Below, piece after piece: positions 1 through 64,000 of a stretch of 64,000 nt of DNA (position 1 is its first letter; each line of letters opens with the position of its first letter). The notes below the pieces were generated by a model. That model had not been told where the DNA came from, made no database searches, and worked only from the letters and a program-made list of their open reading frames with translations. The DNA comes from a virus (Duplodnaviria > Heunggongvirae > Uroviricota > Caudoviricetes). The position numbers were made by a program, and so were the translations under genes. The stretch spans positions 8,953 through 72,952 of the IMG/VR virus record IMGVR_UViG_3300026097_000012. One strand, written 5' to 3'.

Positions 1-585
1 TTATTTTTAATACCAGATATTAGAAAAACATTCAGTAATCCACAGGATTATTTTTCTGCAGATTTATATAGATTTGTATTAGGAACATATCAAAAATCAG
101 AAATTCTTAGATATCTTGAGAAATCAGGGACTAAACTAATTGGTACTGATATTAAATTAATAGATCCAATTATTACCAGATATGTTGTAAATACATCAGT
201 TATTGTATTTGATGACGTTTCAATAGAACTAATTAAAAATGATATATATTCAGCAATTGGAGAATATTTTGTTAAGAATACAAGACGAGAAAGAATTCCA
301 AAAAGTGATTTAATTAAATTACTAGAAGATATAAATGGAGTTGACTCTGTTGCAATAACAATGGTTGCCAAAAATAATGAAAATTCTAAAAAGCTGAATT
401 CAAATGCCGCACTTGTAGGGCTTGATGACTTCAATGATATTGTAATTGGAACAAACGAACTTCCTATTGTAAGGGGAGGATGGACTGATAGATATGGAAA
501 TGAATATAAAGAAGGAATATCAGAAGATTCACTAGGAGCAGTTAATATAAAAATAAGCAACATAGTTACTAGACCAACTATGTAA
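1..585 (+). CDS. partial CDS (3' end) of unknown function; the reading frame is open from the window edge
   Basis: Frame 1 has no stop from nt 1 to 585; the track ORF 361..585 is its in-frame continuation. Confidence 0.5.
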   Translation, partial: LFLIPDIRKTFSNPQDYFSADLYRFVLGTYQKSEILRYLEKSGTKLIGTDIKLIDPIITRYVVNTSVIVFDDVSIELIKNDIYSAIGEYFVKNTRRERIPKSDLIKLLEDINGVDSVAITMVAKNNENSKKLNSNAALVGLDDFNDIVIGTNELPIVRGGWTDRYGNEYKEGISEDSLGAVNIKISNIVTRPTM

Positions 586-596
586 TAAATAATATT

Positions 597-842
597 ATGG
601 TAAAAGATAGCATATATAAACCAATCTATGAGAGAAGGGAAAAAAGGTTGCATCGTGGATATGATTATAAAGACAACATCATGAAAAACACTATGTCTAA
701 TCAAATGTTTGATGTAAATCCAGAATTAAATAGTTTCATTAAAAGTATTAATGATATTGTTTATAACTGGATAGAGTCAGTTAAGCAAATTAAAATATTC
801 GCAAATCCGGCAGTTGACAAGTATGAAAATAAAATTAACTAA
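597..842 (+). CDS. hypothetical protein (81 aa)
   Basis: ORF tightly packed with its neighbours; an upstream AT motif variant lies at 583..597. Confidence 0.45.
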   Translation: MVKDSIYKPIYERREKRLHRGYDYKDNIMKNTMSNQMFDVNPELNSFIKSINDIVYNWIESVKQIKIFANPAVDKYENKIN

Positions 843-1580
843 ATGTCAGACGGTAAAATTAAAAAAGAAACTAGAACCCATCTCAAGAATGAGATAGAGT
901 CTCTATTAAGCACAATTAACTCTCAGCCTAATGAGGATCTATTAATTGATAATGAATTAGCGGAAGAAACTAGAGCGCCAAGTCCATATGACTTTGAGAA
1001 GATGAGTGATGAATATACAGTTAAAGCAAAGGCTATAACTGATTCACTATTTAAGAATTTCGTAGATATTGGAATTTTTGAGAAAAATGATTATGCTCGA
1101 CATAAGAAGGAGTTAGATACAATTAATATATCTAACTTATTTTTCCAATTAAGAACTCTTAAGATAACAATCATGAAAGTCATGGAAGAAATTGCATCTG
1201 GTAATACTCATCCTAGGCTACTTGAAGTAATGGGACAATTGCAAGATAAAATGGCAAATATCACAAAGATGCAGGCAAATTATGTTTTGTTTCTTGAAGA
1301 TACATATAAAAAACTTAATAGTGAGGCTCCTGCTAATCCAGATAGTACACAAGTCGACTCTGCACCAGGAGAAGGGCAATTCTTTGTGTCGGTCGGAACT
1401 AAAAATATAATAGACAATTTGCCTGAAGTAGAAGTTACTGACGAAGATTTAATCATAAAGGATGACAGTTTAATATCTCCATCTAATAAATCTGAATTGC
1501 TTAAAAACATAGATGAGGATATTACGATTGATGACGATGAAGGAGACGATGAGTTTATTAATCTTGATGAAATAATTTAA
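843..1580 (+). CDS. hypothetical acidic protein; possible terminase small subunit by position only
   Basis: 245-aa ORF immediately upstream of the terminase large subunit; acidic C-terminus; no motif recognised. Confidence 0.5.
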   Translation: MSDGKIKKETRTHLKNEIESLLSTINSQPNEDLLIDNELAEETRAPSPYDFEKMSDEYTVKAKAITDSLFKNFVDIGIFEKNDYARHKKELDTINISNLFFQLRTLKITIMKVMEEIASGNTHPRLLEVMGQLQDKMANITKMQANYVLFLEDTYKKLNSEAPANPDSTQVDSAPGEGQFFVSVGTKNIIDNLPEVEVTDEDLIIKDDSLISPSNKSELLKNIDEDITIDDDEGDDEFINLDEII

Positions 1581-1584
1581 CACT

Positions 1585-3558
1585 ATGAAGGATATAATGT
1601 CAGGAAGTGGTAGTTTTTCATCCATCAAGGTATCAGCAATCGGAGATGGAGAAAGTAATTATATATGGACTACCGAGAAAATAGAAAAATTAGTAGATGA
1701 TATCAACAATGGTATTGAGGACATTAGAAAGCTTAAGAATTCTCCATTCAAAGATAACGACATTAATTTAAAACGTGAAAAATTACCATTTGAATATACT
1801 AATGAAGAAGTAAATGAGCTTTCAAAGTGTAAATCTAGCCTTCTTTATTTTGTAATCAATTATTGTATTATACAAACTCACGATGGTAGAAAGCTAGTTA
1901 GAGACATCGGAGGATTAAGAGACTTCCAAGAACAAATACTACATACATTTGACAATAATAATTTAAATATACTGATGGCAAGTCGTCAAACAGGTAAGAC
2001 GGTTACCTCAGCTTTATATATGCTATGGTTCCTACTATTTCATCCTGAAAAAACTGCTTTATGTGTAGCTGATAACTTTACAACGACAAAGGAACTTATT
2101 GAGAAATTTAAAATTGCATTAGAAGGTTTACCATTTTATATGAAACCTGGAATAGAAACAATTAACTCAAGTAATGTAAGATTTGATTCAAAATCTAGAC
2201 TAGTTGGTCGTACAACTACTAAGAAATCAGGTATCGGTCTTACAGTTAACTTATTATATGTAGATGAGTTTGCCCATATTAATGAATCTAATCTTGATGA
2301 ATTTTACAGAGCAATTTTCCCTACTGTTACTGCCGATCCAAATGGTAAGATTATATTGACATCTACACCAAATGGTAAGAATAAATTCTGGGAAATATGG
2401 AAAGATGCAGTTGATGGTAAATCAAGATACGTTCCATTAAGAGTAGATTGGTGGCAGGTACCAGGACGTGGAGATGCTTGGAAAAAAGAAGTTATTGCCG
2501 ATTTAGGTTCAGTAGAAGACTTTAACCAGGAATATGGATTACAGTTCTTTTCTTCTGATAAATTGTTATTAAACTCACGAGATCTTAAAAGACTAGAATT
2601 AATCAAAAAATCCTACGTGCAAACAAATTTAGTTTTAGAAGAAGACCTAGCTCATATAAATGAGTATTTATATTTCCATAAGAATTATTCTAGTAGAACA
2701 CTTGACGATTTTAAATCAGATCAAGCTAATTACGTATTTAGTATAGATACGGCAGATGGGATAGGTGCAGATTATTCAGTTCTTAATATCTATAAAGTAG
2801 TAAGTATGCCTATAAAAGATCTTATGAAAAAGAAAGAAATAGTTAAAAATGAAATAGACGCAATATCTATTGTACAAGTGGGCTACTTAAGAAGTAATCA
2901 ATTAGACATCGGAGAGTTTGCTATTGCATGTGAGCATATAATATATAACATATTCAATACTGATCAAACTAGAATCATAATAGAGCTTAATCATAAGGGT
3001 GATATTATATTAGAGCATCTTAAGGAAAACGATGATTATTGGCCAGGACAAATAGTTCACACTAAGCATACACAAGCAGCAGTTAACTTTAAGCCTGGAT
3101 TACGACTAGGTCCTTCAAATAAGATTAAATACTGTGAAAAATTCAAATATTTAGTTACGATTAATAGAATAATTCCAAATGACGAATTTACAATTACTGA
3201 GCTCCAATCGTTTGGTAGATCAAAAGGCGGAATTTACAGAGGACAAAATGGAAATGATGATTTAGCAATGACATCAGTTAATATGTCATCATTATTTGAA
3301 TCTTCTCAATTTTGGGACATAGCAATTGAAACATTTGAAAGACAATCGCCTGAATACGTGAAACAGTTAGAGGAAGATATTTTTAGCATCCATAGAACAG
3401 GAAGAAGGAAATCTGCATATGATTTCGATGAATTGAAAAGAATGAATGCTAGACAAGATAATGGAGGTCAAAACCGTAAGGATATAAAAGTTGACGTGTT
3501 TAATACAGAGTCACTATCTCATATGAAAAGTTTACAAGATAAATTTTTTAAATCTTAA
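1585..3558 (+). CDS. terminase large subunit (ATPase + nuclease)
   Basis: Walker A-like MASRQTGKT, Walker B LLYVDEFAHI; length 657 aa and layout typical of T4-type large terminases. Confidence 0.88.
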   Translation: MKDIMSGSGSFSSIKVSAIGDGESNYIWTTEKIEKLVDDINNGIEDIRKLKNSPFKDNDINLKREKLPFEYTNEEVNELSKCKSSLLYFVINYCIIQTHDGRKLVRDIGGLRDFQEQILHTFDNNNLNILMASRQTGKTVTSALYMLWFLLFHPEKTALCVADNFTTTKELIEKFKIALEGLPFYMKPGIETINSSNVRFDSKSRLVGRTTTKKSGIGLTVNLLYVDEFAHINESNLDEFYRAIFPTVTADPNGKIILTSTPNGKNKFWEIWKDAVDGKSRYVPLRVDWWQVPGRGDAWKKEVIADLGSVEDFNQEYGLQFFSSDKLLLNSRDLKRLELIKKSYVQTNLVLEEDLAHINEYLYFHKNYSSRTLDDFKSDQANYVFSIDTADGIGADYSVLNIYKVVSMPIKDLMKKKEIVKNEIDAISIVQVGYLRSNQLDIGEFAIACEHIIYNIFNTDQTRIIIELNHKGDIILEHLKENDDYWPGQIVHTKHTQAAVNFKPGLRLGPSNKIKYCEKFKYLVTINRIIPNDEFTITELQSFGRSKGGIYRGQNGNDDLAMTSVNMSSLFESSQFWDIAIETFERQSPEYVKQLEEDIFSIHRTGRRKSAYDFDELKRMNARQDNGGQNRKDIKVDVFNTESLSHMKSLQDKFFKS

Positions 3559-3613
3559 TTTCAAAGTGGTATAATATATCTGCACTAATAGTGCTAACGA
3601 TAACGACAACGAT

Positions 3614-3937
3614 ATGAGAAAATTACAGTTTACTGGTGACGCTACCATAGAGGAGATATATGAGATACACAAAAGCGAAATTTACAACAACGTATTAGAA
3701 TTAATTGAAAAAAATTACCGAAGTGACGAAATATATGAAATCGATGTGGTAAAAATATCTACAGAATCAAAAGATCATATAATTACTCTTACGAGAGATA
3801 AGTTTATTGCTAGTTTGAACCGATGCATTGCCTTTTTTGAAAAATTGGAGGAATACGAAAAATGCCAAGTTTGCGTAAATATGATCACTGAAATCAAAAA
3901 TAAAAATAAAAAAATAACTAGCGTAAATGGGATTTGA
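3614..3937 (+). CDS. hypothetical protein (107 aa)
   Basis: ORF only. Confidence 0.45.
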
Positions 3938-4565
3938 GGAAACTAACAAAATTATCAATGAAAGAATTCAGGAAATAGCACAAAAATTTGCAAATAAATC
4001 AATAACGGAACGTGAGAGAAATGAGCTCGCATCACTGATATATCCTAAATTAAGATATCATATCTGGAAATTTTGTATGAATAATACAGATACAGATGAA
4101 GCGTTACAATGGACTCTTAAAAAGATATTTAATAATGTTGCAAAATTTGATTTTGAAAAGGGTAGATTTACAACATGGATTTATACTATAGCAAGAAACG
4201 AGACTTTATATTATTTACATATGAAGAAGAGAAACTCGTTTGGTACATTTGAAGGAATAACCGATAATACAGATGTTGGAGGATATTCTGATGTAGATAA
4301 CTTTGATGATTTTGAAGAAAATCTAGATTCATTATATAATATAACTGTTGCGGAAATATATGGAATTGAAGATTCCTTATTAAAAAATATAGCAGTGGAT
4401 AAAATGCTTAAAAAGCAAAAAGTAAAAAACATTGCAGATAAGTATAGTATCAATGAAAATACTGTAAAGACTAAGCTTAGAAAAATACGAACAGATATTA
4501 AAAGCAAAGTCTTAGAGAAAAATCCCCATTTCAGGGAAACATTAAATCACATTTTTGACATATGA
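3927..4565 (+). CDS. sigma-70 family (ECF-like) phage sigma factor
   Basis: Region-2-like [17 protein letters not shown] and C-terminal region-4 helix-turn-helix ([20 protein letters not shown]). Confidence 0.7.
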
Positions 4566-5035
4566 AACTAAAAGACTATATTTACCCAAATAGAGTGTAT
4601 AAGTCACTCAAACTTGCATTAAAAGAAAAAGTATATGCAGCAAGATATGCTAGCATTTTAAATGATTTAGAGCGAGAAGAAAAACTTAAAAGAATTGGAT
4701 TTAGAAAAGATGGAAATAAATTATTTTTCGGAGTTAATTTAAATCCAGAATTATTAATGTATACTGAGGATTCTAAAGAATCAGTTGAATTAAGATTCGT
4801 ATCAGATGCTACTAAAAAATATACTGATTTTTTACAAAACGAAGGAATCCTAGATTCAATCAAAGCGGATTACGAAAGAGTATTCACAGAAGATTTTTAT
4901 GGATATATTGTACAGATATCATATGACTATAGAAACTACTTACCTAAGAAATTTAAATATGATATTGGGTATTTTATTGGACTATCGGCAATTGTTATCG
5001 GAGGCATCCTAATCACATTATTAAGTATATTTTAA
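4562..5035 (+). CDS. hypothetical protein with C-terminal transmembrane helix
   Basis: ORF; hydrophobic C-terminus [17 protein letters not shown]. Confidence 0.5.
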
Positions 5036-5045
5036 TATCCGATAA

Positions 5046-5059
5046 ATAAATAATAAAAA
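5046..5059 (+). promoter_or_regulatory. phage promoter-like motif ATAAATAATAAAAA, 13 nt upstream of the ATG
   Basis: Exact 14-mer. Confidence 0.5.
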
Positions 5060-5072
5060 TAAATACATAAAG

Positions 5073-5396
5073 ATGAAAGACTTTTTAATAAAATATAAGG
5101 TTCACATACTCGCTACTATATTAGCAATAGTATTTATTGGATCATGTTCAAAATCTAGAAAAATTAGTCGCTTTGAAAAAGCAGAAGTAGAATATACTAA
5201 TTCAATTGATAGTTTAAACACAGTGATTTCTATAAAGGATGCTAGATTAGATTCTATTCCTGAAATACTAAAAATAGAGAAACTATCAATATATTTGTCT
5301 CTTGATGATACAATATCAAGAGTAGACAGAACTCCACAATTAATGGGATTTCACACTCTAATTAAGGATAAAATAAAAGATATCCAAAATGATTAA
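5073..5396 (+). CDS. putative lipoprotein
   Basis: Signal peptide with lipobox FIGSC; preceded by the late-promoter-like motif at 5046..5059. Confidence 0.55.
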   Translation: MKDFLIKYKVHILATILAIVFIGSCSKSRKISRFEKAEVEYTNSIDSLNTVISIKDARLDSIPEILKIEKLSIYLSLDDTISRVDRTPQLMGFHTLIKDKIKDIQND

Positions 5397-6312
5397 ATGG
5401 ATCAAGTCTAATAGAAATACGATAATCCGTAACTCATTTTTACTTCCAATATTATTGGTCGTAATTATGTCGATTAGTCATGTTATAAGTTGGTATGATT
5501 TAGGTAATCCAATGTCATGGGCAATATATCTGTCGGTTGCTATTGAGATATTTGCACTTGCTTCAGTATCAGCGTCTTCTATTAAAATGAAACGAGGATC
5601 AATATGGTTTTTATTTGGATTAGTTACACTGATTCAAATAATTGGTAACATGTTCTATGAATTCAATTATATAAATCCAACTGGAGAAAATTTCATAGCT
5701 TGGATAGAGCTTATTAATCCTATGTTTGAAGATTGGGAAGTTATTGATCATCGAAGATTTCTAGCAACTATACAAGGTGGAACACTTCCAATAATGTCAC
5801 TTACTGCTCTTCATTTTTACATTAAATTTAATGATCTTGCACATACTGAAGAAACACCAAATGACAAAACTAAGAGGTACTTCGATGCTAGAAATAGAAA
5901 AATGGAAGAAATGGTAGCAGCCAATTCCAAATCAGATGAGGAAATTATCGCAGATGGAGAAAAAATGAAAGTCAAAAAAGCAATGACTAGAGCTTCTAAA
6001 ATGAGCGAAAATATAGAAACAGATGAAAATGAACCTACTGCTCTTGCATTCACACAAAGTGAGGAACAACATTTAAAAAAATCAGAAATTGATAGAGCTG
6101 CTGAAATAGATGCCAGAATCGATGAAGAACTTAAAAAAGTAACAACTGATGATAGTCCAAAGGTTAATCTAGAGGACACTCACGCTAACGCTGATATAGA
6201 TAAAGATATACACGATTCTCGTGGAAATACACCTATCTATTCAAAACAAATAGACCCTAGCACTGGTAAATTTGTTCATAAAAAAATAGACCAGACTTAT
6301 GGCAATTCCTAA
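5389..6312 (+). CDS. membrane protein (multi-TM N-terminus, acidic C-terminus)
   Basis: Several hydrophobic helices in the first ~150 aa; D/E-rich C-terminal tail. Confidence 0.55.
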   Translation: MIKWIKSNRNTIIRNSFLLPILLVVIMSISHVISWYDLGNPMSWAIYLSVAIEIFALASVSASSIKMKRGSIWFLFGLVTLIQIIGNMFYEFNYINPTGENFIAWIELINPMFEDWEVIDHRRFLATIQGGTLPIMSLTALHFYIKFNDLAHTEETPNDKTKRYFDARNRKMEEMVAANSKSDEEIIADGEKMKVKKAMTRASKMSENIETDENEPTALAFTQSEEQHLKKSEIDRAAEIDARIDEELKKVTTDDSPKVNLEDTHANADIDKDIHDSRGNTPIYSKQIDPSTGKFVHKKIDQTYGNS

Positions 6313-6838
6313 ATTAGACAGTGTATGTAACAATGCAGCATCTGATGCTCAACCTATATTACAACTATTTGACGATAAATGTTTTAAAATAGTAGAAAAA
6401 GCAAAAGCCGAATCAGTATTCTGCTTAGATGACTTTGCGTTTCCAGTAGATGGAAAATCATGTATTTCTTTAGAAGGAGAAATGGACGGAGGCGAATTGA
6501 TGCTATTTGATAACCAAATATTAACAGCAGGGTCTCCTGTATTAGATCTACAATCTGATTCAATTTACGTAAGGGGAATAATGGTTAAAATAGAATATCC
6601 AGAAAATGATTCTAATGGAGAAGAAATAGATATCACAGATAAAAACGTGGAAATATGGATAGAAGATGCAGAAACTTTAGATTATAAAGAGCATCCATTG
6701 TATAATTTATTTGTAATGTTTACTAATCCTAAGTCAAATGACCCACGTCATCTGATAAATAGAATAAAGATAGTTAATCCTAATCCACTGTATTCAGTTT
6801 CGATTACGGCATTAATAGTCTACGGAAAAGTAAAATAA
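6299..6838 (+). CDS. hypothetical protein (179 aa)
   Basis: ORF only. Confidence 0.5.
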   Translation: MAIPKLDSVCNNAASDAQPILQLFDDKCFKIVEKAKAESVFCLDDFAFPVDGKSCISLEGEMDGGELMLFDNQILTAGSPVLDLQSDSIYVRGIMVKIEYPENDSNGEEIDITDKNVEIWIEDAETLDYKEHPLYNLFVMFTNPKSNDPRHLINRIKIVNPNPLYSVSITALIVYGKVK

Positions 6839-6847
6839 TAATATACA

Positions 6848-7270
6848 ATGAACGATTTTGCAACAGAATTAATTGAACTTAATAACGCAGCTTCTGCATC
6901 TCCAGAATTGTCGTATAAGCCAATCTATATCGTAACCGATAAAAGAAGAGTTGATCCTAATAAAACAACATTAAAATATCTGCAAGTAGGTGGACCAACA
7001 GCAAATGATAAAATTGGTAATGCTCTTGGAGCAATATTCAAAGTTGAATTTGTAGATCTTTCTGCGTTATCTGCTACTCATATTAAAATATGGGGAATTC
7101 ATAACGATGATGATTCTGCAGTAATTTATCCAGTCGCATATCTAAATGGTATAACTCTAAATGTTGTGCTAGATAAATTTGAATTTACTGATGCTGTTGG
7201 AAATATAGCAGCTGCGGGAGGAGCATACACGATAATAGGACATAGAAAGAATACACAACCGTTACTATAA
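6848..7270 (+). CDS. hypothetical protein (140 aa)
   Basis: ORF only. Confidence 0.5.
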   Translation: MNDFATELIELNNAASASPELSYKPIYIVTDKRRVDPNKTTLKYLQVGGPTANDKIGNALGAIFKVEFVDLSALSATHIKIWGIHNDDDSAVIYPVAYLNGITLNVVLDKFEFTDAVGNIAAAGGAYTIIGHRKNTQPLL

Positions 7271-7734
7271 TGAGTAAATTAAACGAAGCTAGAGGATTTA
7301 ATATGTTTCAACAGCGAGACAAAATGGCAGGGCTACCTTTCACAGGTCGATCTGGTGATTTTAACTTTGTAACTGGACGCAGCCAATTTACTCCTGGTAT
7401 TTCAATTAAACAACTTCCACTTAGTGACCTATCATTACCAACTGACGTTGGAATATCAGAATTCCAATCTAATGTAAATGTAATTAAACACTACTTTAGA
7501 CCAGGAATGAGAGTCAGGGGATTACTCGTTAATTCTAAAATTGGATCTAATAAAGGTAGAATAGTTATTGGAAAACTTGAAAAGATCGATGTAAATCGAC
7601 GTGACCATACAATAAAAGTTTATATCAAAGATCCTGAAACATTAGAAACTCAAGAGATATACATTGACTCACTAGAAAGATTATATGAACATAGATATCG
7701 AGCATTCAGTTTCTCAGAGTTCATAGGATCTTAA
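7270..7734 (+). CDS. hypothetical protein (154 aa)
   Basis: ORF followed by a rho-independent terminator. Confidence 0.5.
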   Translation: MSKLNEARGFNMFQQRDKMAGLPFTGRSGDFNFVTGRSQFTPGISIKQLPLSDLSLPTDVGISEFQSNVNVIKHYFRPGMRVRGLLVNSKIGSNKGRIVIGKLEKIDVNRRDHTIKVYIKDPETLETQEIYIDSLERLYEHRYRAFSFSEFIGS

Positions 7735-7756
7735 ATCAATAAATAATATTAATAGA

Positions 7757-7792
7757 AAGCTGCTGTTTCTAAAACTAGCAGCTTCTTTTTTT
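7757..7792 (+). terminator. rho-independent terminator
   Basis: Stem aagctgct/agcagctt (8 bp) followed by a T-run. Confidence 0.75.
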
Positions 7793-7820
7793 ATATAAGA
7801 TAAAAAAATCTATTTTTATT

Positions 7821-8825
7821 ATGGATGATAATCAAAATGAAGAATTAGCTATGCTAGATAAGATGGACGCTGAAGGAGGAGTTAATAAGCCAATTTCCGA
7901 GGCAGATGAAATCGTAGAAAAATCAGAACCGGTTAAATCACTAGGCAAAGCTAAAAGTTATGAACATCGCGAACATGTAATGTCAGCTGTCGAAGATTCT
8001 CCGTGGAAACTTCTAAATTTGGAATTACTTCCTTCTCGTGGAATGTTCTATCCTCATGATTCAGAGCTAATGATCAAATCTGCGACAGGACGGGAAATTA
8101 GACACTGGTCTACTATGGATGAACATGATCCAATTGATGTAAGAGAAAAAATAAACTTTGTGCTAAATAAATGTTCTAAATTTAAAGTTAGAGGAAATCC
8201 TAGACTTATGAATTTTAGTGAATTCTCAGATGTAGACAAGTACCATATATTATTTAGAATATACGAATTGACATTTCCTAATCAGGAAAATAAATTAATG
8301 GCTAAATTAAGATGCGCAAATGGAAAATGTAAGCATGTAAATAAACTTCAAGTAACTAGTAAAAATTTATTAGGATTTGAAATACCTGAAGAGATTTACA
8401 AATATTATAATCCCGATGAAAAATGTTTCGTTGTTCACTCTCCTAAGTTAGAAGAAACACTTAGGTTCTATTTACCAACGTCAGGAACGATGGATAAATT
8501 CAGAGAAAAAAGGAAAGAGGAAGAAAAATCAGGAATAGAAATTGATAAAGCTTTCTATAACGTTGGACCGTATCTAGTACAAGATTTTAAACAATTAAAT
8601 CGTATATCATTATCTAAATTGAAACAAGAAACATTCGGATGGAACGATCTTAAATTTACAATTATCCATAAGTTTACCGAGATGTTACGAAAAGCAGCAG
8701 TAAATAGGGCGACTGGTGTATGTGAAAAATGTAAGTCCAGATTGGAGAGCTCGATTTTTTTGGGAGGAAGCTTCACTGTCAAAGATATTTTCATTGTTTC
8801 AACTGGACTTGATGAACTTATTTGA
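7821..8825 (+). CDS. hypothetical zinc-ribbon protein (334 aa)
   Basis: Two Cys pairs CANGKC ... CEKCKS; no further assignment. Confidence 0.55.
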   Translation: MDDNQNEELAMLDKMDAEGGVNKPISEADEIVEKSEPVKSLGKAKSYEHREHVMSAVEDSPWKLLNLELLPSRGMFYPHDSELMIKSATGREIRHWSTMDEHDPIDVREKINFVLNKCSKFKVRGNPRLMNFSEFSDVDKYHILFRIYELTFPNQENKLMAKLRCANGKCKHVNKLQVTSKNLLGFEIPEEIYKYYNPDEKCFVVHSPKLEETLRFYLPTSGTMDKFREKRKEEEKSGIEIDKAFYNVGPYLVQDFKQLNRISLSKLKQETFGWNDLKFTIIHKFTEMLRKAAVNRATGVCEKCKSRLESSIFLGGSFTVKDIFIVSTGLDELI

Positions 8826-9027
8826 GCTAAATGCTCGATTGGCAGTGAAGCTTAACCAAAGCTTTGATACACTATACGATTTAGAATATATGGAATATTC
8901 TCTGCTTTTAAATATCATAAATAAGGATATTGAGGAAGAAAATGAGAGAATTTCTGAGATTGAAAGACAAAGGGAAGATAATAACTCTCAGTTGAAAGTA
9001 AACTTGCCTTCTCATTTGAAATCCTAA
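8811..9027 (+). CDS. hypothetical protein (the likely start is the internal ATG of track ORF 8716..9027)
   Basis: The ATG overlaps the stop of the upstream gene (ATGA-type coupling). Confidence 0.4.
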
Positions 9028-9040
9028 TAAATAATAAAAA
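9027..9040 (+). promoter_or_regulatory. phage promoter-like motif ATAAATAATAAAAA
   Basis: Exact 14-mer 11 nt upstream of the TTG start 9052. Confidence 0.5.
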
Positions 9041-9051
9041 ATGACAAATCA

Positions 9052-10677
9052 TTGAGTGTTTCAAATTATATAGATAATTACAATAGGAAACGTGATAATA
9101 TTATTCAAAGTAATATTGAATATTCTAATAATAATCCGTACCCTATTGATGAGTTAAATGAATTAGGAAATAGTACTGTTCTTAAATATGTGTTTGATGA
9201 GAATGGACAAATTCCATCTGCACAGAAAAGAATAAAATTACTTGCTATTGAAGACAATAAAGATCTATATGATAGATTATCAAATGGTGCTCGTGGATTA
9301 GAAAAACTTAAACAAAATGAAAAGTTATTAGAAATTGATCCAGAAGCAGTGCTTAAATCTAGATTCGACGAAGTCGTTAAAGTACTTAATAGAACTAACT
9401 CTACTACAGATGGAAATATTAAATTAGATGAATGGTTAAATGGAGAAATAACAGAAGGCAACTTCAATACGTTTGGTGAATTATATAATGCAATATTAGA
9501 ATCTTCTAATATGACTGGAATTGATGCAGATATAGAATTCGTAATATCAGCATTTAAAGAATTAAGTGGAAGTGATGAAACTGATGAACCTACTGATGAC
9601 GTTAATACGTTAAATGATGAGGACATCATCGATGAAGTAATTGACGGAGAAGATCCATTAAACTTAGGAGAAACATCGGAAACATCTGATATAGTAGAAG
9701 GAGAAATTACTGAGACTGCTCCTGAGCTTGAACCTGAATTAACACTAACCGACGATGAATTAGATGAGGATAGAGGATTTACGGAAATAGATGAAGTATC
9801 TCCAATTAATGAAGAGGCTACAGTCGGTGATTTTGATACAAATGAAGATGGAACAGTATCTCTATCTGAATATAATGAAAATATAAATTCTATAATAAAT
9901 GATATTCAGGAAAATGTAACCAATGAAACATCAAATATAGACAATCAGATAAATGAGGCAATTAACAACAACGATAGATCTTATTTAGACAATATTAATA
10001 ATGAGACCGAAGGCGATGTTATAAATAATTCTAGTTCTATAACTGAATCTAATGAATCATCCACTACTTCGTCAACTGGTACTGGAAGTGGATATTTTGA
10101 TGACGATATTGCTCCAACATCATCCAGGGATTTGGAGATTCTTAGATCTACTCTTGGAATGACAAGCGAAAGGGAAACTGCTTCTGAATCAAATGATACA
10201 ATAAATGATTCAAACAGAGATGGAATAGAAGTAGTAGATGATACAATAAATGATTCAAACAGAGATGGAATAGAAGTAGTAGATGATATAATTAATGAGA
10301 CATCAGTTAATTCTGATTCACCTAGCATTGGAACAAATAATATGTCAGCTGATACTGATACTGAAGAAACTGAGGTAGTTAGGGACAGAGTAGGAATAGA
10401 TAAATTTGTCGCACCGATTAATACTCCAGCTATTGATAGAACTAATGATGAAACTAAACCAATCGGAGAAGAAGTAAAAATGACGGAGGTTAAATCTGAA
10501 TCCAATGATGCAGCTCTTCCAGAAAAAACTGAAACATCAATTACGAACAATGAAAACAATAAATCAGAAACTGTAAATCCTGGATATACATTTGTTGATA
10601 TTTCACAGGTAGAAGCGAGACTTAGAAAAATAGAAAATCTATTATCGTCTCCACTAGAAGTTAAAATAGTAGACTAA
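9052..10677 (+). CDS. highly acidic repeat-containing protein (541 aa), TTG start
   Basis: D/E/S/T-rich low complexity; contains the 2 x 45-bp tandem repeat; promoter motif at 9027..9040. Confidence 0.6.
   Translation: MSVSNYIDNYNRKRDNIIQSNIEYSNNNPYPIDELNELGNSTVLKYVFDENGQIPSAQKRIKLLAIEDNKDLYDRLSNGARGLEKLKQNEKLLEIDPEAVLKSRFDEVVKVLNRTNSTTDGNIKLDEWLNGEITEGNFNTFGELYNAILESSNMTGIDADIEFVISAFKELSGSDETDEPTDDVNTLNDEDIIDEVIDGEDPLNLGETSETSDIVEGEITETAPELEPELTLTDDELDEDRGFTEIDEVSPINEEATVGDFDTNEDGTVSLSEYNENINSIINDIQENVTNETSNIDNQINEAINNNDRSYLDNINNETEGDVINNSSSITESNESSTTSSTGTGSGYFDDDIAPTSSRDLEILRSTLGMTSERETASESNDTINDSNRDGIEVVDDTINDSNRDGIEVVDDIINETSVNSDSPSIGTNNMSADTDTEETEVVRDRVGIDKFVAPINTPAIDRTNDETKPIGEEVKMTEVKSESNDAALPEKTETSITNNENNKSETVNPGYTFVDISQVEARLRKIENLLSSPLEVKIVD
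10195..10284 (+). repeat. perfect 2 x 45-bp direct tandem repeat inside the CDS (peptide DTINDSNRDGIEVVD x2)
   Basis: gatacaataaatgattcaaacagagatggaatagaagtagtagat repeated exactly. Confidence 0.9.
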
Positions 10678-10916
10678 TGAATATAAAAGAAGAATACAAA
10701 AAAGAACTAAAAGCTATTGTTAATCGATATGCTGAAATTCATATTGAAATAAAAAAGTTAGAGGAAGAGATGTTAAAACTAGTCGATTCAAAAAACGACG
10801 TATCAACTGAACTCCTTAATTTAAGAGATACTGAGATATCCCTAATAAATAAAATAGAAGAGGATATAGGGGAAAAACTAACCCAGGAATTTCTTACTGA
10901 AATAGTAAACTCATAA
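10677..10916 (+). CDS. hypothetical coiled-coil protein (79 aa)
   Basis: ORF with heptad-like composition. Confidence 0.45.
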   Translation: MNIKEEYKKELKAIVNRYAEIHIEIKKLEEEMLKLVDSKNDVSTELLNLRDTEISLINKIEEDIGEKLTQEFLTEIVNS

Positions 10917-10918
10917 TT

Positions 10919-11701
10919 ATGTTAGAAAAATTAAAAAGGCTTCCACTAAATATTATATTAATGATAGTAATAGTAGTGCTTGTGTTATTATATTTAAAAC
11001 AATGTAATAGATCTTCTAATTTAGATTCAGATCTTAAAATTGCAAATATGAATAGTCAGGTTTTTAATGATAGTATAACTACGTATAGAGATAAAGCAGG
11101 AAATCTAACGTACGAGAAAGGCATCCTCGTTGCATCAGAGAAAGATTTAAAAGATCTTAATAAAGAACTATATAATGAAGTAAAGGAGCTCAAAGACAAT
11201 CCTAAAATAATAATCAAGGAAAGTATTGTTATAAAAGAGGTTCCATTCGAAGTCCCGACTTATATTAATGTATACCCAGATGGATCTACTGGACTTTCGT
11301 GGAGCAGAGATACTACTTATAACAATAGAAATTATCAAAAGTTAGAAGGAGAAACTAGATTTATATACGATTCTCTTGGAATACATAATCCATATACAAT
11401 GATAAATTCTAACGAAATTGGAATATCATTTATAACAGGAATCAAAGAGGGTAAAGATCATTATGAAATATTTATAAAATCTGATTATCCTGGATTTACA
11501 GTTACTGATATTCAAGGATCTATATTAGACAAAAAGATGATTCAATCAAATGAAAGCGCAGTTGTATTTGGTCCATCTATTGGATATGGAGCAATACTTA
11601 GTCCAAATGGAACAATTGGACACGGAGTCACAGTTGGGTTTAATGCTACTTATAATCTAAATAGACACTTCAAAAAGTTATTCAAAAAATATAATTTATA
11701 A
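10919..11701 (+). CDS. hypothetical protein with N-terminal TM anchor
   Basis: N-terminus LNIILMIVIVVLVLLYL. Confidence 0.5.
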   Translation: MLEKLKRLPLNIILMIVIVVLVLLYLKQCNRSSNLDSDLKIANMNSQVFNDSITTYRDKAGNLTYEKGILVASEKDLKDLNKELYNEVKELKDNPKIIIKESIVIKEVPFEVPTYINVYPDGSTGLSWSRDTTYNNRNYQKLEGETRFIYDSLGIHNPYTMINSNEIGISFITGIKEGKDHYEIFIKSDYPGFTVTDIQGSILDKKMIQSNESAVVFGPSIGYGAILSPNGTIGHGVTVGFNATYNLNRHFKKLFKKYNL

Positions 11702-11703
11702 GC

Positions 11704-13731
11704 ATGTCAGTACAAAGTAGATTCATAAGTTTATCATCATATTGTTTAGTTGAGTATATGTTTGAACCAATGGGTTCAACTAACTTTCTAAGTGATAATG
11801 TCATTCTATTAAAGAATGATAAATCAGGAGTATATCAAATATACAATGAAGATAGTTCACTGTCAAACACTAGAAACATAAGAGACATAACAGTAACACC
11901 CATTGGAAACAATAAGATGGTTTATCTAGATTCTGAAAAAGTCCCTAATTATATAGATTATGATAATGACATGACAGAGACCCTACTTACTGGTTATAAC
12001 GTAGTGTATGATAGAGTGAGATTTCACTTTGTATCTGGATTTGATTTTGAAGGATTTGAGGCACTTATACTAGCAGTAATGAATAAGCAAAATAATGGAG
12101 AAAATCATTTATTTGCAAATATTTTACTTGCTCCTGAAACTATTTCAGAATTATTAACATTTAATTCTAAACCTCTATTCTTATCAGATTCACAATTTGA
12201 TAGATACATTGACGTATTAGTTCCATCAATTAAGAATATAAATCAAGATTATGACGTTGCTCCTAATCCATCTATTACTTTTTCTGCAAATATTACTCCT
12301 ACTACTACTGGTGGACATAGTGCGTTTATAACAAATGCACCAATCACAGTAACCCTATCTGAATGTGCTAAACGTTCTAAACTAGCAACTAATGTAGGAA
12401 TAAAATATGATACATTTGAAATAACTGAAAACTATGATGCATCTGTTTCTCAAACAAATGAGTTTGATAATGTAGGAGCATCTGTGAATGAATCCTCTAA
12501 TGGAGATTTTATAGAATACTATTTAACATGGAATGGGGGATTCCCTGAAGAATTAATATCGATTTTAAATAAAAGAAACCCTAATGATGATTGGGTAATA
12601 ATTCATCAACTTAGTGTATTTGAACAGGTTGGAAGTTCCTTTCAAAACACATCTAGACAAATTATATTTCAAGAAGACAGTTATGATGAACCTTTAGTTT
12701 ATCGTCCAGTTTTAAAATTTGCCGGATCTGCAATTAGCATGTCAATTGATTTACTATCTAGATTAACAAATAGAAGAAACGGAGAACAGATTATTAGAGA
12801 AGCTTCCTATACTTTAATATCTCCTAAGAAATATGGAAGAAAACTTAATGTTATTCCGTTAAGTGATGAACCACAATCGCAAAAAGTATATAATAAGATA
12901 ATTAAAAAGGATTTTGAATCAACTAACTTATTCATTGAGCCTTCATTTGCTCCAGGATTTAATACTGAGATCCCAGTGATAAATGAACCGGTTACTACAA
13001 CTGAATATATTCCAGTATTTTTTAACAATAATAACATCTCTATTTCAAATAATAACGGGATGCTAAAAACAAGGGACATAGCGGATGAAATTATATTTGG
13101 ACCCGGAGCTCTACGCTTCGTACTGTCTCCGTTTGATAATGTAATTAAGTTAAAAATGTTTAATATAATTAATAAGAAGCCTGTTCCGTTAGATCTTAAT
13201 TTAACAGCCGCTTCATATAAAATGACATTTGAAACACAAGAAGGTAAAATACAAGTTCAAAATGATAATAGCGATAAGACAGAAAACTTATCAAACGGAG
13301 AAATATCATTTAAGATATCTAAAAAGGATAGTACTGTGATATTAAAGTCTTCAAATCAAACTGTGTATATTACATCAGTTTCACAAGAAGGAACGGAAAC
13401 ATTAATGTACACGGGAGAATGGAGAAAGCCAACCCAACAAGACGAAGTAGATAGAGCTATTAAAGAAGCAAAAGAAGCATATGCTGAGATTGAAAATAGA
13501 GAATCTAAAATAACAGAACTAGAACGCAAAATAGAACAGCTTACATCAAGGGAAGAGAAATTTAAATTTTCAATTAATAAAAATACACTAATTAAAAAGA
13601 AAGCAGTAGCGCCAACTGTTAATAGATTTGGAATGAAAAGTCCTAAGAAAATTAGAACTGATGTTTCCAATGCGGGTAGGAAGTCAAAATCATTAGTCGA
13701 TTTATCTAAATTGACTAAAAATAGTAACTGA
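11704..13731 (+). CDS. hypothetical large protein (675 aa), possibly structural
   Basis: Long ORF with a C-terminal coiled coil; no motif recognised. Confidence 0.55.
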   Translation: MSVQSRFISLSSYCLVEYMFEPMGSTNFLSDNVILLKNDKSGVYQIYNEDSSLSNTRNIRDITVTPIGNNKMVYLDSEKVPNYIDYDNDMTETLLTGYNVVYDRVRFHFVSGFDFEGFEALILAVMNKQNNGENHLFANILLAPETISELLTFNSKPLFLSDSQFDRYIDVLVPSIKNINQDYDVAPNPSITFSANITPTTTGGHSAFITNAPITVTLSECAKRSKLATNVGIKYDTFEITENYDASVSQTNEFDNVGASVNESSNGDFIEYYLTWNGGFPEELISILNKRNPNDDWVIIHQLSVFEQVGSSFQNTSRQIIFQEDSYDEPLVYRPVLKFAGSAISMSIDLLSRLTNRRNGEQIIREASYTLISPKKYGRKLNVIPLSDEPQSQKVYNKIIKKDFESTNLFIEPSFAPGFNTEIPVINEPVTTTEYIPVFFNNNNISISNNNGMLKTRDIADEIIFGPGALRFVLSPFDNVIKLKMFNIINKKPVPLDLNLTAASYKMTFETQEGKIQVQNDNSDKTENLSNGEISFKISKKDSTVILKSSNQTVYITSVSQEGTETLMYTGEWRKPTQQDEVDRAIKEAKEAYAEIENRESKITELERKIEQLTSREEKFKFSINKNTLIKKKAVAPTVNRFGMKSPKKIRTDVSNAGRKSKSLVDLSKLTKNSN

Positions 13732-13736
13732 GACTG

Positions 13737-13750
13737 ATAAATAATAAAAA
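13737..13750 (+). promoter_or_regulatory. phage promoter-like motif ATAAATAATAAAAA
   Basis: Exact 14-mer 15 nt upstream of ATG 13766. Confidence 0.5.
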
Positions 13751-13765
13751 ATAATTTGCATAAGA

Positions 13766-15589
13766 ATGAAGGATTTTGTAAATAACGTAATACGCGAATT
13801 AAAGAATGATTCTAGTTTAAATGATAACTCTTTAGTAAAATTAGTAATTGAGTCAACCGACAAGTCGATTGCTAATAACAATACATATGATAATATATAC
13901 TTAGAGCTTAAAAATTCTCTAACGGAAATTAATGAGCATTTAAAGAATACTAAGATAAATGGACTATTATCACAATTCACAAAACAAGAAAGAACACCAG
14001 ATTCAATTCTAAATGAGATGAGTAAGGTTGCTGATTTAAGAAGTAAGATTTCTTTGATTAGAGAATCAAACGCTTATTCAAACCCAATTATAAAGTCAAA
14101 GGTAGATAACTATCAGAATGAACTTAACACTGGAAAACCTGAATTCAGATTATATCCTTCTTTTATCAGTGAATTCACACAGCATATACATGAAAGTTCA
14201 GTTAAAAACGCAGTTGATCAGGTTGTTAATGTTCTTGAAAATAGAGCAACTGATCTAGAGGTACTAAATACAATTCATATGATGAATGATTCAAATGGAG
14301 TAACTAGGATGTATGAGTCAATCGCTGATTCATTAAAGAGTGCTCTAGTTGAAAACAAATACAGTGCAGATATTATTAATTTAATGCATGGAGAATCTAA
14401 CCTTCCGTTAGTAACTCAACTTGTTAATAATCTAAGAATAATGGAATCATCCAAAGACGGCTCATTTACTCTAGGATCTGGATCAACTGATACTAGAATT
14501 CAAAATTTAATTGCACCTGCAATTAAACTTAAAACTGGAATATTAACATATACTGATGGTAGATTCATTAAGATATCCGAATCTAATAAATTAACTGGTA
14601 ACGAAACTGAGGTCCACATTAATGAAGGATTTACAATTGCTACTATGAATCCTGAATTTATTCAAGCAAAATTCCCAGAGTTTTATAACCTATCAGAAGC
14701 ATTTGCTACATTAGGATTTGTACCTTCTCAATCTAGAGAAGGAGTAGAAAGTAATTCTATCAGAAACTTTAAACTTGGTTTAAATACAAATGAATCTAAT
14801 GGATTAGACATTTACTTAAATGGAAATAAAGTTGATGGATTAGGATCTATCAATTTATCAGAATCTCTAGTTATGGAAAGACCAGATGTTAGAAACAGAG
14901 TAGAATATGTATTTGAACATCTTGATAAAATCGTTACATTCGAATTCATTAAGAATATCACAAACGATAGACTTATATCAGAGGCTACGGTTTTTGAATT
15001 ATCAGGAGATTACGTAGTATGTAACAAGACTAATGCAGCTGAAAGAGTTTGGAATAAAGTTGACGAACATCAAATGTTTGATTTCTTTAATGAGAACTTC
15101 CAATATGATATTAGTCCCGTATTTAAATCTAAAATTGATGAGTCTATTGCAGAAAAAAGAAGAATTGAAGAAGCTAAGGCAACTATCATGGAAAATGTAG
15201 CTAAATTAGAAGGGTCAGTTAAGAAATTAAATGAGACTATTAATTCTAAACATGTTGATCAGTCTCAAGTTGTAGAATTAGAAAAACTTAAAACAAATAT
15301 TCAAGAATCTATTTCTAAATTGAAAGAAGATTATATTAATGTTGATCTAGCTAAATCCGGTATTAAATCTCAAAAGTCTAAAGTAGATGAAGGTGAAATG
15401 CCAGCTGGACTTAAAGCTTATCATGAAAAGAAGAAAGCTAAGAAAGACGGTAAGAAAAAAGAAGACGACGGAAAAGATAAAGAAGACAAAGATGATAAAT
15501 CTAAGAAAAAGAAAGATGATAAGGGAGAAGTAAATGAAACACTTGATACTTCTGCTCTAATGGCTAAATACGGAAAAGTACATAGTTAA
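13766..15589 (+). CDS. hypothetical large protein (607 aa) with lysine-rich C-terminal tail
   Basis: Promoter motif at 13737..13750; terminator downstream. Confidence 0.6.
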   Translation: MKDFVNNVIRELKNDSSLNDNSLVKLVIESTDKSIANNNTYDNIYLELKNSLTEINEHLKNTKINGLLSQFTKQERTPDSILNEMSKVADLRSKISLIRESNAYSNPIIKSKVDNYQNELNTGKPEFRLYPSFISEFTQHIHESSVKNAVDQVVNVLENRATDLEVLNTIHMMNDSNGVTRMYESIADSLKSALVENKYSADIINLMHGESNLPLVTQLVNNLRIMESSKDGSFTLGSGSTDTRIQNLIAPAIKLKTGILTYTDGRFIKISESNKLTGNETEVHINEGFTIATMNPEFIQAKFPEFYNLSEAFATLGFVPSQSREGVESNSIRNFKLGLNTNESNGLDIYLNGNKVDGLGSINLSESLVMERPDVRNRVEYVFEHLDKIVTFEFIKNITNDRLISEATVFELSGDYVVCNKTNAAERVWNKVDEHQMFDFFNENFQYDISPVFKSKIDESIAEKRRIEEAKATIMENVAKLEGSVKKLNETINSKHVDQSQVVELEKLKTNIQESISKLKEDYINVDLAKSGIKSQKSKVDEGEMPAGLKAYHEKKKAKKDGKKKEDDGKDKEDKDDKSKKKKDDKGEVNETLDTSALMAKYGKVHS

Positions 15590-15610
15590 GTCTTTACACT
15601 CTAATAATAC

Positions 15611-15640
15611 TAAAGCGGATATTTTATCCGCTTTTTTTAT
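15611..15640 (+). terminator. rho-independent terminator
   Basis: aaagcggata ttt tatccgcttt followed by a T-run. Confidence 0.8.
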
Positions 15641-15695
15641 GTTTAATAAAACGGAAGTATAATTTTTAGTATAATAATAAAAAAAACAATATTAT

Positions 15696-16061
15696 ATGGA
15701 AACATTAAACGATGTAAAAGGAGCCTTTGTTGGATCTTTGGTTAGAAATAACAAAAAGATCCGTGAAGACAGAGCAATTGCAATCGCTGAAGAAGCGGAC
15801 ATGAAGTATAAGCGTAAAGTTGAAGATCTTCAAATCAAAATCAAGCAAATGAAAAGAGAGCGTGACAACATGTTGGATATGAGTCCAACTAGTGCAGACT
15901 CTTTAGTAATGGCTAGTGATTTCGACGGAGATCAATTTGTAGAGAAGGACCTAAAATTAGGTGTGGATATCAGAAATCTTGAGATTAAACTTGAAGTTGC
16001 TCAAAAAAGATATTCATTCTTATTTGAAGGTGAATCAGAAAATGTAACCACTGACACATAA
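15696..16061 (+). CDS. hypothetical coiled-coil protein; first gene of the modification operon
   Basis: ORF; AT-motif variant at 15671..15686. Confidence 0.5.
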   Translation: METLNDVKGAFVGSLVRNNKKIREDRAIAIAEEADMKYKRKVEDLQIKIKQMKRERDNMLDMSPTSADSLVMASDFDGDQFVEKDLKLGVDIRNLEIKLEVAQKRYSFLFEGESENVTTDT

Positions 16062-16954
16062 TGGGACATTCAAGTTATTCAGTACAGAGCAGAGTCTCGT
16101 CGGCAAGGTCGGCGCACTATGCCACTGCAAGTAGAGATGAAATCTTTACGCAGTCGAAAGAAAGAAAGGCCCATGAATTAATGGCATCTAAGAACATTGC
16201 TCTTAGAGAATCTAATGATTCGGAAGAACATCCGAATACAGTACCAGTTCAGTTATATTTAGATGTAACTGGATCAATGGGTCACATTCCACATGAAATG
16301 ATTAAGGACGGACTTCCTACATTAGTAGGTACTCTAGTTCAAAATGGTATTCCAGATGTTGCTTTAATGTTTGGAGCTATTGGTGATCATGAGTGTGATG
16401 GAGATCCTCTTCAAGTTGCTCAATTCGAATCAGGAGATGAGGAATTGGACATGTGGTTAACACGTACTTACCTTGAAGGTGGAGGCGGTGGAAACGCTGG
16501 AGAGTCATATCTATTAGCATGGTATTTCGCAGCGTTCCATACGAGAACTGATGCATGGGACAAGAGAGGTAAAAAAGGATTTGTATTCACAATTGGTGAT
16601 GAACCTAATTTACAATCTCTTCCAATCTCAGCAGTTAAAGAAGTAATGGGAGATAATGCCCATGGTCAAGCTACATATTCCGCTGATGAGTTATTAGCGG
16701 CAGCTCAGGAAAAGAATCACGTATATCACATCATGTTAGAGCATGGATATAGAGGAGGTTATACAACTGAAGAATGGAAGCAAAAACTAGGTGATAGGTG
16801 CTTAGTAGTTCAAGACTACAAAGAAATTAGTAAATTAATTTCTGATACTATTCTATCACATGATACTAATGTTGATCAAAGTAATCTACAAACTGCTCCT
16901 TCTGATACAGGAAGTACAAGTGGAGGTACTGATCACGTAGAACCAATGCTATAA
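16061..16954 (+). CDS. von Willebrand factor A (vWA) domain protein
   Basis: MIDAS-like DVTGSMG plus Gly-rich downstream motifs. Confidence 0.7.
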   Translation: MGHSSYSVQSRVSSARSAHYATASRDEIFTQSKERKAHELMASKNIALRESNDSEEHPNTVPVQLYLDVTGSMGHIPHEMIKDGLPTLVGTLVQNGIPDVALMFGAIGDHECDGDPLQVAQFESGDEELDMWLTRTYLEGGGGGNAGESYLLAWYFAAFHTRTDAWDKRGKKGFVFTIGDEPNLQSLPISAVKEVMGDNAHGQATYSADELLAAAQEKNHVYHIMLEHGYRGGYTTEEWKQKLGDRCLVVQDYKEISKLISDTILSHDTNVDQSNLQTAPSDTGSTSGGTDHVEPML

Positions 16955-18093
16955 TGATAGTTATTGGAGCCGGATTTGGAGATGAGGGTAAGGGGTTAAC
17001 TACCTCTTACCTATGCTCTAAATGCAAAAATCCTCTCGTTGTGAGATTCAATGGAGGCCATCAAGCAGGTCACACTGTTGTTAAAGATGGAGTTCGACAC
17101 GTATCATCTACATATGGAGCTGGAGCTTTATATAATATCCCAACTTATATCAGTGAATATTGTACGTTTTTTCCAACGGCGATGTTAAATGAACTACATA
17201 AACTACAAGAGGACAACTGTGTATCACCTCGATTGATAGTTCATCCTCTATGCGCAGTTACGACACCTTTTGATTTATCATATAACCAAAAATTAGAAGA
17301 TGATAGAGGGACCCGTAGACACGGATCCGTTGGAGTTGGATTTGGTGCAACTCTACAAAGACAAGAAGATCACTTTAAGTTATTTGTACAAGATTTAGAA
17401 TTTCCAAAGATAGTATGGGCAAAGCTTAAAAATATTGCTGAATATTATAATTGGGATTTTGAAACAGCAATGGACATACTTGATCTAGATTCGTTTATGG
17501 ATGATGTTAAATATGCTACTGAAAGTATTGACATTATGAATTATTCCGAAATTAGAGACGAACAAAGATGGGATTTAGTTTTAGAAGGAGCACAAGGAAT
17601 ATTATTAGATCAAGACCATGGATTTTTTCCAAATGTAACTCGTTCAAATACGACTACTAAAAATGCAATGGATGTATGGTCTAAATTATCAAAGGGAGGA
17701 TTCTATTTAACTCGTCCAGATATTTATTATGTAACTAGAACATATCAGACTAGACATGGAGCTGGATATATGTCAAATACTGATGATATAGAATCTCAAC
17801 TTGTCAACAATGAAGATGAGACAAATAAAAGTCATGATTATCAAGGAAACTTTAGAATAGGATCTCTTGATCCAGAAATGTTAAACTACGCATTATATTG
17901 TGATCAGAATTATGCTTCAAAGGAATCTAATAAATATTTAGTTGTTACATGTATGGATCAATTTCCAATATCAATTGATAGATTAAAAAAAGAATTAATT
18001 ATGGAATTTGATGGTATTTATGTATCACATGGACCAGATCCAGACAATATTACTGAATATGAAGGTGAAACTGAAAACACATCAATAGTATAA
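16954..18093 (+). CDS. adenylosuccinate synthetase-like enzyme (PurA/PurZ family)
   Basis: N-terminal GAGFGDEGKG P-loop and RFNGGHQAGHTVV, both hallmark PurA motifs; PurA vs PurZ cannot be told apart by eye. Confidence 0.8.
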   Translation: MIVIGAGFGDEGKGLTTSYLCSKCKNPLVVRFNGGHQAGHTVVKDGVRHVSSTYGAGALYNIPTYISEYCTFFPTAMLNELHKLQEDNCVSPRLIVHPLCAVTTPFDLSYNQKLEDDRGTRRHGSVGVGFGATLQRQEDHFKLFVQDLEFPKIVWAKLKNIAEYYNWDFETAMDILDLDSFMDDVKYATESIDIMNYSEIRDEQRWDLVLEGAQGILLDQDHGFFPNVTRSNTTTKNAMDVWSKLSKGGFYLTRPDIYYVTRTYQTRHGAGYMSNTDDIESQLVNNEDETNKSHDYQGNFRIGSLDPEMLNYALYCDQNYASKESNKYLVVTCMDQFPISIDRLKKELIMEFDGIYVSHGPDPDNITEYEGETENTSIV

Positions 18094-18100
18094 TAAAGAT

Positions 18101-18379
18101 ATGGCAAAACAAAAATCAATTTTAGAAGAAGCACATGAGATCGTAAATGAACGATCTGAAGAAGCAGACAGAAACTACGGACCTTTCTCAGAAGGAATGG
18201 AACGTGCCGCAATGATCTTTAATGGCATGACAGGACACAATGTTTCTGGCGGTGATATGTTTAAAGCACTAGTTGCATTGAAGTTCTCTCGTGAGTCTTA
18301 TAATCATAAGAAAGATAACTTATTAGACGCAGTTGCATATATTCAAGGATTAGAAAATTACGAAAATGAAAAAAAGTAA
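18101..18379 (+). CDS. small all-alpha nucleotide pyrophosphohydrolase-like protein (phage dATP/dGTP pyrophosphohydrolase / MazG-like family)
   Basis: Pattern E.A..IV.ER...YG....F.R.A.I...G..V...D...A.VALK.SR....H..D.L.DAVAY recalled from phage NTP-PPase-like proteins. Confidence 0.5.
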   Translation: MAKQKSILEEAHEIVNERSEEADRNYGPFSEGMERAAMIFNGMTGHNVSGGDMFKALVALKFSRESYNHKKDNLLDAVAYIQGLENYENEKK

Positions 18380-18617
18380 AATACATATATTAATAACTGG
18401 AGAACCTAACTCAGGAAAGAGTCGAGTTTTAAAGTTCATTAAAGATTCTTTAAATAAAGAAGGATTTAATGTTGATTTTAATGGAGGAATAGATTTTAAT
18501 GATGAATCTGACTTTGATAGACATCATGATAAAAATCTAAAATCGGGAATTTCCCAAATTTCAGAAATAACAGAAGTATCAATTGAGGAAAAATCAGTAA
18601 AAAGAGGATCGATATGA
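18366..18617 (+). CDS. mini P-loop NTPase-like protein (83 aa)
   Basis: Walker A GEPNSGKS. Confidence 0.5.
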   Translation: MKKSKIHILITGEPNSGKSRVLKFIKDSLNKEGFNVDFNGGIDFNDESDFDRHHDKNLKSGISQISEITEVSIEEKSVKRGSI

Positions 18618-19624
18618 AGAAAATAGCATTAACCTCCGTATTTGCAAACTTAACTTACAATGATAAAAATCATAGAGGGTTGGAAGCAATGTTCATCAAG
18701 AAAATGATGGAAGAAAAAGGAGCACAAGTCGACTGTGTTGGATATAAAAATAGAAACATGAAAGATCTTGATTTCTATCATAATTATACAGACACCGATT
18801 TTTCTGAATATGGTGCAGTTATAGTTCAATTATCTACTCCTAATTTCTTCGGAGGAGTAATGGGAGAACATTGTGAAACTATTTGTAATAATCTTGCAAA
18901 ATTTGAAGGTAAAATTTACTTTCTTATTAATGATCCACGTATCCCACCAATGAATTATGCAAAAACTATATCAGATCGATTTGATCTATGCAATGATGCA
19001 GTTGAACCGTGGGAAAGAATTCTAAAAGAGGCTACTCATTTATTTGCTGGAAAAGATATAAAGCAATTCTTAGGATATGAACCTGAAAATTGGCAACGTG
19101 TCGATTGGTTCACGTATATTTTTAAGGAAAGATTTACAAACTCAAATCAATTTGATATATTTGCTTCAGCTAATGAAACTCTTGAAAAAGAATATGATCT
19201 AGTTTACTTTGGAGATAAAAGAGGATCATTCAGAGAAAAACAATTAAGAAAGTATTTTCCAGAAAATACTAAAAATCTTAAAATTGGATATAAATCCGAT
19301 AAAGTTCCAGGTGAGTTCATAAAGAAATTAAAACACGAGGATCTAATGGCTAAATTAGATTCTGTAAAAGTTTCATTTATCACAGGTGACGAGGAGCATC
19401 TTGATAATGTTACGACATATAGATTCTACGAAACACTAGCATCTAACTGCCTAGCTGCAATTCAAATTGAATATGATCCGGAAAAAACTTTAATTCAAGA
19501 TCCAGTTCTTAAGGATTTACTTTATGTCGAGAACCAAGACGACGTTAAACGATTGATTGAAGCATATTCTCCAGATCTTATAAATAGACAGAGAGCAGAG
19601 TTAAGAAGAATATTCGATATGTAA
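18614..19624 (+). CDS. T4 beta-glucosyltransferase (BGT)-like DNA glucosyltransferase
   Basis: Multiple blocks match T4 BGT from memory: MKKIAL/MKIAII, PNFFGG/INFFGG, KIYFLINDPRIP/KIYYLFTDIRLP, RFYETLAS/RVWETMAS. Confidence 0.85.
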   Translation: MKKIALTSVFANLTYNDKNHRGLEAMFIKKMMEEKGAQVDCVGYKNRNMKDLDFYHNYTDTDFSEYGAVIVQLSTPNFFGGVMGEHCETICNNLAKFEGKIYFLINDPRIPPMNYAKTISDRFDLCNDAVEPWERILKEATHLFAGKDIKQFLGYEPENWQRVDWFTYIFKERFTNSNQFDIFASANETLEKEYDLVYFGDKRGSFREKQLRKYFPENTKNLKIGYKSDKVPGEFIKKLKHEDLMAKLDSVKVSFITGDEEHLDNVTTYRFYETLASNCLAAIQIEYDPEKTLIQDPVLKDLLYVENQDDVKRLIEAYSPDLINRQRAELRRIFDM

Positions 19625-19639
19625 GATACTACTTACATG

Positions 19640-19672
19640 ACTCAAGGAGGCCCTCAAACGAGGGTCTTTTTT
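19640..19672 (+). terminator. terminator-like hairpin with T-run
   Basis: ggccctc aaac gagggtc tttttt. Confidence 0.6.
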
Positions 19673-19686
19673 GTTTATAGTATTGA

Positions 19687-19700
19687 ATAAATAATAAAAA
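19687..19700 (+). promoter_or_regulatory. phage promoter-like motif ATAAATAATAAAAA
   Basis: Exact 14-mer 13 nt upstream of ATG 19714. Confidence 0.5.
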
Positions 19701-19713
19701 TAACTATGCATTC

Positions 19714-21633
19714 ATGCGCCATATAATACCGTATGTAGATAATAGCCGACCCTTTGGAATAACTAATCCATCATATTCTGATTCATTAGTATATGAGTCT
19801 AATATATTACAGAAAGCAGATTCACTTATTCCAGGAGATATCTTAGTTCAACTAGAAATTAAACAACTACTTGAGGAAGGATTTAAAAAAGTCGATGAAT
19901 ATCACAGAGCCCTTCTTAAAGGTAAAAATATTCTTTTAGATAAAGCATCCCATCTTATATCGGATGAACAGATGATTAAGATAGAAGAAAAGATTAAATT
20001 CACATTATCTAAAATTAATGAGCAAGCATCTACTTTGACTACTGATCCAAATACAGTAAAAGCTAAAATGGATGACAAAGATTGGAACAACGTAATGTCT
20101 AATATTGAAAGCACTACTGATGGAGTCGGTGCAACTGATGCTGAAAAAGGAGGAATGCTAGGAATGCTAAAGGGATTACTTAGTGCACTTACTGAAGGAG
20201 GATCAATGATAGGAATAATTCACTTTGTATTAGATATATTAGGATTAGTTGGAGATTTATTTGGAAATGCAGGAGCAATATTTGACGTATTAAACGGAGT
20301 CATTTATATGATACGAGCGATAAATGGAGATACAGGAAAATGGATTCTCGCTCTAATATCATTTGCTGCAGCAGCAATACCATTTGCTGGAAATATTATG
20401 AAAGGAATGTTCCAAACTGGTAAAGCTGGAAAATCAGTTGTTAAAATAACTACTGAATATATGCAAGCTGAAAAGGTAGTAACTAAAGGAGGTAAGGAAA
20501 CTATCGAACAGGGAGTTAAAAAAGGATCTGCTAAAATATCAGATGAAGCATTAGAGGTATTTGCTAAAGCTGGACCTGAAGGAGAAAAAGCATTAGAATA
20601 TGTTGCAAAGGCATCTAAAAAATCGATACCGATAGTAGGTCAAATAATGGATACGTTTTTTAATAAATTTCTAGGAACAGTAGTTGGATGGGTACCATTT
20701 TTAGGAAAACCTCTTAAAAACTTCTTTGCAAAAATAGCGGATATGTTTGGAACATTTTCTAAGAAATCTGTTAAATTTGCAGATGATGTTCCTCAAATTA
20801 TAAAACAGTCACATGTTAAACAAATTGATGAGTTCTTTGAGGCAGCTGCCAGTAGACAAGGAACAATGATATCTGCTAGTGGAAATAAACTAATTATTAA
20901 AGATTCACAGGGAGCTATATTAAAACAATTAGATGGATCAGTATTAAAATCAACAAACTTCCTTAAAAAGAGATATGGTCCAGATTTAGCAGGAGAGATT
21001 AACAAAAAATACGCTAAACGTACTGAGGGAAATGTCCTTAATTTTTACAGTGAACTTGCTGAAAATTTAAAGCACGTAGATAAAAAATACGGTACTGCTG
21101 TTAAATATGCTAAAGGAGCAGGAAAGGTAGGACTTAAAGCATTTCGTTTCTCTAGAAACTTAACATTCTTTATTGGCAAACAAGTAGCTAAAATAATGAT
21201 TGGATTTGATGTAACAAGTATGACTGATGGAGAATTAGAGAATCTAGGTGCTGTTTCAATTAACCAATCAATGCAAAATAGAATAGACAGGGCACTTGAA
21301 GAAAATCCAGATGCGGCATATGTAGTTCCAGTATTAGATACTACAGTTGATAATACAGCAACTGAGATACTAAACGGTGAATTACAAAAAAATGCAGAAA
21401 GATTTGGTCTTCCTGATATTGGAATGGTTGCATATGCTCAATATAGAAAAAAGGATAAAATTCCAGACGATGTTGTAGATTTTTGGAACTTTGCCTATGA
21501 TGATTCAGAGGAAGCTATAGATAATATAGAAAGGGATATTACTCCAAATAAGAGTAAATCAAAAGCACCAAATATTAAAGGTACTACTAATGAAAATAAC
21601 TCATTCAAGCATTTACGTAAATTTAAACTTTAA
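19714..21633 (+). CDS. hypothetical protein (639 aa) with a Gly-rich hydrophobic core; possible virion/ejection protein
   Basis: GGMLGMLKGLL...AAAIPFAGNIMKG segment; promoter motif 19687..19700. Confidence 0.6.
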   Translation: MRHIIPYVDNSRPFGITNPSYSDSLVYESNILQKADSLIPGDILVQLEIKQLLEEGFKKVDEYHRALLKGKNILLDKASHLISDEQMIKIEEKIKFTLSKINEQASTLTTDPNTVKAKMDDKDWNNVMSNIESTTDGVGATDAEKGGMLGMLKGLLSALTEGGSMIGIIHFVLDILGLVGDLFGNAGAIFDVLNGVIYMIRAINGDTGKWILALISFAAAAIPFAGNIMKGMFQTGKAGKSVVKITTEYMQAEKVVTKGGKETIEQGVKKGSAKISDEALEVFAKAGPEGEKALEYVAKASKKSIPIVGQIMDTFFNKFLGTVVGWVPFLGKPLKNFFAKIADMFGTFSKKSVKFADDVPQIIKQSHVKQIDEFFEAAASRQGTMISASGNKLIIKDSQGAILKQLDGSVLKSTNFLKKRYGPDLAGEINKKYAKRTEGNVLNFYSELAENLKHVDKKYGTAVKYAKGAGKVGLKAFRFSRNLTFFIGKQVAKIMIGFDVTSMTDGELENLGAVSINQSMQNRIDRALEENPDAAYVVPVLDTTVDNTATEILNGELQKNAERFGLPDIGMVAYAQYRKKDKIPDDVVDFWNFAYDDSEEAIDNIERDITPNKSKSKAPNIKGTTNENNSFKHLRKFKL

Positions 21634-21651
21634 TTACAAAACATAGAACAA

Positions 21652-21679
21652 TAAAAAAGCCAGCTAATGCTGGCTTTTT
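21652..21679. terminator. bidirectional rho-independent terminator between convergent genes
   Basis: aaaaaagccagc taat gctggcttttt with A-run and T-run flanks. Confidence 0.8.
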
Positions 21680-21698
21680 AAGTTTGATATATTAAGTA

Positions 21699-23276
21699 TT
21701 ATTCTGATTCTAGTGTTTTACCTCCAGTCATAGCATTTTTGTATAGTTTTATTTCAGGGTGATTACTAGCTCCGTCTCCGGTAAGTGCTGCCCACCATAC
21801 TTTTGCCATTTGTCCCATGTCTCCTCCCAGTTCGTCTGCAAGTACATCATATACTTTAAATCCTGGATCTAATGTTTCGTATTCTGTTTGTACATCTTTT
21901 GCTCCCTTTGGAGTAAGTGATGTGATTATCAATGCTATTTGTAATTCTTCAGTATCCGTAGTATTACCCCAGAATCCTGTTCCGGCTTTAAGGTCTACTA
22001 GCATTTGAGCTAATGTTTCTCCATCAGCATCTTGTACTCCGGCTATATAATTAGATGGATCTGCTGTTGTTGAATCATACCATCCCATAATTTCAGTAAA
22101 ACCTGGAGAAGAGTCTGCATTTGCATCTCCTAAATCTCCTGCTTTCTTTGTAGCGAGTGCCATACCTGCAGCCGTTGCGTTTACCCCAGCAGTGTTTAAT
22201 ATTTTATTAGCAATTCCAGGCTGTATATTTACTATAAAAGAATCAGCATTTGTTGTAAATGGTGTTTTGTTTGCTCCAGTGAGTGGTCTAAGTTGAACTC
22301 CTTTATCTGATATTCTAAGAACTTTATGTTTCACCATTTTATTTCCTCTCTTATACATAAGTGTTGAACCTGCCTTAAGTTCTTTTCCTAAGTGGGTCGC
22401 CTTAGCTGATCCTGCCAGCTTCTTCCATCCTGGGATTCTAGATACAACTCCTTTTACTCCTTTAAGGGTAGCATCTCCTGCTTTAATAATTCCCCTTCCT
22501 ACTTTAGTTGATTTAGCAATCTTAGATCCTGTTGATGCTACTCTAGTTGCGGCTGCTCCTCCTTTTAAAGATACATTAGCAATAGTTCCCATTCCAAGTG
22601 TTCCAATAGTAAGTGCAATATCTCCAAGTATAGAACCTAAATTAGTTCCTCTTGTCCATGAGCTAGGTACCTCACGTCTAAATAAATTTAATGCCGTGGC
22701 TTCGGCCCTTCCTGAAAATTCAGTTTCTAGTTTTCCACTAATATTTCCAACTTCACTAGCGAGTGCATCAAAATATACTTTCGGATCTAATCTTTTTTCT
22801 ACAGCAATTGCTCCTAATGCTCCTGCTACTCCTATTAATTTATCTTCGTCTGTTCCGTCATCACCAGCATCTCCTAGTCCAACTAGTGATCCTAGATAAT
22901 TTCCAATTGTTCCTACCACTCCTAAGTCTCCTTTTAAAGATTGATTAAAATAACCAGCGGCCTTCGTCATATCAACACCATCAAATACATATTCGTCATT
23001 TACTACCCACATTGTAAACTTAGTATCTTTTGGATCTAATTTGTCTACTTCAATATGAATAACATCACCGTCTAATACTCCGTATGACTTGGTGTCAATT
23101 GCAAGTTCCTTGGTCGTAGTAGTTTCTCCATGTTCTAATGTTTTTAGAGCATCACTTAGTACTTCTAATAAGTCCTCGTCACCTAGATAGTCCTTTAATC
23201 TCTCATCATAATCATCAGAGATAACCGCGGCCTGTTCATTAATTTTTCTACTTTTATATTTTTCTATATTGTACAT
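21699..23276 (-). CDS. hypothetical Gly-rich protein (525 aa)
   Basis: Long minus-strand ORF forming an operon with 23291..24289. Confidence 0.6.
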   Translation of the reverse strand: MYNIEKYKSRKINEQAAVISDDYDERLKDYLGDEDLLEVLSDALKTLEHGETTTTKELAIDTKSYGVLDGDVIHIEVDKLDPKDTKFTMWVVNDEYVFDGVDMTKAAGYFNQSLKGDLGVVGTIGNYLGSLVGLGDAGDDGTDEDKLIGVAGALGAIAVEKRLDPKVYFDALASEVGNISGKLETEFSGRAEATALNLFRREVPSSWTRGTNLGSILGDIALTIGTLGMGTIANVSLKGGAAATRVASTGSKIAKSTKVGRGIIKAGDATLKGVKGVVSRIPGWKKLAGSAKATHLGKELKAGSTLMYKRGNKMVKHKVLRISDKGVQLRPLTGANKTPFTTNADSFIVNIQPGIANKILNTAGVNATAAGMALATKKAGDLGDANADSSPGFTEIMGWYDSTTADPSNYIAGVQDADGETLAQMLVDLKAGTGFWGNTTDTEELQIALIITSLTPKGAKDVQTEYETLDPGFKVYDVLADELGGDMGQMAKVWWAALTGDGASNHPEIKLYKNAMTGGKTLESE

Positions 23277-23290
23277 AGTTGTTAGTTATT

Positions 23291-24289
23291 TTAAAATGTT
23301 GTAGCTCTATACTTATCAACTGTGTCAGGTGAACTTGCTCCTGCTATATCATCAGCTTGTGATGATGTATTAAAAATAGGGGTTCCATCTCTATAGTATA
23401 GCATTCTCTTTAAGTTTTCACCGTTTAATTCAGATGATCCGTACTTTTCTTCCCATTCTTTAATTACCTTATTTTTAAATGCTTTATCAGTAAACATAGA
23501 AGTAAAGAATTTTTTATCATATGGATTTTCTATTTCTCCGTCCATCATTAATGGAGAATTATCAATGGTTCCAGTATTATCAGCATCGGTATACCAAATA
23601 ACTTTACCATCTTCCCATGCTATTGATCCAATTGCTGCACTTGATTCTAGTGGTTCCATTTCAATTGTTCCACCTGCACCTATCTCAGCTTCATAATCTA
23701 CCCCATTAGTTCTCATTGTGTATCTAAATCGATTACCCATTGATTCTTCAGTTATATCGGTTCCTTCTCCATCTCCAGTTTCTCCTTGTGGAATTTTTTC
23801 TGGATTTTTCTCTATGTTGTCAGTCTCAGCTGTTCGTTCATTATCAACAATTACTCCAGCAAGTGCTGTTTCTTTATCTTTCATTGCCTGTAAAGAGTCA
23901 GTTGATACGAATTGAACATTGTTTGCTAATCCTTCAACACCTTCTCTAGGAGCAATCGTAAATTGGATTTTCTCTACTCTTGACGTATCTCTTTTAACAG
24001 TATAAATTATAAACTTAGTAGAAAAGAAGTTCTTATCTATTTTACCGTATGTATTTAAAAATGCCTGTTGACTATTTAGGTAGTTTTTAAGTGCAGCTGC
24101 TCCTTTATTTGTCATATTGCTATTTCCATCTAGTAATTCCATTTCATTTACGGTTTTAACCATAAACTTAGTATTACTTTGCATTTTAATAACAACCTTG
24201 AATCTATGTCCATTTGGAGCTACGTAAACCTGTGCACTTCTATTTCTAGATTCACTTACATCGTTCCATGATTTAAATGTATTACCCAT
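23291..24289 (-). CDS. hypothetical protein (332 aa)
   Basis: Minus-strand ORF with the promoter motif variant on the minus strand at 24300..24314. Confidence 0.6.
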   Translation of the reverse strand: MGNTFKSWNDVSESRNRSAQVYVAPNGHRFKVVIKMQSNTKFMVKTVNEMELLDGNSNMTNKGAAALKNYLNSQQAFLNTYGKIDKNFFSTKFIIYTVKRDTSRVEKIQFTIAPREGVEGLANNVQFVSTDSLQAMKDKETALAGVIVDNERTAETDNIEKNPEKIPQGETGDGEGTDITEESMGNRFRYTMRTNGVDYEAEIGAGGTIEMEPLESSAAIGSIAWEDGKVIWYTDADNTGTIDNSPLMMDGEIENPYDKKFFTSMFTDKAFKNKVIKEWEEKYGSSELNGENLKRMLYYRDGTPIFNTSSQADDIAGASSPDTVDKYRATTF

Positions 24290-24299
24290 TATTCTTAGG

Positions 24300-24332
24300 T
24301 TTTATTTTATTTATCTAATAAATAAAATAAAA
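24300..24332. promoter_or_regulatory. divergent pair of motif variants ATAAATAAAATAAAA serving genes on both strands
   Basis: + copy 24318..24332 before GTG 24346; minus-strand copy 24300..24314 before the start of 23291..24289. Confidence 0.45.
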
Positions 24333-24345
24333 ATATTCAATATAA

Positions 24346-25515
24346 GTGAAATATAAGAACTTTGAGCAATATACCAGACAATATTCAAAAGATATAGAAT
24401 CTTTCATTAACAGAGTGGCTATAGCGACAAATGAAAATATAAAATTTCCATATTTTGATTACATAAAGAATAAATTTGATTTACAAGAAAATTTCAAAAA
24501 TATTCCTATAATAGTTTCTTCTGATTTTACAAATAAAAGCTTACCTATTTATGAATCGTCTGAGTTTACTTACAACTTAAATGAAATGCCAGATATAGAT
24601 CAGGTATTTGAAGACTTTAAAAATGAGACATTTACTACAAATTCAGTATCTGACATAAAGGACATTAAAAAATTAAAGTTTCCAATTACCGCATATCATG
24701 CAAGTGGATCAACAGATTTTAAAACAAAGGGAAAACTAAAGGCATCTGAGGGAATATATAATAAATTCAGAGAAAAAATTATCCCTAAGACTAAATTTAA
24801 AGTATTATCATTTAAAGGAGAACCAATTAGTGTTGTGGAAACAATTAATAACTTTCCACTTGATGTAGATATGAAAAGATTTACCTTATTAAGAGAGGTC
24901 AAAAAGATATCTAAAACAATTTATGAAAAATACAATCTAGATTTTTATAATATAGAATTACTAGAATCGTCAAAGGGAAAACTGTACATAAATAGTGTTA
25001 ATAGAAAACTAGATTTAAATCCTCACGAAGCATTCGTAGTTTATGAAGCTGCATATAATGATTATTATAGTTCTAGAATGCCAAATTGGGTAAAAGATAA
25101 AATGATAACTGAAAGTGTAGCAAGTTACTATAATCAAAAGTACTTAGATTCACAACTAGTTAAATCTAAACATACTTTTGATTATGAAAAGTATTCCACT
25201 CCTGTTTCTAAAATAAATGAATCTTCTTCTATTCCAGATAGATATAAAAAGAAGGGATATACTAAAGTTGGAGTAAAAAAACAAAACAGGGGAAGTGGAA
25301 ATCACAAATGGTCAGTTCTTGCTAGAAAAAAGGTAGGAGGAAAAACTAAGTATAAAATAGTAAACGGAGGATATAAGGGAATGGATGATTATAAGTCTCA
25401 CAAAGATCCTAAGAGAAAGAAAGCATTTTGGGATAGAATGGGAGGTAAAAACTCAGCGAAAGCAAAGGATCCGTTTTCTGCTTTATATTGGCACAAAAGA
25501 TTTGGAACCTGGTAA
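24346..25515 (+). CDS. hypothetical protein (389 aa, GTG start) with a weak ATP-grasp-like motif and basic C-terminus
   Basis: IELLESSKGKLYINSVNRKLDLNP resembles ATP-grasp E-x-N; this is weak. Confidence 0.45.
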   Translation: MKYKNFEQYTRQYSKDIESFINRVAIATNENIKFPYFDYIKNKFDLQENFKNIPIIVSSDFTNKSLPIYESSEFTYNLNEMPDIDQVFEDFKNETFTTNSVSDIKDIKKLKFPITAYHASGSTDFKTKGKLKASEGIYNKFREKIIPKTKFKVLSFKGEPISVVETINNFPLDVDMKRFTLLREVKKISKTIYEKYNLDFYNIELLESSKGKLYINSVNRKLDLNPHEAFVVYEAAYNDYYSSRMPNWVKDKMITESVASYYNQKYLDSQLVKSKHTFDYEKYSTPVSKINESSSIPDRYKKKGYTKVGVKKQNRGSGNHKWSVLARKKVGGKTKYKIVNGGYKGMDDYKSHKDPKRKKAFWDRMGGKNSAKAKDPFSALYWHKRFGTW

Positions 25516-25528
25516 ATATCGAGATAAT

Positions 25529-25726
25529 ATGGAAATTATAACTTTTTTTGAATTATTAACCCTTGAAAAAGAATGTGAGTATCAAATAAGATGGATAGAC
25601 GGACCTGTTTACTATAAAAAGGAAAAAGGAGATTTATCATGGAATTTTTGTACAGACAAGGAATTTGCTGAAAATGTAAATTCAAGAAATATAATTAAAT
25701 GGAACCCTGTTGAATCCAACAAATAA
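25529..25726 (+). CDS. hypothetical small protein (internal start of track ORF 25385..25726)
   Basis: Avoids the overlap with the upstream gene. Confidence 0.3.
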   Translation: MEIITFFELLTLEKECEYQIRWIDGPVYYKKEKGDLSWNFCTDKEFAENVNSRNIIKWNPVESNK

Positions 25727-25741
25727 AAAAATAAAATTAAA

Positions 25742-26149
25742 ATGGCAAAACGAGAAAATGAAAATTACATGTTCTTTTCTAATTTAGAACAAATAGCTAG
25801 ACAGGCTAAGCTACTATGTGAAATGGATCCAGATATGTTAGATAGAATTTTACAAAATGGCCACGATTGGGCAGATGATCATATATCAGTAGCAAAAGAA
25901 AACATGGATCAGGTATGGGACTTCATTATGAATGAAAAGAATGGAAAATCAAATATGAATATGTTACCTCAATTCGAAAGTAATGTAGCTAAGTTTGAAG
26001 AATATATCCTACTAGAAAAAAAGAAAAAGGGATTATGGGCAAATATTCATGCTAAGAGAAAAAGAGGAGAAAAACCTGCTAAAAAAGGAGATGACGACTA
26101 TCCTGATAAAAAAGCATGGGAAGCTGCTAAAAAGAAAAAGAAAAAGTAA
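25742..26149 (+). CDS. hypothetical protein (135 aa), lysine-rich C-terminus
   Basis: ORF only. Confidence 0.5.
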   Translation: MAKRENENYMFFSNLEQIARQAKLLCEMDPDMLDRILQNGHDWADDHISVAKENMDQVWDFIMNEKNGKSNMNMLPQFESNVAKFEEYILLEKKKKGLWANIHAKRKRGEKPAKKGDDDYPDKKAWEAAKKKKKK

Positions 26150-26617
26150 ATGAGAGCTGTGGATTTCAATTCATTTATTAATGAAGGTAAAATAAAACAA
26201 ACAGCAGGGGTTGCTATAAAATGGCAAGACAAAGTGCTACTTGTACATCCAACAAATGCAAGTTGGAAAAATAGCGCACTTGGTATTCCAAAAGGTGGAA
26301 TTGAATCTGGAGAAGATCCTATCATTGCAGCTATTCGAGAACTCAGAGAAGAAACTGGAATAGAGGTTAGAGAAAGCGATCTTGATTCATCTCCATATAC
26401 TGCAGAAAATCACGGAGAATCTGGTAAACTTAAATCTCAATTAATATATTTTACAATGACAATTGATGATCTCAGTGAAATTGGATTAACAAAACCAACT
26501 GTTCCAAAAAAATGGCTACAGCTTGAAGAAATAGATTGGGCAGGATTTGTTAAAATTGATGATGCGTATCCTAAAATGCATAGATCACAAATAATTATAT
26601 TAGATAGACTTAGATAA
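26150..26617 (+). CDS. Nudix hydrolase
   Basis: Nudix box GGIESGEDPIIAAIRELREETGIEV (G-x5-E-x7-REUXEEXGU). Confidence 0.8.
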   Translation: MRAVDFNSFINEGKIKQTAGVAIKWQDKVLLVHPTNASWKNSALGIPKGGIESGEDPIIAAIRELREETGIEVRESDLDSSPYTAENHGESGKLKSQLIYFTMTIDDLSEIGLTKPTVPKKWLQLEEIDWAGFVKIDDAYPKMHRSQIIILDRLR

Positions 26618-26626
26618 ATAATTAAT

Positions 26627-28117
26627 ATGAATACTAAATTAAATTCATTTGACGATTGGTTAACTAAGAAAGTAGAAGAAGATGCAATTTCTGCTGATCT
26701 TACTAATGCTGGTAGTACATTTGCAGATGTATTATCTAATAACTCAAATGTAAAGGAAAAACCAACAGGCTCTAATAGAGGACCAGAGGTAGATAGATAT
26801 GTTAAAACAGTAGGACTTGATCCAGAGGGAAAATATCCTTGGTGCATGGCATTTATTTACACAATGTTTGACGATTTCACTAACAAAATGAGAATCCCTA
26901 ATCCACTTATTAAAACTGCGGGTGTATTAGACCATTGGAAAAAAGCAGACGATGATTTAAAAATAGGAATCGACTCTATTAGAAGTAATCCTAATCAAAT
27001 GAAACCAGGTCAAATATTTATTCAAGATCATGGTAAAGGAAAAGGACATGCTGGTATAGTTGTTTCAGTTAATGCTAAAGCTAGAACGTTTACAACAATA
27101 GAAGGAAATGGAATTGAAAAAGATACTAAAGAAAGAGAAGGTGATAAAGTAGTTAGAAATACTAGAGAAATGAGCCAATCTAACTTAGTAGGAGTAATTG
27201 ATTACTTTAAAGGAAATAGAACAGAGGAGTTTGAACAATCAATAAGTAAACAGATCACTGGAACCGCTTCTACTTATGCAGAAGATACGACAAATGGAGG
27301 ATATCCAGAAGTTTCTAAATTTGATACGCAAACGACTAAAAAACCTAGAAAATATTATAAAGTATACGATAAAGCAAATAGACGATTTCTAACTGCTAAA
27401 TATAAAGGCGATTCATTTAAGGTATATAATAGAAGACGTGTTAATGTAGGAGAAGTATTCAAACAAGGGGACAGAATCCTTATGAATGATAAAGATATTA
27501 CTGATAATCCAGTCGGAAAAGTATTTTCAAAGTTATTTAAGTATGCAGAAGCAAATAAAGAAATTCCTAGATCAAAAGGAAAGGATTTCGTAACTATTGA
27601 CAATACAGATAAAGTAAATGTTAAACCTGGAACTAAGCTAAGTCCTTCTGAATTTAAAAATAAATTCGGTCCCGCAATGATAGAGGCAACAAAGGGAACT
27701 CCACTTTTACCATCTGTTAAATTAGCACAAGCTGCTCTTGAAACAGGATGGGGTAAACATGTAATTGGAGATGCTAATAATATGTTTGGAATAAAGGCAA
27801 AAGGTGCTCCAAATGAATATTGGAACGGAGAGTCAGTTACCGCTGGAACTACTGAATATTATGGTGGCAAAAAAGGATCGTATAATTTAGGATTTAGAAA
27901 GTATAATAGCCTAGAAGATAGTATTAAAGACCACTCTAGGTTATTAATGTCACTTCCTAGGTATAAAGAAGTTAGGTCGGCTACTACACCAGAAGATCAA
28001 GCACGTGCATTAAAATCAGGTGGATATGCAACCAGTCCAACTTACGATGATAAACTAATATCAATTATAAATAAGTATGACTTCAAGAGCCTTGATTCAC
28101 AGGCCAATAACGCATAA
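26627..28117 (+). CDS. endolysin / peptidoglycan hydrolase: N-terminal CHAP-like peptidase plus C-terminal glucosaminidase (PF01832-like)
   Basis: Cys in YPWCMAFIY and His in GHAGIV (CHAP); AQAALETGWGKH...NNMFGIK (mannosyl-glycoprotein endo-beta-N-acetylglucosaminidase). Confidence 0.8.
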   Translation: MNTKLNSFDDWLTKKVEEDAISADLTNAGSTFADVLSNNSNVKEKPTGSNRGPEVDRYVKTVGLDPEGKYPWCMAFIYTMFDDFTNKMRIPNPLIKTAGVLDHWKKADDDLKIGIDSIRSNPNQMKPGQIFIQDHGKGKGHAGIVVSVNAKARTFTTIEGNGIEKDTKEREGDKVVRNTREMSQSNLVGVIDYFKGNRTEEFEQSISKQITGTASTYAEDTTNGGYPEVSKFDTQTTKKPRKYYKVYDKANRRFLTAKYKGDSFKVYNRRRVNVGEVFKQGDRILMNDKDITDNPVGKVFSKLFKYAEANKEIPRSKGKDFVTIDNTDKVNVKPGTKLSPSEFKNKFGPAMIEATKGTPLLPSVKLAQAALETGWGKHVIGDANNMFGIKAKGAPNEYWNGESVTAGTTEYYGGKKGSYNLGFRKYNSLEDSIKDHSRLLMSLPRYKEVRSATTPEDQARALKSGGYATSPTYDDKLISIINKYDFKSLDSQANNA

Positions 28118-28183
28118 ATTTTTACGTCTAGTATAAAACCTTTAATTATAGAGGAGTAGAATACTTTAAAATTAACTTATATT

Positions 28184-28708
28184 ATGCAAGAAACAGAAAA
28201 CAAAGCAGGAGCTACAGAAGAAGTAACAGTTGATGAATCTATGGAAAATACTGAAGTATTAACTGAAACGGTTGCTCCAAGTGAGCCACAAAGAGAACTA
28301 TCCCCAGAAGAAAAAGCCCTTGAAGATCTTAAAGCAGAAAGAATGGGTAAGTTTACAGTGGGTATGGGATATGAAGATGCTAGATACTTTAGAAACCTAT
28401 TAGATAAAGCTTCTTTTAAGGGACCCCAACAAGCATATTTACTAGTTGTAGCTAAGGCTGAAATGTCTCAAGTGTGTCAAGGTTTAAAGGAACAAGACTC
28501 AGGTCAAAGATACGAAGTTGAATTATCTTCAGCATGTATCGAATCTTTAGGATTCTTTATGAATAACTACGAAGGAAAAGGAGAAGTATCAGCAATGAAG
28601 CTATTCTCTGCTAGTATGCTACTACGCCCAGCAATGGGATTAATCAATAACCTGGACTCTAAATTAGAAATAGCTAAGCAAAAACTTAAAAAAGAAGATA
28701 ATCAATAA
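28184..28708 (+). CDS. hypothetical protein (174 aa)
   Basis: ORF only. Confidence 0.5.
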   Translation: MQETENKAGATEEVTVDESMENTEVLTETVAPSEPQRELSPEEKALEDLKAERMGKFTVGMGYEDARYFRNLLDKASFKGPQQAYLLVVAKAEMSQVCQGLKEQDSGQRYEVELSSACIESLGFFMNNYEGKGEVSAMKLFSASMLLRPAMGLINNLDSKLEIAKQKLKKEDNQ

Positions 28709-28733
28709 TTTGATTTTTTACTAATTTGTGCTG

Positions 28734-28747
28734 ATAAATAATAAAAA
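28734..28747 (+). promoter_or_regulatory. phage promoter-like motif ATAAATAATAAAAA
   Basis: Exact 14-mer 10 nt upstream of ATG 28758. Confidence 0.5.
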
Positions 28748-28757
28748 ATTAATTCAA

Positions 28758-29093
28758 ATGAAAGTAAAAGATTTTAAAGGATTTATGTCTTCTAAAGCTA
28801 TAAATGAACAAGAAAACTTTGATGGTACGGATGCAGGTATGCAATATGGAGCGAATCCTGAGGATGACGCTGCTGAAGGAGAATTCGAAGAAGGCGAAGA
28901 ACTAGAAGACGGAGAAATGGAAGAAGGTGAAGAAGAGGAAATAACTCTTGAAGACCTTAAAGCCATGGTTGATGATTTAACTGAAAGAATCGAAGCATTG
29001 GAACCTGAAGAAGAACTCGAAGACGAGGATATGGAAGGTGAAGAAGGTGCAGAAGGTGAAGAGGGAGCTGAGGAAGAAGAAGAGGCTATCTAA
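28758..29093 (+). CDS. extremely acidic low-complexity protein (EGEE repeats, 112 aa); DNA-mimic-like composition
   Basis: Start taken at the internal ATG 28758 because the track start 28728 overlaps the promoter motif 28734..28747. Confidence 0.55.
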   Translation: MKVKDFKGFMSSKAINEQENFDGTDAGMQYGANPEDDAAEGEFEEGEELEDGEMEEGEEEEITLEDLKAMVDDLTERIEALEPEEELEDEDMEGEEGAEGEEGAEEEEEAI

Positions 29094-29121
29094 TAAATCA
29101 TACACACGATAGGATATAAAA

Positions 29122-29150
29122 GGAAACATAATATGTTTCCTTTTTTTTAT
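29122..29150 (+). terminator. rho-independent terminator
   Basis: aggaaacat aat atgtttcct + T8. Confidence 0.85.
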
Positions 29151-29167
29151 GTCTAATAAATAAGTAT

Positions 29168-29605
29168 ATGCAACGTATAACAAATAGAATAATTCCGATG
29201 TTTGAAGGATATTGTCGAAAGAATGATATTGATGGAAAAGAAATAGTAGCATTAATATCAGGCAACAAGGTTACACTCAAAGTAGCCGCTAATGATAATA
29301 CAAAAGCAAAAGGATTAATGGAATCAGATGAGCCCGGTGACATGGACGGAATGATATTTGTATATGAAACTCCACAGATATTAGATTTTTGGATGAAGAA
29401 TGTAGAATATGATTTAGATATTTTATTCTTTGACGAAAATCTAAAACTTGTAGATCATTTTACAATGGATGCATATCAAGGAGAGTCAGATGATAGACTT
29501 AAAATATACAAATCTAAAGTTCCTGCTATGTATGCAGTTGAATTAAAATCAGGTTGGTATAATGATAATATTAAATCAAACGATAATATTAAATTAAAAA
29601 TATAA
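29168..29605 (+). CDS. hypothetical protein (145 aa)
   Basis: ORF only. Confidence 0.5.
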   Translation: MQRITNRIIPMFEGYCRKNDIDGKEIVALISGNKVTLKVAANDNTKAKGLMESDEPGDMDGMIFVYETPQILDFWMKNVEYDLDILFFDENLKLVDHFTMDAYQGESDDRLKIYKSKVPAMYAVELKSGWYNDNIKSNDNIKLKI

Positions 29606-29747
29606 CGGTTTAGGACCGTTGTAGTCTCGGCTACAAGAAAACCCGGAAGTATCGCTACCTCTGGGTTTTTATTTTTAAATAATTTGAAATCTTAAAATAA
29701 AAGTAGTATACTAACATTCAGTATAGTACAAACCAAAAATTAAACGT

Positions 29748-30626
29748 ATGAAATTATACACTTTCAAAAAAACATCATGGCATGTTAGATTCTTCAAGTG
29801 GTTATTTGATGTGAATCCAACTTATCGCTATAAAACAATGTGTCCTTATTTTTGGACATATGTATTAATAGCGCTATTTCTCCCACTTATTTTAGTTATT
29901 AAGTTATTTGGAAAAAGTGGCACTGTTTTTCTTAATTGGGTAAAGGATTACAAAAACAACAAAGAAAAAGCAGAAATTGCCCATCTTAAAAATTTATGTG
30001 AAAATCCAGATTTATCACCAGAAGAAGCTTTTAAAATACGCAAAAGTAAATGTTGGAAAAAGCACAATTGGGAAATTGATTTATCCATATCTAATAGAAT
30101 AAAAGGATTAGCATATCAACATAGAGAATACCTTTCTGATCTTAAATATAAGAGAGAGGAGGAACGCGATGCTAAAAGAGAAGAAATGGTAGCTAAATAT
30201 GAAGAAGTCAAGGAGTATAAATGGTTTCCATATGTAGCATATTTAATTACATTCGCATTATTCGGATTACTAGCATGGGCGATTATATATGGAGGATATA
30301 GAGGAGCAATGGCGATTGATTGGCCATGGTTAGGAAAATGGACTTTAAATATCCTAATAATAGGAGCAGTTATTGGATCTATTATATTAGTATTATATGG
30401 ATTTATTAAATATGTATGTATTCCATTTGTTCAATGGGTATCATGTATAAAGCTACCTAAATGTGGAATATGTGAAAATATGAAATCTTTCTTTTCTCTA
30501 TTCAAATATGTATGGCTGCCTATCCGATATGTATTACTGGGAATTGTTAAATTCTTTGCAATAATCGGGGACATGATTTATTCAACATACAAGAAAAAAT
30601 GTCCAATTATTACATGGGAGGATTAA
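29748..30626 (+). CDS. membrane protein with Cys-rich C-terminus
   Basis: Several TM helices; CIPFVQWVSCIKLPKCGIC. Confidence 0.5.
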   Translation: MKLYTFKKTSWHVRFFKWLFDVNPTYRYKTMCPYFWTYVLIALFLPLILVIKLFGKSGTVFLNWVKDYKNNKEKAEIAHLKNLCENPDLSPEEAFKIRKSKCWKKHNWEIDLSISNRIKGLAYQHREYLSDLKYKREEERDAKREEMVAKYEEVKEYKWFPYVAYLITFALFGLLAWAIIYGGYRGAMAIDWPWLGKWTLNILIIGAVIGSIILVLYGFIKYVCIPFVQWVSCIKLPKCGICENMKSFFSLFKYVWLPIRYVLLGIVKFFAIIGDMIYSTYKKKCPIITWED

Positions 30627-30666
30627 TAATTGATTTAATTTTAGTATAATCAATAAAAGCAACACA

Positions 30667-31173
30667 ATGAAGTTAACACAGAAAAGCGTAAGAGAAGCAA
30701 GATTGGTAGCAATCAAATGTCACGGAACACAAGACTATGATGGAGTATTTCCATATGAGAAGCACCTAGATGACGTTGTTGATGTCCTTAAAAGATTTAG
30801 TGTTGTACATCCAAAGTATCTATGTGCAGGTTATTTACATGATGCAATTGAAGATGGAGCTATATCTTATAACAAGATAAAGACTCATTTCGGAGAAGAA
30901 GTTGCAGAAATAGTATTCTGTGTAACTGATGAAATGGGAAGAAACAGAAAGGAAAAGAAGCGTAAGACACTTCCTAAGACTGCTTCTAACCCTGATGCAG
31001 TTATCATCAAACTTGCAGATCGAATTGCAAATATAGAACATGGTGGTAAAATCGATATGTATGCTAAAGAATATGAGGATTTCAAAAATCACTTATATCA
31101 AGCAGACAAAGTTGCTGCTCCATTATGGGATCACCTAGAATCATTATTAAAAATTGAAAAACAATTAGTATAA
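30667..31173 (+). CDS. small HD-domain alarmone ((p)ppGpp) hydrolase-like protein (RelA/SpoT hydrolase fold, Mesh1/SAH-like)
   Basis: HGTQDYDGVFPYEKHL...AGYLHDAIEDG...FGEEVAEIVFCVTDE matches the Rel/Spo HD hydrolase motif set. Confidence 0.7.
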   Translation: MKLTQKSVREARLVAIKCHGTQDYDGVFPYEKHLDDVVDVLKRFSVVHPKYLCAGYLHDAIEDGAISYNKIKTHFGEEVAEIVFCVTDEMGRNRKEKKRKTLPKTASNPDAVIIKLADRIANIEHGGKIDMYAKEYEDFKNHLYQADKVAAPLWDHLESLLKIEKQLV

Positions 31174-31241
31174 TAATATTAGCTAAAATGGAACGGCTAT
31201 TAAAAGAAAGTTCTTACATCCAATTTATTTAAATTAAAAAA

Positions 31242-32771
31242 ATGACACCATCAGTATTAACAATGATTTCGATTGGAGTTCCAGCATTAATTGCGGTGAT
31301 TCTAGTCCTTAAGATTCTATCATTACGTAGAATCGTACCAACAAATGTAGTACATATTGTACAGCGAGGTAGAACTACCGTATCATATGGAGTTGGAAAA
31401 ACCTCAAATGTTTATTATGAGTGGCCAAAGTGGCTACCTAGAATCGGAGTAGAAGTAAGGGAACTTCCAGTATCTAACTTTGACATTGATTTATTTGCAT
31501 ATTCAGCATATGATAAGGACAGAGTACCATTTATTGTAGATGTAAAAGCATTCTTCCACATTGCAGATACTAATATAGCTGCTGCTAAAGTTAGTTCATA
31601 TGCAGAATTGAAACAGCAACTTGAAAATGTAGTTCAAGGAGCAGTTCGATCAATATTAGCCAAATCCAAATTAGAAGAAATAATGGAAGAGCGTTCTGTA
31701 TTTGGAGAACAATTTACAGAAATGGTTAATGCCGATCTTATTAACTGGGGAGTTGAGTCTATTAAAAACATTGAACTTATGGATGTTAGAGATTCAGATG
31801 ATTCTAGAGTAATTCACCAGATAATGGCTAAACGTATGTCAGCAATTGACATGGAATCTAGAACTGAAGTAGCATCTAATAAGCGCCTTGCTGAAGAAGC
31901 AGAATTAGAGGCTCAAAAGAAGATTTCAGTTAAACAAGCTGATACTGAACGAGAGTCCGGAGAGGCAAGAGCAAAATCAAACCAAGCTATTGGTATTGCG
32001 AATGCAGAGGCAACTAAAATTGCAGGTATAGCAGACCAGCGAGCTTTATCTGAAGTTGCTGAAGCAGCAAAGGAGACAGCTGAAAAGGACATGGAAGTTA
32101 TAAAAGTTAAAACTGTACGCCAAGCAGAAATTAACAAAGAAGAGGAAATAATTAATGCTGAAAAAGAAAGAGCAACTGAAATTATTGACGCTGAAAAAGA
32201 TAAAAGAAAGGTTGAGGTAGCAACCGATGCGTCTAGATACCAAATAGAAACAAACTCAGATGCTGCTAAGTATCAAGTTGAAAGAGATGCAGATGCTGCT
32301 AGATATCGAGTTGAAACGACAGCAGAGGCAGAATTATCTCAAAAGAGAAAGAATGCAGAAGGTATTGAAGCAGAGGGTACCGCAGAAGCAAAAGTTATTG
32401 CAGCTAAAGGTACAGCAGAGGCTGAAGCACTTGAGAAAGAGCAATTAGCATCGGTAACTGCACAGACTACATTAGCACAAGAAATCGGAGATAACGAGGG
32501 TTACCAAGACTACTTGATTAGAGTTAAGACAGTAGATAAAGATGAGAGTGTTGAGATAGCTAAGGCTAAAGCAATGGCAGAGGCACTTGGAAAAGCAGAT
32601 CTTAAAATCTTAGCTAACTCCGGAGACGTTCAATCTGGGATGAATTCTTTCACTGATATCTTATCTTCTAAGGGAGGATCTCAGCTTAATGGATTAATTG
32701 AATCATTGAAGCAATCAGAAGAAGGCAAAGGATTACTTGATATGTTAAATAAATTCACAGCTGGAAAATAA
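31242..32771 (+). CDS. SPFH/band-7 (flotillin-like) protein
   Basis: N-terminal TM, SPFH core, then a long EA-repeat coiled coil typical of flotillins. Confidence 0.72.
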   Translation: MTPSVLTMISIGVPALIAVILVLKILSLRRIVPTNVVHIVQRGRTTVSYGVGKTSNVYYEWPKWLPRIGVEVRELPVSNFDIDLFAYSAYDKDRVPFIVDVKAFFHIADTNIAAAKVSSYAELKQQLENVVQGAVRSILAKSKLEEIMEERSVFGEQFTEMVNADLINWGVESIKNIELMDVRDSDDSRVIHQIMAKRMSAIDMESRTEVASNKRLAEEAELEAQKKISVKQADTERESGEARAKSNQAIGIANAEATKIAGIADQRALSEVAEAAKETAEKDMEVIKVKTVRQAEINKEEEIINAEKERATEIIDAEKDKRKVEVATDASRYQIETNSDAAKYQVERDADAARYRVETTAEAELSQKRKNAEGIEAEGTAEAKVIAAKGTAEAEALEKEQLASVTAQTTLAQEIGDNEGYQDYLIRVKTVDKDESVEIAKAKAMAEALGKADLKILANSGDVQSGMNSFTDILSSKGGSQLNGLIESLKQSEEGKGLLDMLNKFTAGK

Positions 32772-32795
32772 GCTTAGAATAAATTAGATAATAGA

Positions 32796-32832
32796 ATCCC
32801 CCGTCATATTTATGACGGGGGATTTTTTATGA
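32796..32832 (+). terminator. rho-independent terminator
   Basis: aatcccccgtcat attt atgacgggggatt + T-run. Confidence 0.9.
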
Positions 32833-32859
32833 ATTAAACTTTTTAAGTATAATATAAGC

Positions 32860-34293
32860 ATGACAAATATCAAATCTATACTCGACGAAATTGCAAATGA
32901 ATCAGGATCAAATGCAAAAATGGATATCCTTAAAAGTTATTCAGACAATGACCTATTAAAAAGAGTTCTTTATATGGCAAAAAGTCCAAGACTTAAATAT
33001 TATATTAAGCAACTTCCCGAATATACTCCACTACGCGGAACATCAATTACATTACTCGAATCATGTTTAGATCAGTTGATGGAGCAATTTGCAACACGAA
33101 TTGCAACAGGAAATGAAGCTAAGGCAAAACTAGGTATAATATTGAAGAGTTTGCATCCGAACGATGCATATGTCATCGAAAGAATTATTGAAAAAGACCT
33201 AAAGATTGGAATGGGAACTTCCAATATTAATAAAGTATTTCCTAAATTAATCGAAGAGACTCCTTATATGGGAGCAAAATCATTTAGTGAAAATCTTGCA
33301 AAGGAGATATTTAATCCTAAAACTAAAGGGTACAAGCTTAAATCTAAAATTGGATATAGTCAGATTAAGATGGATGGAAGATATTGTAATGCCATTATTG
33401 AAGATGGAGAAGCATACTTAGAATCTAGATCTGGAGAAACAACCCTACTCACTAACTCTAGACTTGAGCGTGAGTTATCTCAATTTGATGATTGTGTATT
33501 AAACGGAGAGCTAACTATCCCAGGATATGATAGAAATACTGCCAATGGGATTGTAAATTCTGTGATTGGTATTACAACAAAACTTCGTGATGTCGAAGAT
33601 GTAACTGATGAAAAAGATCATCTATTTGAAAGATACAATATTACTTACGAAGAATTTTTAGATAAAATTGTTTATACAGTATGGGATAGAATCGAATTAG
33701 AAGATTATGAAGCAAAGAAATCACAAATTGCATATAACGATCGACTTGGGCGCTTAATGAAAGAATTAGTTGCAAATCAAGATAATGATATACAATGTGT
33801 AGAATTAGTTGAGATGAAATTAGTTACGTCATATACAGAAGCTATGGAACACTTTGTGGATGCACTAAATAGAGGATTAGAAGGAACTATTCTTAAGTCT
33901 ATTGATGGCACTTGGAAGGACGGAAAGCCCAATTGGCAAATCAAGATGAAACTAGAAATAGACATCGATATGAGAATCATAGGATTTAATTATGGCACGG
34001 CTGGGACTAAAAATGAAAATGTAATATCCTCTTTAACAGTTGAGTCTTCTTGTGGAAAGGTAAGAACTAAACCAACTGGAATAAAGGAAAAAGATATGAA
34101 GTTTATAACTGAAAATCAAGATTTTTTAATGGATAAGATCATCGAAATGAAATGCTGTGGATTATCTCATGATAGAGATGGAAACTATTCTACTCTACAT
34201 CCTGTGTTTAAGTCCATTAGAGATGACAAGGACGAAGCAGATTCATTTGAAACAATCCAAGAAATTGAAAATATGGCAAAATCTTTGTCATAA
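32860..34293 (+). CDS. ATP-dependent DNA ligase
   Basis: Motif I KMDGRY (KxDG), length 477 aa, phage ligase-like layout. Confidence 0.8.
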   Translation: MTNIKSILDEIANESGSNAKMDILKSYSDNDLLKRVLYMAKSPRLKYYIKQLPEYTPLRGTSITLLESCLDQLMEQFATRIATGNEAKAKLGIILKSLHPNDAYVIERIIEKDLKIGMGTSNINKVFPKLIEETPYMGAKSFSENLAKEIFNPKTKGYKLKSKIGYSQIKMDGRYCNAIIEDGEAYLESRSGETTLLTNSRLERELSQFDDCVLNGELTIPGYDRNTANGIVNSVIGITTKLRDVEDVTDEKDHLFERYNITYEEFLDKIVYTVWDRIELEDYEAKKSQIAYNDRLGRLMKELVANQDNDIQCVELVEMKLVTSYTEAMEHFVDALNRGLEGTILKSIDGTWKDGKPNWQIKMKLEIDIDMRIIGFNYGTAGTKNENVISSLTVESSCGKVRTKPTGIKEKDMKFITENQDFLMDKIIEMKCCGLSHDRDGNYSTLHPVFKSIRDDKDEADSFETIQEIENMAKSLS

Positions 34294-34361
34294 TTGTAAA
34301 ACTTATTGTGTTTTTCAAGTAAAATATAATGAACATTAATTATTAATTAAAACAAAACACA

Positions 34362-34565
34362 ATGAAGTATTACATGGCTAGGATACAGTTCGAAACAATC
34401 AATGATCAGAACGGCCGTATTCAAAAAACAAAGGAAAATTATTTAGTTGAAGCTAATAGTGTATCAGATGTTGAGGAAAAACTAAATGAACAATTCAAAG
34501 AAGGAATGTCGGAGATGTCAGTTATTAAAGTTGACGAATCTAATATTATGGGAATTATTAAATAA
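34362..34565 (+). CDS. hypothetical protein (67 aa)
   Basis: ORF only. Confidence 0.4.
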   Translation: MKYYMARIQFETINDQNGRIQKTKENYLVEANSVSDVEEKLNEQFKEGMSEMSVIKVDESNIMGIIK

Positions 34566-34572
34566 TTGAACT

Positions 34573-34875
34573 ATGGGAATGATGCCAACTAAAGCAGCTG
34601 AAGATATCTACTCTATATTAACAAGATATGCTGAGGCAAGTCCTCGCTATATTAGTAGCGAATTATTCATCTACAATTTTGGATGTGTTCCAAGTGGATA
34701 TAATAAATTCAGATTGAATTGTATGGACGGAAAACACAGAACCTTTATTAAAGACGGAGATGACTTTCGATTAGAGGGTCCAGGAAGTTCAAAGGTAAAC
34801 TCAATAATTAAAAAAATTCTATTAGATGCTAATACTCCAAAGGAAGTAGAAAGTCTTAAATTAAATGAAGTTTAA
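34573..34875 (+). CDS. hypothetical protein (100 aa)
   Basis: ORF only. Confidence 0.45.
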   Translation: MGMMPTKAAEDIYSILTRYAEASPRYISSELFIYNFGCVPSGYNKFRLNCMDGKHRTFIKDGDDFRLEGPGSSKVNSIIKKILLDANTPKEVESLKLNEV

Positions 34876-35284
34876 GGTTCCAATAGAAAAAGGAGATGAT
34901 TTTCCAATGATATTTTTCGAGTTTTTTGCAGGACAATTGCAACAACTCTTAATAGAATATCAAAAATGGCCAAACAAAGTTACATTCTTAGGTCGAATGG
35001 GAAAAGAGTTATTCGATATAATACACGAAAAAGAATGGGATTTCGATAAATTTAACTTATCCCATACTTCGACTGGAGTCGAAAAGATATTAATAGGATA
35101 TGATAAACCATTAGATGAGATTGAAGAAACTGGGTATTTAAAGGGAGATTCACTACATGGTCAAACTATGAAAGGAATTCCTGGGAGTGATACAATTAGT
35201 AAAATTAAAGATCATTCATTAAATACAAGTTTTAGAATAGAACGTAAAGTTAGGCCTATTATTGAAATTAAATTAATACGATAA
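34865..35284 (+). CDS. hypothetical protein (139 aa)
   Basis: ORF only; terminator-like hairpin at 35287..35312. Confidence 0.45.
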   Translation: MKFKVPIEKGDDFPMIFFEFFAGQLQQLLIEYQKWPNKVTFLGRMGKELFDIIHEKEWDFDKFNLSHTSTGVEKILIGYDKPLDEIEETGYLKGDSLHGQTMKGIPGSDTISKIKDHSLNTSFRIERKVRPIIEIKLIR

Positions 35285-35351
35285 AAAGTCTCTCTATATG
35301 AGGGACTTTTTATTTATATACATTTTGAATAAAAAGAAGAGTTTTTGTCTG

Positions 35352-35365
35352 ATAAATAATAAAAA
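35352..35365 (+). promoter_or_regulatory. phage promoter-like motif ATAAATAATAAAAA abutting the annotated ATG
   Basis: Exact 14-mer. Confidence 0.4.
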
Positions 35366-36579
35366 TGCCAACAAAAAACTTCAACAACATGAATTTAAAT
35401 AATTATGTAAAAGGATTCAATAGCTTTAATGAGCAGGTAGCTATCAACGAAATGGCTAGTTCATTAACTAAATTAGGAGTTCCTAAAAATTTAATGCAGT
35501 TTATTCACAAGCTGAGCGGAAAAATCCACACGATGAGTCAGAGTGGAGATACACAAGTAGATCCTAGAACTGGGAGAGAAACATCAAAGTTTCACACTCG
35601 TAAACAACCATATAAAGCAAAGGGAGGACCTTGGCCAAAACGTGAAGATGTGCCACTATCTCATGATGTTGAAGTTAGAGGAACTAAAACTGGTAAAAAT
35701 AACATTTATCACTATCTAACTGAGCTGTTAGATTCAAGAAAAGATGTAGGACTAAGACTTATTTTAGTTAATCCAAATGACGATCAAATACACTATATTA
35801 CCCGTAAAACTGGTAAAATGAGCAAGGCTCAATTAGCAGCAGCTGGTATATATGATGAACCAAATAGATCAGCGACAGATCAAGCAAGAGAATTGGGAAC
35901 CTCAAATAAGCGTGGATTATATATGAGAGTTGTTACTCTTGATGGAGATTCAGGAGAACCTATTTCTGCATGGGAAGGTACAATTGGTCAAATGGCAGAT
36001 GATATGGATAACGATTCTGTATTATACATAATGGAAGAAGAAGATAGAGTAAGAACTAAGAGAAAAACTAGAACTGAACGTAAAGAAGTTACTGAAGACC
36101 AATTTATAGAATACTTCTTAAATAATTTCAAAGACATAGCAGCTAAATTTGTAAATGCAACAACTGATAAAAAATCAGAAGAATATAGAGAGTTAATGTC
36201 AACAGTAACCCCTGCTGAATTTAAGGAAATGTCAACAATGCGCTATAGTAATACTGATACGCCAGCTGGCCAAAAAAAATCTAAATTGGAACAGCTTGCT
36301 GTAGAAATAGAAAGTGGAGCAATGGACGAAGCTGCCATTAAGCCAGAATTAGATACCTTTTTAAAGAAGGCGATGGAAGAAGGAGAATATTCTCCAATGG
36401 ACGATTCTTATTCAGGAAGACAAAAAGCTAGTCTATCACATATGGTAGAGGTTCATACAATGCCAGTAGTTGCTTCAATGTTCTTACAGCATGTAGCACT
36501 AGGAAAAGTTTACAAGAAATTCTACACAGACGATCCTTTCAAGGAACTAGGAATTGATGATTTACTTTTTGATATGTAA
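35365..36579 (+). CDS. hypothetical protein (404 aa)
   Basis: The promoter motif 35352..35365 abuts the ATG; the start may instead be the downstream ATG at 35389. Confidence 0.55.
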   Translation: MPTKNFNNMNLNNYVKGFNSFNEQVAINEMASSLTKLGVPKNLMQFIHKLSGKIHTMSQSGDTQVDPRTGRETSKFHTRKQPYKAKGGPWPKREDVPLSHDVEVRGTKTGKNNIYHYLTELLDSRKDVGLRLILVNPNDDQIHYITRKTGKMSKAQLAAAGIYDEPNRSATDQARELGTSNKRGLYMRVVTLDGDSGEPISAWEGTIGQMADDMDNDSVLYIMEEEDRVRTKRKTRTERKEVTEDQFIEYFLNNFKDIAAKFVNATTDKKSEEYRELMSTVTPAEFKEMSTMRYSNTDTPAGQKKSKLEQLAVEIESGAMDEAAIKPELDTFLKKAMEEGEYSPMDDSYSGRQKASLSHMVEVHTMPVVASMFLQHVALGKVYKKFYTDDPFKELGIDDLLFDM

Positions 36580-36592
36580 ACACTAAATTATT

Positions 36593-36630
36593 ATACAAAA
36601 AAAAGAGAGACATTGTCTCTCTTTTTTTTT
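36593..36630. terminator. bidirectional terminator
   Basis: A-run, then agagagac att gtctctct, then T-run. Confidence 0.85.
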
Positions 36631-36644
36631 GAGTTAATTATAAA

Positions 36645-36962
36645 TTAAGCTTTATCACTCTTAGTCTTTTGATCCGCTTTATCTTTTACTCCCTTTATAG
36701 CAGTATATGCAGTAATAAATTTACCGCCAAATACATAACCTCCAAATAAAGTCATTGCATACTCTAATGCCTCAAGTATAATTTTGAATTTATTTATCTC
36801 AATTTCCCACTTAGGATATATTCCAGCAAATGTCAGAATTCCCAATGTTAAGTAATATGCTATAATTGACCATAATAAATACACTCGGCCTTGTGAGTAT
36901 TTACCCCTTTCCTGTAAGATATCCTTAAATAGCTTAAAGTAGTTCTTTTTATTCTCTTCCAT
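36645..36962 (-). CDS. small two-TM protein with charged C-terminus (holin-like candidate)
   Basis: Two hydrophobic helices and a K/D-rich tail; minus-strand promoter motif at 36975..36988. Confidence 0.45.
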   Translation of the reverse strand: MEENKKNYFKLFKDILQERGKYSQGRVYLLWSIIAYYLTLGILTFAGIYPKWEIEINKFKIILEALEYAMTLFGGYVFGGKFITAYTAIKGVKDKADQKTKSDKA

Positions 36963-36974
36963 TTCTCATTAGAT

Positions 36975-36988
36975 TTTTTATTATTTAT
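36975..36988 (-). promoter_or_regulatory. phage promoter-like motif (minus strand)
   Basis: Reverse complement of the 14-mer, 12 nt upstream of the 36962 minus-strand start. Confidence 0.45.
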
Positions 36989-37083
36989 CATTATAAAGAT
37001 CACTCAGATTCCATCTGAGACACTGTATATTTTAATAGATATATTTATTGTAGTATATTAGATATGTAATCAAAACATTCCCC

Positions 37084-37686
37084 ATGAAGCTAATAACAAT
37101 CATTTTACTATTTATTTCAACTCTAGGATTATCTCAGACTATCGATAGTGATTCAATAAAGTCAGATATAATTGAATCATTCTTTAATCATCTTGATTCA
37201 ATTGGAGTTGAACGTCCAGTATATATTCCATGTATATCAGAAGCCGCTACTAATCAGGTTATATACATGGATCGTAACAAATTCACAGGCCATCGCCAAA
37301 CATTAGATGGAATTGGTGATACTATTATTCCGACAACATTTAATAGAGTATATGAATTCTGTGACGTTTCTTATGATGGAGACGGAGAAATTTGTCAACT
37401 TTCAGTATATGCTGATACTTTAGACTTAATAGAGAATATTGGATCAGCTGTTTTAAATCAATTCTTAGATTCTCCAAAGCATAAGAAATGTCTAGAAACA
37501 TACCATGATTTTTATGGATTAGATATTATTATCAAAAAAGTAGAGGATCAAATTACAGTTAGACTATGTATCGTATACGGAAGAAACCTAGAGCTATATA
37601 ACCCTAGGTTTCCTAAAACTTTCTCGATCAATGTTGAAGCAGAAGCTAAATATAGAGAGTTGAGATCTAATACAGTGATTAGATAA
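37084..37686 (+). CDS. secreted protein (N-terminal signal peptide)
   Basis: MKLITIILLFISTLGLSQT. Confidence 0.5.
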   Translation: MKLITIILLFISTLGLSQTIDSDSIKSDIIESFFNHLDSIGVERPVYIPCISEAATNQVIYMDRNKFTGHRQTLDGIGDTIIPTTFNRVYEFCDVSYDGDGEICQLSVYADTLDLIENIGSAVLNQFLDSPKHKKCLETYHDFYGLDIIIKKVEDQITVRLCIVYGRNLELYNPRFPKTFSINVEAEAKYRELRSNTVIR

Positions 37687-39141
37687 TTATAATCGATTAC
37701 CTCTTCTTTTTCCTTGGAATGAGAATTGGTTTCTGTTTCCTCCTTTTCCTCTTGAACCTCCTTTGTAAAATTTTCCTCCTTTTTTAAGAATAATTGCTTT
37801 AGGTCCTCCTATTCCTAAGAATCCACGCTTTTTAGGAGATGGTGCATTTAAGTTTTTAAGTGCTATTCCAAAGCTCCCTATATCAAAGTTAAGAGATGTA
37901 AGTTTATCTTCAGTTACTGGAGCGTCTCCTTTTATTACGGTTTTTTCTACTCCGAATCCTCCAACAACTACTTTAAAATATTGTCCTTTGTCTTCAGGTG
38001 CAGCATCTTTCGCATCATTCTTTCCTCCGGTATTAGTTACTCTCCATTCTATTGTAACCTTAGCGTCACTTGTAGTTATTCCACGCTCAATTGCAAGCTC
38101 TTTAACTTTATCTGCAATTGTTGATCCTCTTAAATATGCTAGTTTTTTATTCTTAGATTCTCCTTTGTTTAAGTCATCAATTGATTTACCTGGAAATGGT
38201 TCTGATTTAAAATCAGTCTCAGTATCTACTGCAGTTCCATCTTTTTCATGTGTATATGGAACACCTGTTCCCCAGAAGTTACTTGCGGATGATACTACTT
38301 TAATTTTCTTAAATTGCTTTTCTCCAGCATCCTTTAGCTTAGCTTCAATTGAGTCAACTAATTTGGTAACGATGTCGTCGTTTTGCAACTCGTATTTTCC
38401 AACTGCGAATCCATTTGATCCAGTTGCTTTAGCGGTTAACGGCTTAGTTACAACTTTATCTGGTGAACCTGGATCAGTTACTTCCTCTTTAGTATTTTCC
38501 CTAACGTCAAGTAGTGCATATTGTTTAATATGATTTGAGTTATCACTAGTCGATGATGTCCTAATCATTATTGCATATCCTAGTCTATATCCTTTAGGTC
38601 TAGATTCATCTGGAATACGAACATTTGCATCTCTCGTTATGGATTTAGGTGTAGACTCAAATCCAACTGAAGCATTGTATGCATTTACTTCGTTGATTAT
38701 ATCATCCATATTCTTCCATCCTGAAAATGTTTTTCCATCTGTTGTAATTGCAACTTCATAATTATCATTAACTGCAATTACATTTAAATCATGTTTAGTA
38801 GGAGCTCCTCCTGGATATTTAGATATTATGAATCTATATTGTTCGTGTAATTTATCCCAGTTTTTAAATACTTTATTAGAATAGTTCTTTATTGATTCAA
38901 CCATTGCGGTTACTTGATCCATACTTAAGCTATTATATACTTGCATAGCTATGTTTGTATTCTTTACTTTTCCTCCGTTTAGATCTTCTAATAAATCGGA
39001 GAATATTGCCTCTTCAATAGTAGGAGATCCCCCAGTTGCGTTTTGTTCTAAAATTTTCCAATCTTCAAATGAGTTCGCGTTATACTTATTGCTTTCATCT
39101 ATTGATGAACTCCATTTCTTAAAGTTTAAAACTTTGCCCAT
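37687..39141 (-). CDS. hypothetical protein (484 aa) with Gly/Arg/Lys-rich C-terminal tail
   Basis: Minus-strand ORF; promoter motif variant on the minus strand at 39157..39170. Confidence 0.55.
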   Translation of the reverse strand: MGKVLNFKKWSSSIDESNKYNANSFEDWKILEQNATGGSPTIEEAIFSDLLEDLNGGKVKNTNIAMQVYNSLSMDQVTAMVESIKNYSNKVFKNWDKLHEQYRFIISKYPGGAPTKHDLNVIAVNDNYEVAITTDGKTFSGWKNMDDIINEVNAYNASVGFESTPKSITRDANVRIPDESRPKGYRLGYAIMIRTSSTSDNSNHIKQYALLDVRENTKEEVTDPGSPDKVVTKPLTAKATGSNGFAVGKYELQNDDIVTKLVDSIEAKLKDAGEKQFKKIKVVSSASNFWGTGVPYTHEKDGTAVDTETDFKSEPFPGKSIDDLNKGESKNKKLAYLRGSTIADKVKELAIERGITTSDAKVTIEWRVTNTGGKNDAKDAAPEDKGQYFKVVVGGFGVEKTVIKGDAPVTEDKLTSLNFDIGSFGIALKNLNAPSPKKRGFLGIGGPKAIILKKGGKFYKGGSRGKGGNRNQFSFQGKRRGNRL

Positions 39142-39197
39142 AATATATAGTGTTTCTTTTTGTTATTTATCGATTGAAATAAGTAAAATTACTACAT

Positions 39198-48108: not shown

Positions 48109-48342
48109 TATTGTCTAATCCATGTGATTGTACGCTGCCCGAGCGGAAGTGATCACGCTAACCCATACCGCAATTTGGGATCCCTAAGAGTAGAAGACGG
48201 ATGAGGGGATATAGGACAACATTTAAAAGGCTTAAGAGAAACTTCCTCCTAAACATAAACTATGCGGGAGTCCTTCGGGATATCCCCCGCAACCACAAAA
48301 ATAGTTTCTCTAATTTCCTTTTATTTTTATATGGTCCATTCA

Positions 48343-48410
48343 GGTTTGAGTAGTCGGTCTCTAAAACCGATAGCCTTGGGTTCGAATCCCATATGGACTA
48401 CGAAACTTTA
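48343..48410 (+). tRNA. candidate amber-suppressor tRNA, anticodon CTA (reads UAG); amino-acid identity unknown
   Basis: Acceptor ggtccat/atggact, perfect anticodon stem tcggt/accga with loop ctCTAaa, T-arm ttggg ttcgaat cccat. The D-arm is short or degenerate (total 68 nt), which lowers confidence. Confidence 0.5.
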
Positions 48411-48432
48411 TTAAATAATAAAGTATAATAGA

Positions 48433-48446
48433 ATAAATAATAAAAA
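48433..48446 (+). promoter_or_regulatory. phage promoter-like motif ATAAATAATAAAAA
   Basis: Exact 14-mer 8 nt upstream of ATG 48455 (PTH2-like gene). Confidence 0.5.
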
Positions 48447-48454
48447 CAACAATT

Positions 48455-48814
48455 ATGAACAGAATCGAAGAATTCACTTAGGTACAACCTAAAAACAAAC
48501 TTGTAGTCATTACAAGAAATGATATTCCAGATGGATATCAATTAGTTCAATCAAATCACGCGGTAGCAGACTTTGCTTACGAACACCCGCAAAAGTTCAA
48601 GGAATGGAAGGACTCTTCCAATTACATCATCTCATTACAGATTCCTAACGAACAGCAGTTAATTAAACTTTACGAAAAATTATCTGATCAAGGAGCAATT
48701 GCCACTTTGTTTAGAGAACCTGACATCGATGACGAAGCAACATCATTTGCTTTCTTCGGTACAGATGACTTGCGTAGAAAAGTTTCAAATCTAAAATTAT
48801 CACTAAAAAAATAA
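48455..48814 (+). CDS. PTH2-like peptidyl-tRNA hydrolase with an in-frame TAG after codon 8 (48479..48481)
   Basis: ATG 8 nt after promoter motif 48433..48446. Translation is MNRIEEFT-TAG-VQPKNKLVVITRNDIPDGYQLVQSNHAVADFAYEHP...EWKD...ISLQIPNEQQLIKLYEKL...FREPDID, matching PTH2 (LVVRTDL...AAQxxHAAV). Confidence 0.5.
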
Positions 48815-48930
48815 AGAACTATGAAAGATACATAGGTACGTCAAAGAGGTCCATAATGTAAAATACAATTTACAAAACAATAGGAATTGTAAACCTTATT
48901 TTACAAAACAAAAAAATAAAATTTAATATT

Positions 48931-49311
48931 ATGGAAACTCAAGAATTCAAACAATACACATTAAGCGAAGCGTACGGAGCTTTAAAACAAAACGCAGAAA
49001 AATTTGATTGGGAAATTACAGGTGATTTACCAGAAGAACCAAAGGACTTTTATTCTCAAAATCAAAGAAAGAGATATAACAAAGCTATCAACAGACTGGC
49101 TAAGAAGCCAACTAGGAGATCTGCAAATCACTTATTCTATATCATTTCTAAGATCACAGGTGAAAATAAAATTCAAGTTAATCTTGGTACTAAAGAACGT
49201 GAAATTCAATCAAAACGTAAAGCCTGGTTGAAATTGAGAGACGAGGCAGATAAAGCACTAGCTGCTTACAAAGAAGAAAAAGGAAACTTTTATAAAAATA
49301 TTTTGAAATAA
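48931..49311 (+). CDS. hypothetical basic protein (126 aa)
   Basis: ORF only. Confidence 0.5.
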   Translation: METQEFKQYTLSEAYGALKQNAEKFDWEITGDLPEEPKDFYSQNQRKRYNKAINRLAKKPTRRSANHLFYIISKITGENKIQVNLGTKEREIQSKRKAWLKLRDEADKALAAYKEEKGNFYKNILK

Positions 49312-49345
49312 TCAAAACTTTTGTTGTATATTTGAATATAATATT
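49296..49345 (+). promoter_or_regulatory. Bacteroidetes-type promoter candidate (TTTG ... TATATTTG)
   Basis: TTTG at 49302..49305, TATATTTG at 49327..49334; followed by a ~190-nt ORF-poor transcript ending at terminator 49489..49527. Confidence 0.4.
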
Positions 49346-49488
49346 ACAACAGATTAATAAATAACTAAAATGAAAACACTTTTAAACATATCAAGGCTGA
49401 GCTCGACGAGTTTATGTACGTCAATAAGACGTGACAGACCAGGCTATGTGTTTATAGAAAGTTAACATTTTTACTTTATAAACCTTTT

Positions 49489-49527
49489 TTAAAGCCTGAT
49501 CGATTCATTTCAATCAGGCTTTTTTGT
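49489..49527 (+). terminator. rho-independent terminator
   Basis: agcctgat ... atcaggct + T-run. Confidence 0.8.
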
Positions 49528-49554
49528 TCATTGACATCTTGGAATACTAATTAC

Positions 49555-49646
49555 GGAGGAATCAGCCGAAAGATTCTGGGTAGCGGCAACTGTCTTGAAA
49601 ACAGTCTGATGTAAAAGTCGTGGGAGTTCGAATCTCCCTTCCTCCG
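49555..49646 (+). tRNA. tRNA-Ser(TGA), long variable arm
   Basis: Perfect acceptor ggaggaa/ttcctcc; loop ctTGAaa. Confidence 0.8.
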
Positions 49647-49688
49647 CTAAAACTATTAAGACATGAAAGATAGTTGAAATGTCAATAT

Positions 49689-49762
49689 GCCTCCTTAGCT
49701 CAGTTGGCCAGAGCAGCTCACTTGTAATGAGCAGGTCGTCAGTTCGAATCTGACAGGAGGCT
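49689..49762 (+). tRNA. tRNA-Thr(TGT)
   Basis: Perfect acceptor gcctcct/aggaggc; loop ctTGTaa. Confidence 0.85.
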
Positions 49763-49765
49763 CAA

Positions 49766-49855
49766 GGATTAATAAGACGAATCACGCGCATGATTATGTC
49801 GAGACCACAAGGATAGTGGAGCGCAACTCGAGGGGTTCGAATCCCCCTATTAATC
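49766..49855 (+). pseudogene. tRNA-like element with a good acceptor/T-arm but aberrant middle
   Basis: gattaat ... agggg ttcgaat cccct attaatc; the internal 50 nt do not form D/anticodon arms. Confidence 0.3.
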
Positions 49856-49862
49856 CCTAACT

Positions 49863-49936
49863 GGCGGTGTGGTCGAGTGGTTAGGCACTAGTCTGCAAAA
49901 CTAGGTACATCAGTTCAAATCTGATCACCGCCTCCA
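49863..49936 (+). tRNA. tRNA-Cys(GCA), CCA encoded
   Basis: Loop ctGCAaa. Confidence 0.8.
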
Positions 49937-49939
49937 AAT

Positions 49940-50013
49940 GGCCCGTTAGCTCAGCTGGATAGAGCAACTGCCTTCTAAGCAGTAGGTCCCAGGTTCGAAT
50001 CCTGGACGGGTCA
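49940..50013 (+). tRNA. tRNA-Arg(TCT)
   Basis: Loop ctTCTaa. Confidence 0.8.
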
Positions 50014-50192
50014 CAAGGGTAAAGGAGAAAAAGCGTATAATGGTAGACATAGAGAGATGTCGCGCAAGGGTACCCACTAAGGACAAGCAGATATTCTTAA
50101 TTGTAGTATCATCAGTCTCAGCTCTCTAATGGTGAGTGAAGCAATATTGCGAGATTCCTGATAAAACCATTACCTCCTTTACTTTTAACTAC

Positions 50193-50267
50193 GCTCCAGT
50201 GGTGAAGTTGGCAAAGCACGTAGAACTTAAAATTCTATTATCATGGGTTCGAGTCCCATCTGGAGTA
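50193..50267 (+). tRNA. tRNA-Leu(TAA), type I (short variable arm)
   Basis: Loop ctTAAaa; D-loop similar to the Leu(TAG) paralog. Confidence 0.6.
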
Positions 50268-50308
50268 CTATGACGGATTATAGTAGAAGTTCCTTCTAAT
50301 TTCCTTCT

Positions 50309-50390
50309 AAGAACGTGGTCGCGGGTTCGAGTCCCGCCTCCTCCACAACATTAATATTTAATGGGGGAGTAGCTCAGCTGGTAGAGCACG
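50309..50390 (+). ncRNA. permuted tRNA-like module B: T-arm + acceptor hairpin + D-arm
   Basis: tggtc gcggg ttcgagt cccgc, ctcctcc, a, 17-nt loop, gggggag, ta, gctcagctggtagagc; substitutions are compensatory relative to module A. Confidence 0.55.
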
Positions 50391-50419
50391 ATAATACTTC
50401 TATAAATTACCGTCAATTT

Positions 50420-50496
50420 GCCCACGTGCGGAAACGGCAAAGCCGGCTACACTTAGGATGTAGTGATTGGGGGTTCGATTCCCTCCGTGGGTACCA
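50420..50496 (+). tRNA. tRNA-Leu(TAG), type I, CCA encoded
   Basis: Acceptor gcccacg/cgtgggt; loop ctTAGga. Confidence 0.65.
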
Positions 50497-50514
50497 ATAT
50501 TAAAAAAAAGAGTT

Positions 50515-50775
50515 ATGAAACATTTAACTAAGGAAGAATTAGAACCTGGAGCGTATTATACAGGTTGGTGTAGAAATACATACGTCGCAGAATGGGATGC
50601 TAAGAAAGAAGTATTCGTACATATCCGATATAAATTTGGACATATGATCGATACTCTTCCACATTTCGACGACGTGAAAGAAACAAGACAAGATGGATTT
50701 ATTCCATTTGAAAAAATTAACCATCCTAAATTAGACAAAGAAATTAGAGAATACGTCTATAAAATAGGATATTAA
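50515..50775 (+). CDS. hypothetical protein (86 aa); start moved to the internal ATG to avoid the tRNA
   Basis: Track ORF 50467..50775 overlaps tRNA-Leu. Confidence 0.45.
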   Translation: MKHLTKEELEPGAYYTGWCRNTYVAEWDAKKEVFVHIRYKFGHMIDTLPHFDDVKETRQDGFIPFEKINHPKLDKEIREYVYKIGY

Positions 50776-50788
50776 AAATTAAAAAACA

Positions 50789-51022
50789 ATGGAAGTAAAG
50801 AAACAAGCATGGGATAACTTTTTAAGCGCTGTTGATTTTGAATCTGACGAGAACAATTTCAAATATGATTTTAAAACCATGTCCAAGAAATACGGAAATG
50901 CATTCATTGTTTATTGCAAAGCAGCATGGCAAGCAAATGGCGGAGTTCAAACTGAAGATGAATTCTGTAAGATGAACGCTAATATGCCACGCGGATTTTT
51001 TGACAAAGTTATTAATAAGTAA
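50789..51022 (+). CDS. hypothetical protein (77 aa)
   Basis: ORF only. Confidence 0.45.
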   Translation: MEVKKQAWDNFLSAVDFESDENNFKYDFKTMSKKYGNAFIVYCKAAWQANGGVQTEDEFCKMNANMPRGFFDKVINK

Positions 51023-51125
51023 AACATTAAATTGAGGATTAGATTAGTTGGCTTCCTTCTATAGCTCGTAAGAGCACCAAACTGCTAATTTGATAAAATA
51101 GCAACTACGATTCCCTCTTTTAACC

Positions 51126-51199
51126 GGTCCTTTAGCTCAGTTGGTTAGAGCACTTCACTCATAATGAATAGGTCACTGGTTCGAGCCCAGTATGGACCA
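51126..51199 (+). tRNA. tRNA(CAT), fourth CAT-anticodon tRNA (Met or Ile2)
   Basis: Loop ctCATaa; acceptor ggtcctt/atggacc. Confidence 0.6.
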
Positions 51200-51246
51200 C
51201 TAGCAGATATGGTAATTCTCTTGCCGCAACTTGAAAACTAAAGAAA

Positions 51247-51334
51247 AAAGAGAAACGGAGGATTACTCAAATGGTAAAGAGGCTTGTTTGCTAAACAAGT
51301 AGGGTGTAAAAGCTACGGGAGTTCGAACCTCCCA
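51247..51334 (+). tRNA. tRNA-Ser(GCT), long variable arm, CCA encoded
   Basis: Perfect acceptor ggaggat/atcctcc; loop ttGCTaa. Confidence 0.85.
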
Positions 51335-51408
51335 TCCTCCGCCAAAATAAAATAGTATGAAAAGATTCAGAAAGGGTTCAGTGTTTAGGTTTAAAAAACC
51401 AAAACGCT

Positions 51409-51600
51409 ATGAGCAAAAACAGAAACAGAGCAAAACTGAACAAAGCACAAACTAGTAAAGAATACTTATCTATTCAATATGACATTAGCTATCCAATTTG
51501 CTGGGATGAAGGTATCTCATTTAAAGGTAGGTTAATGATATTCGAACAAAGAGAATGTAGAACGTGGAAGCATACTAGAAAAACACAATGGAAGGAGTAA
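51409..51600 (+). CDS. hypothetical protein (63 aa)
   Basis: ORF only. Confidence 0.4.
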   Translation: MSKNRNRAKLNKAQTSKEYLSIQYDISYPICWDEGISFKGRLMIFEQRECRTWKHTRKTQWKE

Positions 51601-51611
51601 TCCTTCCTTTT

Positions 51612-51685
51612 GGCCCATTAGCTCAGCTGGATAGAGCACTCGATTACGGATCGAGAGGTCCGGGGTTCGAATCCCTGATGGGTCT
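51612..51685 (+). tRNA. tRNA-Arg(ACG)
   Basis: Loop ttACGga. Confidence 0.8.
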
Positions 51686-51843
51686 CAATTAATTATAATC
51701 TTTCTAGTATATCCTCCTACTTTTAGGATATTAATTCCAGACGGAAGATCTCCAATGTATATGATTAGAGTGTACCTGTGATAGTGTAATATTTGACATC
51801 GACACTATTATAAGCATCGTAATTAATAGTTTAAATAATTTCA

Positions 51844-52488
51844 TTATTGGATTTCGTTTTTTAAATATGCGTAAATGTATTTGTGATATCTCTTAAGTAT
51901 TTTATCATCTACATTTTTTTCTATAGTATTATATAGTCGTATAGTGTTTAGGTTTCTCATTGCATCTTCTGCATTATCATATTTTCCACTCGATATTAAC
52001 ATATCTGCAATTGAATGTGAAAATGCCATGACTTCATCTTTATTTGAAAAATAAGATCCTTGGTTTTTTGGATCTTCAATAGGTGTTACTACATTGTCAG
52101 GTCGTCTACTATATTGTCCAATGTGAATTGCTTCATGTTTTAGCATATGAAAGATATGATCAATTGCCCTCTTGTCAATTCTAGGAATGGATATTACAAC
52201 TCGAGGTCCTCCTGTTACTGGATTAACCATTGCAAATAATCCAGCTTGTCTAGGAGGAGCAGTATGCTTTACTTCTTCTGGAAGTTCATCTAGAAACTCA
52301 TCGTATGTTACAATTTCAACCCCGTTATGATCTCCAATAGCTTTTACATCGTCAATTGATAAGCTCCCACGTTGAACGTCTATCATGTCTACAACATCGT
52401 CGTAGAACTCCTGTACGCCTTCTTGTTCCTTCCAGTCTATTATAGCCTCATTTAAGATATCCCATTTATTAAAACTAAGTGCTTTCAT
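51844..52488 (-). CDS. putative zinc metallopeptidase (HExxH)
   Basis: MLKHEAIHIGQ. Confidence 0.55.
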   Translation of the reverse strand: MKALSFNKWDILNEAIIDWKEQEGVQEFYDDVVDMIDVQRGSLSIDDVKAIGDHNGVEIVTYDEFLDELPEEVKHTAPPRQAGLFAMVNPVTGGPRVVISIPRIDKRAIDHIFHMLKHEAIHIGQYSRRPDNVVTPIEDPKNQGSYFSNKDEVMAFSHSIADMLISSGKYDNAEDAMRNLNTIRLYNTIEKNVDDKILKRYHKYIYAYLKNEIQ

Positions 52489-52541
52489 ACTTTATTATTT
52501 ATCAATTTAATTTACACTTTACATTTAGTATACTAAATAAT

Positions 52542-53225
52542 ATGAAAATAATTAGTAAACATAAAGACTATTATGACTGGGCAGTTTCAATCTATGGATT
52601 AGACGAGATAATGGTATATGATCGTAGAACTGAATATCTTGAAAAACCGGAAAAAGATCCAACTACTAGGCCATTAAATGGTCACAAAGTAGCTTCTCAT
52701 AAATTTTCAATATGTAATAGAATATATGTTGTATATCAATATAGAAATAAATTCTATCATACTGTTGACGATTTATTAGTACTCAATGAAATATTGAAAG
52801 TTGAGAAAGTAGATGATACATTTTTACGTACAAAATACAGCTGGAGAAACGAGAATAAAAAATTAAGAACAGTTGCTGAAGAGAAATACAAAAAGGAAAA
52901 TCACAAAAGTAAAGTAAATAAGGAAATAAGAGAGCCAGTTTTAATTCAAGCTGCTTATTCAAAGGGATCATTTCCATTTACGGCGCAACGAAAAGGAGCA
53001 ACGTTTTTTGATTCTAATAAAAAGATATCATCATATTGGAGAATTCCAGATTTATCTGCTTATGGATTTGCAAGCTGGTTCTCATCTGAGCAAATGTTTC
53101 AAGATGTATATGCATTCATTAGTTGGAAGAAAGATCATCCGGAAATCCCAAATAAACAAAGTGATACTGAAAAGCTTAAATCACATGGATTCGATGACAA
53201 AATTTCATTTAGACATAGAAAATAA
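52542..53225 (+). CDS. hypothetical protein; start taken at the internal ATG of track ORF 52479..53225
   Basis: Avoids overlap with the divergent minus-strand gene. Confidence 0.5.
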   Translation: MKIISKHKDYYDWAVSIYGLDEIMVYDRRTEYLEKPEKDPTTRPLNGHKVASHKFSICNRIYVVYQYRNKFYHTVDDLLVLNEILKVEKVDDTFLRTKYSWRNENKKLRTVAEEKYKKENHKSKVNKEIREPVLIQAAYSKGSFPFTAQRKGATFFDSNKKISSYWRIPDLSAYGFASWFSSEQMFQDVYAFISWKKDHPEIPNKQSDTEKLKSHGFDDKISFRHRK

Positions 53226-53257
53226 AACCTTAATATAAAATCAAGTAAAATATTTAC

Positions 53258-53911
53258 ATGAAAGCAGATAATATTTACCATAAAATTTTAAAGGATCCAA
53301 TACTTGCAATGGCGTTTAAACATGTTGTTGAAATTAACAAATCAAATTATGCACCATATCATCATTTTCATCACATGATTTGTGTTGCTAAATGGTCAAT
53401 GATTTTAGCTGAGTCTGAAGGAGTTGAAGAAGCAAGTGCAGATTGGTATGAATTAGTATTAGCTAGTATGTTCCATGACATCAATCATTCAATGGGTAAA
53501 TTACCAGATGGAGATAATGTAAAAGAGGCAATCGAGCAATATAGAAATTTCCATACTTCAAATATCTCATTTAGAAGTGATGTTCCAATTAACGGTAATC
53601 GTGTATTTAATATTATATCTGCGACTCAATTTCCATATGTTATAGATGATGCGGATTTAAATATTCAACAATCAATTATTAGAGATGCAGATCTCCTAGT
53701 TTCTCTAGAACCAGATTGGTTTCAAAACGCATTTCTAGGATTGATGAATGAAATGGGAGTAGGTGATATTGAAAAGATGATTGCTGGTCAAAAAGCATTT
53801 CACCTTGGAATTGAGATGAAAACTCAGACTGGAAAAGATTTATATACAGATCGATGGCCAAGTCAATGTATTAAAACAATAGAACTTTTAGAAGATCTAT
53901 ATAAAAACTAA
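53258..53911 (+). CDS. HD-domain phosphohydrolase
   Basis: HHFHHMICVA ... MFHDINH. Confidence 0.75.
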   Translation: MKADNIYHKILKDPILAMAFKHVVEINKSNYAPYHHFHHMICVAKWSMILAESEGVEEASADWYELVLASMFHDINHSMGKLPDGDNVKEAIEQYRNFHTSNISFRSDVPINGNRVFNIISATQFPYVIDDADLNIQQSIIRDADLLVSLEPDWFQNAFLGLMNEMGVGDIEKMIAGQKAFHLGIEMKTQTGKDLYTDRWPSQCIKTIELLEDLYKN

Positions 53912-53914
53912 TTT

Positions 53915-54265
53915 ATGAAAAGTAAATATTGGAAAATGTCAAGATGGCACACTGAGTCATGTAAGAAAATTCCAAAACATCCAAATGGACAAGTGTTCAC
54001 GACTCACAAATCTGACTTACCTGGAGTGATTGCATATAAAACATCAAAAGGAAATGTAAAGGTTCTTAGATGTGAAGAGGGAGTGAATGGATTCATCTCA
54101 ATGCAGGACTTAGTTGAAAATAATACAAGAGTCAGGAAACTGTCATTTAAAGGAATAGGAAGAGGCGATACTATGAATAATGCAATTTTAGCAGGAAGAA
54201 AGGTTTACGGATTCTATAATGCATATAATTTATTCAAAGATTGGAGAAAAATTAAGTGTTCGTAA
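53915..54265 (+). CDS. hypothetical protein (116 aa)
   Basis: ORF only. Confidence 0.45.
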   Translation: MKSKYWKMSRWHTESCKKIPKHPNGQVFTTHKSDLPGVIAYKTSKGNVKVLRCEEGVNGFISMQDLVENNTRVRKLSFKGIGRGDTMNNAILAGRKVYGFYNAYNLFKDWRKIKCS

Positions 54266-54277
54266 AGTATAATAACA

Positions 54278-54535
54278 ATGAACAGACGAAATATAGGATC
54301 AAAGTTCGAAGAGATAAATCGTGCAGAAACATTTGCTCAATTATCTCAGGCTATTTTAAACATAGCTGATAGAGATGGAAACATACAAGGACGAAACATT
54401 TTATTTAGTGCAAAAGAATTATCTCAACAATGTTTAGAATTAAGAGACGATGAGCATAAGAACTGGAATTTATTAACAAGGGAATATGGAATCCGACAAC
54501 AAGCCATTTATTTAGATTATTATAATTGCCCATGA
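54278..54535 (+). CDS. hypothetical protein (85 aa)
   Basis: ORF only. Confidence 0.45.
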   Translation: MNRRNIGSKFEEINRAETFAQLSQAILNIADRDGNIQGRNILFSAKELSQQCLELRDDEHKNWNLLTREYGIRQQAIYLDYYNCP

Positions 54536-55689
54536 CAATACAAGAATTAAGAGATCGTAATTTAATTATCTTTGAAGCAGTCGGAGGATCTCGTGCATAT
54601 GGAACAGATTTACCAACAAGTGATACTGACATTAGAGGAGTTTTTATGCTTCCACAGGACGATGTTCTTGGTAGTAAATATATTGAACAGGTAAACGATG
54701 ATAAAAGTGATATTGTCTTCTATGAGATTAGAAGATTCATCGAATTAATTTCTACTGCTAATCCAAATATATTAGAGTTATTAAATACTCCAGAAAAATG
54801 TATTATTTATAAGCATCCAGTATTTGATCAACTTCTCCAACATAAAAAAGCGTTTGTAACTAAACTTTGTAGAAATAGTTTTGGCGGATATGCATCTCAG
54901 CAAATTAAAAAAGCAAGAGGGATGAAGAAGAAAATTGTAAATCCAGTTGATAAGGAGAGAAAGTCTCCACTTGATTTTTGTTATGTTGTGGATCCTAAGG
55001 GAAAAGGAACTATTCCATTAAGAGAGGTTAGTACTGGTAAAAATTCAATGTTCGGATACGAATCTAAGCACTTTGGAGTTTCAGTAATTTCTCATGCCAG
55101 AGACCTATATTATTTATGGAAAAATGATAGACCTATCTATAAAGGAATAATCAATGAGGATCTTACTTCTAATGAACTTAGATTGAGTTCAATTCCAAAG
55201 GGTCAAAAGCCATTCGCAATAATATCATATAATAAAGATGGATATTCAGCATATTGTAAGGATTATAAAGAATACTGGGAATGGGTTGAAAATAGAAACC
55301 CAGATCGATATGAAACTAATCAAAAGCACGGCAAGGGATATGATTCTAAAAATCTGATGCATTGTCATCGATTATTAGATATGTCACTTGAAATCTTAAA
55401 CGGAGAAGGGATAATCGTTCGTAGACCAAACAGAGAAGAACTTTTAAAAATTAGAAGTGGTGAAAGGGATTATGATGAATTATTAGCAGATGCTGAGTCC
55501 AAGCTTAAAAAAATGGATGAACTTTTTATGAAGTCCAATCTTCCTAGTAAGGTTGACAGGGATTTTACAAATAGATTATTAATTAGTATGAGAAAGAAGT
55601 TCTATGAAGGAATTGGATGCGCTAATAAATACAGAAAAAAGGTAGATACTAATTCTGGAAATTGGCACGGAGATGTTGATGAATATTAA
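54526..55689 (+). CDS. Pol-beta-superfamily nucleotidyltransferase; possibly tRNA CCA-adding-like
   Basis: AVGGSRAYGTDLPTSDTDIRGVF (GG/GS ... DxD) resembles the class II CCA/poly(A) polymerase head motif. Confidence 0.6.
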   Translation: MPMTIQELRDRNLIIFEAVGGSRAYGTDLPTSDTDIRGVFMLPQDDVLGSKYIEQVNDDKSDIVFYEIRRFIELISTANPNILELLNTPEKCIIYKHPVFDQLLQHKKAFVTKLCRNSFGGYASQQIKKARGMKKKIVNPVDKERKSPLDFCYVVDPKGKGTIPLREVSTGKNSMFGYESKHFGVSVISHARDLYYLWKNDRPIYKGIINEDLTSNELRLSSIPKGQKPFAIISYNKDGYSAYCKDYKEYWEWVENRNPDRYETNQKHGKGYDSKNLMHCHRLLDMSLEILNGEGIIVRRPNREELLKIRSGERDYDELLADAESKLKKMDELFMKSNLPSKVDRDFTNRLLISMRKKFYEGIGCANKYRKKVDTNSGNWHGDVDEY

Positions 55690-56180
55690 TGGAACGATTG
55701 AAGGAAATACCGATTGAAGGTGCAGATTTTCAATATTTTGCATCCACCCTTGGTAAGATATATCGATGGAATGGTAAAGACTTTAGAGAGCTAAAGGGAT
55801 GGGACCATTATTATAAAAGATGGGATCATCATTATATTCGATATGGAATAAAGATAAACGGTAAGTACAAGAACATGTATGGACAAAGGTTAGTTCTATT
55901 GGCATTTGTCGGTCCACCTCCAAATTCAAACGATGTTGCGAGACACGGACCAAATGGAAGTTTAGACAATAGACCATGTCAATTGAAATGGGGAACTCAT
56001 CAGGAGAATATGAATGAGGACCGAAAGAGAGATGGAAACTATTACAATAGAGGAATAAATAAAAAGGTTAAAGATGAGCCTGAAACAGAACGATGGGATC
56101 ATGATCCTGAACATGATGCATTCTGGGATAAAATTGAAAAGGATCATAAAAACGGCGTAGTTCATACTTGCCCATTTTAA
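55689..56180 (+). CDS. HNH homing endonuclease (AP2/HNH_3-like)
   Basis: NGSLDNRPCQLKWGTHQENMNE. Confidence 0.65.
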   Translation: MERLKEIPIEGADFQYFASTLGKIYRWNGKDFRELKGWDHYYKRWDHHYIRYGIKINGKYKNMYGQRLVLLAFVGPPPNSNDVARHGPNGSLDNRPCQLKWGTHQENMNEDRKRDGNYYNRGINKKVKDEPETERWDHDPEHDAFWDKIEKDHKNGVVHTCPF

Positions 56181-56189
56181 AATAAAAAT

Positions 56190-56543
56190 ATGAAGGTAAA
56201 AATAGACAATATTGAAGGAGAAGAAATAAAAAACAATGAAACGTATATATTAGAGGATAATGCGTATCTTGAACATATGACTCTTTCTAGAACCCTATTA
56301 AAAGAGGGACAATCAACTAGAGGACACTCTCATGAAAAAGAAGAAGAAGTTTATATGTTTACACACGGTGAAGCATTTATGCAAATAAATGAAGAATTCC
56401 ACCATGCTAAATCAGGAGACGTTTTCTTGATAAAGGCTGGAGAATTTCACAGAGTTTTTAATAAATCAGAGTCACACACGTGTGCTTTTACTTGTATTTT
56501 TGAAAAATACGATAGAGCAAGTGATGACGCAAAATACAAATAA
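56190..56543 (+). CDS. cupin-domain protein
   Basis: GHSHEKEEEVYMFTHGEAF...GDVFLIKAGEFHRV. Confidence 0.6.
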   Translation: MKVKIDNIEGEEIKNNETYILEDNAYLEHMTLSRTLLKEGQSTRGHSHEKEEEVYMFTHGEAFMQINEEFHHAKSGDVFLIKAGEFHRVFNKSESHTCAFTCIFEKYDRASDDAKYK

Positions 56544-56545
56544 CA

Positions 56546-56800
56546 ATGAGTAAAGAAAAAGACGAAGCAACATTAATGGCAGATGCTATGAATGAACAAC
56601 TTAACGGAGTTAAGGAATTTCTAAAATTAGCATTTGCGATTGACGGAGAGGTAACAACTGACGGAAAACAAGTATTAACCATTGAACAGGATGGAACTAA
56701 ATACAAAGGAATCTCATTTACTCTTACTGATTCAGAAAGAGGAAAGTTCATAATAGTGATGTCAAATCCTGAACCCATTAAAGATGGTAGCACGAAATAA
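56546..56800 (+). CDS. hypothetical protein
   Basis: ORF only. Confidence 0.4.
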   Translation: MSKEKDEATLMADAMNEQLNGVKEFLKLAFAIDGEVTTDGKQVLTIEQDGTKYKGISFTLTDSERGKFIIVMSNPEPIKDGSTK

Positions 56801-56996
56801 AACGATAATTCACAGTAGGACACTTGGAAAGTTTATAGAAGAAGTCGAAAATAGGCTAATAGATGAGCGTCGTGATTTGTCAAAATATATTGATTCATTG
56901 TCAACTGAGCTAAATGTAACTAAAAAATATAGCGACTATCTAGCTGAAAGATTAGATGATGCATTGACTAGAATTTCTAAATTAGAAAATCCATAA
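56784..56996 (+). CDS. hypothetical protein
   Basis: ORF only. Confidence 0.4.
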   Translation: MVARNKTIIHSRTLGKFIEEVENRLIDERRDLSKYIDSLSTELNVTKKYSDYLAERLDDALTRISKLENP

Positions 56997-56998
56997 TA

Positions 56999-57259
56999 AT
57001 GGAAGAAGTACCACAGTGGATAAAATATCAGATTAGTCATTATCGACAACAGGGATGGACAAAAGAAGAACTTGATGAAAAATACAAACGCTTTTCATTT
57101 AAAGTAATAATCGATAATTTTCCTAACTATGGAGGAAATGCTCTTGGTAATAAAACGGAAGCATACTTTGAAAAGGAATTAGATTACGAGTATATTACTC
57201 CATCTTATTCTGAACTAAGCATAGAAGAGAAAAAAATATATCGACATGGAAGGAACTGA
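56999..57259 (+). CDS. hypothetical protein
   Basis: ORF only. Confidence 0.4.
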   Translation: MEEVPQWIKYQISHYRQQGWTKEELDEKYKRFSFKVIIDNFPNYGGNALGNKTEAYFEKELDYEYITPSYSELSIEEKKIYRHGRN

Positions 57260-57530
57260 ATGGAAAATTGAAAAGAGTGAATATTTTGATGAATTTGGAG
57301 AATTAAAAAATACTAAGTTCTTCGTGTACACTTATAAGCGATGGCTTGGTTTATTTTATTATAAATCATATGTGAAGCATACAGATTGTGGATGGGGAGA
57401 TTGTTGCAAAGTAAAGACCACCTTTGAAGAAGTAGATGATGCTAGGAAATTTATCACTTCAAACTTATGCACGGGCGGACCTAAAGAAGAAAATATATAC
57501 ACTGACGTCGAAACCGTAAAGTGTAGCTAA
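57246..57530 (+). CDS. hypothetical Cys-rich protein
   Basis: ORF only. Confidence 0.4.
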   Translation: MEGTEWKIEKSEYFDEFGELKNTKFFVYTYKRWLGLFYYKSYVKHTDCGWGDCCKVKTTFEEVDDARKFITSNLCTGGPKEENIYTDVETVKCS

Positions 57531-57543
57531 AGTATAAGATATC

Positions 57544-57942
57544 ATGAATACATTAATAGAAAAAATCAATTCGGATTTCATGGACGCTTACAAAGCGAAA
57601 GACATGGATAAAAAAAACTTCTTGGGAGTTCTTAAAACAGAAGTTACTAAGGAAAGTAAAACTCCTAATGATGCTCATGTTATGTCTAAGATAAAGAGCA
57701 TGATTAAGAATGCGAAAGCTACAGATTCTTTGACTGAATCTGAATTACAAATTATTAATAAGTATTTACCATTGCAAATGTCTGATCAGTTGCTTGAAGA
57801 TAGAATTAGATTCTACGTTAGTGCTGAAAATATTGATTCACCTAGTCAAATGGGTAAAGTAATGGGATTCTTAAAGCAAAATTACGACGGTCAATACGAC
57901 GGTAAAAAAGCTTCAATTCTTACAAAACAAATTTTAGGATAA
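57544..57942 (+). CDS. GatB/YqeY-domain protein
   Basis: MNTLIEKINSDFMDAYKAKD...LGVLKTEV, a YqeY-like N-terminus. Confidence 0.55.
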   Translation: MNTLIEKINSDFMDAYKAKDMDKKNFLGVLKTEVTKESKTPNDAHVMSKIKSMIKNAKATDSLTESELQIINKYLPLQMSDQLLEDRIRFYVSAENIDSPSQMGKVMGFLKQNYDGQYDGKKASILTKQILG

Positions 57943-58412
57943 TGGAGAACGAAAAAGACGGATTAATACCTGGATTTATTGGGGAAGCAATGAGAAGTGC
58001 AAACCTTGAACATATTCAAAAAGAAGAAGATCTAGGTAAAGATATCAACCCACTTGAAAAAAATAAACCAAATAATATGGAAAATTCAGAAAAAACGCTA
58101 GAAGAAGCAATAGCTGAAAATCAAGCAATACACAGTGGATCAAGTGTAGTTGTAACAAATGAAATGGTCGAAAAATTAAAAAAAGAAAACGAAAGTATGG
58201 AAAATTTAAATGAAGTGGCTGCTCCAGCTGTTGTTGAACCTACGACTAAGTGTAAAGTAATTAGTGGTAAAAATGGAATCGAGTTAGAAAAATCAATCAA
58301 TTTATTTTTAGATGAAACTAAGAATATTGATATTATCAGAACTGATTTCGGAACCGCAGTTGGCGGAGTATATTACACTATATTATACAAAACTAGAACA
58401 GAAAGAGTATAA
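57942..58412 (+). CDS. hypothetical protein
   Basis: ORF only. Confidence 0.45.
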   Translation: MENEKDGLIPGFIGEAMRSANLEHIQKEEDLGKDINPLEKNKPNNMENSEKTLEEAIAENQAIHSGSSVVVTNEMVEKLKKENESMENLNEVAAPAVVEPTTKCKVISGKNGIELEKSINLFLDETKNIDIIRTDFGTAVGGVYYTILYKTRTERV

Positions 58413-58417
58413 TAACA

Positions 58418-58615
58418 ATGAAAATTAATATTTGGATACGGCGAGAAAGTATTGACGATTTGTCATATTTCTTATCTGATAATTTTGAATGGTCTAGTGA
58501 TATCGAAATACCAATTTGGTATTCTAATCCAAGAAGTGGAGAAATCAATGGAATCAATGGTTTTCTCTGCGTATCCTTAAGTTATAAAGAATTTAAAAAG
58601 TTAGAGGACTTATGA
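58418..58615 (+). CDS. hypothetical protein
   Basis: ORF only. Confidence 0.4.
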   Translation: MKINIWIRRESIDDLSYFLSDNFEWSSDIEIPIWYSNPRSGEINGINGFLCVSLSYKEFKKLEDL

Positions 58616-59103
58616 GAATAACAAAAGATGCAATATATTTTTGGGGAGGATCATTTAGTCAATGGTTTAAGTCTCCATTTGAAGTAAACGGAGTAGAATA
58701 CGTAACTGCTGAGCAGTATATGATGGCTATGAAAGCTAAGACATTCGAAGGAAACGAAGATATTCTTGAAAAAATTATGTCAACTGGAAATGCTAAAAAA
58801 CAAAAAGCACTAGGTCGACAGGTTAGAAATTTTGATACTGACGAATGGAATGAAGTTAGTATGGGACATGTAGTAACTGCAAACATTGCAAAGTTTTCTC
58901 AAAGTGAAAGTTTACTTGCTGAATTAATTGAGAGTGGAGACAGGGAATTAGTAGAAGCAAGTCCACATGATACTATATGGGGAATAGGACTTCATTGGAA
59001 CGACGACGCTGTATTAGACAAAGAAAAATGGAGAGGAGAAAACAAACTAGGTAAAGCAATAATGACTGCTAGAGAAACCATATTACAACAAATAGAAGTA
59101 TGA
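58612..59103 (+). CDS. NADAR (YbiA-like, DUF1768) domain protein
   Basis: IYFWGGSFSQWFKSPFEVNGVEYVTAEQYMMAMKAKTF. Confidence 0.75.
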   Translation: MRITKDAIYFWGGSFSQWFKSPFEVNGVEYVTAEQYMMAMKAKTFEGNEDILEKIMSTGNAKKQKALGRQVRNFDTDEWNEVSMGHVVTANIAKFSQSESLLAELIESGDRELVEASPHDTIWGIGLHWNDDAVLDKEKWRGENKLGKAIMTARETILQQIEV

Positions 59104-59315
59104 AAACAGTAATTACATTTTTAATAACATTCATATTCATAAGCTTATTTAATTCTTGGATAACAACTTATGCTATTGAGGGAACCATATTCATTGACGA
59201 ATTAATAGACATTAGATCTATATTTATTAGAATTATTATTTCTTTGCTTTTAACTAGTATGATTATTAGAATTATAAATAAAAAATCATCTACGACTTCA
59301 AATACTCGATCTTAG
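59100..59315 (+). CDS. small membrane protein
   Basis: Two hydrophobic stretches. Confidence 0.35.
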   Translation: MKTVITFLITFIFISLFNSWITTYAIEGTIFIDELIDIRSIFIRIIISLLLTSMIIRIINKKSSTTSNTRS

Positions 59316-59499
59316 TAGGATCTAGTTGGACTAATCCGTTAGGTTCATATGGAATTTTACTAATTCCCATTGTAGCATCTAGTATTTTATCAACTGGGTG
59401 CTTTTCTTGTTGATTAGGGTTAGGTCCATATTGAACCCCATCATTATATGGATTAGTACCTTTGAATACTTTACCTGACATTATACCTGGTTTCTTCAT
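59290..59499 (-). CDS. hypothetical protein (69 aa)
   Basis: Minus-strand promoter motif at 59509..59522, 9 nt from the start. Confidence 0.45.
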   Translation of the reverse strand: MKKPGIMSGKVFKGTNPYNDGVQYGPNPNQQEKHPVDKILDATMGISKIPYEPNGLVQLDPTKIEYLKS

Positions 59500-59508
59500 A
59501 GTTTAATA

Positions 59509-59522
59509 TTTTTATTATTTAT
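59509..59522 (-). promoter_or_regulatory. phage promoter-like motif (minus strand)
   Basis: Reverse complement of the 14-mer, 9 nt upstream of the 59499 start. Confidence 0.45.
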
Positions 59523-59541
59523 AGTAGAATATACTAATATT

Positions 59542-59982
59542 ATGACCGAGTTAGAAGCAGAACACATACAGAACTCAATTAATGTGCTACAAGAATTACT
59601 TGATGCGCATTATGCCAGTTTAAATAGAATTAGGCCTCAGGAAAAAGGTCTAAAGTTATACAATGCTAATTTTGATATACGTTGGAGATTAACTGGAGAA
59701 ATATTACATTATATTGAGATTGAAAATACTGGATCTATTCCAATCTCAATGCACGTTTATCAATTGCATTTCAATCATGCAATGATACATATAATTCCTC
59801 CCGTTGAGCTTAACGAGCCTCTTGAAAATTACGGAGCAGTGCCCATTGGAATAGCATATATTCATGCAGGAGGCACTGAGACGTCATATGTTGGATATCC
59901 ATGTAATATACATACACCAATTATGATACAAATAAAAGATGATCAGCATAATGAAATATTAAAAACAATTAAAGTAGAATAA
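59542..59982 (+). CDS. hypothetical protein
   Basis: ORF only. Confidence 0.45.
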   Translation: MTELEAEHIQNSINVLQELLDAHYASLNRIRPQEKGLKLYNANFDIRWRLTGEILHYIEIENTGSIPISMHVYQLHFNHAMIHIIPPVELNEPLENYGAVPIGIAYIHAGGTETSYVGYPCNIHTPIMIQIKDDQHNEILKTIKVE

Positions 59983-59986
59983 TACT

Positions 59987-60349
59987 ATGGAAAAGTTCAG
60001 AACAGGAAATGTAGTTAGATTAGCTCAAGGTTCTTTAGTTATCATATCTGGATATCGAAATGTAGAATCTAATACTTTTCCTAATAGCGAAGATCATAAC
60101 TATAAAGTCTGTGACTATATTTATGTAGACTCTCAATCAATGAGTGGATGTAGTAGAACAATTACCACTGTTAAGAAAGAATCATGTAGTTGTAGTATGG
60201 TAAATGGACGACCTTTAGAAGATTGCGAAGATTGTGATGGAAAAGGAAATTTCATGGAAACCAGAGAAGGAATGGATATGGCTAAATTAATAGCACCAAA
60301 CGTAAAATCTTGGATAATCGATACATTAACAAATAAATTTAATTTTTAA
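59987..60349 (+). CDS. hypothetical Cys-containing protein
   Basis: ORF only. Confidence 0.45.
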   Translation: MEKFRTGNVVRLAQGSLVIISGYRNVESNTFPNSEDHNYKVCDYIYVDSQSMSGCSRTITTVKKESCSCSMVNGRPLEDCEDCDGKGNFMETREGMDMAKLIAPNVKSWIIDTLTNKFNF

Positions 60350-60351
60350 TC

Positions 60352-60642
60352 ATGAAAAAAGCAAAACACTTCGCGATATTATCGCTTTTAACATTTGTGC
60401 TATGGTATGCTGTAATTGGAATCATAGAATGGGATATCAACTGGATCGACTTTATGCCAGATGCTACAAGATCTCAAAGAGGATATTTTATTCTGGGAGT
60501 CCTTATTAAATTAGGACTTGACATATGGCTGTGGTCTTATATTAAAAATAAGTACTTTGATCAGGATCCAAGCGAGGAAGAAGCAAGACTTAAAGCTGAA
60601 AACGAAAAGCTTAGAAAAATGTTTAATAAAGACGAAGTATAA
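60352..60642 (+). CDS. small membrane protein
   Basis: Two TM helices. Confidence 0.45.
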   Translation: MKKAKHFAILSLLTFVLWYAVIGIIEWDINWIDFMPDATRSQRGYFILGVLIKLGLDIWLWSYIKNKYFDQDPSEEEARLKAENEKLRKMFNKDEV

Positions 60643-61061
60643 TGCGTAAGTACGAAGAAGGATACGAACTAGCAGAAGATGAATTCCTATTAAAGATTCA
60701 GAAAGATGCATGGGAGGACGGAACCAATAAGGGATTCTTGACTAAGTTTAATAAGAACGGAACGATGCCCGTTGCGTTTAAAGAATGGCCGAGTCGTTAT
60801 TATAGAAAAACAGACGAGGATATTCCGATCTATATACATAAAGAAGAATTCTCAAGTGGATGGAAGGTCATGTCATGGCGATTTGGACAGAGTCAAAACT
60901 GGGCATCTCTCGTTCATCCTGCAGGATTTACAGTTGAGATCTATTTAGTTCAATTGCTGGAAATAATGAAGTCACACACGCTAGTCAAGGGTGAACTACA
61001 GGGAGAGTTTAAGTGGCAAGATCACAAGCTAATATGTAAAACACATCAGCATGAAAAGTAA
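60642..61061 (+). CDS. hypothetical protein
   Basis: ORF only. Confidence 0.45.
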   Translation: MRKYEEGYELAEDEFLLKIQKDAWEDGTNKGFLTKFNKNGTMPVAFKEWPSRYYRKTDEDIPIYIHKEEFSSGWKVMSWRFGQSQNWASLVHPAGFTVEIYLVQLLEIMKSHTLVKGELQGEFKWQDHKLICKTHQHEK

Positions 61062-61222
61062 ATTCAACTGGTTCACATTTATTGCAAGCTTGATTATGTC
61101 AGTTATTCTTACATTCCTAATATTACAGGACTTTGAAATATGGGAACGTTTAAAAATATCAATTGCATTAATTGTGACGTCGTTTATTGCAACTTTACTT
61201 TTACCAAAATTAGATAGTTAAC

Positions 61223-61489
61223 ATGATAAGTGGAAAAAAACTAATAGGTAACGTTCAAACTAGATTTAAAGAAATATTTAGACCAAATCGACAGTGGGAT
61301 GCTTGGAGAAGTTTTTATAATGGATGGATCGAAGGTAGAACTGATTTGGTATTTGAAATGAAAGAAGAAGGTCACGTTGCATATGAATTCCACAATGAGG
61401 AGACCGGACATTGCTATGTTGACTATATTGACCATGAAGAAATGGGAGAAGGGGATGGTTACACTAAGACTAAACTTTATAAATTTTAA
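61223..61489 (+). CDS. hypothetical protein
   Basis: ORF only. Confidence 0.4.
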   Translation: MISGKKLIGNVQTRFKEIFRPNRQWDAWRSFYNGWIEGRTDLVFEMKEEGHVAYEFHNEETGHCYVDYIDHEEMGEGDGYTKTKLYKF

Positions 61490-61593
61490 AATATGATCTT
61501 TAATATTACATACATAACAAGAGTGGGATCGACCAATGCTAGCAGGGACTTGTCGATTGAGAACAGAAGTCACTCTTTTTTAAAAAGGATATT

Positions 61594-61992
61594 ATGAATT
61601 TATATAAAATTACATTTTCTCACACTGCACCGAAGGACCAAAAGGAAGGAATAAAGGGTTATTTACTTGCTGAAAACAACGAACAGGTTTATCATTACGT
61701 AGACAAAACGTTTAATTATGGATGTTGGAAAGACAGTGATGAAGATAAAGAGCCTATTGAATTACACGATGATGATTGGAATGTAATAGGAACTGAAACA
61801 TTTAAGGAAAAAATGATAAGAATAAGGGGTGAACAACATGATGAGGATTATGACTACTGTGATGCCTATTATGGAATAACCCTGTATGGCTGGGAACTGG
61901 TTAAAGAAGGTGTGTACTCGGCTGATTATACTGAAATGATTGAATTAGGAATTATAGATACACTCAAACCGACGATTAATGAGACCAACTAA
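61594..61992 (+). CDS. hypothetical protein
   Basis: ORF only. Confidence 0.45.
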   Translation: MNLYKITFSHTAPKDQKEGIKGYLLAENNEQVYHYVDKTFNYGCWKDSDEDKEPIELHDDDWNVIGTETFKEKMIRIRGEQHDEDYDYCDAYYGITLYGWELVKEGVYSADYTEMIELGIIDTLKPTINETN

Positions 61993-62200
61993 GAAACAAG
62001 ATGCAAAGATTAATGTTATCACTTCTAATATAGAGGAGATATTGAATCAAAATCAAATAGGTGATAAAGACGACTTTCTAAGCTCAATGAGTGAGATCAT
62101 TTGTCAAATGGACACTGATATTGCAATAGGGGTAATGGAGAGACTGGGACCAGAGGGAAGGGAACAGGCAATGGCAATTAAAGTAAATTATGGATATTAA
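61979..62200 (+). CDS. hypothetical protein
   Basis: ORF only. Confidence 0.4.
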   Translation: MRPTKKQDAKINVITSNIEEILNQNQIGDKDDFLSSMSEIICQMDTDIAIGVMERLGPEGREQAMAIKVNYGY

Positions 62201-62447
62201 GCAAATAGAATGGGTTCATGTCGAAGGTCGCCCAATATCTAAATGGTTTGGAAGGATTAATGGCCGAGTTCTATTTGAAATCTGTCATTTTAAAAACGAC
62301 CGATTTAATGATCATAAATTGATGACTTCTAAGACATTTAACATGGAAATGAAAAAATCTGAGGACATAGAAGATCTGATGGAAACTGCTCAGATCCTAT
62401 TAGAAGCCTATATAAATAGTTTTAAAGATGATAAAAGCACTAGATGA
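62190..62447 (+). CDS. hypothetical protein
   Basis: ORF only. Confidence 0.4.
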   Translation: MDIKQIEWVHVEGRPISKWFGRINGRVLFEICHFKNDRFNDHKLMTSKTFNMEMKKSEDIEDLMETAQILLEAYINSFKDDKSTR

Positions 62448-62763
62448 TGACGGTATAGTATGTTATACTGCATGTTCAGATGATAAGGTAAAAGCCGGGG
62501 CCTGTAAATGTCAAAACCGACTGGGGTTATTGGCACAAGTCGGAAAGCGGGATAATTTTGAAACAGTAAAGATAAACACAGCGATCGAATCAGACCTGGG
62601 GTTATGGGAATTATTCAGAATTGCCGGGTCCGATCGATATACTTTACAGAAGTGGGGAGAGGATTCTGATTATCCGTTGGTAGAATTGAATTTAACTCTG
62701 GACGAGTTTAAAGACCTGGAGACACTTTTCGGAAATATAGAAAACCTTGGAAGTATTGACTGA
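62428..62763 (+). CDS. hypothetical protein
   Basis: ORF only. Confidence 0.4.
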   Translation: MIKALDDDGIVCYTACSDDKVKAGACKCQNRLGLLAQVGKRDNFETVKINTAIESDLGLWELFRIAGSDRYTLQKWGEDSDYPLVELNLTLDEFKDLETLFGNIENLGSID

Positions 62764-62848
62764 CTACTGGACAGACGAATCAGCAGGGTCACAAGCCTCG
62801 CTTGAGAAAATTTTTTCGTCACTGTCACCGTGGTTTAATTTTTAGTAT

Positions 62849-63040
62849 ATGAAAGAAGAAAGAAAGTTACGAAAGTTGGAAGCAGGACCTATTTTAGGAA
62901 AATGGTACGTAAAGGGAACCATTTTTAAAGTCGTATCAGAAGACGGAATGAGAGGATTAGATGTAGAAGATCCAGACGGAAAGATCATTGGAGAAATCCG
63001 TATGATTATGAATCAGTTTGAATGGGTAGATGAAGAATAG
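62849..63040 (+). CDS. hypothetical protein (TAG stop)
   Basis: ORF only. Confidence 0.4.
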   Translation: MKEERKLRKLEAGPILGKWYVKGTIFKVVSEDGMRGLDVEDPDGKIIGEIRMIMNQFEWVDEE

Positions 63041-63251
63041 ACCACAATCAACCGGAATAGATAAACTGAAGGAGAAAACCCTGAATCAGTTTAAATCTAC
63101 ATGTGGTCTATGTGATGGTATTGAATACAGATTAGAAGGAGAAAATGATTTATGGAGACTTATTGGAACCAGAGTTGCTGATGATCAGGTTCAATCTGTT
63201 AAATTTGGATTAGGGAAAAAGTATGGATCTAGTAGAAAATTTAAATCTTAA
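63030..63251 (+). CDS. hypothetical protein
   Basis: ORF only. Confidence 0.4.
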   Translation: MKNRPQSTGIDKLKEKTLNQFKSTCGLCDGIEYRLEGENDLWRLIGTRVADDQVQSVKFGLGKKYGSSRKFKS

Positions 63252-63310
63252 TGTAGCTCATAGTTTACGTGCTGTTATTAGAAATGAACTAGACAAAATA
63301 CCGATTAGGG

Positions 63311-63535
63311 ATGATAATAAGGGTTAAAGGTTTATCAGTTCGTAGCATAATAGATAGGACCCTCAATCGGGATACTGATATAGATTTACGTTATGAAGTA
63401 GGGGTTAAGTTTACTGCAGAAGAATTGCAAAGCATGCATTGGATGCAAGGTCAGCGCGTAGAAGAAGTCATAGACCTCATTGGGGAAGGCATTAAGTCTG
63501 AGATGAGGCGCATACACGAAAAGAACAAAAGGTAG
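63311..63535 (+). CDS. hypothetical protein (TAG stop)
   Basis: ORF only. Confidence 0.4.
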   Translation: MIIRVKGLSVRSIIDRTLNRDTDIDLRYEVGVKFTAEELQSMHWMQGQRVEEVIDLIGEGIKSEMRRIHEKNKR

Positions 63536-63786
63536 TGTCTATAGAAGCAGTAGGTACATATAATGGAATTCCAGTCTATGCAGATCCCCATTCTGAGGAA
63601 GATAAAATCTTGGTATTGCGTAAGCAGGATTCTAAACCAATGAGAGAAACCAGATATCCGTATCCTAGGATAAAGGGACTTTGTCACAGTGAAAATAATA
63701 TAAAGGCATTTATTGTACATCCCGGTATGGCTAGCGATTTAATTGCAGGATTAAATAAATATAAATCAATATTTAAAGATGACTAG
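63535..63786 (+). CDS. hypothetical protein (GTG start, TAG stop)
   Basis: ORF only. Confidence 0.35.
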   Translation: MSIEAVGTYNGIPVYADPHSEEDKILVLRKQDSKPMRETRYPYPRIKGLCHSENNIKAFIVHPGMASDLIAGLNKYKSIFKDD

Positions 63787-64000
63787 AAGAATAGAAACCG
63801 GAAGACGATGGGTACGAACTAAAAAGATGACCTGTGTTACAATTAAGATGTCATTGCAAATAAAGATACTAGGAGTATGGATAACCTTACATCGATATGA
63901 AATAGAAAAGTGGTGTGAAAATATAAATCAATAAAAAGTAACATGGCATTAGTAAAACCAGACTACAAATTAAAGAGAGCAAATTCACTATTTAAGTTCA

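Follow-up and report, generated by a model that had tools for sequence, protein, structure and literature searches.

A gene in the genome of a tailed phage is interrupted near its beginning by an in-frame amber codon, and a short distance upstream of it lies a tRNA gene whose anticodon, CTA, would read that very codon. The question raised by this locus is whether the stop codon is a lesion, a sign of a recoded genome, or a gate that is opened by the phage's own suppressor tRNA. From our analysis of the locus in a 64,000-nt stretch of the phage genome (hereafter the window) and of its relatives, we favor the last of these readings, with a probability of roughly three in four: the locus would be a suppressor-tRNA-dependent translational gate, operating by programmed amber readthrough. 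The same reading had been proposed from the letters of the sequence, and it is strongly supported by a TAG that is kept while the leader peptide varies, by selection on the ORF behind it, and by the linkage of the protein family to tRNA(CTA) genes. The features of the locus are given in Table 1.

Table 1. Features of the gated locus and TAG-terminated ORFs in the 64-kb window.
Feature	Position	Strand	Remarks
Terminator-like hairpin	48070..48094	+	~240 nt upstream of tRNA(CTA); consensus scan only
tRNA(CTA)	48333..48400	+	Rfam RF00005, 36.7 bits; anticodon CTA reads UAG
Spacer, tRNA to ATG	48404..48454	+	Holds -10-like element AAAGTATAAT at 48420-48429
Leader MNRIEEFT, 8 codons	48455..48478	+	Read from sequence; ATG at 48455
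In-frame amber TAG, followed by G	48479..48481	+	Codon 9, the gate
PTH2-fold domain ORF, 110 codons, VQPKNKLVVITRND...SLKK	48482..48814	+	Own start codon absent; TAA at 48812-48814
TAG-terminated ORFs	59100-59315, 62849-63040, 63311-63535, 63535/63640-63786		

The amber codon and the terminal TAA lie exactly where the sequence-only reading had placed them, and its claim that no alternative start follows the TAG also holds, as the first in-frame ATG, GTG, or TTG is a TTG at 48707, deep within the domain. Other details had to be corrected. The tRNA starts at 48333 and not at 48343, and the ATG lies 55 nt after it, instead of the 45 nt given for the gap. The spacer had been said to carry a perfect copy of a promoter motif; by motif counts it is not a repeat of the window, in which the 26-nt element of the spacer has a single occurrence and AAAGTATAAT, at one mismatch, is no commoner than chance would have it (21 occurrences, 21.9 expected). 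The element is conserved in relatives though, the spacer being nearly identical in two related assemblies (L003 and L004) and similar in a third (L005) by sequence comparison. A sigma-70 consensus scan did not detect the element in the spacer, which could possibly serve as a promoter for the PTH2-like mRNA, and the upstream hairpin may delimit the transcription unit on its 5' side.

Both structure-aware tools accepted the proposed tRNA with anticodon CTA: Rfam RF00005 matched it with 36.7 bits against a gathering score of 29 (E-value 1e-5 to 1e-4), and ARAGORN called a tRNA with anticodon cta at 48325..48399, where the acceptor stem is poorer. The anticodon occupies 48361-48363. The acceptor stem (GGTCCAT/ATGGACT, 7 bp with G1.U72), the perfect 5-bp anticodon stem (TCGGT/ACCGA), the anticodon loop (CTCTAAA, with U33 and a purine at 37), and the T-loop (TTCGAAT) are as first described, to which we add that the T-stem consists of 4 bp with a U49.U65 mismatch at its base. 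The discriminator is A73 at 48400 and CCA is not encoded. The D-arm, on the other hand, is reduced: 11 unaligned nucleotides (AGGTTTGAGTA) stand for 15 model positions, with GG kept and no stem. The minimum free energy fold of the 68 nt is a non-cloverleaf alternative with a weak z-score of -2.1, which speaks neither for a functional tRNA nor against it. An Rfam scan of 47500-48950 returned no significant family other than tRNA. Compared with the rest of the tRNA array in the window, the gene has a best identity of 0.61-0.74, and its anticodon arm is identical at 15 of 17 positions to that of the phage's own tRNA-Trp. The amino acid could not be assigned from such similarity, for no parent isoacceptor stands out and the phage tRNA-Gln is not among the close matches. 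We know of no bacterial or phage tRNA with so reduced a D-arm shape that is functional. Because the D-arm is degenerate, the working of this copy is something we infer; it would presumably be charged and would decode UAG at 48479.

These deviations open the reading that the tRNA(CTA) of the window is a decaying relic, with the suppressor encoded elsewhere or the PTH2-like gene no longer expressed. The reduced D-arm, the U.U mismatch of the T-stem, and the lowest Rfam score among the 25 tRNA matches of the array are what one would expect of a relic, our view is limited to 64 kb of the genome, and three relatives (L001, L005, and L050) have kept a canonical tRNA(CTA) of 76-77 nt with a full D-arm and compensatory changes in the acceptor stem. 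Nevertheless, the short form is found in three independent assemblies (the window, L003, and L004), with no more than 2 differences in 68 nt. The tRNA of L004 is 97% identical to that of the window, whereas the non-coding DNA upstream of it (47900-48332) is only 54% identical, and in the same clade the adjoining ORF has reached a synonymous divergence of 0.15-0.23 while remaining intact with a dN/dS of 0.15-0.21. The near-constancy of the tRNA against such a background argues against decay, as does the fact that ARAGORN found no second tRNA(CTA) in the 64-kb window, home of an array of 26 tRNAs. We regard a relic as unlikely.

The domain that follows the TAG had been read as a PTH2-type peptidyl-tRNA hydrolase, and profile and structure comparisons agree. 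Pfam PF01981 matched with 26.3 bits (cut-off 23), aligning residues 15-88 with profile positions 2-81 of 115, phrog_1866 matched at 2e-17, and both profile alignments start directly past the TAG. The AlphaFold2 model has a pLDDT of 91.6 and a pTM of 0.84, and the 13 best PDB matches in Foldseek are all of the Pth2 family (e.g., 2zv3, 1wn2, 3erj, 1q7s, 1rlk, and 1xty), with a probability of 1.0 and TM scores of 0.7-0.76; a sequence profile comparison with 2zv3 gave an E-value of 4.6e-6. The Q..HA motif is retained in the PTH2-like family, with Q23 and H26 invariant. The profile alignment, however, sets G-Y-Q opposite K-G-K and E-P-D opposite D-A-G of canonical Pth2, at positions which we take, from the Pth2 literature, to be catalytic. 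Since Tyr and Glu-Pro-Asp stand where canonical Pth2 has Lys and Asp-Ala-Gly, the hydrolase activity and its substrate are only putative.

The ORF behind the TAG is under purifying selection (dN/dS of 0.05-0.21 against its relatives). A sequencing error or a recent nonsense mutation that has turned the gene into a pseudogene had been named as the outcome that would undo the readthrough hypothesis, and the bare presence of a stop codon is all that speaks for it. No independent assembly of a close relative lacks the TAG, and at 38-92% protein identity all relatives have an in-frame TAG at the equivalent place, which together with the selection on the ORF makes an error or a pseudogene hardly credible.

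A second way to account for the TAG is a genome-wide reassignment of the codon to glutamine (code 15), as in crAss-like and Lak phages, and the sequence-only reading had likewise considered TAG recoding of the kind seen in Bacteroidetes-infecting phages. The presence of a suppressor tRNA, the low GC content of the window (33%), and the rarity of TAG as a stop, which was noted earlier and amounts to 2-4 of about 76-88 window ORFs, would all fit, and the terminase of the window is distantly related to the terminases of Lak and other large Bacteroidota phages. The homologues in the public protein database, moreover, show Q at the TAG position. This Q was rejected as evidence of a CAG-to-TAG change or of glutamine insertion; it is an artefact of the translation table, because the underlying DNA has TAG. 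The rest of the window does not behave as a recoded genome. In the 64 kb, an in-frame TAG interrupts no real gene but the PTH2-like one, the remaining candidates being off-frame or overlapping ORFs, and code 11 gives intact genes for the terminase, an endolysin-domain protein, a ligase, and a nucleotidyltransferase. By a crude measure, removing TAG as a stop lengthens ORFs by no more than the TGA control, which is true of the window as well as of 37 related loci, and the TAG of the PTH2-like gene stands in a non-conserved leader and not at a conserved glutamine. Genome-wide reassignment is therefore very improbable.

We then examined how far the interruption extends in the protein family. A blastn search of 47500-49400 against 50,697 phage records gave no match, and relatives in IMG/VR, none of which were returned by a single-protein query, were found with an alignment-based query. 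Of 60 sequence clusters, formed at 90% identity, 46 show strict gating and 3 more are gated but have a possible alternative start; the other 11 start normally. These 11 are without exception distant relatives, while every cluster with an E-value below 1e-26, that is, each of the 42 closest to the window protein, is gated. The usual layout is a short ATG leader, mostly of two codons, followed by TAG, a purine, and the domain. The leaders of close relatives vary in length and sequence (MKK, MKKDLTTI, MKKDLTTL, and MKDVTEGYVIPPAST), whereas the TAG is conserved. The base after the TAG is a purine in 48 of the 49 gated clusters (A in 34, G in 14, and T in 1); from E. coli genetics, a purine 3' of UAG favors amber suppression. 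In these comparisons the gate is a fixed feature of the family, in phage lineages that are unrelated.

For 34 of the 49 gated clusters the locus also contains a tRNA(CTA). Most copies found in the IMG/VR loci (+/-10 kb) are on the strand of the gene and precede it by 170-2,100 nt, although 20 of 37 loci have none within +/-10 kb, and a 635-kb phage (LR745206) has 25 tRNAs but no CTA within +/-50 kb of its gated gene. Sampling from the side of the tRNA, the PTH2-like gene occurs in 27 of 119 viral loci with a tRNA(CTA) pattern (23%) and in only 2 of 120 loci that served as controls and have a tRNA-Lys(TTT) pattern (1.7%), both of which also have tRNA(CTA). This 13-fold enrichment (Fisher p = 1.8e-7) strongly supports a specific link of the PTH2-like family to tRNA(CTA) genes in many lineages. 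In relatives, a second, HD-like gene adjoins the PTH2-like gene or is fused to it, and it is amber-interrupted in 33 of 35 occurrences examined. Within +/-10 kb of the relatives' genes, amber gating marks essentially only these two genes. An HD protein in the window (53258-53911) was considered as the HD-like partner and rejected, with a BLASTP E-value of 0.05 and no HMM match to the partner in the window.

The layout of leader, stop, and domain could also be produced without suppression. A mini-ORF of 2-15 codons would end at a true UAG stop, ribosomes would re-initiate or independently initiate at the next codon (AUU, AUA, AUC, or GUN), and the association with tRNA(CTA) would have to be explained otherwise. 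The codon after the TAG is indeed ATT, ATA, or ATC, rare starts of table 11, in 29 of the 49 gated clusters. Bxz1, in which gp154 is followed at 300 nt by a tRNA(CTA), has immediately after ATG-TAG a GTG that is annotated as the start and is preceded by a Shine-Dalgarno sequence at a suitable distance, and some gated genomes have no visible tRNA(CTA) in the sequence covered. The codon is, however, GTA or GTT in the window and 13 other clusters, and AAC, AAT, ACT, or AGC in a few, none of which is a start codon. Where a Shine-Dalgarno sequence is visible in the gated phages RsoM2USA (AGGAG), Arash (GAGGA), and XacN1 (GAGGA), its spacing fits the leader ATG and not the codon after the TAG. In the HD-like partners of phages GAP32 and BF the TAG is at codon 47, and re-initiation past it would drop conserved sequence. 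Initiation after a true stop also leaves unexplained why TAA and TGA never take the place of TAG as the stop, and why the family is enriched beside tRNA(CTA). We consider this explanation quite unlikely, even more so than a relic tRNA.

If the locus is a suppressor-dependent gate, the phage tRNA(CUA) would decode UAG at codon 9 of the adjoining mRNA. In its absence, release factor 1 would terminate translation after an 8-residue peptide, and the PTH2-fold domain would not be made since it lacks a start codon; in the presence of the tRNA, the full protein of 119 residues would be made. The amount of enzyme would consequently track the ratio of suppressor-tRNA to RF1 activity in the infected cell. 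As the standard code is used elsewhere and TAG is avoided as a stop, little collateral readthrough of the phage's own genes is to be expected. The most likely logic would be a coherent feed-forward, or dose-matching, circuit, in which the readthrough of UAG creates aberrant tRNA-linked products or stalled ribosomes and at the same time licenses the enzyme that handles them; in many relatives, suppressor activity would license the HD-like partner too. The inserted amino acid, the substrate of the enzyme, and the sign of the regulatory loop are likewise inferred.

Pth2 peptidyl-tRNA hydrolases act at the tRNA 3' end, where they cleave the ester bond. It is conceivable, although we hold it as a tentative idea, that tRNA(CUA), the gated PTH2-like gene, and the HD-like gene form a self-contained circuit that is concerned with suppressor activity or with the condition of tRNA 3' ends. 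The circuit may take one of two forms. In the first, the enzymes may act on the suppressor tRNA or on readthrough products, resulting in a feedback that sets the level of amber suppression, which may be a viral homeostat or a commitment switch for a partial change of code. In the second, the enzymes may carry out anti-defence repair of tRNA acceptor ends to which host toxins have done damage (by acetylation, pyrophosphorylation, or the addition of nucleotides), their synthesis being keyed to working phage tRNAs. Either form, if true, would be the main reason for standard-code phages to keep amber suppressor tRNAs, and the circuit could be the seed of genome-wide TAG recoding.

Parts of this logic are familiar from other systems. 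In prfB, an early in-frame UGA is passed by a +1 frameshift in the synthesis of RF2, which is autoregulatory. There too an early in-frame stop in a translation-factor gene senses the efficiency of termination, and competition at the A site decides the outcome; prfB, however, relies on frameshifting and senses its own product, whereas the competitor here would be a dedicated, adjoining tRNA gene. In synthetic feed-forward and AND-gate circuits, an early amber codon makes expression conditional on a suppressor tRNA (PMC7969014), and the present gate would be a natural and widespread counterpart of these engineered devices.

The closest natural parallel is offered by the recoded phages (code 15 and code 4 crAss-like, Lak, Agate, and Jade phages; 10.1101/2021.08.26.457843; PMC7886860; PMC9523058). 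Like the locus described here, they have a phage tRNA(CUA) that reads in-frame UAG inside a standard-code host, they have low GC and are depleted of TAG stops, and their in-frame stops have been proposed to be a post-transcriptional switch governed by expression of the suppressor. They differ in that tens to hundreds of genes are affected, mainly structural and lysis genes, with TAGs at conserved glutamine positions; here the standard code is kept, and one gene, or two in many relatives, is interrupted by a single TAG, which lies in a leader that varies at the N terminus. The preprint of Borges et al. (10.1101/2021.08.26.457843) does not mention a hydrolase target. Lak phages, for their part, possess a PTH2-like homologue. 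The use of stop-codon suppression as a translational gate for a single gene, and not as a genome-wide change of code, would be a new one, and it suggests an evolutionary intermediate toward recoded phage genomes.

Jumbo phages with orphan suppressors have the same kind of tRNA(CUA) and the standard code, and the same genomes carry the gated PTH2-like gene. The authors of the XacN1 genome could not identify suppressor target genes (PMC5852040), and those of RsoM2USA name no specific target (PMC8504454), whereas the gate described here provides a specific, conserved one. In XacN1, annotated genes were extended past amber stops (PMC5852040), an approach by which two-codon leaders are undetectable. 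PTH2 genes of jumbo phages have been proposed to act in peptidyl-tRNA recycling and ribosome rescue (Iyer et al., 2021; PMC7824862). These genes, of the archaeo-eukaryotic type of peptidyl-tRNA hydrolase, and the 'peptidyl tRNA hydrolase' gp154 of the cluster C mycobacteriophage Bxz1 belong to the same superfamily and likewise occur in large tRNA-rich phages, but neither a link to suppressor tRNAs nor an amber interruption was reported for them by Iyer et al. (2021). The gated subfamily also differs from canonical Pth2 in having Tyr or another residue for Lys, and E-P-D for D-A-G. In the literature we found no description of an amber-gated PTH2, an absence that is not proof of novelty. Suppressor tRNAs are annotated in many large phages that keep the standard code, and these orphans would hereby gain a concrete and conserved target, which may explain their purpose. 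Their link to putative tRNA 3'-end enzymes (PTH2-like and HD-like) points to tRNA recycling or repair during infection.

The gated PTH2-like gene is also present in cultured jumbo phages, namely GAP32, Serratia BF, RsoM2USA, ME3, Arash, and XacN1. In the GenBank records of these six phages the gene is either unannotated or a truncated 'hypothetical protein', because gene callers cannot open an ORF behind a two-codon leader and a stop; a blind spot of annotation for genes of this layout is thereby exposed. The annotations of GAP32, Serratia BF, and ME3 nevertheless include a 'Sup-tRNA'. Ordinary starts are seen in ORF216 of RaK2 and in Bxz1 gp154. As cultured phage-host pairs exist for Cronobacter, Serratia, Ralstonia, Acinetobacter, Salmonella, and Xanthomonas, the gate is directly testable. 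In Acinetobacter phage ME3, 4 annotated tRNAs are found in 40 kb, and the one with anticodon CTA lies ~440 nt upstream of the gated PTH2-like gene.

In the window, the amber-interrupted gene begins with the ATG at 48455, downstream of the tRNA as the sequence-only reading had it, although the distance is 55 nt and not 45 nt. The ORF encodes MNRIEEFT, reaches TAG at 48479-48481 and then stays in frame through 110 more codons before ending in TAA at 48812-48814; no usable start follows the TAG, the first canonical start codon (TTG, 48707) lying deep inside the domain. The assignment of this domain to PTH2 (peptidyl-tRNA hydrolase) held, with matches to Pfam PTH2 (26.3 bits vs a threshold of 23) and phrog_1866 (2e-17), both alignments beginning just past the TAG. 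The AlphaFold2 model, built on 18 sequences, has a pLDDT of 91.6, and its best 13 Foldseek PDB matches are all Pth2-family proteins (2zv3, 1wn2, 3erj, 1q7s/Bit1, 1rlk, 1xty; TM ~0.7-0.76). The sequence profile matches 2zv3 (E 4.6e-6), and in the profile alignment the presumed catalytic residues differ from those of canonical Pth2. TAG is indeed rare as a stop, ending 2-4 of about 76-88 ORFs in the window, while the promoter motif placed upstream of the ORF has no repeat within the window. Of the ORFs that stop at TAG, one (59100-59315) has a doubled TAG-TAG at its end (59313-59318) and a further in-frame TAG at 59340, an arrangement that may guard against readthrough by the suppressor.

The closest database homologues (79-92% identity) carry Q at the TAG column, and their contigs are flagged as DNA that does not translate to the stored protein. 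Direct translation of these contigs gave an in-frame stop at the Q column each time, always TAG; we therefore rejected Q as a real residue and regard it as a translation-table artefact. Leader peptides vary in length and sequence (MKK, MKKDLTTI, MKKDLTTL, MKDVTEGYVIPPAST, MNRIEEFT), but the TAG itself is conserved and so is the sequence that follows. In all pairs among the window and five relatives' loci (L001, L003, L004, L005, L013), dN/dS of the post-TAG ORF is 0.05-0.21 (Nei-Gojobori). A sequencing error or pseudogene is rejected on these dN/dS values and on the TAG in the homologues' contigs. Genome-wide recoding of TAG, which had also been considered, does not fit either, since a census of in-frame-TAG ORFs in the window finds the PTH2-like gene only (the remaining TAG-joined candidates are off-frame or overlap real genes), late genes such as the terminase are uninterrupted in code 11, and the ORF length gained by ignoring TAG is no more than that gained by ignoring TGA in the window and 37 related loci.

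We then compared the gene across contigs encoding the database homologues (L001-L012), 37 tblastn-confirmed IMG/VR loci retrieved with a pattern derived from the alignment, one contig of 7.8 kb from a Saccharibacteria bin (the sole match among 185,579 bacterial/archaeal species genomes), sampled viral loci bearing tRNA(CTA), and GenBank phages. In the first three sets, every homologue has a short ATG leader, TAG and a conserved KLVxITRxD domain. The 79 occurrences form 60 clusters at 90% identity, and a cluster was called strictly gated when the TAG has an ATG at most 25 codons upstream and no ATG, GTG or TTG before the domain. Strictly gated genes make up 46 of the 60 clusters, with up to 15 sense codons observed in the leader; three have a TAG leader with a possible alternative start, and 11, all distant (E > 1e-18), have an ordinary start. 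Every one of the 42 clusters that match the family profile at E < 1e-26 is gated. The commonest leader has two sense codons (27/49 gated clusters); of these 49 clusters, 34 have A, 14 have G and one has T straight after the TAG. In four loci, ORFs resembling endonucleases, with repeated H-G-x-F...G-C-P-x-C motifs, are inserted at the extreme 5' end of the gene just past M-x-TAG-I-K, thereby duplicating the leader; the gate region there looks to have been invaded by a homing endonuclease.

A tRNA(CTA) lies in the same locus in 34/49 gated clusters. In the IMG/VR loci (+/-10 kb), most of the copies share the strand of the PTH2-like gene and precede it by 170-2,100 nt; none was found within +/-10 kb in 20 of the 37 loci, nor within +/-50 kb of the gated gene in the 635-kb phage LR745206. 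The database-homologue contigs L008-L010 have a tandem pair. These tRNA genes are widely different in sequence. All are class I, and most have A73 and a CUCUAAA loop. In the reverse direction, IMG/VR was sampled for a tRNA(CTA)-like pattern (anticodon loop and T-loop), with the Lys UUU anticodon loop as the control. A PTH2-like gene was present in 27 (23%) of 119 tRNA(CTA) loci (1.05 Mb, 4.3 tRNAs per locus) vs 2 (1.7%) of 120 tRNA-Lys(TTT) loci (1.07 Mb, 7.2 tRNAs per locus; Fisher p = 1.8e-7), and both positive control loci also hold tRNA(CTA). More distant PTH2-like genes adjoining tRNA(CTA) have ordinary ATG starts, which indicates that the link between enzyme and suppressor reaches past the gated subfamily.

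The tRNA(CTA) of the window matches the Rfam tRNA model at 48333-48400 (36.7 bits vs a gathering score of 29), and ARAGORN places it at 48325-48399 with poorer acceptor pairing. Four features agree with the earlier description: the acceptor GGTCCAT/ATGGACT (which includes G1.U72), a perfect anticodon stem, a CUCUAAA loop and the T-loop. The D-arm is non-canonical, with 11 unaligned bases replacing the model's 15 positions, and the T-stem begins with a U.U pair; this is the lowest-scoring of the 25 tRNAs detected by Rfam. The short-D-arm form is common to the window, L003 and L004, and canonical 76-77-nt tRNA(CTA) genes occur in L001, L005 (54.7 bits) and L050, whose acceptor and T-arms match those of the window with compensatory changes (GGTCGAT/ATCGATC vs GGTCCAT/ATGGACT). 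The anticodon arm TCGGTCTCTAAAACCGA (48354-48370) is identical at 15/17 positions to CCGGTCTCCAAAACCGA of tRNA-Trp (41350-41366), which, together with the relatives' type of acceptor and T-arms, suggests a rearranged or chimeric gene, perhaps a Trp-derived suppressor like Su7. That this reduced tRNA is a relic is conceivable but improbable. The 68-nt tRNA differs at only 2 positions between the window and L004 (97% identity) vs 54% identity in the non-coding stretch upstream (47900-48332); synonymous divergence of the PTH2-like ORF is 0.15 for the same pair and its dN/dS within the short-D-arm clade is 0.15-0.21, which argues on comparative grounds that the reduced tRNA has been kept by selection.

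Neighbourhoods of +/-10 kb were scanned for an ATG leader, a stop and a long start-less ORF, comparing TAG with TAA and TGA. With TAA and TGA no gene family recurred and most ORFs were off-frame or of low complexity, whereas TAG gave almost exclusively PTH2-like genes, the exceptions leading to a protein of ~190 residues. This protein is weakly HD-like by its matches to PF01966 (E 4.5e-4), TIGR00277 (HDIG) and TIGR02692 (CCA tRNA nucleotidyltransferase; both ~1e-3), its best PDB sequence match being the HDIGKP region of the Aquifex class II A-adding enzyme (3wfo-3wfs, E 0.013). Its gene is directly downstream of the PTH2-like gene or fused to it, in the order PTH2-HD in L050, L060, L066/67, L073, L076/78 and L086 and HD-PTH2 in XacN1. 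An M-x-TAG leader, its own or that of the fusion, precedes it in 30/30 HMM match rows from metagenomic loci and in LR745206 and XacN1. The HD-like genes of GAP32 and Serratia BF have the in-frame TAG at codon 47 and are annotated as separate small ORFs, and those of ME3 and Arash have an ordinary start. No HD-like homologue was found in the window or L005.

By tblastn, the PTH2-like family is present in 253 GenBank phage records: 207 of cluster C mycobacteriophages, the others including Lak phages, huge uncultured phages and many Proteobacteria jumbo phages. The cluster C gene is ungated and preceded by ATG-TAG-GTG; in Bxz1 gp154 ('peptidyl tRNA hydrolase') the Shine-Dalgarno is spaced for the GTG, and a tRNA(CTA) annotated merely as 'tRNA-OTHER' lies 300 nt downstream. 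RaK2 ORF216 is also ungated, with an ordinary ATG. The CTA tRNA of ME3 is one of four annotated tRNAs in the 40 kb examined. In the jumbo-phage records (GAP32_397/398/398A, BF, RsoM2USA, gp84c, ME3_195, ORF364), the in-frame TAG has caused the PTH2-like and HD-like genes to be left unannotated, cut short or broken up into small 'hypothetical proteins'; these GenBank annotations need correcting. RsoM2USA has one tRNA(CUA) gene, for which the authors of the genome did not name a specific target (PMC8504454); those of XacN1 could not identify targets for its two (PMC5852040).

Coordinates and gene names of features in the window, in relatives' loci (L handles) and in phages
Source	Feature	Coordinates or gene	Remarks
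Window	T4-type large terminase	1585-3558	
Window	Endolysin-domain protein	26627-28117	
Window	ATP-dependent DNA ligase	32860-34293	
Window	Sigma-70-like factor	39198-40100	
Window	Two HNH endonuclease genes	42401-42841 and 44653-45141	embedded in tRNA array
Window	Nucleotidyltransferase	54532-55689	
L081	Inserted endonuclease-like ORF	9239-10030	
L076, L078, L086	Inserted endonuclease-like ORFs	9017-9989	
L071	HD-like gene	11226-11800	
L055	HD-like gene	10335-10907	
L008	HD-like gene	4431-5006	
L050, L060, L073	HD-like fusions	9983 onward	
Cronobacter GAP32	PTH2-like, MAQ-TAG	GAP32_397	annotated truncated; 'Sup-tRNA' 3.1 kb downstream
Cronobacter GAP32	HD-like gene	L329 4318-4881	
Serratia BF	PTH2-like, MTH-TAG	286095-286418	unannotated under tblastn match; 'tRNA-Sup' 3.5 kb downstream
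Ralstonia RsoM2USA	PTH2-like, ML-TAG	68877-69206	unannotated; AGGAG spaced for leader ATG
Acinetobacter ME3	PTH2-like, MT-TAG	ME3_195	'anticodon CTA' tRNA ~440 nt upstream
Salmonella Arash	PTH2-like, ML-TAG	gp84c	annotated as 50-residue 'peptidyl-tRNA hydrolase' fragment
Xanthomonas XacN1	HD-PTH2 fusion, MK-TAG ahead	ORF364 (L339 1245-2096)	annotated from internal ATG; Shine-Dalgarno spaced for leader ATG
Bxz1	PTH2-like, ungated	gp154 (locus: L327 94756-95509)	

Programmed readthrough, as put forward in the sequence-only reading, is backed by anatomy, conservation, selection, fold and tRNA(CTA) linkage; the decoding itself we infer. In this mechanism, tRNA(CUA) would compete with RF1 at the early UAG of the PTH2-like mRNA, and the protein, made no other way, would be produced in proportion to suppression. 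In E. coli, amber suppression is favoured when a purine follows the UAG. Since the TAG sits in a variable leader, nearly always with a purine after it, and termination so early costs almost nothing, the UAG seems to serve as a gate rather than as a codon for a particular residue. Re-initiation, or non-AUG initiation, after the leader mini-ORF could also yield the protein, and ATT, ATA or ATC is frequent right after the TAG; however, the next codon is GTA or GTT in 14 clusters, the window included, and AAC, AAT, ACT or AGC in a few, and for these the explanation fails. Also against this route, which we consider very improbable, are the way the Shine-Dalgarno is spaced in RsoM2USA, Arash and XacN1, the fact that the stop is TAG without exception, the enrichment with tRNA(CTA), and the HD-like genes of GAP32 and BF, where the TAG is codon 47. 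For amber readthrough, the resemblance of both proteins to tRNA 3'-end proteins, and the tRNA(CTA) link even in ungated relatives, make a feed-forward, dose-matching circuit the most economical reading: suppressor activity would license enzymes that deal with by-products left attached to tRNA after readthrough, or that keep the acceptor ends of tRNAs in order. Two other roles are conceivable, namely feedback on the suppressor itself and repair that counters host defence. It is already known that phages encode suppressor tRNAs and use stop-codon recoding for regulation (10.1101/2021.08.26.457843), and that jumbo phages carry PTH2 genes (PMC7824862). In our full-text literature search, no paper turned up that describes amber gating of a PTH2-like or HD-like gene, the specific PTH2-like/tRNA(CTA) association, or a defined target on which the orphan suppressors of jumbo phages with the standard code act. 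Amber-gated genes are of interest as they are widespread, overlooked by annotation and open to direct tests in cultured systems.

The window is AT-rich (33% GC) and phage-like, with nearly all genes on the + strand and 26 tRNA genes in 41.2-51.7 kb (ARAGORN). Its terminase has ~30-35% identity to its best matches, from huge uncultured phages and large phages of Flavobacterium, Tenacibaculum, Sphingomonas and Prevotella (Lak); no nucleotide-level match was found among 50,697 GenBank phage records. Directly upstream of the tRNA(CTA)/PTH2 locus, a 712-residue protein (45415-47553) shows a match to phrog_33734 (5e-60; function unknown) and a segment weakly resembling TerD; its gene is syntenic with the locus in L005 and apparently also in L004. 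The ~780 nt of non-coding DNA between this gene and the tRNA(CTA) (window 47554-48330; L004 1-846; L005 9067-9790) has patches highly conserved with L004 and L005 (e.g., 47745-47790, 47835-47900, 48035-48070). It also holds a terminator hairpin at 47559-47584, in which there are compensatory changes. L005 9601-9663 is a permuted tRNA-like element resembling Rfam YrlA (Y RNA-like; 36.4 bits, below the gathering score of 69; E 4e-6), and the window's version has no YrlA-type Rfam match; the region may be a structured RNA of some kind. Among the window's tRNAs, the 86-nt tRNA-Tyr(gta) (41709-41794) is an ARAGORN call that is not among the Rfam gathering-threshold matches for 40000-53000. The tRNAs with Leu anticodons TAA and TAG (50193-50268, 50420-50496) are 76-77 nt and score well in Rfam (61 and 54 bits). 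They are without the long variable arm expected in bacterial tRNA-Leu, which is present in their 84-86-nt L005 homologues. Along with the short-D-arm suppressor, this suggests that the window's lineage tolerates trimmed tRNAs.
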